A stretch of 60,587 nucleotides of DNA, counting the filler, from Dugesia japonica (taxonomy: Eukaryota): NCBI GenBank assembly GCA_001938525.1. It is 4 parts of 4 records of this genome, joined end to end, with 100 filler letters (N's around TTAATTAATTAA, not from the genome) between each part and the next. Parts side by side here need not be neighbours in the genome. Positions count along the whole stretch, not along the records: positions 37,947 to 49,905 come from MQRL01613032.1; 3 more parts are not named here. One strand, given 5' to 3'. Below the pieces are notes generated by a model. It saw only the letters and a list, made by a program, of their open reading frames with translations. It searched no databases and was not told where the DNA came from. The position numbers and the translations under genes are program-made. How positions within the stretch are numbered: the first letter of the stretch is position 1; every line of letters starts with the position of its first letter. Shown piece after piece: positions 1 to 60,587 of the stretch.

Positions 1-534
1 TGAAATATAATAAAATGCAAACCCATTAATGAATAAATTTCGTGCATGTTGAATTTGAATAAAATACAAATAATTAACATTAACCTAAAGTGATATTATT
101 TTACTATTTTTAGCTATGACTCGAGGATTAATTAATTAATTGAAAATTAACATTTGTTTACAATTTTTATTAGAAATATTTATAAATAGGAATATTATTT
201 TGAAAACCAAAATTAATTCATATAAAAATTTGCGACAGGAGTTAGAAATGATGATTTGTAACAGTTGGGAAGAGTTAATTTAGATTTTTGTTCGAGCAGT
301 CTAGAGGTTACAAGTCTAAAGTTTTCATGTGTGTTTGAATGTTGCATTCATGAAGCTTTTGTGTTGTAAAAATGAAGTATAAGTATATTTTAATGGTTTC
401 GATGAGTTTAAAAATTATAAGACACGTGATTTTTGGATAATTGTGTTCACATGTGTTGCACCTGTGTTGCATCTTTTTTGCATAACTTATTATTTTGACA
501 TATTATTTTAATCACTACTTATTAAATATATTTA

Positions 535-1400
535 AGTAAAGAGATAATGGCGCAATACACCAAAGGTGTGCGAACCCCCACGGTTTAGTGATGTAATTTG
601 TTCTATTATGTGTAATTTGATAGTTTAATCTATGACGTAATTACATCATCCGAAATTTAATCCACAAGTTAAATTTATTATGTTATTTTTAATAAGTAAT
701 ATTTTTTCAGGCTTTTTAGTTGGTAGAATTTTTACTGTGTACTTAGTTCGGAAAATGTTTTAGGCTTTTAAGTAATAATATTTTTCACATGTATTTAGTT
801 GGGAATTTATTTGGTGAGGTTGAATGAAGTCGACTTTTAGTTGGTTTAGGTGAATTTGGTTGGGAATCTACTCGGTGATGTAGAATCTGGGTAAACTTGA
901 TCGGTTTTAGATTAATTTTAACAAATGTTTCCACGGGAATGGTTAATTTAGTTAATTTTTGGGTCATGCAATCAAATGTTTCCTCATGAACTTAGTTAAT
1001 ATTTGGACGATTCAATTAAATTTTTCCTCGGGATTTGTCAGTTTGGGTAATTTCTGTGGTGATTCAGTCTAATTTCTTATCAATCTGGTTGAATTTGGTT
1101 CATTTTTGGACGATTTGGTTGAAAGTTTCCTCGCGAATCGTCAATTTTTATCAGTTTTGGACAATTTGGTCAATTATTTACTCGGTTTAGGTAATTTTGG
1201 TAAATATTTCCTCGATATAGTCAATTTAGATCATTTTTGTTAGATCATTTCCTTGGTCTGTTCAGTTTGGGTAATTTTTAGATAATCTTTGTCAATTATT
1301 TACTCACAAGGGTTAGTGTTAAATGAATTTGAGTGATAATTTCTTCATATTGGTCAATTTGGGTTGAAATTTTACAGAAATTCAAGGAAAAAGTCAAATT
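535..1400 (+). mobile_element. Diverged Maverick-type terminus followed by degenerate subterminal tandem repeats
   Basis: AGTAAAGAGATAATGGCG...GCGAACCCCC at 535 resembles the TIR at 43993 (AGTAGATGGATAGTGGCG...GCGAACCCCC). It is followed by ~40-bp degenerate repeats (tttcctc...gtcaattt..ggt) to about 1400. Confidence 0.4.
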
Positions 1401-1499
1401 TATTTAATCTTTCAAATTTTTAAAAAATATTTTAAATTTTTGTGGTAAATTTGTGAAATTAGGTCATCTTTGTTTAGATTTGCAGATTTTTAAAATTTT

Positions 1500-2480
1500 T
1501 AAATCAAATTTCTATGAAAATCCCAGAGAACTTCTGAAATTTCGAAAATTTTTGAAAAAACTTTCTGTCGAGATTTTTACATCGATGCAGAATTCGATGG
1601 AAATTATTTTTCACAAATAAAAATTTTGCGAAAAAATTATTTTTCATCTCTTCATTGAATACTTATGTCAATTAAATAGAAAAGTTTCTGTTGATTTCAA
1701 ATATATAAATCTAAAATTCGGGATCAAATAAATGAGGTTTTGTGATGAAAAATCTCAAATTTTGAACATTGGTGCTCAATTTTCTTTTCGTGCATAACTC
1801 GTATGGTTTCAAATCTGATATTATTTTTGTCAGGAAAAAATAGTGACTGTAAAAATTTAAAATATCGTCTTGGCAAAAATGCTTTATAACGAAGGTATAC
1901 AACTGTCCTCCCGGATTTGGAACTTTTTTTCGAATATTGAAAAATTATCTCAAAATTAGACGACGAGGTATAAAGAATGTTTCACTGTTTATGATAAACA
2001 TCACATTAAATTATCCAACTTTAGAGAAAAAAATATTTTGGAAAACATGTACTTAATCTGGGAGTCCGCGAAGACCAATGATATTAGTTGGAAAAAATTA
2101 AAAGTTATATCAAATTTGAACATCAAAGTTTCTATTAAATAGTGAAGTTTTTGCTGATATTTAATATCATCACTTTAAATCGTCAATCCTTATAAGAGAC
2201 TGGTAAAATCCAAAATTCAAAGTGTAAAATAAATGGTCATTCATTGCATTTGAACCCACCACTGATGAGTTGCAAAAGAACCATATTACCACTAGATCAT
2301 CCATCCAAAAACATTATTTCAAATATAATTAGTAATCAGGATAAAAGTCATCAAACTTCATTTTTGATGAAATAAATTAAAAATAAGTACTTATTATGGG
2401 TTTCTCTCATGGATAATTATAGTCTCTAATGATAAAACCATCAAATATTGAAAAATAAAAAGTAACTCAAATTTAAACTT
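1500..2480. repeat. Dispersed repeat, direct paralogue of 57600-58260
   Basis: Shared blocks in the same order: ggtgctcaatttt...cataactcgtat and gaacccaccactgatgagttg(c/t)aaaagaa. Confidence 0.7.
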
Positions 2481-3899
2481 TAAAGTGTCTATTAGAATGA
2501 AAATTTTATGCTGATTGTAAATAGCAACACCTTATACCTTCAAACTTTATATAAGACTGGCAAAATCTAAAAAACATAGTGTAAATTAAATGAACAATCA
2601 TAGGAACTGAACAAATCGCTATTGAACTGTAAGACAATGCTAATACCAATGTAAAATATTTAATTAATACTAATATAACAACTTTGATCATTATATTTAT
2701 CTTTATACTGAGTTCTACTTGGAACTGATTTCAACTTTGTCTCTCATTTTTGTTATTTGAGGTTTTACTTTCACTTGTCAAACATCTTTATGTTTTCAAA
2801 TTGAACCAATTCATGAACATTTTAAACTTAGAAATTATGGAAATTATTGAAGATTTAAGAATTGTGATTCTTTCTTCAATTGAAAACCTTTGAATATTGC
2901 AAATAGCATCTGATTGCAAAACATAATCCATCGATGTCTTCTGATTCATATTTGATGCGATGAGTAAATCTTTGAAATGTTGAAACCAATTTAAAGTATT
3001 TAGTAAGTAAAACAAATTTTATTATTTCCATTAATCTTTGTATTGAGAGCTGCTTGGAACCGATTCACAGATAACTAACAGTAATACCATCAACAACCAA
3101 TACTGAGTGCAATGTAACTTTAATAAAATTATTAGATAATTTGAAATATTTTCAAGTTGCGTAATTTTCCTTTCATTTTAAAATACTTTTCTTTTTTACA
3201 ATTTATTTATATTTTCTATTTTGAATTATTTTTAAATTATTATAGTTAGTTTTTAAACAAAATAGCAACATTTGTCAAATTAAAAAATTACTAATTATTT
3301 CAATAATTATAATTTTATTAAATATTTTAACAAGTTATCTAAGATTGATTTCTTTTAAACCTTTTATTTTTACAGTTAATATTAACGCTTGATTTTCATT
3401 TTTAAAATGTTTATAAACTTTTTTTCTTAAAAATATACTCATAATTTCTGTTTAAGTTTTAATTATTTTTAATTAATTTGTTTCCGTGATAAATATTCCA
3501 GTTTTGTGAAAATTCTATTTTTACATTATTTTCCCTGATTTTCCCAATATTTACCATGTTTTTACCATAATGTGCGGGAATTTGATCGATTGTACCCCAA
3601 TTTTACTGTATTTCCTCTTATTTTATTCATATTCACGTATTAAGTTTTGAATATCAATAATGACACATGGTTCATTTTCTTTGTTGATTAAGTAATATGA
3701 CATGACATTATTAATAAATTATGGTTTTATAAACTTAAATAAGTCAATATGAATAAAATATTTCAAAATACTGATATTTTCCGTCCTTGATAATGAATTT
3801 TTAAATTTGTTTAAAAAGAGAAAATTTATATTTATAGTTTTTTTTGTGAAAAGTTTTGCTAGGGAATCGAGTTTTGATATTAATGATCCTATAAGTATT

Positions 3900-4070
3900 T
3901 CAAACTAATCTAACATTGTGGCAGCGGAAAACACCGATGTAATCACAGAAAGATTGTTGCCAAAAATATTTTGCAGAGACGATAATCTAGAGAAATTTAT
4001 TTAACGGTGTGAAATATAGTTCGAGGCGAAGAACATCGTTGTTGAGAAAGATCAGGAACGCTTGATTTAA
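3900..4070 (+). pseudogene. Short retrotransposon gag N-terminal fragment
   Basis: Translates as ITERLLPKIFCRDDNLEKFI*RCEI*FEAKNIVVEKDQ, resembling the start of the Ty3/Gypsy capsid (P..F....d...fi.r.E.yf.a..i). Contains stops. Confidence 0.4.
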
Positions 4071-4639
4071 GTAGGATTTAAGTTTTTATATAAGATTTTT
4101 ACATCGATTAATTTTTAATTTGATTAGCTATTTCCTGATTATATTTTATTTTGATTCGATTGATATTTTCATCGATTATTTTTTATTTGGTAGTATATTT
4201 AAATTTTTGGTAGTATTCTAGAGTTTTATCCCTAGTTTCAATTTTCCATCGGTTCATCATCACCATTTAATTTTTTTATAAGATTTTAACATGGCTTAAA
4301 TTTTTCAAGGCTATTCTTACAAATTTTCTCTGGTTTATATTTAATTTTTGTCTCATGTTCTTAAAATGTTTGTCTCAGGTTGAAATTTTAATTTGGCCCC
4401 TGTTTGATTGTAAATTTTACCTTTGTAGTATTTTAGAGTTTTCACCCTAGTGATATTTTACAGTTTTGACTCGGTTAATATTTCTTTTCTGTTTTATTTA
4501 ACTGAAATTGAAAGTGTTAATTTTATTGAATGCAATAAGTTAATTTTACTGAGTTGGTTTACTGAGTGGCTTTGAGGTTTAGTTTATAAGTTTTCAATTT
4601 TCTTTCAAATGTTTAATTTTGTACATATTGAGTATTAAT

Positions 4640-5180
4640 TGTTTATGTAATATGCTACAATTTTTTATTATGTTGGCTTAAAATTTTTAGTGCGGTTAAA
4701 AATATTTGTATGGTGGCTTAAAATAATATAGGTTCGTTTATAAATTTTATGTATTGGATTACAATTTTTATGTATTAGTTTAGATTTTTGTATGATGATT
4801 TATAATTTTAAGTAAAGTTTCAATTTTTATTTTGCTATCTTAACATATTTAGTGTATTTGTTTCAAATTTTAATATATTGGTTAAAATATTTGTATGATG
4901 GATTATAGATTTTATGTTTTTGAATACAATTTTTATTCTGTTGCCTTAAAAGTCTTTATGTATTGGTTTAGATTTTCATCTTTTTGTTTTGATTTTTAAA
5001 GTGTTGACTTATAATTTTTATGTGATATATGTAACATTTTGTTTATTGATTTTGATTATTTTTTCTATGACAGATTATAATTTTAGTGTAATGTGTTACA
5101 ATTTTATGTTTAATTGAAAATTTACTGTGTTGACTAAGACTTTTGGTGTATTGGTTTAGAATCTTAGAATGATTGATAAT
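4640..5180. repeat. Degenerate ~21-bp minisatellite
   Basis: Recurring unit close to ttttatgtattggtttaga/taatt. Confidence 0.55.
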
Positions 5181-7975
5181 AATTTCTGTGATGGATAAAA
5201 TTAATTCATTTTTAATTATTTCTGTTGTAAGTTTTATTTTAAGTAAAGGTTTGTTGATTTTATAAATTTAGTTGTTATTTACATTTGTATTGAGTTAAAT
5301 CTTAATAGTAATTTACTAATTTGTATACTAAGTGAATTATTGTTATAATATTTAGATGAAATGATGAATAATGGTTGAATTTAGTGGGTGATGAAGTGTA
5401 TTCAGTGAGTATTAAACATGTATATTATAGGAATTCATTATATTTAAGTAACACTTATTATAATACAGTCCATTAAGTGTATTAGAGACATAAGATTCGC
5501 TTAATTTATTACATGCATTATGTATTTAGTTTATTATATGTATTGGTTGAATTTAATGAACAAGATATAATTAATTTAGTTTATCAAAAGAATTAACCAA
5601 TCAAATTGAATGATTTATATGAATCAGTACTTGATTGTATTAAATAAATGACTACGTTTAACAAATTTTATTGAACGATTAAGTGAGTGGACTATATGAG
5701 TGTATTTATGTATTTTTAGTGTTTCTTTGATTATAGATTGAATGGTAATAGTTGTAAGAATGATATTTGAATTATTTGATTTCAAATTTATATGCGTAAT
5801 TAAAATATTTATAGACATTTTTGAAATGTAAAATACTTCAAGAAAATAATTAAAATAATGATTGCGCAAATTTTTTTGAATATCGAAACTTTTCTGAGTC
5901 AGTTTTTCAATTCATAGTAACTTTGTTTTAAATAAATATTGGATGAGGATAATAGTGATTCTAGATGATTTGTCTAGATCTTTGTATATGTATTAAGTTT
6001 ATAAAATGTATTGGATTTATTAGATGATTAGGTCAAATATATGTAATGAATTCATTGGTTTTAAATATATTTGATTTAGGGTATTTGAATTAAATTAATA
6101 AATTGAGGATGCTATATTAATTGATTTGAGAGTATGTTCAAGTAAATATAGTGTGATTAATAAATTAGATGATGAATTGATTAAGTTTAAATAAATATAT
6201 ATTAAGTAAGTTGAAGTCGAATTACTTGGTTTGAAATGATAATTGATCAGGTTTAAGCTGATTATGTGTAAAAGTTATGAGTAAATTGAGTAAATTGATG
6301 ATCTTAATAGCACTAGTTGAAAGATTGAATTAAATAAATAGAGTATGTGAATGGAATACTTTCTATACTTTTATGTAATTCATATAGTTATCTCTGCTAC
6401 ATAAGATTTCTGAAACTTATAATTTATTTCTATGTGATGTTTGTTAAATTTGAATTAATAAGTTACCAGAATGAAATTAACTGGAATTAAATACTAATGC
6501 TCCGGGTTACAATATTTCAACAAATTTTTTATTGACTATATTTATTTTACTGGGTGTGATGGTCTTATATGATATAATTATTAAATAAATTCAATGTATG
6601 ATGTTTAACAGTATCGAAAATCTGGTTATATTTGTATGAAATTACTATATTTTCTAGTAAACATTTAGATTTGTGTTGAATTGTATAAATAGTAGTTATA
6701 ACTTAATAAAATTCACTACTTATTTCAATGAAATCTATGTTTGTCATGATTAAACTATTAATTTTCACGTTAAAACCTATATTTTCTATGTTAAAATCCC
6801 ATTTTACATAGTGAAACTCTTAATTTCTATGATAACCCGTATAATCTGTGAAGAAACATGTATATTTTGAGATGAATCATGTATGCCTTTGACGAAGTGA
6901 ATATTTTCCACAATAAAGTGACTATTTTCCCCTATGTATATTAAAATTCACACATTAAGCACTTATTAGTATACAGTTGACTCTTGTTCTGTTGCACATG
7001 TATTGTACTTATATTNNNNNNNTATTGTACTTATATTACACATCTATGAGAAAAAGTCATAACTGAATAGATAAAATCGGTTTGAATGACTAATTTAATG
7101 TTGTTTCTAATTGATAAATTGACTATAATTTAATGTTTTTGATAGAATCAATGGATATCCATAAGAACAGCACATATTTTCTACAAAATGCTTTATTTTA
7201 GCAAACTTCAAATTTATAGATGTTTCCATGAAATACGTATACATCCCAACTAAATTTCTGTAGATTGTATTGAAAATTAAGCATATTTGTATGATTTAAT
7301 GAAGTTTGAATTAAAAGCAATATTACTGTATTGGAATGTGGTTAGAATAGTGCGAAATTGTATAAACGAATTAAATATTTGTGTATCACTGATTAAAATA
7401 AGTACATTACTGATGAAATGTAAGTAGTTTCTTTTATACATATTAAATGAAAATAGTATATGAAATAATGAAATTAGACTATACTTTATTGAAGTTAGTA
7501 ACTAAAATGTATGACTAAAATGAATTATATTGATTGAGTGTATTAAGTCTATTGATTATACTTGATACAAATGGTATGTATTTGAATCAATGGGTTTAAT
7601 AATGTGTATATTGGTTATCATAATTTCTTTTGTAAATGTTTTAAGTAAGTTGATTTACTGTATTTAGTATTATGTTGTCTAATAAAATGTAATGAATAGA
7701 CTAAGTAAGTGGATTATGCATATATAATAAAAATAGTAAATTGAGAGATCAGATTTTCATGAAATGATTGGAGGAACTAAATAGATTAAGGATATGAATC
7801 TTTTTTTTACATATGCTTCTAACAAACGTTTGGAAATATTTCCATAACTTCTTGTTATTTATTGAGAATTTTTATACTCGTCTAGTAAATATTTTAAAAT
7901 TATTATATACTTCTAGTAACTTTTTTATAATTTTTATATACTTCTTTATATGAAATTTCATAAACCTTTATATAT

Positions 7976-8072
7976 GAAAAGTCAATACTTGACGAAAACA
8001 AAGTCAAAATATAGAATTATTATCAAAAACCATAAAAAAACTAATTTTGATCGAAGATTTTATTTTAATGAA
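7976..8072 (+). repeat. Degenerate copy of the hammerhead-bearing short repeat
   Basis: aaaagtcaatacTTGACGAaaacaaagtcAAAAtatagaattattatcaaaaac...ttttgatcgaag aligns with the copies at 49230-49403. The catalytic core is mutated. Confidence 0.6.
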
Positions 8073-8427
8073 CTTTTCTATACTAATAATAAATCTTTAT
8101 GATTTTTTATTTACTTCTAGTAATTATTTGAAATATTTTGTTACTTTAATTTGGTTTATGTTGATTGTATTGAACAATACAAATATATTGAGTGTATTGA
8201 TGCAATGACTGAATAAGCTGTTAATCTAAGTAAAATAAGTTGTTTATGTTACATCCAAGATGAATTGTATTTAATAAAGTCATCGATATTACGTAATCTA
8301 CTCACATTATACGTGACCTATTACTTAATATGACAAATCTAGAATCATTTTAGTTTCTATATAACGTTATGAATGCTCTCAAGAAAATATTGATATAAAC
8401 AATCAAAGTCTATCGCTTTTTATAGCA

Positions 8428-8712
8428 TTGATAAAAACTCCGTTTATTATGAAAATGAGAATGTTAAAAGCATTTCCATCATTTTTTATAAATGATTATC
8501 TCGAGCTTATTGTAAATATTGTTTGTGGTAATGTAATTTTGAGCAACAATGGAAAGCAAGCATTGAAAAAGCATAAAACTTCAATGTTATCACTTGTTAA
8601 TCCAATGAATAAGAAACCAATGAGAAAAACAATGTATAAACAAGATTGTGAATTTATTGCGACATTACTAACAATAGCGTTAGTGGTATTAGGTCTGGCA
8701 AATCTTTCATAA
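8428..8712 (+). pseudogene. Maverick/Polinton small basic protein with hydrophobic pX-like tail (orphan copy)
   Basis: LKAFPSFFINDYLELIVNIVCGNV..LKKHK aligns with LKAFSKFVMDDLIEIIINIVRGNV..LKKHK at 54930-55160, which lies between the Maverick ATPase and integrase. Confidence 0.65.
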
Positions 8713-8780
8713 GTATCTAACAGAAACAAGAACACTTTGAAAACGAAGAATGGAAACAATAATAACTTAGTTTATATATT

Positions 8781-8830
8781 AGTAGATGGATAGTAGCGCA
8801 CGAGGCTACATCCCCGAGGGAGAAAATTTT
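8781..8830 (+). mobile_element. Maverick-type left terminus
   Basis: AGTAGATGGATAGTAGCG matches 17 of 18 nt of the TSD-flanked TIR at 43993. Confidence 0.65.
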
Positions 8831-11274
8831 AACTGGCCCCAATTTTTAGCGTTTATATTAGTCACACACATGTTTTAAAGGTTTTGATTGACCTAAATTA
8901 TAAAGTCAAGTGGCCCAAATTTTAAAAGTTTTGATTGGTTGAAATTTTTATGGTCAAGGTCAACTGGCCTTTTATTTGTTATGAGTCATCGATGTGTTCA
9001 AATGAGTTCATCGTAGGGTTTTAAGATCAAGGTAATTTGCTTTTGTTTAAATTAAGTGAAATTATCGATTTTTATTTAAATGAAGTGGGATTAATGATTT
9101 TTTTGTTTAAATTAATTTATTTTTATGATTGGTTTAAATTTTCGGATTTTTGAGATTTTAATTTGAATTAAGTAATCAAATGATTTTTATGGATTTTTCT
9201 TAAAACATCGATGGTAAAACATATTTTGTTTAAAATTTCAAATTTAGTAGTGAATATTCCCCCGGGTAATATTAACATTAGATGCTTCTCAGACAATATT
9301 AATAATAATATTTAAAAGACAAATGAAAAGACTAATCAAAACATAAAATTTATTTTTGATAAAACCTAGATAATCACAGTTATTATGTACAGTTGTTTAA
9401 ATCTGGATCTTCATTGTAAATTTGATCTTAATAGTACAAATTAATTAGTTTAAATAACAAAATAAATTACCTGTGAATGTGCTTCTTTTCATCCGAGNNN
9501 NNNNNNNNNNNNNNNNNNNNNNNNNNNNNNNNNNNNNNNNNNNNNNNNNNNNNNNNCCGAATGGGGTAACAGGATTAAACACAATGAACATCGAGATAAT
9601 GAAAGAGAAGTGTAAAATCAAGTTATCAATAATGTCGGAGTTAGAAATGCAGAGCTCAGGCACGATGGGTAACGGGATTGAGACAAGATAAACAACAACA
9701 TGACAATAATAATGACAAAGATGAATAAAGTAAACGACGGAATGAATCACAGTACACGAGCTTTCACTATAGGATATCGAAAAGGTGAATCTTCGTGGGC
9801 TCTGGATACAACTATCTTACAATCAGCAAAATGGATAAAGTGAATGAAAGTCTGAGTAAATCGAAGTGGTCGAGTCGAGGGAGTCGGCAACGGCTAATTC
9901 GTATCGACTATTCAGATGAAACGGCGATGAACATCAGTAATTCAAAAGAAGTCAAGTAAATCATGACATGGATTGTGCAAGGTCAAAGAAATTGAAATTG
10001 ACATTTGTTTTCCGTGGCGTGAAAAACATCGAGTAAACGTCAGAGAAAAGTCGAGTAAAGTGTGGGGAGAAATTCAGAAAGTCAGAGTAATATCAAACTG
10101 ATTTTTGTCAAGAAAATCGAAGGAACATCGAGTAAATGACATAAATTTGAATAAGACGGGGGTAGATGTTCGGGCAGTTTGAGAAACAAAGAACTAATAC
10201 TTGAATTTCTTTTCTTGTGGAATAACAAATAATCATAAAGAAGATAAATGAGATAAATTTGAATGAGCCAGTACAGAGCAATTTGAAAGTCAGGAAAATA
10301 TTGAGTTGATTTTGAATTGCTTTTCACAGTAGTATTACGGATAAACATCAAGAGATCAACAAGATGGAATAATTAAGAGGTAATTTTAATGTTAACAAAG
10401 AAATAGATGCAACAAACTCTGAGACACACAAGAAAATGATGAAATCAAAGAGAAAATCAAGTGTTATGCGAGAAATCAAAGAAAACGCCAATGATAAGAA
10501 AAATATAATGATTACTGAATTCAGAAAAAATGCTCAGCAAAGAACATCAGGAAAAAATTCAAAGAGATTAAATCAAAACAAGGAGATGATTAGTAGAAGC
10601 ATACGCGATAATAATGGGGATAAAGCACACAAGTAAATGACGAGGAATATGATTAAATGGCTAACGAATATGGAAGATTTAAATGGAAATGAATATAATG
10701 AAATGGAGAAACAGTATGGACAATCTAAATGGATAACAAGTGGACGAGATTTGTGATTAATGAGATATTAGAGAGTCAATGATAATTAATGGAAATCTGA
10801 TGACGAATTTAACAGATAATGATGAAAATTGACAAGTAATAAAAAGATTTAAGAGGTTGAAATAAAAGACAATTGATTAGATTAATAAAGTTAAAGGTGT
10901 AATAGATTATAATGATGAGGAAATAAATTAAGAATATTGAATGAAGATTAATAATTGATGAAGTTAATGATGACAAAGAGGATTAATGATGATAAAACAG
11001 ATTGTGACGAAATTATGTATGATTAAAAAAAGGGATATTATGACGAGATTAATGAATGGTAATTAATGCTGACAAGGATAAATGAATCAAGTGGTAAAGA
11101 GTTAAAGGAATATTAAAGACAAATGATATGGAGATGAAAAAGAATTATGATGAGTTTTAATGAATTAAATTAGAAGAGTATCAAGAGTTTAATGATATAT
11201 GAGGATAATTGATTAGTTAGATGGAGATAATAATGGATAAATAAATGAAAGATGATCAATTTGATAAAAATTAA

Positions 11275-11480
11275 AGAGTTGTAACCTGAAACACGGTTAG
11301 ATAAATGAATTAGTAGTAAAAGGAGTAATCTGAAACATGATTAATTGTTGTGGCAAATGGGATAATCTGAAACACGATTAAATAAACGAATTATTATTGT
11401 GTAGAAAGTGGTAACCTGAAACATGGTTAATAGTTAGTGATTGGAGTAAAAAGGTAGCCTGCAACATGGTTAAATAACGA
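11275..11480. repeat. Tandem repeat, about 5 units of ~35-50 bp
   Basis: Core gtaa(c/t)ctgaaaca(c/t)g(g/a)tta is repeated. Confidence 0.75.
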
Positions 11481-12459
11481 AGCTATACTTATCGAAAAGT
11501 GCAGGATGGGTATCGGGACAGTCAACACAGGTAGACTCAAGCATGATACTATTGAAATCTTTATTGACAAACTAACCGAGAAAGAGACGCTGGTGTTACG
11601 GTGGATTCTATGATTATTGTGGTGTTCAACAGGTACCACTCTTGTAGATTATTAATGGTTGGTTTGAAACATAACCTTGTGTATTGAGTCGCGAATGGTG
11701 AGATTATAAAGGTTGGGCTTGAAAGAAAGCGTTGAGTTTTAAAGAAAACTTGGAGTAATCATAGATATGTAAAAGTACCCCAGCAAAAGATGTCGTGATA
11801 ACAGAATCGATTTTGAGAAAAGGGGCCTACAATCAGTAAGCTAGAATCAGAAGCCTGATCAACTTCAACGAGGATAGCCTGAATAACTGTGTAACGACCA
11901 GGAGAGAAGACATTATTATTGACGAATGGCAATAAATCTTCAAAGTATTTGAACGGGAAAGGAGATCTTCTGGAGATATGTTTGAGACTGACTTCAAGCT
12001 TCACGGCCGTAAATAAGGAGTACTGCTCTCGTGAACTAGTTACTTTGGATAGTTCTCAGGACGAAAAAATTAGATTTATCTAAATAAAATAAGTCATGAA
12101 GGTGTCGGCAAATTTAAGCATCCGTAAATGATAGGTTGACCACCTACGGCAGTTAGGTTGGCGTGAATTCGCCTTGAAATCCATTCTCTACAGCTATCTG
12201 CTCATAGCCTTACAGAAATTTATTGATAAGATGAAATGAGTCCTGGTAGAATCAGCTTTAATTGATTCGGAGAATCTTGTGATTAATGTATTTCAGTGTT
12301 GACTAGAAGGTACAACAGTTGCCAAATATGGAATCAGATTAGCGGGAGTTGAAAACCCAGGTAGAGTTTTATCTGTAATTTCACGTCAGAGCAGCATAAA
12401 AGTTACGTATCAGCGAAATTATGATTTCGACTGAAATCCTTCACATTAGCAAGTAGACC

Positions 12460-12690
12460 GAAGCTGAAAAAGGTAGAAATAGACTCCGGATACTTCTAGA
12501 GATTATGATTGAGAGTGTGACGCATTATTTGGAGAGCCTGGAGCTGAATAGAAATAGACTACCAGCTACTCCATAAGATTTAAGATTGGCGAAACGATAA
12601 TCGAAGCTGAAATAATAGACCATTGATTACTTAGAGTTATTGGAATTGAGATGTGATAATTGGAGCTGAAATAATAGACTACCGGTTAAT
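12460..12690. repeat. Tandem repeat, about 4 units of ~60-80 bp
   Basis: Core gaagctgaa(a)...atagac(tacc) is repeated. Confidence 0.6.
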
Positions 12691-13945
12691 GAATATTTGA
12701 AGAGATCATGGTTTAGAGGTTTAGTAGAGATTTTTAAAGTAGATTTAGTTGAGATATCGCCTGGTTAGAGTCGCCAAGATCACCAATCAGTGCAAGCAAT
12801 CCGAATAAATTCTTGGAACCTTACTGTTGGCCCCCGGAGGGAGAACACGGTTGAAGATCTGATCGATGATAATGGAATAGTATTGAGACGATGATAAATT
12901 ATATAGATTTGGAAATGAAATGTATTGATTAGGTTTAATGATGTTGAAATAATTAATTTTGGATATTTGGAAGCGATTAACGTGGATATTATTGGAGTAT
13001 TTAAGATATTGAATTGAAATGAAATAATTCTAGTAGTGAAATATAAAGAGTATTGTGGATATATTGAATAGAGTATTTTGGAAATTTGTAGTGATGTAGA
13101 GATAATAATGTGTACTAATGTGAAGTGTAGATGGGATAAGTTTGGCCGAAGTAAACAAAATATAATACAAAGATTGTGATAAAGTAAAATGATTATAAAG
13201 TGATAAGTCGACACATTAGGGACCGCCTGTGTAAGAATTAAAAATAGTTAAACGTGGTTGAATAAAGTATAAAAGTTAACTTAGAGTGTGTGGAGTAGTA
13301 AACAAATGTGGGAAATGAATAAAGTAAATGTGTAAAGTAAAAGATGTGGATAACAAATTAATTGAGTTAAGCAAAGTAAATGAATCAGATAAGTGTGCAG
13401 TGTGTAAAAATGAGACTTATATATGTGTATACGTGAGTGACGAGTAGCGGTATAATAAAGTAAACGATAACAAGTGTTGATGAATTGATAAAGTGTATAT
13501 TGAGAATCAACAAAGTGTGTATTAAGAGTTAATGATAACAAGTTTTGAGTTATGAATTAATCAGGTATGTATTGAGAGTTTAATAAGTATTTTTTGTGAA
13601 TTAAAAGAGTGCATAGTATGTGTTTTAATGAAGCGTATGTGTAATAAAGAGTGTGTATTGATAACAAGCTAACGCAAATTAATGATAAATGCATAAAGAA
13701 GTGATATAATTGGAGTGTAGAAGCCGGGAGGCTATCATATTTTACTTTCGGGTTATTCAATAAATCAAACGATCGAGAACGCAATCAGATAATTCACCAT
13801 TGATAATTCAACGAACAGATACAAATTAAGAAATACAACAAAGGATCAGAAATCTTATTCGAGTAAAAAATCCCATCTAACCAAGACACATAGATCAGTA
13901 TCGCTTAATCCGCAAAGTAGAAATCCTTACGATAAATCATTCTTA

Positions 13946-15100
13946 ATGAAGCCAGGAACTCCATCAACTTCAGCGAAATCAACAGATAATTTATAAGAGA
14001 CTATGAACCATATTCAAATCCAATCGACAATTCAAAATAAAATTACAGTGCGATATCATTGAGCAAATTTAATTCAGAAAGATCAAGTCCTACAACATCA
14101 GAGCAATCAGACGAAATCAGTGAAATAACAATTTATCGACGGACAAGTCAAGTGGATAATTTCAGCAGTGACAGTTCAGAATCAAGACACGACTGAAATA
14201 TGTCCGAGAAGGAGACAGATAATTTAAATCAAACATTGATCGATGACAATATTAGTGTGAGTAGAATCAAAAGTAAACATGGATCAGAGTAGAAAACGGA
14301 GTTTAACGACGAGCATTTTTTGGGCGTTCCAGAGAAATTAGAGAGTTTCATAGTGGCTTACGGGATTCACCGAAAGACATGTAGTTGGAGTAAAGAGAGA
14401 GCAGTAGATTGATTACTATTGTATTTAAAAGGATCAGAAAAAACGATATATTGGAATAAAGCGAAATTGGTCAAAGATGGAATGAAAATGTGGGCAGAAG
14501 CAAAAAAGCTGTTAGAAGACAATTTTAAACCACTAACACTACAAGGACAAGAAGCTCAAGATTTTACAGTGAGGTGACAATTAAAAGACGAATTACAGAC
14601 TTTTGCAACAGAACTATGGAAGCTCGGAAAATTAGCGCTTGGAGAAGATGTGCAAGATAAAGTAATTCTTGGAATATTTATTAAAGGTCTCAGAAATGCA
14701 GAAGTGCGTAAATGGGTAAACTTAAGACAGCCAGAAACGGTAGATGAAGCAATAAATGAAGCACGAGTATCAGAAAAAGTAGAAGCCTCACAGAAACAGA
14801 CAAGCATTTTCAAAATCGTTGACTGTAGGTCAGATTCCTTCAGATAACCGAGAACAATTTAATAACTCTCGAGGTGGAAATAATGGTAGACAAAATAATT
14901 GGCAATCAGCAGGTAATCAAAACTGCGTTAATTGTGGAATATATGGATACATTGCTAGAGAATGTCGATCAAGATCATTAAGTTGTACATTAAATTAAAA
15001 GACAGGTCATACGGCAGATCAATGTTTTACATCCAAACCAATAGTATGTTATACTTGTAATAAACCAGGTCATGCAAGCAAAACTTTTTTCAACAATACA
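13946..15100 (+). pseudogene. gag: Ty3/Gypsy-type gag with three CCHC zinc knuckles, degenerate
   Basis: Capsid-like LLLYLKGSEK..WAEAKKLLEDNF..FIKGLRNAEVRKWVNLRQPETVDEAINEARVSE. Knuckles in one frame at 14924 (CVNCGIYGYIAREC), 14984 (CTLN*KTGHTADQC) and 15047 (CYTCNKPGHASK). Stops and frameshifts present. Confidence 0.85.
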
Positions 15101-17343
15101 AATCGAGGAGGATACGGAAATAACAATCGAGGATTGCAGAACAAGTCCAACAATCAAGCAATCGAGATAATGATGCAACAAAATAATAATCTAAGACAAC
15201 AATTACAAAGGTAATCAGAAACAGAGTCAGCAGAGAGTCAATATGATGCAGCAGGAAGTACAGCGACATGAAGCAACCCAACAAAGAGTATATGATAAAC
15301 TTAAACAAGAGCAAAAATACTTACAACTACAAGTCGAGGAACAACGAGTAGTGCAGATGAAATTGAACGAGAGAGCAGCAATTAATAATAATGGTCAAGG
15401 ACGGGTAAATATGATGCAAGCAATTATTAACGAGGTAAAAATTGAAAAGAGCGAACAAGCTTCAATAAAACAGCGAGTGGAAAGTATGCTCGATTTAATG
15501 CAAGGATTCAAAGGAATGATCGGCACAAAACATTATTGGAAATTAATGAATCATATAATGTAACTAATGGAATGTAGTCATTTGAGTCCAAGAACCAAGG
15601 AGGTAAGGCAATTGATGATCTGGAAGTATGAAAGTGAAATACGAGACAAGACAGTGTCGGAAGACTTCAAAATCATAATCAATAAAGCCTTCAAGGAATT
15701 TAAAGAACCAGCTGGAGAAGTAGCGCCGTGTTAGGTCACCTTACAAAACGATACGACGAGAGGACTATTGTGGGCTATTAAAAATAAAAATGTACTCGAA
15801 AGACCGCTGTATGATTATGTACTATGTACCAAGACTAGAGTAATCGAACAAGATGATATGGATGGACATATAACGAATTATGGAGTTACAACTGGACGTA
15901 AAGAGATGCTACAAGTATTAGACAGAAATTTACAAAACGAAGCAATCAAAGTGGCATTATGTACAATTTTAAACTATGAAGGAGATAATGAAGTCTTTAG
16001 AGCGAAAACTTTATCGATATACAACTGAGGTACGAAAATCAATGAGAACTGGTACACAAGAAGGACAACTTTTAAAACAATTCAATTTTGAACCGGCTAA
16101 ATTGGCATCAAGTAGATCATCTATAACTAACAATAAAAACGTCGACAGAGAAATCAATCAGATAATGACAAGATCAGCAATCAAAGTTACACGATGTAAT
16201 TTAGGATAAATCGCACAAGTAACTATGATGACAACTAAAGATATATCTGAGACTGAAGACAATGCCGATAAAGTAATCAACGAGGGAGTCGATACAATTC
16301 AAACCTTACTAAAGATAAAAAGAGCCATCAAGGAACCGATAGCGCCAACCAAAGATAGAAATGATTCAACAGAGGCTATCAACAAAATATTCTCATTAAC
16401 GCGGAACGTGAAGGATAAATTAAACCGACGACGTTATTGGATGACAATTAACCACTTGGTGGAGTTAATTGAACCAGGACACGTAGATACTACGATTAAA
16501 GAGAAGTGGAGACCGTTGATCGAGAAATACAAAGTTGAGGTAATAGAGGAATCGAAAATCTAGGATTATTTTATCTGGGTCGGAGAATCAATAAAGCCAA
16601 TACCAACAAGCAAAGAGATGTGGAATTCAACGAACGTACAATCAATGACAGTAAAAGCGGAAATGAGTAAGTGCTATCATTCAAGAGTCGTAAAAATCAA
16701 AGGGACAACAGCCAGAGATTTAATTGAAGCTTAATCAGAATTAGAATGGCCGAAACCGATTACAGAATATCTAATCAATACCCCAACGATGATTGTAGAT
16801 TGAGGTGATGTGGACGAACATTTATAAGCTTATGGAGTCAAACCAAGATGATAACTGGAAATCCGATTGACTGACAAGGAACGAGTGTGTAAAGATAAAG
16901 AGAAATTATGACAGCACTTAGATTATAGAACTACAGAGGAAATTTTGAAATCGCTGTATGAATGTTATACGAGTTATATTGTACGGCTAATTAAAGATAT
17001 GAAACTCAAAGGACAACAAGATCAAATTTTAAAATCAAAGACTGAAGACAGCAAACCGAGTACAAATCAAGACAGATTATTTATGATGAGATCAATTTCG
17101 AATAAAGTTTTGAGAAAAAAAGTAAAGAGCCCGAAATAACCAGCGAATCTAACTGATACTAGTAAAAGTAAATTGAGAGAGACACCAGTAGCAGCAGACG
17201 ATGATTCAGACAACGAATATTATCAGAATGGGGTAACTATAGAAAATTATGTCAAAGAAACCTTACTTCAAAAAGAAAGAATCCCGAAGCAATCGTATTG
17301 GAGAATAATGAATATAGCATGAGATGAACATTATTATCAGTAG
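15101..17343 (+). pseudogene. Long degenerate ORF downstream of gag: Gln-rich coiled coil plus unknown region
   Basis: Chain of + strand ORF fragments (15243, 15768, 15976, 16225, 16945) broken by stops and frameshifts. No protease, RT, RNase H or integrase motif recognised. Confidence 0.55.
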
Positions 17344-20300
17344 ATTCATAACTGAACATGTAATTGCTTATGTTTTGCTAACATATATGTATAGTAAAAG
17401 TATTTTTAACAATTTCTTATTTCTTTAGTTTTCTTTCTGTTATAACCAATGAGAAGTCTTGTCTGATAGAATGTTTTTCAACCACTTCCACCAATGAGAA
17501 ATATTAAAAGGTGAAGCAAACGACGAAGTAAATTTGATCAATGAAGTAGAAATGTAAAAACAAAGAATCGAGAGAATTACGGGGGCGGAATTTTTTGTGG
17601 GCCCCCAGTAATTTGTTAAGCTGAAACAGACCTGTCGATAAAATGAACATTTAAACAAAAACGAACTAGTGGAAAGAGGAGACAATGCTGCTCAAGCATA
17701 AATGAAAGAAATAGAAATATTAGAAGAGATAATAAAGAATAAAAATAAAATAACGGCTTCAATCAAATGATAGTTAATGGAAAATTGAATAAAATAAACG
17801 GGAATCGGAGAATTGAAATAATAATCAGAACAGAAGACACGGATAAACATTGATCATTGAAATGAATTAGAAGCTCGAAAACATAGTGAAAAGTTAAGAT
17901 TTTATTATTGAGAACAAATTAAATAAACTCGGAAACAAGTGATTAGTAAATAAAATATAATAAGAGAAGAAATAAATAATTGAAATCAGTTAGTGATCAA
18001 AAAGATGAAGAATAAAATAATGCTCAAACGATAAATTTAGAAAGAAAGAGAATAATAATTCCATAAATTAATGAATGAATATTTTATACAAGAAATATTA
18101 AAGGCATAAAATAAATAAATCAAGAAACGATAAAATGCTCACAGGAAACAATAACGAAAGAACTAAAGCACGAAAGCTCAAATAATAAATTCAGTAATAA
18201 AAGAAAACAATATAAAAAAATATAGCTCACGAAATAAAAAAGAAAATTCAAATTAAATGTATGAATTATGCAGGAAATGATAAAAAGAAACAATAAAAGA
18301 AATGAAATCGAAATCAGGAGTTTAAAATGTTATTTATTATTATTTATAAATATATACATACTATAAAAGTATAATTATAATAAAATAATGAGTGAAATAT
18401 AATAAAATAATAAGTTTGATAAAGTAGAATTAAAACAAAAATATTTTTATTTAATTAGAAGGGAAAAGAATTAAGAGGAAATTATGTAAAATAGATCAAT
18501 ATTATATTTGTAGTTAAAATTATGTATAAACATTATTACAATGTAAATAGAAAAGGCCTATTATTATAATAAAAGTATTTGAATAATTAGAATGTAATAT
18601 TATTATTATTTTAGTTAAATATTATTAATTACGAAGAAGAAATTAGAATTAAGAAAATAGAATTGTATGTAATGAAAGATAATAAAGTTAATGTAAGATT
18701 GTGTAAGAATATTAAAATATTTATATTTATTCCCGTATAAATCCATATGAATAAGATAGAAACAAACTATCTGAAATTATTATTATTGTATCATAAATTT
18801 TATTAAAATTATTATTATTACATAAATATTATTATTTATAAAGAAAGGATTTGAATTTTAAAATAAGAGTTAGATATTATGAAAAGGAATGAAAAGTTAA
18901 ATTGAAAAATGAAAACAATATTAAATTATTTATATTTATTAATGTTAAAATTTATATAAAACAAGAAAACCAAATAATTATTTTCAATCAAAAATATTAT
19001 TAAAAATTATTTTCGATTCGTGCCGTTCCAATGAACATGGATTTCATTGGCACCGTTGCACGTTGTAGCAAGAATCATTTTTTTAGAATTATATGTAACG
19101 GGTGAGCACCGCACATTGCTCGTAGAATAGAAAATTAGCTGTATAATTGGTGATCTACATCTAATATATGTGTTGGGTAAGCACCGCACATCACTTGTAT
19201 AATGAAATAATATGAAAGCCCAACATATACAATAGAAACCCTATCACGATCTATGATGCCGATTGAGCACCAGCAATCTTAGAGAATGATATAGAAAATG
19301 CGACAATGCATATGAAAATAAAATAATGTCCAAATTTGGATATTGTATACGAATCTGCGAGTGAGCACCACACGATTCAAAGATTTTTCTAAAAATTTCA
19401 AGTAGTTGCCTACTACACTTGTCCAAAATGACATTATAATTTAGTATAAAAGTAGAAACAAATTACAAAAAAACCTAAAATTTTCTTAAAGATAATGTTT
19501 CTCGCTTATTTACTTATTGTTAAAAGTAATAAGTCGACTTGTTATCATATCATCAAGGACAAGTATCGTAAAACAAAAGTAATTTTATTGGTTGTTAATT
19601 TGATAATTGTGCAATTAAACTGATGAGATGGAAGACTGAGGTGAGGACCAACCTTATCGAGCTATGTTGGTAATGATGGTCGTCATTACTCAGGAATCCA
19701 CGAGATTATCCACTCATATTCATGTCCTTGTTAGAGATAAAAGATGTTGATACTTATGTGAGACAAATGATATTCATGTTCTAGTTAGTGATGAAAGTTA
19801 CTGATATGATTTGAGAATTGAGAGATGTTCATGTGATTTGATAGATGAAAGATGAGATGAAGGAAGAGATATGTTGATGATCATTACAGATGTGGCGGGT
19901 AATAAAAAAGGATAATAATTGATAATTAAGTTACGAACTAATAAATTGATTATGAATGGTTGCGAGTTACGATTCAATGAAGTAATAATGCAGTGATACG
20001 AGTTATGGGTTGAGGAAATGATATAACATATGAACTGAGTATGATGTAGTAAATAAATATTAAGTGAAATGATTATTATTACGAGTTGTGAAAGGTTATG
20101 AGAATTACGTGGATGAATTATACGTACGGTGGTTGAATCCTATCTTCTATTAAATTATATATTATTTTGTTCATATTATTATGCTTGTACCTGTTATGAA
20201 AATATCACCACCCTTGATTAGCATTGATTAATTTTGTTTTTACAGATGATTATTATTGTTTAATGGAACAAAGTTTTTATATCTATTGGAACTTGCCGAT

Positions 20301-20612
20301 GGATCAACCGTCATTCGGAGGGGATGGATCTTTCCAGCTAATATATGCATGGTTACATGATGATAAAGCTGCAGTATTTAGTTCAACACAGATTTATAAA
20401 AAGATGAATATGAAATGATTATGAATTATGATTAAAGATAGAGTAATCAACCTCATCCACGATGCCGTGTGATTGTTGAGCGGTCTAAGCTCATAGTAAC
20501 ATTCCATTCTTTTTTTAATATTAAATTAAATAGACAAATTAAATATTGTTTTATCGTGATATGAATTGCTCTTGTATAATGAATTATTATAGTGATGTTA
20601 CATTATTCATAG

Positions 20613-21143
20613 ATGACTAACCCGATTACAAAGCTAGAGGCGATGCAATCATTGACACCAGCTGGATATTTCTTCACTACATCTCAATGTAATAATATGC
20701 CATCATTGTGGGATTTGGTGAACACCGAGAGAATGGACGCCGATCTGTGGTGGATCACACAAGGAGAACTACAAATCAAAGACGATAAGATCACGGAAAT
20801 GCGAGAATAGATACTTAGACAGTGACAACAATTCGCCAAACATATACGGCGAATAAATGCACTTCAGATTCAAGTAGATCAGCAGGAACGCCAACACCAA
20901 TTACAAGTGACTGAAATCACTAGATGGCAACAGGAATGTAAAATGGAGCTGGTCTCCTTGTTAATCAGATCATCGAAACTAGCAAAGCAACAACAGCACG
21001 TCATCCAAAATATGAAAATAACGCAAATCAAAGTTGAAGAGTATACAAAACTCTCCGAGAAGCTAGCGGGCAAGATTGAAACGGTTATACGACAGGTGCT
21101 TGCACCATTCGACGAAATAGATACAGTCGAGACACTTGAGTGA
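20613..21143 (+). pseudogene. Coiled-coil protein of unknown function
   Basis: ORFs 20613-20810 and 20907-21143 are in the same frame, separated by two stops, with heptad-like Q/E/L/I content. Confidence 0.55.
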
Positions 21144-21343
21144 TCAATTATGTGGTAATCTCAATAAAGATTTGTTTTTATCTAGCAATTTTCTTATCTT
21201 GATTTTGACTAAAGTGTTACAGATAAATTCAATACTAAATTATATTGATTCCGATTGCTAAATGATAATGATAACTAAAATGATGAATAACTTTACATTT
21301 GATAAAATAGTTATATAAAGATAATTAAGTTATAAAGTATTAC

Positions 21344-21676
21344 ATGTCAATAATTTCAGTAACAGAACCAAAGAAACTCACTAACACCTCCGTTGCGGAC
21401 ATCCATAAGAAATGGACGTCCTTGCAAAGAAAGATGCAAAATGAAATCATCGAGCTTCAAGGAAAGAATTCAGTACTACGTGAAAGGAAGCCCAAATTAC
21501 AGGAGCTAGATCTGGCATTATCTCAGTCATGTCGGGCAATCGCTGACATTATCAAATCGTATGCGGAACGAGATAGTGTAATAATTGCAACAGTCCGCAC
21601 ATTCACGCAAGTATCGAGACCAGTGAGCGGGATAACTAAAGAGAAATCGAAGAAAGTGATAGAACTGGACGAATGA
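21344..21676 (+). CDS. Hypothetical coiled-coil ORF or exon
   Basis: 110-aa open frame (LQRKMQNEIIELQGKNSVLRE...), with a possible acceptor tttcag near 21359. Confidence 0.45.
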   Translation: MSIISVTEPKKLTNTSVADIHKKWTSLQRKMQNEIIELQGKNSVLRERKPKLQELDLALSQSCRAIADIIKSYAERDSVIIATVRTFTQVSRPVSGITKEKSKKVIELDE

Positions 21677-21739
21677 TCTTGATTGAAATAAAAAGTATGA
21701 ATGCATTTAGAATTTTTGATTATAACATAAGTTATTATT

Positions 21740-23330
21740 AGTAGATAGGTAGTAGCGGACCGCACCACGCACGCAATCAATAACCCCCCCCCGCCGTGAC
21801 GTAACGTAATGAAATTTAATCCTAATGTATTTAGTTGGGAATTTAAAAATTGCATCATTAGGTAATAGTAATTAATTTGGGGTTACTTTTTTCTTATGTA
21901 TTATTTTGCACACAAATTATGTCATGAGATTTATTTCATCCGTGAAATTTTACGTAATATGATTAACTGGTGTTACTTTTTTCCAGTGTATTTAGTGTAT
22001 TTTTAACTTTAATCGGCAAAAAAAATTTTTTATTTTTTTAATTTTTTTTTTATTTATATTTTATTTTTTTTTGTACCATTCGTCCTAAAATTAAAAAGTT
22101 AGATAGGATTGTCTCATGAACTTGTATCGTAAAATGCTCCAATTTACCACAAAAAGTATGTCCGCAATGAACCACATTTGTTACTATTTTTAGAATTTTA
22201 TTTAATTTAAATTTGCACAGTTTTTCGATGGTATTGTCTATNNNNNNNNNNNNNNNNNNNNNNNNNNNNNNNNNNNNNNNNNNNNNNNNNNAATTTCAGA
22301 TAAAATTATTTGACTTCATGTAAATTTGATAATACTATCTCACTCTTTTTTTTCATCATTAGTATAAGCTTCCTCCCACTCTTGTTCATTTTTCTAACTT
22401 AATGAGTAGTGAGACATGTCCGCACTGAACCACCACCTCCCCCTCGGCGAGTTACTATTTTTAGATTTTTTTAAAAATTTTTTTATTTATTTTGTTTTTT
22501 ATTTATTTATTATTTTTTTTAAAATTTTTTCTTTTAAAATTTTTTTTGTACCATTCGTCCTAAAATTAAAAAGTAAGATAAGACAAAAAGTATGTCCGCA
22601 CTGAACCACATTTGTTACTATTTTTAGAATTTTATTTAATTTAAATTTGCACAGTTTTTCGATGGTATTGTCTATAATTTTTATCGGATCAAATCAAACT
22701 TGGTATCGTTAGACGCGCAATAGTGAGTCACGCAATGTTTATAAAAAGTTATTAAATTTTTAAAAACTGAACCACCTCCAATTTGAAAGATATCGTTTCG
22801 AAAATAGCACCAATGTTCCTAAAATTAAAANNNNNNNNNNNNNNNNNNNNNNNNNNNNNNNNNNNAAATGCTCCAATTTACCACAAAAAGTATGTCCGCA
22901 CTGAACCAACCCCTCCCCCCTGATGACGTACGATTGGGTTGAAAATATATGAGTAGATGTAAAATTAAAAAGTAAGATAGGAATGTCTCATGAACTTGTA
23001 TCCTAAAATGCTTCCTTCCGGNNNNNNNNNNNNNNNNNNNNNNNNNNNNNNNNNNNNNNNNNNNNNNNNNNTAGGAATGTCTCATGAACTTGTATCCTAA
23101 AATGCTTCCTTCCGGTTGAAAATTAGTAACAAAGATTTTTTTTTCCAGCGTATATTTTATTTTAAGAAAATTTTTTTTTATAAGTAGATGTAAAATTAAA
23201 AAGTAAGATAGGAATGTCTCATGAACTTTTATCCTAAAATGCTTCCTTCCGGTTGCAAAATTAGTAACAAGAAATTTTTTAACAAATTTTTTTTTTACAT
23301 AAAAATTTTTTAACAAGAAAAGTTTTTTTT
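21740..23330 (+). mobile_element. Maverick-type left terminus with long subterminal repeat region
   Basis: Starts AGTAGATAGGTAGTAGCGG followed by a C-tract. Internal repeats (aaaagtaagataggaatgtctcatgaacttgtatc; gtatgtccgcactgaacc) occur in inverted orientation at 56450-57180, next to the Maverick genes. Confidence 0.7.
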
Positions 23331-24374
23331 NNNNNNNNNNNNNNNNNNNNNNNNNNNNNNNNNNNNNNNNNNNNNNNNNNNNNNNNNNNNNNNNNNNNNN
23401 NNNNNNNNNNNNNNNNNNNNNNNNNNNNNNNNNNNNNNNNNNNNNNNNNNNNNNNNNNNNNNNNNNNNNNNNNNNNNNNNNNNNNNNNNNNNNNNNNNNT
23501 TTGATAATTTAATTATTTTGATTACATATGTTATAATTAAATTAAAGTTTATTGTTTCGATACATTTTATACTATAAAAATACAAATTTGAACAAATATA
23601 TATTTTTTCTATGCAATTTTTGAAAGTTTTTGTAGACTTCTGTGTAATTTATTGAAAGTTGTAATTTTGGCAATATTTTAACTTTAATCAAATTATTACA
23701 ATTGAAATATCTATGTAAGATAACACACAAAAGAAAATTATGAAAAAATTTATTTAAATCATTCTTTTTTTTTCATTTATAATTCAATCAATATGTCTTC
23801 ACCAATCGTTTATTTCCTCATTGGACTATGAATCAGTCAATTCCACACGAATCATATACTTATTTGTATTTGTGTCAGGTATAACTTCATCAGAAATATC
23901 ATCATTTGGAACCATATNNNNNNNNNNNNNNNNNNNNNNNNNNNNNNNNNNNNNNNNNNNNNNNNNNACGAATCATATACTTATTTGTATTTGTGTCAGG
24001 TATAACTTCATCAGAAATATCATCATTTGGAACCATATCAAGTATTTCATCATCATCAATAATGACCTAATTTGACTGTGCATCAATCAGTTTCTCTGTA
24101 ATAATATCATCATTTAGTTGAGTATCGTTAATCTCTCTCTTTAATGTTGCATCTATTTCATCAATTTCAAATGGTTTTCATCTATCTCTACATCATTTTC
24201 TAGAAAATAATCTACTATTAAATAATTATTTAGATTAATATTAGTTATTTTTATTATAACCTTGAACCGATAAAGTTATATGTTCAATAATATCGTCAAC
24301 AATATTATACAAATGCATTACTAATCAGTTGTTTATATCAATCCTTTGTTTATTTTACATTGTCGTTGCATAAC

Positions 24375-24474
24375 NNNNNNNNNNNNNNNNNNNNNNNNNN
24401 NNNNNNNNNNNNNNNNNNTTAATTAATTAANNNNNNNNNNNNNNNNNNNNNNNNNNNNNNNNNNNNNNNNNNNN
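24375..24474. other. Artificial scaffold linker 44N-TTAATTAATTAA-44N
   Basis: Exactly 100 bp; the 12-mer has stops in all six frames; the same construct occurs three times. Confidence 0.95.
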
Positions 24475-25237
24475 TAATTTATAACCCATAAAACAATAAA
24501 AATAATAACAAAATAAAACAATTACTAAAATTTTACGATTAAAATTATTGCGAGAATAATTGTTGGTCGAATTTTGAAGTTTCAAAAAATTAAAAAGCTT
24601 CGATCAAAAATGTTATTTCTTTGTTGTTATTAGTAATTTAGTTTTTTACGATTGTCTACTTCAGGAATAAACTATTTCCTAATTGGCCAATCAGTAATTT
24701 GCACCCTCATTGCATTTTTGTGTTTTTATTGCATTTATTTACATATTATTCGCAAATTATATCTTGATCATTATAATTTGTGATCCTAATTACCACTGTT
24801 TAATTTTAAACTGTTAATTCTCAAATTATATCTAATTGTCCGATTCATGTTGAATTCCTGACCTACCGTTTACATTTGTAGTTGTTTAATTATTCGTGAA
24901 CTTAACATTAAGCTTATTCGAACAAATTTAATAAAAATTAAATAAAATAACGAAATATTAAGCAATAGTTGAATGCTTTAAAAGTTTTAATAAAGATTAT
25001 CATAATTATTTTCAAATTTCAAATAACTAATNNNNNNNNNNNNNNNNNNNNNNNNACTTTGGGTCTGAAACGGTGCGATTATAGTTTAATCGTTTCAGCA
25101 AAAGCTTTTTAAAATGTTATGAAATTCAATCCATTAGCACTTTTAAATTTAAATTATCATTTAGACTATTTTATTAAATTTTTAATTAGAAATATTAAAA
25201 TAAATCGTTTCTTTTATCTGTAAGAATTAACTTTAAT

Positions 25238-25349
25238 ATTCATTTAACATAAAAGCTTCGATCAAAATTTGTTTTTTTGGTTTTTAATAACAATTGTTAT
25301 CAAAAACCAAAAAAACAAATTTTGATTGAAGCTTTTATGTTAAATGAAT
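25238..25349. repeat. 112-bp near-perfect palindrome made from two ends of the short dispersed repeat
   Basis: attcatttaacataaaagcttcgatcaaaatttg...caattg...caaattttgattgaagcttttatgttaaatgaat, with two mismatches and centre CAATTG at 25291-25296. Confidence 0.9.
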
Positions 25350-26759
25350 TCCGAAAAACGATCAATGGTTACGTTCAACAATTATTCTCGCAATAATTAC
25401 AATTGTAGAATAACTTTAATAATTAAATAATCGTAAGATAATCTTATATTCGGATATGTTTAATTTTGAATTAACATTTACTGCTGATAAAAATTGTATC
25501 ATTATCAAACAAGAAAAGAATAATAGATGTGAAATGTTGTATATTCCAATGGAAATCGTCAAAAAAATTTAATTTTTCAAGGATAGATACTTGTTAGATT
25601 GAACTAGTTAATTTTTTTTTAGAATTTCACCAGGTCAGTTATCTTAAAGTAGTTGGTAACTATTAGTTACTCATGTATACATTAAGATATTAATTAATTA
25701 TAACACGCAATCCATTATTATTTAAATTAAAGTTAATATATGTAAAGATATTTGTGAAAAGAAAATTTTTCTGTTATGTCTACATTATATTATATTCATT
25801 ATTCCCGTTTCCCTCATAAACTAAAGTAGCCGTACTGCTGGACTTATGAGGGCTTCAACGAAAATAAATATTGGCTTTAAATACAAAGTTGTTTTAATTT
25901 AAAATTTTATTATCGAATAAGATTGTCATAATTAATTGAAAATTATGAATTTACATCTTCGTTATTATCTTTGTAAAAATAGCAGGAATTACTTGAAACT
26001 CTAGATTTTTACAAGCCATGCTGTTAGATAAGATAATTTACAAGGCTTAATAATTTTGAATATATTTGGATTTGATTCATCGATGTCCATCTCTTATGAA
26101 CTTCTAAAAATTACTAAAGGGCCACTTGTAGTCCACCTGGACCAGATTGAAAGTCTATGGTTTAAACGATGTTACTTACAGTTTGAAAAGTACAAAATAT
26201 GACTTTGATGAAATATTTTTGTTAATAATTGTTATTTGTCAACCATTTAGTTCTATGAAATTCGGCTTTCTAATATATTAATTGTAAGAAATAAATGGTA
26301 AAATCATCTTATAATTGATCACTTGCTACGGTTTAATAAAATTATTCATGTTTCCTTTGTTAATTTCTGAATTATATTGTTAGAGTGTAATCGTCAGTAA
26401 GTAAATTAAAACTGATGTACGATTACACGATTAAAAGGAATAGTCGTAATCTCTTAATAAAAATAGTGTATTGATTAACCTCATATAAGTAAATATATTA
26501 GTAAAATCAAAATCCATGCACAATCAATAAATATTAGTCATACAAACGCGATTGGCAGTAAAAAATTTTTATAAGTACATTGGTTTATTAATAAAATTTC
26601 AGTTGATATTTGCAAATAATTTCATACTGAAAAAAGTAAAAATAAAAAATTGAATAATATTAAAAAATGACCCCAAAATTGCTCAATTCAAATAAATGAC
26701 CCTAAAATTACACATTTCAAAAACACTTTTAAACGAACAACTTTATTCATATCAATTTA

Positions 26760-27640
26760 TTTATTCCAATTTTTTATTACCTCATATAGATCTCTAATGA
26801 AATTGTCACGCCACATAAATTCATTAATATAATCTTTTGAATATTCTTTTCTAATTCCTCGCATATTTTTTACAACAGGATTTTTGTTTATTTCAATATG
26901 ATTCGATGTAATGGGTATGAGCTCCTGTTTGAAGGTTAATAAAATTTATTTTATGGTTAACTGCCAAGGGAATAATAAGCTATCCACTCATCACTATATA
27001 CAATGCTACCTGAACGCACTATCTGAGTAACTATTGGCAATAAAGTATCAGATTTTCTATCAGGTACTACCTGCGTAAATCCTTTAGCTGGAACATAACA
27101 GCAGTCTACAATCCCAAATACCTATATTCGAGAATCTGAAACTCTTCTTCGATGATACTTTTGTTTATGACAAAATTAGCTTTCGTCAATTTGACATACA
27201 ACATTTTCTCCTCCGAATTTAATTGAATGCCTCAGAAAATAGTTGAAGACATAGGTTCTGAACAGTTGAGGATCTAAATTAGGGTAAATAACGCAATCGC
27301 TATCGACTTTTTAATCTAACAAATACTCTCTTCAACTGCACATCAATATAAAATCTCCATTCGAGTTTTAAGATCGATTGTGCAACTACCAAAAAATGAA
27401 AGTTTTCTTTTGGATATTGTAGTCTTATAGTGACTACAATGTTTATTTTGGTATTTCCATATAAATCGATCTCGTGATGCTGCCTTTTTGTCCAATTCAT
27501 CTCAATTTCACAGTAATTACACTACATTGATGAAACTAGTAACTGTTTTGATTTAAAGAACTGTATAAATTCTTCTAAACTTCCTCCCAAAATGAGTCTT
27601 ATCTTTTCTTCATAATAAGTTTACATTTTGATTACCATTA
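26760..27640 (-). pseudogene. Merlin (IS1016/IS1595-like) DDE transposase, degenerate
   Basis: Minus strand reads VCQIDES*F..KYHRRR..VFGIVD..VPDRKSDTLLPIV..GSIVYSDEWIAY..VNHKINF..GAHTHYIESY..INEFMWR, preceded by a Cys/Trp zinc-ribbon-like segment. Confidence 0.9.
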
Positions 27641-28133
27641 CATAATTATCATCTGTTATAACAAATCGTTTATAATATTTTCTAAATAACCTTTNCGTTT
27701 ATAATATTTTTTAAATAACCTTTTAAAAAATATTAAATTAATTTTAAATTAAAATTACATAAAAAGATAAATATTAAAATTTTTACCATAAAATTAAACA
27801 TGCAGTAATTGAGAAATAATAAGTAAAAATAAATAAAAGAAAACAAAATAAAATTATAAATATAAATTTAATCAAACATCAAATTGTAAAATTTAAATGT
27901 TAAAAAAAATTACCCTAAAATTAAACATATTCAAAAAGTGATCCTAAAATAAAACATGCTAAAAGGTTTACACTAAAAAAATACATAATATAATAATAAT
28001 TAAACAGTCAAAAAATTACCCTAAAAAACACTTGTTAAAATTCTATCCCTGTGTTCATTTTTTAAATAAGATCCTAAAATTTANNNNNNNNNNNNNNNNN
28101 NNNNNNNNNNNNNNNNNNNNNNNNNNNNNNNNN

Positions 28134-28925
28134 TAATTTATAACCCATAAAACAATAAAAATAATAACAAAATAAAACAATTACTAAAATTTTACGATTA
28201 AAATTATTGCGAGAATAATTGTTGGTCGAATTTTGAAGTTTCAAAAAATTAAAAAGCTTCGATCAAAAATGTTATTTCTTTGTTGTTATTAGTAATTTAG
28301 TTTTTTACGATTGTCTACTTCAGGAATAAACTATTTCCTAATTGGCCAATCAGTAATTTGCACCCTCATTGCATTTTTGTGTTTTTATTGCATTTATTTA
28401 CATATTATTCGCAAATTATATCTTGATCATTATAATTTGTGATCCTAATTACCACTGTTTAATTTTAAACTGTTAATTCTCAAATTATATCTAATTGTCC
28501 GATTCATGTTGAATTCCTGACCTACCGTTTACATTTGTAGTTGTTTAATTATTCGTGAACTTAACATTAAGCTTATTCGAACAAATTTAATAAAAATTAA
28601 ATAAAATAACGAAATATTAAGCAATAGTTGAATGCTTTAAAAGTTTTAATAAAGATTATCATAATTATTTTCAAATTTCAAATAACTAATAAAACAAGAG
28701 TGGACTACAGGAAGACTTTGGGTCTGAAACGCTGCGATTAGGCAGTAAAATTTTTTATAAGTACATTGGTTTATTAATAAAATTTCAGTTGATATTTGCA
28801 AATAATTTCATACTGAAAAAAGTAAAAATAAAAAATTGAATAATATTAAAAAATTACCCTAAAAAACACTTGTTAAAATTCTATCCCTGTGTTCATTTTT
28901 TAAATAAGATCCTAAAATTTAATTA
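28134..28925. repeat. Exact duplicates of 24475-25080, 26554-26670 and 28010-28080 (assembly redundancy or alternative haplotype)
   Basis: Nearly base-identical text bounded by N gaps. Confidence 0.8.
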
Positions 28926-30921
28926 TAAATTTAAATTAAAATTATTACTTAGTTAAATCATTACAATTTTAATATTTCTTGAAATAAAATAAAATAACAT
29001 TAATTTAAAATGTTACTAATAGCGTTAAACTAACATATTTTTTGCTTAATTTGGGTAGAATGTTTTAAACAAAGAAAAATTAATGAGTGTGTTGCAAAAA
29101 TTAAAGTTTCACGGCTCAGTTTAAAACTGAACTCTTTCTTTTTTCTCATCAGTATTAGGGGTTTGGTCTACATACCCTACATTAAGAACATTTTCTTCTG
29201 AAGATAACATTTATTTCCTAAAACAATTGGTGNNNNNNNNNNNNNNNNNNNNNNNNNNNNNNNNNNNNNNNNNNNNNNNNNNNNNNNNNNNNNNNNNNNN
29301 NNNNNNNNNNNNNNNNNNNNNNNNNNNNNNNNNNNNNNNNNNNNNNNNNNNNNNNNNNNNNNNNNNNNNNNNNNNNNNNNNNNNNNAGCTTACGTATTGC
29401 TTTTTATCAACTATGATTAAATTTCCTAAAAAATAATTACCAATTTCACTAGCTTTTTAAAAGTCTGCCGTATATATTATTGAACAAAAGTTTCTAAAAT
29501 TTATGAATTCACAAATAAGATTCAATCAATTGCACACTCATAAAAAATAAAAGCACTTAAAACATTCAAGAATCGTAAATTTCCTTANAATCAGTATGGA
29601 ATATTACTCCATTTTCATTTCAAACAAGTCTTTGTAAACAAAATTTAGATCAACATTTTTCAACTTCCTTTTGAAGTTATTACCATAATTCTACAAGTAT
29701 TCGTCTTGTTTGGTTTCACAATACAACAATTCGTGAAAATAAATTCCAATTGTAACTTTCGACAATTACTTTGTTTAAGTGATCAGAAAAAAGTTTATCT
29801 CGCAGAAAGTACAAATTTTCACTACAAATAATACACTACAAATCTAAATTATTTTATTGAACAATAAATTTGAAAACTATCAAGAGATGGTCAAGAAGTG
29901 AAAACATTATTTTGTCACTCCACCACCAATTCCAAGTAAACAAACCATAATGCTTAAGCAATTACGAAATTTGTCAATTTGATAGGGTACTTTCCAATGG
30001 AGTATTAGTGTTAACAGCTAATAGAATGTCATGAAGACGAATTGGATTTGTGAAACATCGTTGGCAAAATTCAAAATTGATTTTTCTTTGGTTACTAAGA
30101 TTTTATAGTCAGGTGAAAGTAAGTTAATGCTGAATGGAGTTATTAACCGTCTAACCCTAAAGAAAGAATTTCTGTTTTCAATTCAAAGAGTAATGGCGTG
30201 GTGCTTTGTAACTTCAAATGTTTTCATGGATATCTTTGAATATATGGTTATTGTCAATTAGTATTTTTAGCTGCTGAAAAGTTAAAGTAATAAAGAGTGT
30301 TAAAATCAATGCTGCAATCATTGTACTTGAACTATGGCATATTTAGGAACAAAATAACATTTAGTTTGCATTTTCGTCATGTTACCATGATTTCAACATA
30401 TCGCATAATGTAAGTAATAATTAACACTAATAATTAATAAACACACAGACGCCGTTTTGATAAATACTTTTACTTGGTATCTGAAAAATTATACAATATG
30501 TTAAAACTAAAAATCATAAGTACAATGTCAGATAGAAAAACGTTTATTGCAAGTATTAATAGAGTTATGATATTTTCATTAAATTAAAAGCTTCGATCAA
30601 AAGGTTGTTTTTCTTACTTTCCTCTTTGTTAATCATGCAAATTGTCGATAATTGTCTTTTTCGGGAAATTTTAATTTTTTATTATTTCAAGTTAAAATGG
30701 AACTAATATCAAAAATTTATTCCATTTTAGTGAATTTTTATTTAGTAATTTATTTTAATTGTTATAAATTACATTTATTTTAGGTTCATCTTTTTTGAAT
30801 AATATAACATTATGAATAGGTTACATTTCTACACGTCATATGAAGAAACATGAAGAAATTATTAACAATATATTGATCATTAACTATTTGCAGATCATTA
30901 AGAATATACCATTATATTTAG

Positions 30922-31219
30922 GTAGTTCAATTACCATTTGATCAATTCAAGATAACATCATCTAATCATTCAAAGAATAAAATTATTGAGTCAGGATCAC
31001 AAACTATTAATTTACCAGAGAATCCTGATACAAAAGTAGAATTATTAATAATAAAATTTTATATTTTTACAAGTGGTTATTTACAGAAAGATGAATACCT
31101 AAATTTTATGAAGCAAGAAATTCAGTTATTGAAAGATCAAAATCAATTATTGAAAACTCAATTAGAGATAAAATCGAAAGAAATTCAAAAGGGTAAAAAT
31201 AAAATTGATAATTATAAAG

Positions 31220-31283
<64 letters not shown>

Positions 31284-31333
31284 NNNNNNNNNNNNNNNNN
31301 NNNNNNNNNNNNNNNNNNNNNNNNNNNNNNNNN

Positions 31334-31390
<57 letters not shown>

Positions 31391-34300
31391 TAATAATAAT
31401 GATAATTAGTGATTGAATATCATGAAATTATTTTTTGTAAAGAATATGTTTTGAGGAAAAATTCATTTTCAACAAAATTATCAAGAAATCCTTCTGCAAC
31501 CAGTACTATAATGAATATTGATTCTCATGGAAGCAATTCACCAAATAAGACCCAAACAATATCCTCTACATCAGAAAAAGGAGGCCCTCCATTATACGAA
31601 ATACTTCAGGAATATATGCTAGAAAATGAAGCACTTCGGTAATATTTTTTACTTTAACAATACTAAAAATTAATTCATTATTAAAGTGTACAAAATAATT
31701 CTTTGAATGAAATGCGAGCTCGACATCACACGGAAATCGAATTTGTCTTTAAACAAAATCAAAGTTTATCTGAAAAAGTTAAAGAATTGTCAAGGTGTTA
31801 AATTTTTTTGTATGATTTGTTTGATGATTTCTTTAAACTAATCGTTCACAATTGGTGACCCATGAAAAATTAACAAAGGAATTAAATGAATGATATTTGG
31901 CATATCTTAAATTTACAGAAAAAACGCATGTTACAAATTCAGAATTTATTTATACTTATGACGTGTAATTTGATATGATAAAGGTTGTGAAGCACTGTGA
32001 TCATTGTAATACGTTGTAATTATTAAAAACTCATATATTTACGTGATGGACATTACCAATTAGTATGACCAACTGAATTAATATGACCATAATCAAAATT
32101 TTTCGTCAAACCTTTTATATAGTATAACTTCTCAAAAAGTATGACCATAAAATATGTACTTATTATTTGCTCCAATCTATGTTCACGTTTGAATAACTTA
32201 TAAAAATAGTGTTTGTCTGACCAAACTGATCAAATATCTAAATTTTTATTTTTTTGGTCATACTATTTAAATAGTATGACTCATATTATTCGGTAATATC
32301 TGTTAAATAATTATATTTTTAAAGAAATTGCCATTTTAATAATGAATGCGAGTTATCAGAAAATCGAAAATGTTATTGGAAAAATAGGAAATCAATGGAC
32401 AACAATACAAAAAATTACAAGATAAAAACCAATTATAAATAAAAAATTTATTTTTGTTTAAATAAAATAAATTTGGTTTGAACTTTAATTAGGTTATTAT
32501 CTACGTGCGGCATTGAAGTTTAAAAATTCTTAACCATTTAGTTAATTTATAATATTGAAAATATTGGTTTTTTAAACGAACCTGAGTAGTTATTTAAAAA
32601 GACATTAAAGATGATGTGTAGGTTTGTGACTGTTTCACTTAACAATCTATGACATTCATCGTAACTAATAAACAATTAATAAAATAGTTATGAATTCAGC
32701 CATGAAATTGATGGAGATTTAAAAGAAAATTATCAAAATAAAATTACTTATGTTAAATACTTTGAATTTTCAAGATATTTCCAAATAAAAGTGGTTTCAA
32801 TTATGAACAATTATTTTTTATTTTAATTTAACAAATAAATACTTATTAGATTCTGCTGTTACAGATATTAATTTAAAAAATACCAGACCAATCCATATTT
32901 GTGATATATTGATTAATGATAATTTAGGAAATTGCTAAGCCTTAATTTTACCAAATTAATTGCAATATTTCAAACGTTTTACTTTTAAACTGTTCAGTTG
33001 AAGCTAAAATTATTCTCTACTGATAAAATGATGGAATATAGTTATTCTTTTGAGGTCCTCTGGCAAGTTTCCCGGTGACCTTTGATGAGGTTTCGGTATC
33101 ATGTTTTTCAGGTGTTTACATTTTTATTTGAAAGGTTTCAAGTCTTTACCAATCAACATTACAGGGTACGCGTGATAAATTGGCAAAATTTTCCTTTTGT
33201 CTGCTGTATAATGAACTTACCTCTACAAAGAACATACAATCTTTATCTGATATCGTCAGCTATAATAATTGCATCCAATATATGCAGTTTTCTTTCTATG
33301 GAACGTATTGACTTTCATGGATCTTCATTGATAATTTTCTGTTTTCTGTGTACGATATCTAGACCTGTGTCTTCCTTTCTTATGGGACTGCAGGATTAGC
33401 ATCATACACAATTACTTTGTAAGCTGTACATAAATGAAAGTTACTAAAGTTTGCAATATCTTTAGCAGTTCGCTTGCGAGTAGTCCTGAAACCGTCTTTG
33501 CTCTCACGTCGTATTCTTCGACATGATCTATGCACTCAGAAATTTAATGCTTTGTATTTTTAATAATATCATTAGAAACTTATTTTCAAAAGATTAATAA
33601 CAAGCACATAAAAAAGTAGAGACAAAGTTATTTCCAACTTATTGCGTATTTATCTATTAAGATAAAAATTGTAAAACATTAATTAAAAAAAAGTTAAACA
33701 AACTTCAAATGGTAAATTTCAATATGTAAGATGTACTTTTAATTATTTTTGTTTATTTTAAATTCTGTATACTTCTTACTGCAAAAAGTCTATTTCATTA
33801 CACCCAGAAATTTTTAAATCATAATTAACCATTATACTAGTCTCTAAAGTCACGTTTGCCACGTGTCCAGTTTTACTGAAAATTAAAGCCTCCAATTGCT
33901 TCGAAGTAATTTGAGTGCGACCAACTTTTGGTTTTCACTTATATTGAAAGACCAATACAGCCGACTACAGTTAATTTTTGGGCTTATATACATATATCCA
34001 AGTCTTTTACCCTTGACAACGTTGTAGATAGCTGTTGAAGCACCGCTTTTGTATTTCTTGTCTACGAATATTTTTTGATCGATTGTTAAATTATGCAGGA
34101 TCCAACCGACACACAATATTTTAAGGATCAGATTTTTATGTAAATTGAAATATATGCTAGTAATACTGATGCCAAAAGATGCATGGAACTCGCGATAAGT
34201 CACATACTGATCTAGAATTACCAGTTCCCGAATGACGTTAATCTTTGCTGACAACACAACTGATTTTTGATGGCTTTCTTTAAATTCATCCTCCAGCGAA

Positions 34301-37196
34301 GTACGACCCAGATTAAATTCGTCAAACTAGCTGTATATAGTAGCTTTGTTCAGTGCTTCATTACTAAAAGTCTGAGTAATCTGATCGATGTGCTGTTATT
34401 GAGTTAATCCATATCGAAAATCGTAAAAAGTCATAGCACGAAAATGAGCACGAGTTAATTTAATTTTAAGCAGAAATGACAAATTAAAATTTGAAATATT
34501 CAATAATGAATATTCAAACAAACGTTGAAAATTGTTATTGTTGATAATTTCAGTTATGCTTTATCTAAAAAATGTCAGATCCAGAGGCATAGCTAAGGGG
34601 AGCAGAGGGGGACAATTGTCCTCAGGTGCCAGACCAGGGGTGTGCCAAAATTGGGTTTTAAATATTTGATTGTGTATTTTTTGTATCGTTTTAATATGAT
34701 ATCTATCAAGATTGAAGGTTCGTCACTCTCTTGCAGTCAACTTTTTATTATGCACTATCAATTTTATTGTATGAATTTAAAATTGCTAAACCTAGTCTAT
34801 AGACTATAGATTTCGTAACCTATGAACAGAAACATACATCTTATTTGGAAATAGTATTTCGATTGTATTACTTCTTGCTTGACTAATCACATGTTTTGTC
34901 TTTATCAATTTCTTCTTTAGTCTTTACTTTAGTAGCCGTTACATTGGATGACTCTTAATTTTTCAGTGGGGGGCGCACAAAATATGAACCTTGTCCCCAG
35001 GCGCCAAACACACTAGCTACGCCTCTGATAAGATCGCACCTAGCTAAAGTAGTGTTGATAGTTCACTACTCCCTATCGAGCATCACGTATGTTTTCTTGA
35101 ATTTATTGTTAATGTATTTTTTACTATCACAATCTATTTATATCTACTATAACTTTAAATAAAATCTTAAATTGAACTGATCCATATTTTTTTAAAATTT
35201 TGAATTTATTATTTCTGATGAATTCTGATTCTTTAATTATAAATCTTTGAGAACATACTGGTCAAAGTTACCATGATCTTAATTTAGTATTCATTTAAAG
35301 CAGGCATGCGCAACGCACGGCCCGTGAGCCAGATCCGGCCACCAATGATTAAAAGACTTTAAACTTAGGCCTTCAAAACTTAAAAAGATGTTTAATATTA
35401 CGTTAATAATGAATTTATATAAACTAAATACATACATTTGAAATAATTTGAATTATTCTATCCCTATCTACAATTTTATACTCTTCTAATATTATTTCTT
35501 GAAACAACCTGAAAACATTTCTCTACTGTTTTTAAATTCAAGTTATAAGTAAGGCCCGTGATTTAATGTAATATTTATTTTTCGGCACGCAGTCATGAAT
35601 AATTTGCACATGTCTGATTTAAAGACATCATTATTCATTATATTTGTTTGAAAATAATGGAAGGTGTTGCTTATATTACTGTTATATGGCGCACCAATTT
35701 ATTTATGATCCGGTGAAGATTATTTAATTTTGTGCCAAGAATGTTTCCATGGTATNTTTTGGTAGTCATGTATTGCTTTATCGTTTCTAACCCATCATAT
35801 TTACAACTCTAAATCATTTGTAAAGGCTATCTTTATTTATATATAATTTTTATATAATTTCCATACAATATTATATTACTGTATTATTTAAAGTTTCTTT
35901 CTGAAAATTTCTGTAATAACTTTTTTTATCTACTTTGACAAATGGTGATTTCTAATATTTTAGAAATTTTTCATGTCTCTTTTATCATCTCATAAGTTGT
36001 TTAATTTCTAATTATCGAATTAATTTCCATAATAAACATATTTTCCTTAAGTTTTTTGCATTTAAATTTAGGCTTCTTTAACATTTTATTTTTAATTAAT
36101 TCATTTTAAATTTTAGAATTTATTATTTACGATTAAAATAGATTCTGTGTTATGTTTAACTACCTCACACTCATACACATAGTGCTATTTTCAAATTGAT
36201 TTTCTTGTATACACAGGGCCGGCGTAAACGGAACTTCAAATTCTGAGTCGCAGGCAGGCACCATGTCACCAATTTGATTATTAAATTATTTACATAAGTC
36301 ATAAAATGAAACATTTCCAACTTAAAATGGAGAAATGCTTTGAAATTAATATTGCAGTTGTAAATAATAAATAATGTATGAATGTTAAAATTAATTGCTA
36401 TTATTATAAATTGTGAAAACTCTTGATTATGATAAGTTGATAACAAGTAACAAAACGTCGAAAAATAATGGGGTGCAGTCAGAGCATGCAGACCGGTGAA
36501 GAACACTCTCGCATCTGTACTGTGTATACACACTTCATTTCCAAAGAAATATTTATGGATTTTACCAATAAATTTGTTGTTGTTTTTCTTATTAACCATA
36601 AAAATATATTTGAACACAAAAATTGTAAAATACTTTAAAACATAAGGAAAACCTATTTTATGAATTAATGGTTAAAATTTAATTTTTTTAATTAATAAAA
36701 TTATATATAAAAATTAATTAAATTGAAATATTTATCAGACAAATCAGTCATATGTCTGTAAGAAATTCTGAAAATATAGCTCCAGAAATGTTAAATGTTT
36801 CAAATAGTTATCAGAAAGAACACTTATCAGAACATCAAAACCGAGGTAAATTGATAAATTAATTGAAATTAAAATTTGATATTATTAAATTTCAAAAAAT
36901 ATTTCACTAATTAAAAATGATTGATTTTTTTAAAATAAAATAATGAAATATTTAAATAGGTTATCCAATAATGTATGAAAAACCACAAATTATCAATGAA
37001 AGGAATTCTTATCTTCATCATTATGATACATTAAAACAAAAACTAAATCAAGATGTAAATAAAAAAGGTTTTTTTNNNNNNNNNNNNNNNNNNNNNNNNN
37101 NNNNNNNNTTTTAGGAATTCAACCTGTGGTACAAGTTGAGAAAAGAAGTTCATCACCTGATAGGCCAGCAAATAATACTTTAAAACTTGAAAATAG
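30922..37196 (+). CDS. Spliced host gene, coiled-coil protein of unknown identity (partial)
   Basis: Phase-consistent GT-AG exons: 30922-31035, 31087-31192, 31443-31638, 31687-31794, 36739-36845, 36960-37067, 37115-37196. Reads ..MKQEIQLLKDQNQLLKTQLE..PPLYEILQEYMLENEALRVQNNSLNEMR.. with no stops. Confidence 0.75.
31220..31390. repeat. (AAT)n microsatellite spanning a gap, intronic
   Basis: Direct observation. Confidence 0.95.
33162..33530 (-). mobile_element. Internally deleted maT/Tc1-like element (N-terminal HTH plus terminal TIR)
   Basis: Minus strand KIINEDP*KSIRSIERKLH..DDIR*RLYVLCRGKF runs into TA|CAGGGT at 33160-33167, the same terminus type as 40212. Confidence 0.55.
33840..35089 (-). 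mobile_element. Mariner element, 5' half, interrupted by a hAT MITE
   Basis: Minus strand LTRAHFRAMTFYDFRYGL..FDEFNLGRTSLEDEF..VTYREF..LCVGWILHNLTIDQK (degenerate WVPHEL). Coding part is about 33850-34465. Confidence 0.85.
34582..35027. mobile_element. Non-autonomous hAT-type MITE nested in the mariner 5' region
   Basis: TIR CAGAGGCATAGCTA / TAGCTACGCCTCTG; degenerate 8-bp TSD gtcagatc / ataagatc. Confidence 0.8.
35301..35616. mobile_element. hAT (Charlie-like) MITE
   Basis: TIR CAGGCATGCGCAA / TTGCACATGTCTG; perfect 8-bp TSD ATTTAAAG; subterminal GGCCCG..GATCCGGCC motifs. Confidence 0.9.
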
Positions 37197-37684
37197 TAAG
37201 TTGCATAAATCTATTGCAAATAAATTGAAATCTCATTTATTTGTATTTTATTTATATTATTTTATTCACAAATTTATTATGAGAAAATGCTCATTTAGAT
37301 TTTAAAATTGACAAAATTTGATTGGCTCCTCTAGAAATGACTCTAGTGCCTGACCAGCGCTTTTACGACACTTGTTTGTAAGCGTGGTGATCAAGAAACT
37401 AATTGGGTAATAAACATTGAATGTAGCGAATCTAGTCCTTTTGAGCCCAGTCCTAGAACTACTAAACCGGCACTGTAAATTACAGTTCGAAATGTTTCAA
37501 TAATTAAAAGACAGCCGATATAAATTTATTAANCTGCCTTATCTGAATTTTGTCAATATCTTTAAATTCTAATCTTAAAGTTGTTGAAGTCTCTCCCGTT
37601 GAAGGAAATCTTGAAAAACCTCATTCTAATAACCAATTTGTTTGAGCGGTTCTTTTGTAATTAATCATAAATAAACCTCTAGAA

Positions 37685-37846
37685 CAGAGTTTTTAAACCT
37701 TTTTTCGGCATCGCACACTTCGGCATATTTCACTGGTTCCATCGTTAATTTCTGCTACCCATTCAGTACTATATTGAAATTTAATGTTACTGTTGAATTA
37801 ACACACTGATAAATAAGGATAAGAATATTTATTCGATATTTATTTG
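37685..37846 (+). mobile_element. Possible hAT-Charlie left end, cut by the gap
   Basis: CAGAGTTTTTAAACCT preceded by CTCTAGAA, which fits the NTCTAGAN target preference. Confidence 0.4.
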
Positions 37847-37946
37847 NNNNNNNNNNNNNNNNNNNNNNNNNNNNNNNNNNNNNNNNNNNNTTAATTAATT
37901 AANNNNNNNNNNNNNNNNNNNNNNNNNNNNNNNNNNNNNNNNNNNN
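37847..37946. other. Artificial scaffold linker
   Basis: 44N-TTAATTAATTAA-44N. Confidence 0.95.
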
Positions 37947-38932
37947 AATCATATTGTGGTTTAACGGGACACTGGATTGCTTCCGATTGGAAACTTATTT
38001 CAGTAACATTAGGTTGCCTAGTTGTTGAAGAACGGCATACGGCTGATACAGTTTTTATGAAGAGTTTGCTGCAAAATGGAGTATTGCAGACAAAATATGC
38101 TGTATTGTAACTGAAAGTGCTTTAAATATGGTCGTTGCTATTGGGCAAACGAATTACAATCACATACTATGTATCGCACACTGTCTGCAGCTTAGCATAT
38201 TAGCGGGTTTAAAGGCAGCTGACTCATGACCGCTTTTGGCAAAATGTCGAAAATTGGTTGGGCATTTCAAACACAGCTTGGCTAACACATCCTTACTAAA
38301 AAGTAGCCATGCCAATCTCTCTCGGCAGACAGATAATGACGTGTTCCATAAATTGGATGGAGTAGTCGGTGCAGAGGTTGAACTGATGCGGTATCAAGAA
38401 AAACCTTCAATACCAGAAACAGAAGATCCACTCATTTGGTAGAAGTTAAATCAACATCAGTTTCCTGTTCTCAGTAGTTTTGTGCAGACAATTCTTTTTG
38501 TACCGGCTACATGTGTTCCCAGCGAAAAACCTTTTAGTTCATTTGAATACATAGTTAATAAGATGCGATCTTGTCTGCTTCCAAAAAATGTCAAAGCTCT
38601 GGTTTGTCTACGTGACTGGTTAAACTGATTACTTATAATTCCATAATAAAAAATGAATTTATGGTCTTCAGACGAATGTAAATTTTAAAAAGTCAATATA
38701 AATTTTACTTTTTTTAGTTTGATGTTTTTGAATTTTTGAATTAAAACGTGTGTAAAATAATCAGTCATTTAAGGCACTGCTACAATTTAATTTTACTAAG
38801 TTGTCGTGCTATCGCATGTGATGACTTTTATGAGTGCATTATGTATGTATAATTAATCGAAATTAATCGATTAATCGATTAAAAAAATTTTCGATTAATT
38901 GAACAAGAAAATTTTAATCAGTACCAGCCCTA
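37947..38932 (+). mobile_element. hAT (Ac/ZBED-like) transposon, internally deleted, with 3' terminus
   Basis: HW..DWKL..HTA..IVTESALNM..CIAHCLQL..CRKLVGHFKHS fused to the dimerisation domain DPLIW*K..FPVLS..VPATCVPSEKPFS..RSCLLP (coding to 38628). End CCAGCCCTA at 38932 with aattaatcga subterminal repeats. Confidence 0.92.
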
Positions 38933-39389
38933 ATATATATATATATATATGTGTGTGTATTGTTCTATGAGCATTAATAATAGTAATTATAGCAATAACA
39001 GTAAAAAATTGGATTACTAAAAGAATTTTTAAATTATTAAAGAATCAAATAAAATTTATATAGTAGGTTAGTATAAAGAAAANNNNNNNNNNNNNNNNNN
39101 NNNNNNNNNNNNNNNNNNNNNNNNNNNNNNNNTATATATATATGTGTGTGTGTGTGTGTGTATTGTTCTATGAGCATTAATAATAGTAATTATAGCAATA
39201 CCAGTAAAAACTTGGATTACTAAAAGAATTTTTAAATTATTAAAGAATCAAATAAAATTTATATAGTAGGTTAGTATAAAGAAAAATTAAAAAAATTTAT
39301 ACTGAAATTAAACAAAATGAAATTAAAAATATAACAATTAGAATATTAAATTAAACATAAAGAAAATCACTATTGAAAGAATTACAAAA

Positions 39390-40212
39390 GTCCATACAGA
39401 TTCTATGTAATGAAGGTGCAGCAAATGCTGTCTGACGCTACCAAGATCCAAAAAATTGCCCGATGTAAATTGCTATTGTCTTCATAAAACATAAAGCTAG
39501 TGGACGTTTAAAGTTTTTTTCCGACGAGAATATTTTTACCATAGATACCAAGGTGAACAGAAGGAATGACTGGTCGCTTACCCACAATCCAAAAGATGTT
39601 CCTGTAGTAGGTCGTACAAAATTTCCAACAAATGTGCATGTTCTAAGCAATGTTTCCAGTGAAGGTGATTTCATGCCATCATCTTTCTTTTCAAAAGGAG
39701 AAACAATTACAAAGGATTTCTATCTTCAGGTTTTAATATCGACAGTACATCCTTGGATAACAACTTTAGCTGCTGGAAGGTCATACGTATTTCAGCTCTT
39801 ATACAAGCCTCTTATGAAAAAAATGGTTATCAGAAAATTTGATAATGTTTTGGTCCAGGGAAATATGGCCTTCAAATAGTCCAGATTTAAATCCTCTAGA
39901 CTATTTTGTCTGTGGCGTTTTGGAAAGGGTTGCTAATAAGTCTAGACATGCCAATGTTGCATCCTTACAAGTAACTATTGAGGCAGCATTCGCAGATTTG
40001 TACAGAGAGCACCTAAAGAGAGCATGTTCGCGCTTACGAGAGCGAATAGAGGCTGTAATAGCTGCTAAAGGTAGCTACATTGAATGAGAATACATNNNNN
40101 NNNNNNNNNNNNNNNNNNNNNNNNNNNNNNNNNNNNNNNNNNNNNNNNNNNNNNNNNNNNNNNNNNNNNNNNNNNNNNNNNNATTTTGTCCGGATTTGGC
40201 TGGCTCACCCTG
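39390..40212 (+). mobile_element. maT (DD37D-type) Tc1/mariner element, 5'-truncated
   Basis: FFSDENIFT..NRRND..YVFQ..WPSNSPDLNPLDY..ACSRLRERIEAVIAAKGSYIE; terminus CACCCTG|TA at 40212. Confidence 0.9.
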
Positions 40213-41664
40213 TATATACATATATGATTACGATTTTCAATATTATCGGGAAAATAAATAAAATTATATTTTTTAAGTAAAGGTATTAAAGAAATTTTAA
40301 AAATTATTTTTCTTAATTGTATTTTAAGTTAATCAACTTTCTGCATTTAATTTTCATAAAATTGTTTTATTTTCATTCAAATACATTAATTTATTTTATT
40401 ACAATGGATCATACAATATTTAATATTATAAAAATTCTTTTTGACAATTTTTTATCAACTTTAGAAATGTTTTTCTTTGATGAAGTCTGGTTTTAACATG
40501 ATAAAATTTTTGTTTTTTTATATCTGATATGTAATTAATAATTGTTTATTCTGAATAATTAGATTCTTTATGAAGTGACATATTGATACTTGAATGAACT
40601 CTAAAATTATTATTTCTTACTAAATCTAGTAATATTCGTCATTTTAAAACTAATTTATTTGCTTAATAAAACTCCTCTAGATTTTATCATTAAGTGTTTT
40701 ATTTAATCTTTCAGTAAATACTGATTTGATTCATTGTATAATATAAAATAATATGTTATATTTTTAAAATAGTTAATTTTATTATCTAATTTTTTTACTT
40801 GAATCAAAATAATTTTGATTTAAATCATTATGGTATTTTAATTTTCATTACTAAATTAATTAATGCTCTTTGTATATTGTAACTCGCTGTTGAATTTTCT
40901 ATATTAATTAAACCATGGGTTAAATTTACATTTATATTTATATACATTTATATGCTGATCACTCTATTCACTACAGTATTCAATACGCCACTACTAAATT
41001 TGGCCATATTTCTGATTAGGAATGTACTCAACTTATGTACTACCAAGTTTTAATCTCATTGATTTAAATGAGTTTGGGATGCAATTATTTTCTTATAGAA
41101 TTCTATATTTATCTGTTCTAGCACATTCCATTTTAATTGGAAAGAATAATCTTGAATTTAACATATTCAGAGAATTACTAGATTGTAATGAATAAAATAA
41201 AATATCAACACATTAGATTGGCCAAGAATTTTGATATTTCTTATTTTGATATATGTTAAAAGTTTAAATTATTAATCAAGTCTAAGCTAATAGACATTTT
41301 TAATTTATAGAAATTATTGATTTGTAATATATGTTTAATGTTGAAGTTCAGTGATCGAGGTTATTCATTCAAAGTTCACTATAAAATTCAATCATGATTC
41401 AGTTAAAAATCATTATTTTCATACTTACTCAAAATTTAAAATTTCCAAAGTTTCTTTTTTCATCATTTTCAACATAGTTTATTTATTTTGATGTGATCAA
41501 ATTATGTCNATTATACATATAATATTTACACAATATTAACTTAGCATATGTTAGCAAAAGGTAAAGACTATATATATATATATAATTTTATTATATTAAT
41601 TTATTTTTTTATCTATTTTGTTTAAATATAGTCATAAATGTATAAAAAATAATTTAAAAATTAC

Positions 41665-42892
41665 CATAACACTGATAACATTTCATTATATATTTTACCA
41701 CAATATTTCCACATTTAAAACAAATGTTTGATTTATCAGTAGCTGCTATGCGAATTAATCTGTCTGTACTTGAGATAGTTGAAGCATTACTAAAAAAAAA
41801 TTTTATTTCTAATTCTTTTAAATCGTTTTGTTCAGGTACAACTTTGCAAATGATATCCATGGGAATATTTAGCATAAATATTTTATAATCTGGTTCAATG
41901 ACAATATCGAATTTAGTAGTATCTGAAAATAGATAAACTATTTTAAATCCATTTGAAATTTTAGAAAACATAAATTTATTTCTCTCATTTTCGGTTTCAA
42001 CATAACAATATTAAATTATCCAATTAAAATTCAATAAAATAAAACAAAATAAGACCATTGTCGAAAATTTGGATCTCAAACAAGGAATAAAAGAAAACCT
42101 TTTATAATTATTGAATCAATAAAAAATAGTTTGAGAACTTGCATTGAAGAATATTTTTTTAATTTGTTCTTGTAATTATTTATATCTGTATTTGTTTGTA
42201 TTTGTATTAATTTGTATTTGTATTAATTGGTATTTGTATTCCTATTTGTATTTATATTTGTTTGAATTTGTATTAATTTGAATTTGTATTAATTTGTATT
42301 TGTATTAATTGGAATTTGTATTGGTATTTGTTGGTACTTCTATTAATTTCCATTTATATTAAATCCGTTGCTGTTTACAAAAAACAAAATACGAATTTAT
42401 ATAAAACATAAATTTATTAATAATATTTTTCAAACATATTTTTAGAATCATCCTTTTCTGAACACAACAGACTTCAACGTTAATTATTTTTAATTAACAA
42501 TTAATGTATTTTTTAATTGATAACGCGCGGATTTTCTACACAAAAAGTGCATTAAAATGAAAAAAGCGATAGCATTCATCCAATTCGCAAGAAGTGTAAG
42601 ATTTATTAAACTTGCGTTATCAAAACATTTTCATTATAATAGACTAAATCCTCAATGCACGTAAGATGTGTTTTGTCGATTAGAAAATAAGGTAATTACT
42701 TTATTAAATACAAATTAAAAGTAAACAATGTATTTATTTACAATCTATAAAATATCTGAAATTCACTATTAAATTAATCCTAGATATAGTGACTTGCTTA
42801 TTAATTAATTATAAACTTCTGAAATAGGTAAACACTGATTGAATGTATCAATGTATCAATGTATCAATGTATACGATATTGAGACTATTTGC

Positions 42893-42931
<39 letters not shown>

Positions 42932-45900
42932 TAATAATAATGCTAATAATATAACTATTATTATGATTATAATTTATGTAATATTCACAACAAATTTGTA
43001 AAATTATTTTAGAAATGATCAAATATAAATGAATTTTTAGAACCTTTTCTAATATATATCACGTTTCTTTAAATCAATAAATATAAACTCACCGAAATAA
43101 TCATAACATTTCAATTTTATTTCTACTAAAATATTTCCACATGTGAAACATATTCGTCCTTTATCTTTACCATCAATGACAATCAATCTCGGACCTGATT
43201 TCGTATAGGTACTGTTATTCCAAATGAAATCTATTTCACGCACCATTTGAATTAAACTATTCGGTTGAACATCACATGTAATTTGCAATGTAACATTAGC
43301 ATAATAATATATTGGTTTTTCCGGTAGAATTCGAATTGTAATATTTGTATCTAAAAAATTAAAGCAAAAAAAAACGATTTTTAAAAATAATAATTTTGAT
43401 AATATTAAAGAATTTACCAAAGTAATTGTAACATTTTGTAACGCTTTTAAGAATTGGACTAACACAAATAAAACAAATATTTCCATCATTTGTACCCGGT
43501 ATTATTATATGGTATTTATTTATTATTTGTAATTTTGTTGAATTTCCAGAAAACGTAATATCGTCCACCATGTTTTTATCAATGATTTCATTCGGATCTA
43601 TTATGCACTTGATATCCATATTCTTATTTGGTAAATATATATCAATATTATCTGGTGTTATCGTCAGAGTTACCGGTTTTTCTGATATAAAAATAGAATT
43701 ATAAGTTATATTTTAAATCATATCATAAATTTGTAATAATAAATACAATTTCTGCATTAATATTTGTTAAACTTGACATTTGATCGTATTTTTATACTTT
43801 GAATGAAATTGAAAAATCCTTTGATCCAAATAACGTTTATTTACAAGTTTTTGTTAGCAAATTCGCAACTTTGACAAAAATAAATCCCGGAAGAAGACCA
43901 TCGTTAAAAATTCGTATTGCTAAAAAACAACTTAAGAAACGTTATTTTGATCTAAAATTTTTATTAGTAGAAATTTTATTGAATTTGATATTAGTAGATG
44001 GATAGTGGCGGATGTAGCCAGCACACATGCAGCGAACCCCCCCNCTTTGATCCAAATAACGTTTATTTACAAGTTTTTGTTAGCAATTCGCAACTTTGAC
44101 AAAAATAAATCCCGGAAGAAGACTATCGTTTAAAATTCGTATTGCTAAAAAAAATCTTAAAAAAACATTATTTTGATCTAAAATTTTTATTAGTAGAAAT
44201 TTTATTGAATTTGATATTAAAACTTTATATTCAGTTGGTAAATAGGAGAATATTCATGACAATAAGCATGATATTTATGCAGTAATAACAAATGTAAAAT
44301 TAAATTCAAAAAGTAAACTATATAGATAATAAACGAAATGTAGATTATAGTAAATCCACGGACAAAGTGTGGCTCTTGAGATACATGTAGCTCTTTGCAA
44401 ATTTTTTTATGGCTCAATTAAAATTTTTAAAGTTACAACTAAAAATTTTTAATTTTACTTATAATTGGTTGAGGGAAAAAATAGTTCTTTTCTCTTTTTT
44501 CCCGTTCAGGAAATAAAATGGATGAATTGTTTCTTTTTATTTAATAATAGTAATATTTAATTGTGTTTTTTATTTAATAAATTTAATAATAAAAATTAAA
44601 AACTTTACAGAAAAAAATTGTTTCTTTTAATATTAGCTATAATAATAATAATAAAATTAAATTCAAATTCATGTTAAATCGAGAACATATATATATTGTT
44701 CCATATATATATATAATTATATATACATTATAATTTATCAATAAAATTTTTTGTACCTTTAAGTTATTTTTGTTTCAATCTATAAACGGTTTATAAATTA
44801 GTTCAGATAGATTTGAATTTATCCCTAACAAAGGTATATATTATAAAATATNNNNNNNNNNNNNNNNNNNNNNNNNNNNNNNNNNNNNNNNNNNNNNNNN
44901 NGGGGGGGGGTTCGCTGCATGTGTGCTGGCTACATCCGCCACTATCCATCTACTGATATTAAAACTATATATTCAGTTGGTAAATAGGAGAATATTCATG
45001 ACATTAAGCATGATATTTATGCAGTAATAACAAATGTAAAATTAAATTCAAAAAGTAAACCATATAGATTATAAACGAAATGTAGATTATAGTAAATCCA
45101 TGGACAAAGTGTGACTCTTGAGACACATGTCGCTCTTTGCAAATTTTTTATGGCTCAATTATAATCTTTAAAGTTACAACTAAAAATTTTTACTTTTACA
45201 CATAATTGGTTGACGGAAAAAATAGTTCTTTTCTCTTTTTTCCCGTTCAGGAAATAAAATGCATGAATTGTTTCTTTTTATTTAATAATAGTGTTATATC
45301 TAATTGTGTTTTTTATTTAATAAATTTCATAATAAAAATTAAAAACTTTACGGAAAAATTTGTTTCTTTTAATATTAGCTATAATAATAATAATAAAATT
45401 AAATTCCGATTCATGTTAAATTTTATATATATATATATATACATTATAATCTATCAATAAAATTTTTTGTACCTTTAAGTTATTTTGTTTCAATCTATAA
45501 ACGGTTTATAAATTAGTTCAGATAGATTTGAATTTATCCCTAACAAAGATATATATTATAAAATATATAAACGTTATGTTTACTAGAGTTATTGTTGAAA
45601 CTTTAACTAAATTTTATTAAAAACATATAATATCAAATAAAAAAAAATAATGAATAAATTTCTCACCATAACGATCATAACATTTAGTAAATTCTTTAAT
45701 TTGCGGATTTCCACAATTAAAACAAATTTTATTTACAGTCGCTTTTTTAACAAGTATTATCCATAATGATAAACTCTGGAAATTTTCACTAAGACTTTTT
45801 AGAGACATGTTGAATTGAGGTTCTTGATAATGATTGGGAAATATTGAACAAATAACTTGCATTTCAACATTTGGTAAATAAATAGAATAATTTGGAATGA

Positions 45901-48900
45901 TATTTATAGTTAAATTTCTTGGATCTTGAAAAACAGAAAATTAAAANNNNNNNCTTTATTTATTTATTTATTTTAATTCACTATATATTAATCTTATTTT
46001 AATATATAATTTTTTATTAATATATATTATAAAAATTATTAAATGTTAATTGTAAAATAATTTTAAAATATTAATTGAAACTGCTTTAATTTATATTATA
46101 TTCATTCATTATTTAACTTTAATGAAACAATTGATAATTTCGCCAACTGATTTATTTGAAAAAATGTATATTGTTAGATGAGTTTGTAGCACTTGATTTG
46201 TTTCCAGAAATTAAGTTATCGGTATATAAACATTATTTAAATGATATTTTCGTGGTGTTTAAGAATCAATCCAATGTAGAATCTTATCTTATTTATATGA
46301 ATTCCTTAATCGGTAATATAAAATTNACCACTGAAATTGAACGTAATGGTAAATTTACTTTTCTTGATTTACTACAAGACCGCCAATCTGATCATTATGA
46401 AACAGGAATATTGCACAAACCATTATATTGGCTTGTAAAGTTCAAAAAGCAACTAACACGATTTATTAAAAAACCAATTTAAAAATTATTGTGAACACTT
46501 ATTAAAATATTGTAACATTTTAAAATGTTGTTTTTAAAAAATTTGTTTAACTATCCTATTTTAATAATTTAATTTTCGATCTTTATTTGAAATCAATTAA
46601 TAAAACTTTTAATGAATTTTTAGATGAAAGCCGAAGAAATTCAAATTTTTGTCATTGTCTATTATATGAGTATAGAAAAAGATCAACTGCCTCAAATGCC
46701 TATCGAAACATATTATTTGTTTATTTTGATTCAGGTTTATCACTGAATAAATGCCAAAAATGGTTCCAAAAGTTCAAGGAAGGGGATTATGATCTATCAG
46801 AAAGTAGAGGAGAAAGTTATTCAAATTTTGATGACGATGCCTTTTGGCTCAAATCGAAGAAGAACCAAGGCATACAACTTGAGAATTAAAAGATTGCCTA
46901 CAGGTATCTCACACCACTATTGCCACTCATCTTTATTAGTTAGGCAAAGTAAGTAAAGAAGGGCCATGGGTTCCTCATTGCTTAAGTGAAAGCAGCAAAT
47001 AGAACAGGTTGATCATTTTCTCTTCTCTCCAGATTCTAGAAAGAAAACTCTTTAAAATGAATTGTGATAGGCGATGAAAAGTGAGTGTTACGTTAATATA
47101 AAAAGAAAGAAGCAATGGCTAACACCAAAGAAGGACTTCATCCCTAACGGATAATGATGTCTGTTTGATGGAATTATTACAGTGTAATATATTATGAGTT
47201 ATTGCAAAAGAAACATGCCTATTACAGCAACAATTTAATGTGATCAAATAGAAAAACTCGAATCTGAATTGAAAAAAGCAAGACCACGATCGATTAACAG
47301 AAAGAATGTTATTATCCAACATGCGTGTAATACATCATACTTCAAAACTGACACTGCAAAAAATTAGAGATTTAGAATGGGAACTTCTTCTTCATACAGC
47401 ATACTCACCTGATAACGCTTCTTCAGATTATCACTTTTTCAGGTCTCTACAAAATTACCTGAGTGGTAAAGAATTTTCAATAGAGGACGATATAAAATTG
47501 CCGTGGAAACTTTCTTTACATCAAAGTGTTCTTCTTTTTATGAGGATAGGATAATGAATTTGCCTTTAAGATGGCAAGGTGTCATAGACAATAATAGAAA
47601 TTATTTCGATTAAACTTGTTATTTTTCCTTTGTCAAAATTGATTTTTTTTAAAATCAATTATATTAGTTGCCTTTTGAACTATACAAGCCAATAAATTTA
47701 ATATGATTAAAGGATTAACTCAAAATTCTTGGACTAACTTATTCGAAATTGTGTAGAAATATTCACAATCTGCCGTCTTTTTTAAAAAAAATGGATATTC
47801 TAAATCAATTTTCGAAAGATTTACTAAGAAAAAATTGATAGAATTGTTCTTAACATTAATAATAATCTAAATAATGAAAAGTTTTATCTAATAAAATTGA
47901 TTAAGTTAGATATTTTTAAGCATTCCTTACCTTGAGGACTTTTAACCAAGACGTCTTATGGATTGGTTTCTAATTTTATTTATAAATATGGGTGTAATGT
48001 GAAAGAGACTTCTCGTTAATTCTGTTAAATATTTCAGAAACATAGTCGATTAGGTAGTCGTAGTAATATTATAGAACATAATATTTAGTGTGAATCATTT
48101 ATAAATATTTATAAATTTAACATTTTGTGCAGAAACGTTAGAGATTACTGTGAGAGAATTAAACGCGAAGAATTGATTATTAGATCTTATGATCCAAAAA
48201 AGTAATGTTCAACCTGGTCTTTTAAAATCTTTACTGAATGTATTATTTATTTGTATGTATATATATTTATATGTATGTATATTTATTTAATTTTAATTTC
48301 ATTGAGACTGTTAATCAATTGTATAATGCAGACCTTTAGTATAATATACCTTACTCTAAGTTTAAAATAGTATTTTTAAAATAATTAAAAATAAAGTTTA
48401 TTTTGAAATTATATATTTTAAAAAAAGTCGATCATAACTAGATAAATTAAAAAAATTAAAGGACAAATTAAATTTTAATATTTACTTGAAAATTAGAAAA
48501 TTGATTGTTGACTATTGAAGAAGTATTTTTTAAAAGAAATTTTGTGTTAAATTAATGCGTTATTTTAAAGAGTTTAAAAACTTTGAACCTTCACGAAAAT
48601 TTTCTTGGAAGGTTACTTGGAAAANAGAATTCATCAAAAATCGAAATCCAAAGTGTTCTGTAATTCGAAAAACCAATTCTTGAATTAGAAATTCATGGAA
48701 TGCTTTATCATCGGAAAAAATAAGAAATTATATTAAAACTGTCGGATTTTTATCTGATATTAGTGGTAAAATATATCAAACATTATTTAATGAATTATAT
48801 TTATTACGAAAATTGTTTGATTTAATAGCTGAAAAAATTCTATATACATAGAATATTTTTTAGAGTTATTTAAGTTATTACTTGAAAATTTTAATTAATT

Positions 48901-49905
48901 CAAGTTTTAATTTATTTTTAATTTATTTTATTTTATTTATTTATATTTTAAAATATGAAATATTTAAATTAATGTTGAATGTACAAAAATGTGAAATATT
49001 TTTGCAGAATATTAAAACAAAAACTTTTCGAAGTAATTAATAAGCTTTTTTAGATTGTGAGTATGTTTTGAGAAGTGAGTTGAAATTTTTGTGCTTTGGT
49101 TGGAAGTTATTTTTGTAAAAAATTGAAAGTCAAAAATTAATTAAGAAAAATATTAAAGTAAATTAAATTAAATTTTTATACAAAAATTATGAATAGTTAA
49201 AAATTAATTTGAATATCAAAATTTAATATTTTTGTTTTTGATAATAATTCGAAATTTCGACTTTGTCTTCGTCAGGAATGGACTTTTTCAATTGATTTTT
49301 CGTAAACTCCTGACGAATACAAAGTCGAAAAATATAATTATTATCGAAAACTAAAAGAAAACAAAAAAATAGTTTTTGATCGAAGCTTTTATTTCAATGA
49401 ATTACAATATTTATTATAATAATTTTACAAATAATATTTTATTAAAAATAACTCAATAAATACAATTTCTTAAAACCCACCAACATAAATGTAACACCGG
49501 AAATCAATTGTTAACATAACATGTCCACATGAGAAACAAATAGTTCCTTTGTCTATACCGGAAACTGTGATTTTACGATCGGTAGCTTTGAATGTACTAT
49601 TATTTATTATGAAATCAATTGCTTTAAAAACGTTAAGAAGTTTATCGGGAGATACTTGACAACTTACAATCATTGTTTTATTGAAATAATAGAAATCTTT
49701 ATCATTTGGACTTATGAATATTTTGTAAGGCTCACCTAAAATCTTCGATTAATTTGTTGTAAATATTTAGATAAAATCATTAACTGAATGGATCATAACA
49801 CTTGGTAACATTAGCAACTAATTGACTACCACAAATGAAACAAATGTTTCCATGACTTCCTTGAGGAATTTCAATGTCTCTTGAACTTTTCTTAATTAAA
49901 TTTGA
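41665..49905 (-). CDS. Spliced host gene (or gene cluster) of tandem ~86-aa four-cysteine modules, probably extracellular
   Basis: Symmetric phase-1 GT-AG exons: 49785-49905 (partial), 49481-49735, 45667-45924, 43418-43681, 43093-43350, 41665-41922. All are open and end ICFxC(G/V)x8-9CY. Confidence 0.85.
42180..42360. repeat. Low-complexity tandem repeat (tttgtattaa/tttgta units)
   Basis: Direct observation. Confidence 0.8.
42892..42930. repeat. (ATT)n microsatellite
   Basis: Direct observation. Confidence 0.9.
43993..44954. mobile_element. Both ends of a Maverick-type insertion (interior unassembled, filled by the empty allele)
   Basis: Identical ~50-bp TIR ends at 43993-44043 and 44902-44954; 6-bp TSD GATATT at 43987-43992 and 44955-44960; single GATATT empty site at 44213-44218. 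Confidence 0.88.
46150..48240 (+). mobile_element. Penelope-like retroelement fragment (RT C-terminus plus GIY-YIG endonuclease), interrupted by mariner
   Basis: YKHYLNDIFVVF..NIKFTTEIERNGKFTFLDL..HKP before the mariner; KNGY..IPYL..KETSR..SNIIEH..FNILC..EELII...P.NVQ after it. Confidence 0.8.
46428..47692 (+). mobile_element. Full-length degenerate mariner (DD34D)
   Basis: TIRs TTGGCTTGTAAAGTTCAAAAAGCAACTA / TAGTTGCCTTTTGAACTATACAAGCCAA with TA flanks, ~1.27 kb; motifs WFQKFKEG, WVPHCL, GDEK, YSPDNASSDYHFF. Confidence 0.95.
49247..49279 (-). ncRNA. Minimal type I hammerhead ribozyme candidate
   Basis: Minus strand AUUC-CUGACGA-A-GAC(AAA)GUC-GAAA-UUUC-GAAU: stem I AUUC/GAAU, intact core, stem II, UH cleavage site, vestigial stem III. 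Confidence 0.65.
49305..49403 (+). ncRNA. Second, inverted, partly degenerate hammerhead repeat copy
   Basis: CTGACGA-a-tacaaagtc-GAAA at 49310-49330 followed by the family tail ttattatc..ttttgatcgaagcttttatttcaatgaa. Confidence 0.45.
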
Positions 49906-50005
49906 NNNNNNNNNNNNNNNNNNNNNNNNNNNNNNNNNNNNNNNNNNNNTTAATTAATTAANNNNNNNNNNNNNNNNNNNNNNNNNNNNNNNNNNNNNNN
50001 NNNNN
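49906..50005. other. Artificial scaffold linker
   Basis: 44N-TTAATTAATTAA-44N. Confidence 0.95.
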
Positions 50006-50737
50006 CACACTCCTACACGATATCGTTTACTCGTTTTTGTAAACTTACGATATCGATCCGGTATAGGTCCAACGCTACAACGCCATCCATTTTTAGGGTT
50101 GGTTGATTCGGCAGATGAGGTGTTACTTATTCCTTAGCGGATAACGACTTCCATGTCCACCGTCTTGCTGTCTTTATAAAACAGCATTTTTTGTGGGTTC
50201 TCATGAGCGTTATATTAGGCACCTTTATCAGATGTTTGGTTGATCCCACATCGCCAGTTTTGCTTATCAAAAATGGCCCACTAGACACTTGTATTCGATG
50301 CACTTCTTCAATGAAGAAAGACGCACTGCGAACCCATTTAAAGTTTGAGAATAAGTTGAGGACAATTTGTCCCCAATGCTTCTAATCATTCGCTTTACCA
50401 GGTAAATCTACAATAACAAATGTCAGCTATTCTGAGGAAAAATTCGGAGGGAACCAGCTACTAGATTGTTCGATTAGTCTTTCGCCCCTATACTCATGTC
50501 CAACGATCGATTTGCACGGCAGAACTGCTGCGGTTCTCCAACAGAGTTTCCTCTGGCCTCAACATACACAGGAATAGTTCACCATTTTTCAGGTCTCTAC
50601 ATGACCGCTCAAACTCCGTCGAGATACGAATATCTTTAGATGGGTCGATGTTGCACTCTGTGTTTCAACGAGGTCCTATCACAGTTTATCGAAATAAACC
50701 TTTACATTAATGGCGCCGTGGGGTTTTGTAAAGCCCT
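50006..50737 (-). rRNA. 28S rRNA: Eukaryotic 28S (LSU) rRNA fragment, probably a pseudogene copy
   Basis: Reverse complement of conserved LSU blocks: cgccatccattt..gttgattcggcag, acccatttaaagtttgagaata, ggagggaaccagctactaga..ttcgattagtctttcgcccctata. Substitutions occur in normally invariant positions. Confidence 0.95.
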
Positions 50738-50992
50738 TTGAATTATAATAGAGATACAAATGATGTTTCTCTTAACGCAATGGGATATGGAAATAATGAA
50801 TTTAGACAAATAATCATTAGATCATCAAAACTAAGTTCTCTATGTGATCCTCTACAACTAGACTTCATGGATCAACCGAAATATCTTATTCCAGGTGTTA
50901 ATGCTCACATTCGACTTAAAAGAACGGATACAAGAATGTGTTTAGAATCCAAACTTCGTGAACCAAAATATAAGTTATGGATTCAAAACTAA
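50738..50992 (+). pseudogene. Maverick/Polinton major capsid protein fragment
   Basis: PLQLDFMDQPKYLIPGVNAHIRLKR matches the Polinton MCP motif L..D.F.Q.k.l..gV..ri.L.R, and lies next to pPolB. Confidence 0.7.
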
Positions 50993-51059
50993 TGATTAGA
51001 TCATCATCAATTTTAGTTGTTTTTCTGAATCTAGCTTTTGATGTACATCTCATTAATTT

Positions 51060-53251
51060 TATTTTATTTAAAAGCTTATAATAATTCTTCTTTAACTCTG
51101 ATTTACATTCTGACCTTAATTTAGTGTTAACATCTATATATTTTTTAAAAATAGATACCTGACTAAACTTTACACTTCATATACCTTTGTTATTTATACA
51201 ACCAATTGTAAATAAATGTTTAGCAATCTCCAGTGTATGACCTTATTTTTCATCAGGTCATGAGTCAACAGTAATTGTTTTACTTTTGATCCTGGAGCAC
51301 TTTGATGTTCTACTACAACAGGTAAGTCATTTAATTCATCTTGAATTTCTGCTGGTATAACCCTTTCTATCTATAACCATTTCTATGTATTTATATGGTA
51401 ATGAGTTAAGGTCCTTTGTCTTACATTCTTTCAAAACCTCTGCTAAATTTGAATATACCAATTCAAAGTCCTTAAAGGACAACTTCTGACTTAATGCCCA
51501 ACCATATAGATTGTTGTTTTCGTTACTAACAACCTGGTGTTTATTGACGAATATCAGCCAATTTAGTATACCACTCTCAAAACGGTATACATATCATTAT
51601 CTGTTAGCATTTTAATTGGCTTATTTAATGACATCAATGCAGATGCCCAACTCATACCCGGGATGCCAAAGAATTTTAATGGCTCCAAATTATTATGTGC
51701 CAATGATTTATTTCTGAACTGTGGAAAGAAATCGGCTAACAGAGACACACCTAGTTTTAAATATACTAGCATATAATTCAATAAATTTCTGGATCCTGTT
51801 ATAGTCCACATTTGCAATGCTTTTTTATAATCGTGCTCACTAACTTTCTTCCATCTTAGTGGCATCGTGGTTGTTTCAACCAGAACTTGCAAATTGGTTG
51901 CATAATTATAAGGAAATATCCTCTTTGACATTGTTATTCTGCTATCTCATTTGTTTTCAAAGATGTATCTTTTAAGGATTTGACTGNTGCGTCTAATGAA
52001 NAGTTTATAAACTGGTACGAGTCAATAAATCTGATTGTAATTTCTTTCAGATGTCCAATGAGGCATATGAATTTTTCAGACGTTGTTTGTATGCACGACA
52101 TGGCCCAATGTAGAAATTTATTTAATCTATACTTTAATATGTGGTGAAGGTCATATCCTCTCAAATTACGGAAGACTACTGGTAACTGATAGTTGATTCT
52201 TCTGTTTTAATTGCATTTATTACAAGCCACTCATATATACTTGCCTGTAAAATGGTCATGATCCCGAACTGGATTACTTAAATGTNNNNNNNNNNNNNNN
52301 NNNNNNNNNNNNNNNNNNNNNNNNNNNNNNNNNNNNNNNNNNNNNNNNNNNNNNNNNNNNNNNNNNNNNNNNNNNNNNNNNNNNNNNNNNNNNNNNNTGA
52401 TTTCCACCACTGCCTTTAGGAATTTATTTACGCATTCATTTACAATAAACTGACTGTATTTGACTTCATTTGTAAAATTACTGATTCAAAATCAGCATAT
52501 ATTACAAAGGGTGGAGTTATAGTTTTGGAGTAATCCTGAAACTCTAGATTATTTTCTGTTGGCATCTTGTATAATGTTGTGACCGTCTAAATTTTCTCAA
52601 AAATTGGCTTATGAGTCTTGTAAGCCTAGAATCCATTAAGACAATTTTGTACTTGATTGATTATACTCTTACCCCCAGCCTTTTTAATATATCTGTTCAT
52701 CAACCTATTCCAATCCATAACTCCAGTGTAATGAATTTGTTGGCATCTTTCAATAACAACGTTTTTATTTTCCAAGTTTTTNNNNNNNNNNNNNNNNNNN
52801 NNNNNNNNNNNNNNGCTAATATATAATACCTTAGTGATTTTAAAATTTATTTCCAATATGTGGCTCAGTATCCAACTATATCAAAGCTCGCTTCTTATTG
52901 CTATCTTTTTATTTTACTGGTTTATTCCATCTTCGAAAAAGGAATCGCTCAATGGAACAGCTCGATTTGACAATCTACAAGTTTTTGTTTCGTCTTCTTT
53001 TTTAGAATTAAACATTGATTTCAAATTGGATCTTGGCAGTTTTTAATTCTTCAATAATTTTGAATAACTTCACAGTCAAGGAGTTTACTAAAACGATTTC
53101 TCTTGTATTCCACATTGAAATATCCATTTTTTAATACCTGATGACATTTATACGAGTCACTTTCTATTATGACATCTTCATTGAGAGAGTCACTAACTTG
53201 TGNNNNNNNNNNNNNNNNNNNNNNNNNNNNNNCAATATCTTCTTCATCCAT
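51060..53251 (-). pseudogene. pPolB: Protein-primed family B DNA polymerase of Maverick/Polinton, degenerate and 3'-truncated
   Basis: In order: PFVIYADFES, VRDHDHFTGKY..CNKCN, PVVFRNLRGYD, RFIDS, IFPYNY, PGMSW, NNLYGWALSQ, KYIDVNTKLR..YYKLLN. Confidence 0.93.
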
Positions 53252-54424
53252 TTCGTCTATGATTTTAAAATTGGTCCAGTCATCTTCAATTATCTGAGTC
53301 TATTTTCATTTCTTCATCTGAGACAATATCTAGTTTTCGTTTTTTTGTTGCTGGACCATTTATCTCTCTATCTAATATCATCCTTAATAATTGTTTCTTT
53401 TTTATTGTAAACTTTCTTAAGTGGTCTGCATGCAACATATAAAAGTCTGGATAAAAAAATTAAATAAATAAAAAAGTTTTTGTACATAAATTAAAATTAT
53501 CAAAAAATACTCATAATATCATGAAATTTAAAAGTTAAACATTAAAATAATTTTTCAAGATTACTTTTAAAAATTCATTAAGAAAAATTATTAAAAGTTC
53601 ATTTAAAAATTAACATAAAATACATTATAAAATAAATAAAAACTAACTTTTATCCTAATAAAGAGCAGCAACAACAGAAGCATCATAATTCTAAAATAAA
53701 TAATTTTAACAACTATCCAGTGTTAATAAAAAATTTATTTTAATTAAACTCTTCCTCTGGATACCCCTCCCGCTTTGATGGGAATTATTATAATTCTTAA
53801 ATAAAATTAATAACTATTAAATAATAACAATAAATTTACATTATCCATCATTAAACTTGACAAATTCATATTTTGATTATCGTTCATATTGTACATAACC
53901 TGAAAACAATTAATTAATAATAATGAAAATCATTGGTTTCTCTTCCTTCGGTCAACAAAGTTCTCAAAATGTTTATGTTTATAATCTAAATAAATATATA
54001 ATAAAAAAAGATGAAAATAAAATATTACTTATACAAAATTGTCGCTTTTAAAAATAGTTTTTTTAAAGTACTGCAACGTAGTATAATGTTGCATTTACAA
54101 AGTAATTAGTCATGAAAATAACAAAGGCATGTTTTTTGATTATAACAATGATTATTTAACTACTTCATAATTTAAATTTTAAAAAAACAAATAAATATTT
54201 TTATATAATACATTGATTTACATACAACATATACATTTTCAACTAAAATTTTGATTATTTTTCACACATAATGTCAATTTTCAGTTGAAACGTTGATTTT
54301 TAAGCCACAATAGACAATGTTGACCGCAGGTTGTTGTAAATGGATTTTGAAATCTGATTTTGTTATATTGAATTAGCTTGGATATTTTTTAGAGATGCAA
54401 GACAAACATAAGCTGATAATAACA

Positions 54425-54745
54425 TTGAACAGAGTAGCTCTTGCAAATCGATTGAATACATTAATAAATGTCAAAATATGCTTGTATTCTTTATTTATTT
54501 TTGAATATGGGATCATCTCCATCAAATACATTTGTCATAAATCATCAATACCAAACGTTTTATATGCTTTTGTTGGAAACCTTTTCAACATTTGTTTGTT
54601 CAAACTATACGCTAGTTGACCCGATAACCACTTTATGGTTTTTGATTTTGATTTTTGAGGTGCTTTCATTAATTTTTCTACGCATCGAAAACCTGCAGGA
54701 TTTTTTGCGTCCGTCCATATTGTCTTTAGTTTACCCATTACAACA
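54425..54745 (-). pseudogene. Maverick retroviral-like (rve) integrase, N-terminal fragment
   Basis: NPAGF..VEKL..WLSGQLAYSLNK..KRFP....GIDDL*Q..EM..YSKINKEYKHILTFINVFNRFA. Confidence 0.88.
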
Positions 54746-54854
54746 ACTTGATGAAAATTTGAAATCAAAAATAGGTTATGATTGTAAACCACCCATTGTT
54801 TATTTGGAATCAGTTATATTAGTACTGTTGCTATAAAATCAACCATTGTTTATT

Positions 54855-55160
54855 TAAAATGAGTAAATCCTAGTGCTGCTAATGCAATGAGTATAAAGCT
54901 ACCTCCTTGATTATCTCGTATTACTCGCCTTAAGATATTTCTAATTTTGTATTTACAAATTGTAATATGGCTAATTTATGTTTTTTCAATACATCGTTTC
55001 TAGCATTGCTCACATTTACATTTCCGCGAACGATATTTATAATAATTTCAATTAAATCATCCATAACAAACTTTGAAAAGGCTTTCAAAATTTGCATTCT
55101 CGACGATTTTGGAAATTTAATTAATGATGTAAAAAATGGAATACTTCGTTGTAATTTCAT
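54855..55160 (-). pseudogene. Maverick small basic protein with QGG plus hydrophobic (pX-like) tail
   Basis: DDLIEIIINIVRGNV..LKKHK, then after a break NQGGSFILIALAALG; located between ATPase and integrase. Confidence 0.65.
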
Positions 55161-55194
55161 TTTATATTTTAATATAACTTACCGTATTTGTTTA

Positions 55195-55863
55195 TAATGT
55201 AGTCCATTTTCCGTTTATTTTCGATAGTTTCTTAGAAATATAATAATTACCTTGTTTATACACGGTACCACCATCAAGATTGAAAATATCGGTTCTCACC
55301 CTTAGTTCGTCGGGACATTGTTGCATAAAGTCGATAAAAATATAAACATGTACATTTATTGTTGCATCTTGAAATGATTCAATAAAAAATTGTCTATTGT
55401 TAGGATAAGCCTGGCTAGCTAGGAAATCGATAACTGTTTGATCTCTTGGATTTTCAAATAAAACAAAGTATTTTACATTTAAATTACGAGTCTTATGACT
55501 TCGCNNNNNNNNNNNNNNNNNNNNNTAATAAATATAACAGTCACATTACAATGTCTGGATACTTTTGTAAATAAATTAAAGTCTTTTTCTTTATTAGCCT
55601 CCTAATACAAGTCATCAATTATAATTACATCTCCTGATTTCAATCCTTTCCTCCAAATAGAATCTAACACTAATAATGTTCATTTTAATGTTGCAAAATT
55701 CTGATTGTGTTAACCCATGTTCTTGATCTGCGCCTCTGTGCCAATATATTTTTTAAAATTTTGATTTAGATAAATTTGATTTTAGTTACTTGCATACAAA
55801 TAAGGTTTTTCCGCTTCCACTTGGACCAAAATTTTGATAAACTGCATCATTTCTCAAATCCAT
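55195..55863 (-). pseudogene. Maverick packaging ATPase (A32/FtsK-like)
   Basis: Walker A GPSGSGKT, Walker B VIIIDDL, LFTKVSRHCN, FENPRD, RVRTDIF. Contains stops. Confidence 0.92.
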
Positions 55864-57599
55864 TTTATATAAAACTATATTTTAATATATTATTTATACT
55901 ACTTTTTGTTTAAATGTATCAATTAATTTAATTTCTGTAAAATATATATATATATATATAAATGCTGAAAATTGTAAAAAATAATTATTAATTTTTGTTA
56001 ATATAAATTAATATAGTTTCATTTGACGTATAATAATATCCTATATAATAAAAATAAAAAATTTATTTGTTCTAGTTCTTTATTCTTTAAATTGTATCGA
56101 AACAAATGGCTTTTTATACTAGTCGTTAATATAATTTATAGGCAATTTTTAATTTTTTATAAAATTATACAAGATTAAAATTGAAAAAATTAAAAATGGC
56201 GCCTGTATCTTATTTTTAAAGTTTCTTTGTGTAATAACGTGTTATGATTACGTCAGATGAAATGTTTTTATACACCAATTTGTCCGCCAATGCAGAGCGC
56301 GTTGTTCAAAATCAAGACGCGATATCATGTTTCTACTTAACCCTATTCTGAAACAACTGAATTTCTTTGTTACCATTTTTCGTTGGGAAGGAAGCATTTT
56401 AGTATACGAGTTTATGAGTCATTTGTTTTACTTTTTATTTTACATCTAACCATAAATTTTTATCCAAATAGGTAGTCACTAGGGGTGATGGGGTTGGTGT
56501 CATGCTGACATACCTTTTGTGGCGAACTGTGGCATTTTTAGACACAAGTACTTTAGGTGATGTATAGTTAGTGTTTAATTTTTAGAAGATTGGTAAAGAT
56601 TTAGGGCGATATTTTTCAAAATGGCGCCCAATTAAAATATAAATCTTAAATAAATTTTTAAGGCTATCCCTGACAAAAAATATGAATGCATAATAGCGCA
56701 TATTCACTTTGCGCGTCTAAAGGATACAAAATTTGATTTGATCCAATAAGAATTATGCACAATAAAATTTAATAACTGGGAAGTTTTTGAAAATTGATTA
56801 CGTAATTGATTACGTGATCAAATAATTAATTTTTTGAATACATTTTTAATGGGGAAGGAATTATTTTACGATACAAGTTTATTACACATTCCTATTTTAC
56901 TTATTAGTTCCCTATCCGATGGTGTTACGCATAACCTTGAATGACCTTTGAAAAAAGAATTTTCGATGACCTTAAAAAAAATTGAAAATAAAATAACGAA
57001 AATATAAAATCAAAAAAATATTTTCCCTTCGGGAGCGCGGGGTTGTGCGGTTATTAGACATGTACCACTATTTAATTTTTAAATTGGATTTTAAAATGGA
57101 AATAATTATTTTACGATACAGGTTCATGAGACAATCCTATCTTACTTTTTCATTTCCTATCTAGTCGTTTAAATAAAAAAACAAAAAAATTTGAAACATG
57201 AAAACAAAAAATATTAATATTAAGTTTGTGTGGGAATTAAAATATGAAGTCTACCTGAGGAAGTCTGGCAGGATGACCTTGAAACACTTCAACCAATCAG
57301 AACGTAGGATACTATATCACTTTGACTTTGAAAAATTCTATCTTTAAATTTTTAGCCAATCAAAATTGAGTATACTCAAACACGGACCAACCCGAATCAA
57401 GTATATTTTATCAGTTTTACCTTGAAAAAAAAATTCTTTCACGGCGGGAGTGATATAGTGCACTAGAATCTACCTACTATAATTGATAAATTCAGTATAT
57501 TTATCTCTCAATGTAGTCTCACATCAAAAAAAATGCCATAGGTTTTACTGCAAGGGAAGTTTTTATACTATGTTTTTTGGAAATTCGGGTGAACAACTC

Positions 57600-58260
57600 A
57601 ATTTGTTTAAACAATATGAAAATTTAAAAATTTTTAAATCAAATTTTTTAAGAAAATTCGAAACCTCCCAAATTTGGAAAATTTTTGAAAATATTTTTTG
57701 TCGAAAAATTTAATTCTCATCTTAATATAAAATAGCCATATAAATTAGAGAGATAATTTTTGTTGATTCCAACTATACAATTCCAAAATATCGATAATTT
57801 ATCCGGGATAAAAAAAATGAAGTTTTGCGAGAAAAATCTGAAAAAATTGAATTTTGGTGCTCAATTTTTTCTGCGTACATAACTCGTATCGTTTTAGATT
57901 TGATATCATTAAACTCAGGATGAAAAGGTAAGTGGTAAATTGGTAAAATCTGAAAACAAAATGCAAAATCTATGGTTATTCATTGAATTGGAACCCACCA
58001 CTGATGAGTTGTAAAAGAAAGTTCTTACCACTTGTCCATAAGAATAAAATGAAATCTAATTTGGATAATAAATAATTAAATACTTGTTTTTCCGAATGTT
58101 GGTCTAAGTGATGAAAATATCAATAAATTCTATTATAATAGATACTTACCAATAATTACTTACCAATTACTTAAATGCTTACCAATACTTACAAAAATTG
58201 GTTTGTTGATTGTATCTGGTTTAGTGGACTTATATTCGATGATAAAACCAATATGTTCAT
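57600..58260. repeat. Dispersed repeat paralogous to 1500-2480
   Basis: Shared blocks as listed for 1500-2480. Confidence 0.7.
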
Positions 58261-59759
58261 TATAAAAACTATATTTACTATTAAACATGTATTTCCCATT
58301 AAACGTATATTTTTAATGTTGTGATTAATATTTTTATTATTGAATCAAGTATTTCTAAGGATGAATCAAGTATTTTCTATGTTAAACTCTTATTTTCTAA
58401 AATTGTTACTGATAATTTGGTATTTAAAAGAAAAGTAGACCCATGAAAACCAAAGAGCAAGCTGAGAAACAAGGAGCAAGCAAAGAAGTAGACGGATAAT
58501 CAGTCGATTAAAATATACTGAAATAGTTATATTATTTAAAATAAAAAGCACGTCATATCAACTCTTACTCACTATCACTCAGTCTTATTGTCTTTGTATC
58601 TTAAAATGTAACTCTTTAAAGATTAAGATCCAATAGAAATTAGATACAAAATATGGATGTATACCGTAAATATTGGAAAATAAGGGGAAATGAGGTAAAT
58701 ATGATAAATAGGGATAAATGTTGAAAAATGGGTAAAATTATGGCAAAATGATATAAAATAGATGAAAATGAGTAAAAAGTGACAAAAAAAAGACTAATTA
58801 AGCATATTAAATGACTATATATAGAATAAATGCGGAATCATTAGTGACTAGATTTACTATTTTAAATATTTTAAATGCCCAAACTCATATTTTCCAATCG
58901 TAAAACTTATATTTTTTATCATAAGTCTATAATTTTTCAATGATAAGTCCATAGTTTTTTAATGATGAACCATTATTTTTTAAAGTTGAAAATCATATTT
59001 TCAATAAAGAAACCATATAATAATTTTTAAGTTAGAGTCAAAAGATTGATTTTAACACAATGTAATTGATAATTAGGTATTCAAAAGAAAAACAAACCCA
59101 TGAAAACCAATNTGTACGCAGGGAAACCAAGGAGGAAGCAAAGAGGAATGAAAACAGAAAAGGATTTTATTGAAAAGGAATACATATATTTCACAAGACA
59201 AAACTAATATTTTTCATATTGAAACTTAAATTGATTTTAAATTGTAATAAACTTAATACTTTATTCAATAAATTAAACCATAACTTATTAATAGAGGCTT
59301 GTCGTACATATTACGTAATCATCCAATAAAATAAACCATGTTGCATTTATTAATATTCAAAACGTATTACATAAATATGAAAGAAAATAAAGAGAAATAG
59401 GATGAAATATGGAAATGTAAGGTAAAAGAGTAAACATGGTGAAAATTGGTCCAAAAAATGGAGAAAGACCTCCCAAAATTGGAGACAAAATATAGAAAAT
59501 GAACTTAAAATTGGTTAAAGAAGATAAATAATAAAACTTGAAACTGATTAAGAACTTTAGGCAAGATTTTTAATCATATTCAATTGCTTCCTTTTATTTA
59601 TTCGTTGTTTCTTATTTACATGTTGTTTCTTATGCAACTGTTTCCTCTGTTTTCCATATTTTTTCTTCACAAAAGATATTTTTTGTCGCTTACTTAATCA
59701 GTTACTTAATCAACTATACATTTATTTAGTTTTTTTAAATTTTATAATATTAAGAAAAT

Positions 59760-60165
59760 TACCTATTTTGTTTATATACTATAATACCATTTGGACTGAA
59801 AATATTTGTTCTCACTCTATAGTCAATTCGACATTGTTGTGTAAAGTCAAGAAATAAATATCCATGAGGCTTTTATGTTGCATCTTGAAATGATCCAATG
59901 AGAAACTGCTTATTATTTGAATATTCTTGTCTTTTTAGAAAATCAACAACAGTTTGATCTTGAGGATGTTTGAATAGCACTAAATATTTCACGTTTAAAT
60001 TGTGGGTTATATGACTGCCTCCTTGATGAAATAGATTTTGAATAATAAATATCACAGTCGCATTACAATGCCTCGATATCTTTGTGAATAATTTATTGAA
60101 ATCACTTTCTTTATTCCACTCCTGATACAGATCGTCAACAACTATAACATAACCTGGTCTTAGTC
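59760..60165 (-). pseudogene. Second Maverick packaging ATPase fragment
   Basis: VIVVDDLYQE..LFTKISRHCNATVIFIIQNLFHQG..LFKHPQD..DAT*KPHGYLFLDF..RVRTNIF. Confidence 0.9.
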
Positions 60166-60587
60166 TTTTACTTCAATTTTAGACTCTTCACTTTGAGCAT
60201 AATTTTTAAATAGATATATTTTTAAAGATAAGTTCAATACTTTATGATTTTTTAAAGAAAACGTCTACTTTGAATATTTTGAAATTATTTAAAGTCAAAT
60301 TTGGTCTGTTTATAAAAGTGGTATAAATTTATTTTTAAAAATAAACAAATTTAAATAAACTTTTTACATTATACATAAATAGTAAACTTTTACAATAAAA
60401 TTACATTAAATAATAACACAATACACAGTAAAAAATAATTTTCAATAATTTTTTTGATTTATTAAAAAGAGGGGAAACTTTACAATTTGTGGTTACACAG
60501 CCAGTAAATAACAAAATAAATAAGGATATCTAAAATTAAAGACAATAAATCAAATAAGTTACTCAAATAACTATTGAATTGAGTAAT

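What the first reader, a model, noticed from the sequence alone, without database searches (positions are those of the whole stretch)
41665..49905. Unrecognised tandem four-cysteine exon module, one module per phase-1 exon
Seen: six diverged but alignable exons (255-264 bp when complete), all open despite TE-filled introns. Consensus: i.I.P....y..n..m.i.C.v.P...(30-35 aa)...g.ICFxCG.(7-8).kCY.yy. They have alternating hydrophobic beta-strand patterns and several N-x-S/T sequons. Known: symmetric phase 1-1 exons typify shuffled extracellular modules such as Ig, FN3 and CUB. Inference: a divergent Ig-like or new disulfide-bonded beta-sandwich in a lineage-specific surface or secreted protein, possibly involved in adhesion or recognition.
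Basis: partly seen in the sequence, partly recalled or inferred. Interest (0 to 1): 0.7.

Follow-up and report, generated by a model that had tools for sequence, protein, structure and literature searches.

The report
Undescribed four-cysteine Ig-like exon array
Six neighbouring exons of an AT-rich eukaryotic gene each encode one copy of a very divergent immunoglobulin-like domain with a second, unusual disulfide; no domain database recognises it, but its fold is a familiar one.

Summary
On the minus strand lie five complete exons (255, 258, 264, 258, 258 nt) and one exon cut by the piece's edge. All are phase 1-1 with GT-AG borders, and each encodes one module of about 85 aa. A profile built only from related metagenome sequences finds these six exons (E 2e-29 to 7e-11) and nothing else in the piece. 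Pfam and PDB sequence searches find nothing. A profile search of 1.84 billion proteins finds only 11 short, unnamed ORFs, all on small AT-rich metagenome contigs that carry the same tandem one-module-per-exon layout.

AlphaFold2 models of two modules (pLDDT 90-91) are seven-strand sandwiches. Their Foldseek matches are almost all immunoglobulin-superfamily domains, but weak ones (best E 1.5e-3, TM up to 0.66).

Two cysteines are invariant (strands B and F, the classic Ig pair). The other two (strands F and G) are lost together in one relative, which suggests a second disulfide. A glycosylation sequon is kept in 15 of 20 modules.

Best reading: part of a gene for a secreted or surface glycoprotein built as a rod of divergent C2/I-type Ig-like domains. 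Its function is unknown, and I found no transcript, signal peptide or membrane anchor. The assembly gap lies inside an intronic tandem repeat and touches no exon. Modest interest.

The parts
49785..49905 (-). Exon A: the 3' part of a module (strands E-G, ICFICG...KCY). Its 5' part is cut off by the piece's edge. Donor A|GTTAAT.
   Evidence: E 6.7e-11 with the independent profile
49736..49784 (-). Intron A-B, 49 nt, GT..AG, 18% GC
49481..49735 (-). Exon B, 255 nt, phase 1-1, one whole module
   Evidence: E 3.5e-25
45925..49480 (-). Intron B-C, 3556 nt. It holds a decayed mariner on the + strand (HTH_48 at 46551-46886) and a 7-N run at 45947-45953, 23 nt upstream of exon C.
45667..45924 (-). Exon C, 258 nt, phase 1-1. 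The most divergent window module; it lacks the conserved sequon.
   Evidence: E 1e-19
43682..45666 (-). Intron C-D, 1985 nt. Made of a ~740-nt tandem duplication with the assembly gap (44852-44901) at the junction, a 225-nt tandem duplication and 60-nt inverted repeats.
43418..43681 (-). Exon D, 264 nt, phase 1-1, one whole module (folded, pLDDT 91.5)
   Evidence: (E 2.3e-29)
43351..43417 (-). Intron D-E, 67 nt, GTAAAT..TTTTAG, 12% GC
43093..43350 (-). Exon E, 258 nt, phase 1-1, one whole module (folded, pLDDT 90.4)
   Evidence: E 4.9e-25
41923..43092 (-). Intron E-F, 1170 nt, GTGAGT..TTTCAG
41665..41922 (-). Exon F, 258 nt, phase 1-1, the last module in the piece. It is followed by the donor-like G|GTAATT, and by a stop three codons on if read through.
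   Evidence: E 3.4e-20

Best explanation
This is a stretch of one eukaryotic gene on the minus strand. The gene runs on beyond the piece at its 5' end and possibly also at its 3' end. It encodes a chain of at least six very divergent immunoglobulin-like domains, one per phase 1-1 exon.

Each module of about 85 residues folds as a seven-strand sandwich (A, B, C, C', E, F, G; C2/I-type). The classic cysteine pair joins strand B (C25) to strand F (C70) across the sandwich. A second, family-specific pair probably staples strand F (C67) to strand G (C81).

The modules follow each other with only about 4-5 linker residues, which would give a beads-on-a-string rod. The paired cysteines and a glycosylation sequon kept at the C-C' turn point to the secretory pathway. 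The product is therefore most likely a secreted or membrane-anchored glycoprotein of the cell-adhesion or recognition type.

Because every exon is phase 1-1, the array can grow, shrink or be alternatively spliced without breaking the reading frame. A relative shows a three-module unit repeated in tandem.

Shown: the exon structure, the family, the predicted fold, the cysteine pattern and purifying selection in a relative. Inferred: the disulfide pairing, the extracellular location and the function.
For: Exons and phases.

The family is real and independent of the window. A profile from metagenome modules alone finds the six exons. Relatives on contigs L001-L009 and L019-L026 have the same tandem layout, with introns of about 30-60 nt.

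Fold: AlphaFold2 gives pLDDT 90.4, pTM 0.80 and pLDDT 91.5, pTM 0.79. The Foldseek PDB top-50 lists are dominated by Ig-superfamily domains: titin, ICAM-3 D1, Robo1 Ig5, perlecan IG3, NCAM, nectin-like, PVR, LAG-3, CD4.

Cysteines: C25 and C70 are invariant in 20 modules, and C67 and C81 are present in at least 90%. The one module without C67 also lacks C81 and keeps C25 and C70. The DSSP strand limits (F 66-72, G 76-84) are compatible with residue 67 lying opposite residue 81 in the hairpin.

Sequon at the C-C' turn: 15 of 20 modules.

Selection: between two samples of one relative, exons differ by 1.5% and flanks plus intron by 6.4%, Fisher p = 7.6e-4.

Array growth: two independent assemblies give the same circular 1052-nt contig carrying three modules.
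Against: No transcript, signal peptide, transmembrane segment or GPI signal is available. The 5' end lies outside the piece, and nothing recognisable follows exon F.

Foldseek scores are weak (no match at E <= 1e-3; TMq mostly 0.45-0.58). The assignment is to the Ig-like fold, not to a named Ig family.

No Pfam Ig model matches. The C-strand tryptophan typical of Ig domains is not conserved.

The models rest on only 19-20 sequences.
Confidence: 0.72

Rival explanations
1. The four cysteines bind a zinc ion (a CxxC knuckle plus two distant Cys), so the module is an intracellular metal-binding domain and not a disulfide-bonded extracellular one.
For: The CFxCG motif draws the only weak sequence hits, all to zinc-binding proteins: YhfH, and eL40, the RBM10 zinc finger and Fur. 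All have E > 0.04.
Against: AlphaFold2 places CFxC inside a beta strand (66-72), so C67 and C70 should point to opposite faces. One natural module has lost C67 and C81 together while keeping C25 and C70. That fits two separate pairs, not one four-ligand site. A glycosylation sequon is conserved in 15 of 20 modules. Foldseek hits are Ig domains.
Confidence: 0.06
2. The array is a decaying pseudogene or a set of unused exon relics in a TE-rich region, no longer producing a protein.
For: Long introns are invaded by transposons and repeats. There is no transcript evidence. No annotated full-length protein of this family exists among 1.84 billion representatives.
Against: All five complete exons are open over 84-87 codons in DNA of about 20-30% GC. 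The only other open frames of that length in the piece are TE ORFs. All ten internal splice sites are GT/AG with phase kept. All four cysteines and the core hydrophobic pattern are kept in every window module. Exons are under constraint in a relative.
Confidence: 0.12
3. A beta-sandwich of another superfamily (FN3, bacterial Big_2-like, cadherin-like or PKD-like) that Foldseek merely ranks next to Ig domains.
For: Foldseek E-values are weak. A few non-IgSF sandwiches appear in the lists: lambda gpV C-terminal domain, CbhA FN3-like, Big_2 and SraP.
Against: The B-F cysteine pair with an aromatic-x-Cys in strand F is the Ig hallmark. Most of the top 50 hits for both models are animal IgSF domains. 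One domain per phase 1-1 exon fits IgSF genes.
Confidence: 0.1

Closest known systems
C2-set / I-set immunoglobulin domains of cell-adhesion molecules (ICAM-3 D1 1t0p_B, nectin-like and PVR membrane-proximal domains 4fqp_A/3j9f_9, Robo1 Ig5, perlecan IG3, NCAM, titin I-set)
   Same: A predicted sandwich of about 85-90 residues and seven strands. A B-F cysteine pair about 45 residues apart. An aromatic-x-Cys in strand F. Tandem arrays with short linkers. One domain per phase 1-1 exon. Foldseek probabilities are 0.9-1.0 and TMq is 0.45-0.66.
   Different: No Ig-clan Pfam model matches. There is no conserved C-strand Trp. The Gly of the D-x-G-x-Y-x-C motif sits two residues further from the Cys. 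There is a second conserved pair, C67 (strand F, three residues before the canonical Cys) with C81 (strand G). Sequence identity to hits is 6-18%.
ICAM-1/VCAM-1 type first domains with an extra disulfide (from my own knowledge, not tested here)
   Same: Ig domains of adhesion molecules that carry two disulfides in place of one.
   Different: There the extra bond links strands B and F again. Here the extra pair is inferred to link the neighbouring strands F and G.
Brachionus mate-recognition protein repeats (MMR-A/B; PMC2746195)
   Same: Tandem repeats of 87-92 codons in a secreted surface glycoprotein of an AT-rich invertebrate, with no database homologues. Repeat units are kept near-identical in tandem, as in the 1052-nt unit of L001/L002.
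   Different: MMR genes have no introns. Their repeats abut head to tail, are predicted helical and lack N-x-T sequons. The window modules are separated by introns, are all-beta, and carry four cysteines and N-x-S/T sites. Only the repeat length matches; this is not the same family.

Membership tests
Immunoglobulin-like beta-sandwich (IgSF, C2/I-type) | Seven to nine strands in two sheets with Greek-key topology | tested here: met
   AlphaFold2 models of modules E and D have strands A, B, C, C', E, F, G. Foldseek top hits are IgSF domains. This is a prediction, not an experiment.
Immunoglobulin-like beta-sandwich (IgSF, C2/I-type) | Conserved cysteine in strand B and in strand F, about 40-70 residues apart | tested here: met
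   C25 and C70 are invariant in 20 modules and 45 residues apart. They lie in the predicted strands 21-28 and 66-72.
Immunoglobulin-like beta-sandwich (IgSF, C2/I-type) | Conserved tryptophan in strand C packing on the disulfide | tested here: not met
   The strand C consensus is I-x-F. Trp occurs in only a few modules.
Immunoglobulin-like beta-sandwich (IgSF, C2/I-type) | D-x-G-x-Y-x-C motif leading into strand F | tested here: inconclusive
   The consensus is G-x-I-C-F-x-C. The aromatic-x-Cys is present, but the Gly sits two residues further upstream than in the canonical motif.
Pfam Ig clan families (I-set, ig, Ig_2, Ig_3, C2-set, V-set) | Score above the family's gathering threshold | tested here: not met
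   None of the 20 modules matches. The only Ig-related line is VEGFR1-3_N_Ig-like at 14.4 bits against a cut-off of 35.4.
Zinc ribbon / CxxC metal-binding modules | Two CxxC-type knuckles, or four ligands meeting at one site | tested here: not met
   There is only one CxxC, and it lies inside a predicted strand. C67 and C81 are lost as a pair while C25 and C70 stay. Metal binding itself cannot be tested here.
Sushi/CCP, FN3, CUB (other phase 1-1 extracellular modules) | Match to the family profile and its cysteine spacing | tested here: not met
   No Pfam hit at E <= 1 for any module. The cysteine spacing of 25/67/70/81 does not fit the roughly 60-aa, four-Cys pattern of Sushi (my own knowledge).
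Brachionus MMR mate-recognition repeats | Intronless head-to-tail repeats of 87-92 codons, predicted helical | tested here: not met
   The paper's description (PMC2746195) contrasts with the intron-separated all-beta modules here. MMR sequences themselves were not available for alignment.

The most novel reading that the evidence does not exclude
The modules define a lineage-restricted receptor or ligand family used for self/non-self, mate or pathogen recognition. Its arrays diversify by exon-unit duplication and homogenisation: divergent modules in the window gene, and a near-identical three-module unit repeated in tandem in a relative. The F-G disulfide would stiffen an exposed binding face.
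Probability: 0.15. Interest if true: 0.55.

Novelty: new variant of a known kind. Interest (0 to 1): 0.33.

Why it matters
If confirmed, it adds a distinct Ig-like sequence family that current domain libraries miss. Its marks are the CxxC in strand F and a second disulfide to strand G. It would also show that genomes of little-studied AT-rich invertebrates, and eukaryotic DNA hidden in metagenomes, hold multi-domain surface proteins invisible to profile-based annotation. A Pfam-style model built from the 20 modules would let such genes be annotated. The gain is for annotation and for the natural history of the Ig fold. It is not a new principle.

Tried and rejected
1. Pfam on each exon and on all 20 modules: only sub-threshold noise.

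2. PDB sequence search with the profiles: only E > 0.1 hits, driven by CxxC.

3. The search for homologous proteins with alignment A2: only four proteins, all already known. The tool is limited by word sharing and by length.

5. A degenerate DNA pattern for ICFxCG-8-[KR]CY on metagenome contigs: nine loci (L010-L018). None matches the module profile convincingly (best E 0.005 over 25 residues). I treated them as chance matches and did not use them further.

6. Search for more modules or decayed exons in the piece: none. The two 8-bit hits at 45041-44976 and 44299-44234 are copies of the intronic repeat.

7. Search for a terminal exon or membrane anchor below exon F: nothing convincing. That region is TE debris.

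8. Tree of the 20 modules: unresolved star. Window modules do not group together, so no order of duplication can be given.

9. Brachionus mate-recognition repeat lead: rejected on gene structure and predicted secondary structure.

10. Sample accessions searched in the paper library: no hit. The source organisms of the relatives, and of the window, remain unidentified.

Each exon was handled by reference.
Full report
**What is in the sequence.** The piece (37947-49905) has about 20% GC and no long open frames, apart from transposon remnants and a set of frames on the minus strand that share a C-[FV]-x-C-G motif. Reading the minus strand around each motif gives six modules.

The exon borders are exact:
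- A: 49905->49785, a 3' part only, cut by the piece's edge
- B: 49735->49481, 255 nt
- C: 45924->45667, 258 nt
- D: 43681->43418, 264 nt
- E: 43350->43093, 258 nt
- F: 41922->41665, 258 nt

Each complete exon follows an AG and precedes a GT. Each begins with two bases that finish a codon and ends with one extra base (G, or A in exon A). All are therefore phase 1-1, and the split codon reads Asp, Glu or Ser. Introns are 49, 3556, 1985, 67 and 1170 nt, with 12-24% GC against 25-31% in the exons.

**Is it more than chance?** The five complete modules and the partial one align at 24-42% identity, with I..ICFxC and CY invariant. The stronger test is independent of the window. A profile built only from 15 modules found on unrelated metagenome contigs hits these six exons at E 2.3e-29 to 6.7e-11 among 530 six-frame fragments of the piece. 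The next best fragment has E 0.37. No further module or decayed copy is present in the introns or below exon F.

**The assembly gap.** The N run at 44852-44901 lies in intron C-D, 766 nt from exon C and 1171 nt from exon D. It sits at the junction of two tandem copies of an intronic repeat (44212-44851 and 44954-45566, spacing about 742 nt, 78-96% identity). Next to it are 60-nt inverted repeats (43984-44043 and 44904-44963) and a 225-nt tandem duplication. No module frame runs into the gap, so continuity or frame across it does not bear on the six exons. Its length is only estimated, so an extra repeat copy or even an extra exon inside it cannot be excluded. I did not try to fill it. A 7-N run (45947-45953) lies 23 nt upstream of exon C, inside the intron.

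**Relatives.** A profile of the six modules searched against 1.84 billion representative proteins gave only 11 hits at E <= 1e-3 (7 at E <= 1e-10). All are 71-164 aa, unnamed and without Pfam domains. They are exon-sized ORFs called on short (<1.7 kb), AT-rich (24-35% GC) contigs from ENA, Logan and JGI metagenome assemblies.

Six-frame scanning of those contigs shows one to four modules per contig, on one strand, separated by about 30-60 nt. In L003/L004 the exons are 270 nt, phase 1-1, with a 46-nt GT-AG intron. The trailing Gly in many of these ORFs is the GT donor read through; it is not part of the protein.

No long, multi-module or annotated protein was found. The family is therefore absent from annotated proteomes in that library, and I have no transcript evidence. 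The source organisms are unknown; sample accessions are not in the paper library. Exon-per-domain architecture, the splice signals and the mariner and hAT debris suggest an AT-rich animal. That is inference.

**Known families by sequence.** Pfam gives nothing above noise for any of 20 modules. The only Ig-related line is VEGFR1-3_N_Ig-like at 14.4 bits against a cut-off of 35.4. PDB sequence searches with the 6- and 20-sequence profiles give only E > 0.1.

**Fold.** With the 20-module alignment A3, AlphaFold2 models module E at mean pLDDT 90.4 and pTM 0.80, with strands at 4-8, 21-28, 40-44, 48-51, 55-58, 66-72 and 76-84. Module D, with alignment A5, gives pLDDT 91.5 and pTM 0.79 with the same order of strands.

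Foldseek against the PDB returns, for both models, lists made almost wholly of immunoglobulin-superfamily domains: titin, ICAM-3 D1, Robo1 Ig5, perlecan IG3, NCAM, NEGR1, nectin-like and PVR, LAG-3, CD4, VEGFR2. A few bacterial or phage Ig-like domains also appear. Probabilities are 0.9-1.0, but the scores are weak: best E 1.5e-3 and 4.4e-3, TMq 0.43-0.66, identity 6-18%. The fold is Ig-like, of the short C2/I type (A, B, C, C', E, F, G). No named Ig family can be assigned.

**Cysteines and sugar.** Across 20 modules, C25 (middle of strand B) and C70 (strand F, preceded by Phe-x) are invariant. This is the canonical Ig pair, 45 residues apart.

C67 (strand F) and C81 (strand G) are present in 19 of 20 modules. 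The one module without C67 (L026:82-330) also lacks C81 and keeps C25 and C70. With F at 66-72 and G at 76-84, the strand limits are compatible with residue 67 lying opposite residue 81 in the hairpin. I therefore infer a second, cross-strand disulfide on the outer face of the G-F-C sheet. I could not measure distances, because model coordinates are not exposed.

The paired loss argues against a single Cys4 zinc site. That is the main alternative suggested by the weak CxxC-driven hits to zinc proteins.

An N-x-S/T sequon at the C-C' turn (consensus NNST) is kept in 15 of 20 modules. Together, the paired cysteines and the sequon point to the secretory pathway.

**Selection and array dynamics.** Two samples of one relative (L003, L004) differ at 8 of 540 exon positions (4 synonymous, 4 not) and at 13 of 202 intron or flank positions (1.5% against 6.4%, Fisher p = 7.6e-4). 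The exons are therefore constrained there.

In another relative, two independent assemblies (L001 from ENA, L002 from Logan) each close on themselves with a period of 1052 nt carrying three modules. That indicates a three-exon unit repeated in tandem with near-identical copies.

In the window gene, by contrast, the modules are old and divergent. A tree of all 20 modules is an unresolved star in which window modules do not group.

**Most likely mechanism.** The locus is part of a gene for a secreted or membrane-anchored glycoprotein made of a rod of Ig-like domains joined by linkers of about 4-5 residues. Phase 1-1 exons allow duplication, loss or skipping of modules without frame loss. The role (adhesion, recognition or matrix) is inferred only by analogy with multi-Ig ectodomains.

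Rivals, with my confidence in each:
- a zinc-binding intracellular module, 0.06
- a decaying pseudogene, 0.12; this is opposed by intact frames, intact splice sites and intact cysteines
- a sandwich of another superfamily, 0.10

**A lead that failed.** The 87-92-codon tandem repeats of the Brachionus mate-recognition protein have a similar length and also lack database homologues. Those genes, however, are intronless, their repeats are predicted helical, and they lack N-x-T sites (PMC2746195). This is not the same family.

**Limits.** The AlphaFold2 alignments are shallow (19-20 sequences). The last column of some metagenome rows carries the intron-derived Gly. The metagenome pattern scan gave only chance loci (L010-L018), which were set aside.

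**Verdict.** It is an undescribed, lineage-restricted variant of the Ig-like domain with a characteristic second cysteine pair. Expression, location and function are unknown. Interest is modest (0.33).

Noticed in passing
window 46551-47551 (+), inside intron B-C: Decayed mariner-type transposon. The ORF piece at 46551-46886 matches the Mos1 HTH_48 domain (E 1.6e-16). The piece at 47273-47551 reads like the C-terminal part of a mariner transposase but has no Pfam hit. The frames are broken by stops.
   Followed up: partly
window 37947-38625 (+): hAT transposase remnant. The piece at 38443-38625 matches the hAT C-terminal dimerisation domain (E 1.3e-13). The region has about 40% GC, twice that of its surroundings.
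   Followed up: partly
window 39469-40084 (+): Two overlapping open pieces (136 and 89 aa) that look like the end of a Tc1/mariner DDE transposase. The only Pfam signal is a weak DDE_3 hit (E 0.16). They end at the N run 40096-40182.
   Followed up: partly
window 43819-45566: Intron C-D is a nest of repeats: a ~740-nt tandem duplication with the assembly gap exactly at the junction, a 225-nt tandem duplication (43819-44043 / 44045-44219), and 60-nt, 97% complementary inverted repeats (43984-44043 / 44904-44963). This is possibly a TIR element plus an assembly break in a repeat.
   Followed up: partly
window 46138-46479 (+): A 114-aa open piece in intron B-C whose sequence (…YLNDIFVVF…FLDLL…) recalls a reverse-transcriptase core. 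There is no Pfam hit, so this rests on memory only.
   Followed up: partly
window 38930-39240 (+), either side of N run 39083-39132: The same short sequence (translating …VYCSMSINNSNYSN.SK.LDY…) occurs on both sides of the N run, so a second assembly gap also sits inside a direct repeat.
   Followed up: no
L001:1-1107 and L002:1-1082: Two independent metagenome assemblies give contigs whose first 55 and 30 nt respectively equal their last. The period is 1052 nt and the contig carries three modules. This is a three-exon unit in near-identical tandem copies (or a circle) in a relative of the window's organism.
   Followed up: partly
L003:560-1300 vs L004:290-1030: The same two-module locus, 99% identical, appears in a JGI sample and in at least six ENA assemblies at about 2.5x coverage. 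One eukaryotic species carrying this family recurs across metagenome studies. Its identity is unknown.
   Followed up: partly

Follow-up and report, generated by a model that had tools for sequence, protein, structure and literature searches.

Polinton/Maverick elements are described as having a polymerase, an integrase and a 6-bp target duplication (PMC6431247, PMC10045372), and lengths of ~13-25 kb are given for them (PMC8097293 and one of the Caenorhabditis preprints cited below). Those of vertebrates are reported with (AGT)2 or (AG)3 ends, 6-bp duplications, repeats of 46-1447 bp and sizes of 12.7-24.6 kb (PMC8097293). Polintons that are either present or absent at a site have already been published for insects, nematodes and a flagellate. 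The insect pangenomes analyzed with Pannagram revealed 685 long variants in one cluster, many of which carry polinton genes and some of which have no polB (10.1101/2025.02.07.637071), and within Caenorhabditis species the copy number and position of polintons vary (10.1101/2023.08.22.554363; 10.1101/2024.01.15.575659). For the EMALE virophages of Cafeteria, duplications were defined from the comparison of empty and filled alleles, and putative heterozygosity together with terminal repeats gave trouble in assembly (PMC8547959). Ginger elements are reported with TGTNR ends and duplications of 4-5 bp (PMC2836005), IS3EU/GingerRoot with 6-bp duplications and TA..TA or TG..CA ends (PMC10045372), and hAT elements with 8-bp duplications and YARNG ends (PMC3014272). 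A literature search over titles and the openings of abstracts returned nothing relevant on planarian Mavericks, which may still be in print, and the main text of PMC11410931 mentions neither Maverick nor Polinton.

The window analyzed here is a stretch of 60,587 nt (filler included) made of four scaffolds of the Dugesia japonica assembly GCA_001938525.1. The scaffolds are joined by artificial linkers at 24375, 37847 and 49906 (44 N, a 12-nt all-frame stop spacer and 44 N), and those on either side of a linker have no physical linkage in the window. Its GC content of ~22-35% per 2 kb is that of AT-rich eukaryotic DNA. The third scaffold (37947-49905; MQRL01613032.1) contains a Maverick-like insertion site, which we interpret, with a probability of about 65%, as a heterozygous Maverick-family insertion caught together with its empty haplotype.

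Layout of the insertion site and its host gene

The site is composed of the following features:

43819..43986, plus strand: left host flank of the putative filled haplotype, 95.5% identical to 44045-44219 over 176 columns; part of it is repeated in the empty copy
43987..43992, plus strand: left target-site duplication GATATT, in the preferred 6-bp parse
43993..44043, plus strand: left terminal inverted repeat (TIR), outer 51 nt only (44 nt and C7), beginning AGTAG and stopping in the C run
44044: single-N assembly joint
44045..44851, plus strand: empty version of the site with both flanks, 807 nt, with one GATATT at 44213-44218
44852..44901: 50-N joint
44902..44954, minus strand: right TIR, outer 53 nt only (G9 and 44 nt)
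44955..44960, plus strand: right target-site duplication GATATT
44961..45566, plus strand: right host flank of the putative filled haplotype, 91.4% identical over 642 columns (24 substitutions, 7 gaps)

This order of left flank, GATATT, TIR, N, empty copy, N, TIR, GATATT and right flank is the one proposed in the first-pass annotation, which it bears out coordinate by coordinate. The two TIRs, also described there as identical, agree at 51/51 nt, a comparison limited to the outermost nucleotides because both ends break at N. A 25-nt pattern of the end matched twice in the window, a count reached in 0 of 100 shuffles, and the GC content of the left TIR is 59%, against 20% in the surrounding intron. 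Only ~50 nt of each end precede the N joint, as expected from the earlier remark that the interior had not been assembled. The alignment of filled and empty flanks has 810 columns (777 of them ungapped), with 30 substitutions (3.9%) and 9 gap events, in keeping with a slightly diverged second copy of the flanks carrying a single GATATT and no insert. The N joints sit exactly at the two edges of the empty copy, and on each side both versions of the flank converge on a single sequence.

The insertion was said to sit in an intron of a gene built of repeated modules, and this is the case. The gene spans 41665-49905 on the minus strand and has at least five exons of one module each, plus a partial sixth cut by the end of the scaffold:

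49735-49481, minus strand: module exon, open, multiple of three, phase 1
45924-45667, minus strand: module exon upstream of the insertion, 258 nt, open, phase 1
43681-43418, minus strand: module exon downstream of the insertion, 264 nt, open, phase 1
43350-43093, minus strand: module exon, open, multiple of three, phase 1
41922-41665, minus strand: module exon, open, multiple of three, phase 1

All introns between these exons are phase-1 and GT-AG. The one that carries the insertion (45666-43682 in the direction of the gene) is ~1017 nt long when empty, and the insertion lies 305 nt from its acceptor. The modules are 29-42% identical to the first exon of the alignment and have four mostly conserved cysteines. 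Their relatives are few: 11 sequences, all unnamed, among 1.84 billion representatives at E <= 0.001, and a word-based homolog search with the module alignment retained 0 of 6621 candidates. The gene showed no convincing Pfam family. The model of one module is a beta-sandwich (pLDDT 72, pTM 0.61) whose best matches are the Ig domains of VCAM-1 and TrkA (Z 7.5, rmsd 2.7-3.0, 80-82 aligned residues); Foldseek with the same model gave no match at E <= 0.001, and the atlas Ig hits were below 0.9. Judged from this model, the fold is probably Ig-like, and the gene may belong to a lineage-restricted, multi-copy Ig-like family.

Relics of other transposons are present at 37950-38650, 39400-40200, 46426-47694 and 33880-34330. 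Among them are the dimerisation domain of a hAT element (PF05699, E 2.7e-13) and pieces that, by their motifs, we take to be Tc1/mariner-like, one of which has inverted ends at 46426 and 47694 and occupies another intron of the module gene. A further host gene, with short introns and coiled-coil-like exons, lies on the plus strand at 30780-31950 and 36700-37200, interrupted by a long TAA microsatellite.

Origin of the empty copy

The window contains 37 runs of N, seven of which are 50 N long. Near-identical flanks on the same strand were found at six of these seven gaps (one of them a TAA microsatellite), against 2 of the 30 other N runs and 1 of the 11 single-N joints. Moreover, long and short versions of one region stand side by side at 24475-28921, with blocks that are 95-100% identical, the long version carrying ~1.5 kb and ~1.3 kb of extra sequence. 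Together, the gap pattern and this pair of versions suggest that placing alternative haplotypes one after the other is a habit of this assembly. Most such gaps stand for overlapping rather than missing sequence, and the 50-N joint therefore gives no length for the interior. A repeated 6-mer stands on both sides of the first extra block at 24475-28921, which has no obvious inverted ends.

The most plausible reading of the empty copy is thus a second haplotype, which the assembler would have set into the gap, and the duplicate flanks at six of the seven 50-N gaps lend support to the segregating insertion with an empty allele that had been proposed at first. The main competitor of this reading accepts the same Maverick insertion and derives the empty copy from a recently duplicated paralog of the module-gene locus, in which case the insertion could be fixed. 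The module gene does appear to have a multi-copy family, given its 11 relatives, and a divergence of 3.9% with nine indel events would be unusually large between the alleles of many species. Nevertheless, those relatives are only ~24-58% identical to the exons of the window, the two flank versions merge into one sequence on either side, and the other duplicate pairs at gaps are haplotype-like, with identities of 95-100%. We therefore regard a paralogous origin as unlikely and retain the allelic one.

Junction and identity of the inserted element

At the insertion site, the filled and empty copies have 8 bases in common (TGATATTA), which had been missed in the first reading. An enumeration of the junction parses over the 12 terminal nucleotides gave no mismatch for a 6-bp duplication with AG..CT ends and none for an 8-bp duplication with G..C ends, and one mismatch each for a 4-bp duplication, a TA duplication and no duplication. 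Because of the 8 common bases, the 8-bp and TA parses are also formally possible; the 6-bp duplication, a perfect match, is the preferred one. Related ends were sought with the first 20 nt of the focal end, allowing a mismatch at position 1, and a fourth end was found from a 9-letter end motif:

8781..8840, plus strand: related end, 18/20 nt identical to the focal end (2 mismatches)
21740..23330, plus strand: related end followed by ~1.6 kb of subterminal repeats, 17/20 nt (3 mismatches), with a C run at position 45
535: related end, 5 mismatches in 20 nt
57478: related end found from the 9-letter motif, 13/20 nt matching the focal end, weak when taken alone

The scan gave two hits at <=3 mismatches and three at <=5, neither count being reached in any of 300 local shuffles; at <=6 mismatches the count was reached by 21% of the shuffles and is not significant. 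The 9-letter motif was not discriminating, with 5 occurrences in the window for a shuffle mean of 1.3 and a maximum of 4. Across the six aligned ends (two focal, 8781, 21740, 535 and 57478), AGTA is found in 6/6 while the preceding base varies (T, C, T, T, T and A), and the boundary of the element was accordingly placed at the A of AGTAG.

The relation of the focal ends to Mavericks takes two steps, from the focal end to the end at 21740, and from there to the end at 57478 and the genes behind it. In the first step, the C run of the 21740 end falls at position 45, the same place as in the focal ends. In the second, the 21740 and 57478 ends have common subterminal blocks at 349-396 and 324-371 nt from their tips (94% identity), and their regions align in 14 pieces (best E 1.5e-30). 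The 57478 end belongs to a decayed Maverick, one of several such remains in the window:

50700..57478, minus strand: decayed Maverick with its end at 57478, subterminal repeats common with 21740, and gene relics
55246-55863: ATPase relic with stops and frame breaks, starting 1.6 kb inside the 57478 end
54933-55178: small ORF beside the ATPase
54436-54738: N-terminal part of an integrase
51566-51946: polymerase piece, family B, probably protein-primed
57500-60178: second decayed Maverick piece, directly beyond the 57478 end, with an ATPase relic at 59765-60178
8365-8709: homolog of the small ORF, Maverick-type, 47% over 66 aa

Pfam reported no family in any of the eight Maverick-like pieces submitted, and the genes were therefore identified from homolog and atlas searches. 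The C-terminal piece of the ATPase has 45 relatives among 72 candidates (58-74% identity), 39 of them with PF04665, which we take to be the A32-type packaging ATPase. For the integrase piece, 3 of 19 candidates were relatives, all with PF00665 (presumably rve) and 75-84% identical; a search of solved structures with this piece returned one irrelevant match (E 0.33). These close relatives of ATPase and integrase, for both of which the longest contig listed is 6631 nt, may derive from one intact related element. The polymerase piece has atlas neighbours at 0.97-0.98, in which 13-17% of the members carry DNA_pol_B_2, with a recognition value (2217) below the 2300 mark; from their motifs, we presume that further polymerase-like pieces extend to ~52600 and that a PZ-like piece lies at 50732-50989. 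The second decayed piece has blocks in common with 1488-2293 (72-83% identity). All Maverick genes seen in the window are fragmentary or disrupted, and none of the pieces recognized by the homolog and atlas searches was a capsid or protease gene. The intact capsid-encoding element first suggested to exist elsewhere in the genome would thus be speculative. A decayed piece of large-subunit rRNA (50003-50754, minus strand, 523 bits) abuts the Maverick relic; its sequence appears flatworm-like, and a triclad would be consistent with the short introns and the base composition of the window.

Taken together, the related ends and their tie to decayed Maverick genes make it probable that the focal ends belong to the Maverick/Polinton family. 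The 6-bp duplication with AG..CT ends had been presented as the signature of such an element; the family assignment is supported, indirectly, by the related ends, and the junction by itself does not fix 6 bp, given the rival parses. The focal end reads AGTAGA, a match of 5/6 nt to the (AGT)2 motif of vertebrates. Positions 1-11 of the focal end agree at 11/11 with 8781 and at 9/11 with each of 21740 and 57478. A Repbase rule for gene-less elements is quoted as requiring 11 aligned terminal nucleotides with at most one mismatch (PMC4455052). It groups the focal end with 8781, behind which no genes were seen, and misses 21740 and 57478 by one position.

The TA parse would correspond to a cut-and-paste element of the Tc1/mariner type with repeats beginning two bases further out, at the cost of one mismatch in the 12 terminal nucleotides. 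TATT precedes the motif at three of the six ends (focal left, 8781 and 21740), and in a likelihood sketch that assumes no target preference the 6-bp parse scores 1.1e-7, and TA 1.1e-3 multiplied by the chance of the difference at position 2 of the right end. The junction bases alone thus favor TA, a conflict that would disappear if the integrase had a preference for AT-rich sites centred on TA. Ginger2, which has an integrase close to the Polinton one, is described as preferring RTATAY (PMC2836005); titles and abstract openings in a literature search contained nothing relevant on the target-site preference of Mavericks, which may still be in print. Against TA, this parse requires six coincidental matches to host bases and one end difference that happens to equal the host base, the ends at 535 and 57478 begin AGTA and yet have no TATT, and the 21740 end runs into repeats common with the Maverick relic. 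No transposase family was found by Pfam in the 34 pieces behind the related ends, a weak null because Pfam also missed the mariner-like pieces of the window, and these pieces match only themselves. Overall, we consider a Tc1/mariner-like origin quite improbable.

A Mutator-like or other element that makes an 8-bp duplication and has G..C ends is also free of mismatches at the junction, but the three related ends from the scan tolerant at position 1 all start with A (chance 0.05, or 0.007 with both focal ends), and we give this reading hardly any weight. Three named families were rejected from the ends themselves. Under the 8-bp parse the ends start with GTAGA, which departs from the YARNG described for hAT (PMC3014272); no parse gives the TGT ends of Ginger1 and Ginger2, whose duplication length is also unfit; and the 6-bp parse yields AG..CT instead of the TA..TA or TG..CA of IS3EU/GingerRoot.

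Other searches around the ends gave little. Partner ends with matching 6-bp flanks were sought for the four related ends with a 10-nt pattern, and the four hits for three of them (none for 535) were judged to be chance. The folding of five ends revealed none stabler than shuffles (the focal and 21740 ends had z between -0.06 and +0.05, and the best value, -1.87, was that of 535), and no terminal hairpin is claimed for this reason. Rfam gave two sub-threshold chance matches over the junction region, and a scan for bacterial promoters and terminators, not applicable here, was at chance level. By eye, a 10-nt word at positions 18-27 of the focal end is reverse-complemented in the end at 8781 (8781-8820), resembling a loop inversion. 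The first scaffold also holds a nest of Maverick-derived sequence (535-8780, 8781 and 21740), with an old end, a small ORF and two younger ends, which suggests several waves of invasion. A decayed retrotransposon-like region extends over 11500-17300, with gag-like zinc-knuckle pieces, recognized by eye, at ~14600-15200.

For the preferred Maverick reading, we propose that protein-primed replication would make a linear copy of the element, which a retroviral-type integrase would insert into the AT-rich, near-palindromic site of the ~1-kb intron, the staggered cut and fill-in repair duplicating 6 bp of the target. The insertion would lie on one haplotype and be absent from the second, ~4% diverged there. 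The assembly would then have broken in the C/G run ~45 nt into the repeated ends, which may belong to a multi-copy TIR longer than the 53 nt seen, since the 21740 end continues past the C run, and the contig of the empty haplotype would have been placed into the gap by the assembler.

Age of the insertion and comparison with known systems

On the allelic reading, the element was inserted after the two haplotypes had separated, which is a loose bound. With TIRs as diverged as the flanks, 51 nt would still show no difference with a probability of 0.13, and the end-to-end divergence has a 95% upper bound of 5.7%. The identity of the 51 nt thus does not date the insertion, as it would be compatible even with the age of the haplotype split. 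The related ends have all diverged from the focal end. Recent activity is plausible; the description of the element as recently or currently active goes further than haplotypes 3.9% apart and ends bounded only to <5.7% allow, and we do not keep it.

Current activity would be implied if the empty copy were the product of a precise excision, or if the insertion had arisen de novo in the sequenced material, and the identical ends and perfect duplication would suit both. However, an excision product should have flanks identical to those of the filled copy, whereas 30 substitutions and nine indels were seen, so the empty copy is not the excision product of the filled chromosome, and we see these origins as very improbable; a third version, the filled haplotype without its insert, would be invisible in the assembly if collapsed. 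Finally, Mavericks carry cargo (10.1101/2025.02.07.637071), and the arrangement could be real as written, as a tandem duplication or an element with a copy of its own target site, but this is barely credible for a segment bounded by N joints on both sides, with an inner copy 3.9% diverged between identical TIRs and a gap pattern that recurs elsewhere in the window without any element.

If it is indeed allelic, the empty copy is the cleanest proof of integration for these ends. It would then also point to the young part of the Maverick family in this genome, the place to look for an intact copy. Whether animal Mavericks form virions is described as a question still open (PMC8097293), which makes hosts with young insertions useful. 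It is doubtful that an intact Maverick with capsid genes, from a family that can still move in this host, fills the unassembled stretch between the ends; the focal copy would then be the latest of several waves marked by the ends at 535, 57478, 21740 and 8781, and the distinguishable haplotypes would themselves report on natural excision and on any allele-specific effect on the Ig-like gene. The case contributes a single further locus but no new mechanism, since presence/absence polintons are already documented and ~50 nt per end are available here. It also carries a practical warning: scaffolds from short reads may place an empty haplotype inside an insertion, mimicking captured or duplicated sequence.

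Among the known systems, Ginger1/Ginger2 and IS3EU/GingerRoot resemble this element in having TIRs and integrase-related or similar DDE enzymes, and differ from it in the sequence of their ends. The EMALEs are protist virophages with duplications mostly of 3-5 bp and known reactivation, and are not animal Mavericks (PMC8547959). In Caenorhabditis, polinton insertions and remnants are reported to affect host genes (10.1101/2023.08.22.554363; 10.1101/2024.01.15.575659); at this locus, the insertion lies in an intron of the host gene. The polintons of insect pangenomes are described as having fully assembled interiors and families of many near-identical copies (10.1101/2025.02.07.637071), against one site and its ends at this locus, and in both cases the insertion is a structural variant between haplotypes, provided that the empty copy is an allele. 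Compared with Polinton/Maverick elements themselves, the focal element, whose ends alone are assembled, departs from the vertebrate motif at one of six positions (AGTAGA), and it has the TIRs and, in the preferred 6-bp parse, the duplication and the AG..CT termini near (AGT)2//(ACT)2 described for this superfamily (PMC8097293, PMC10045372), in a genome that also holds relics with the ATPase, the integrase and the family-B polymerase.
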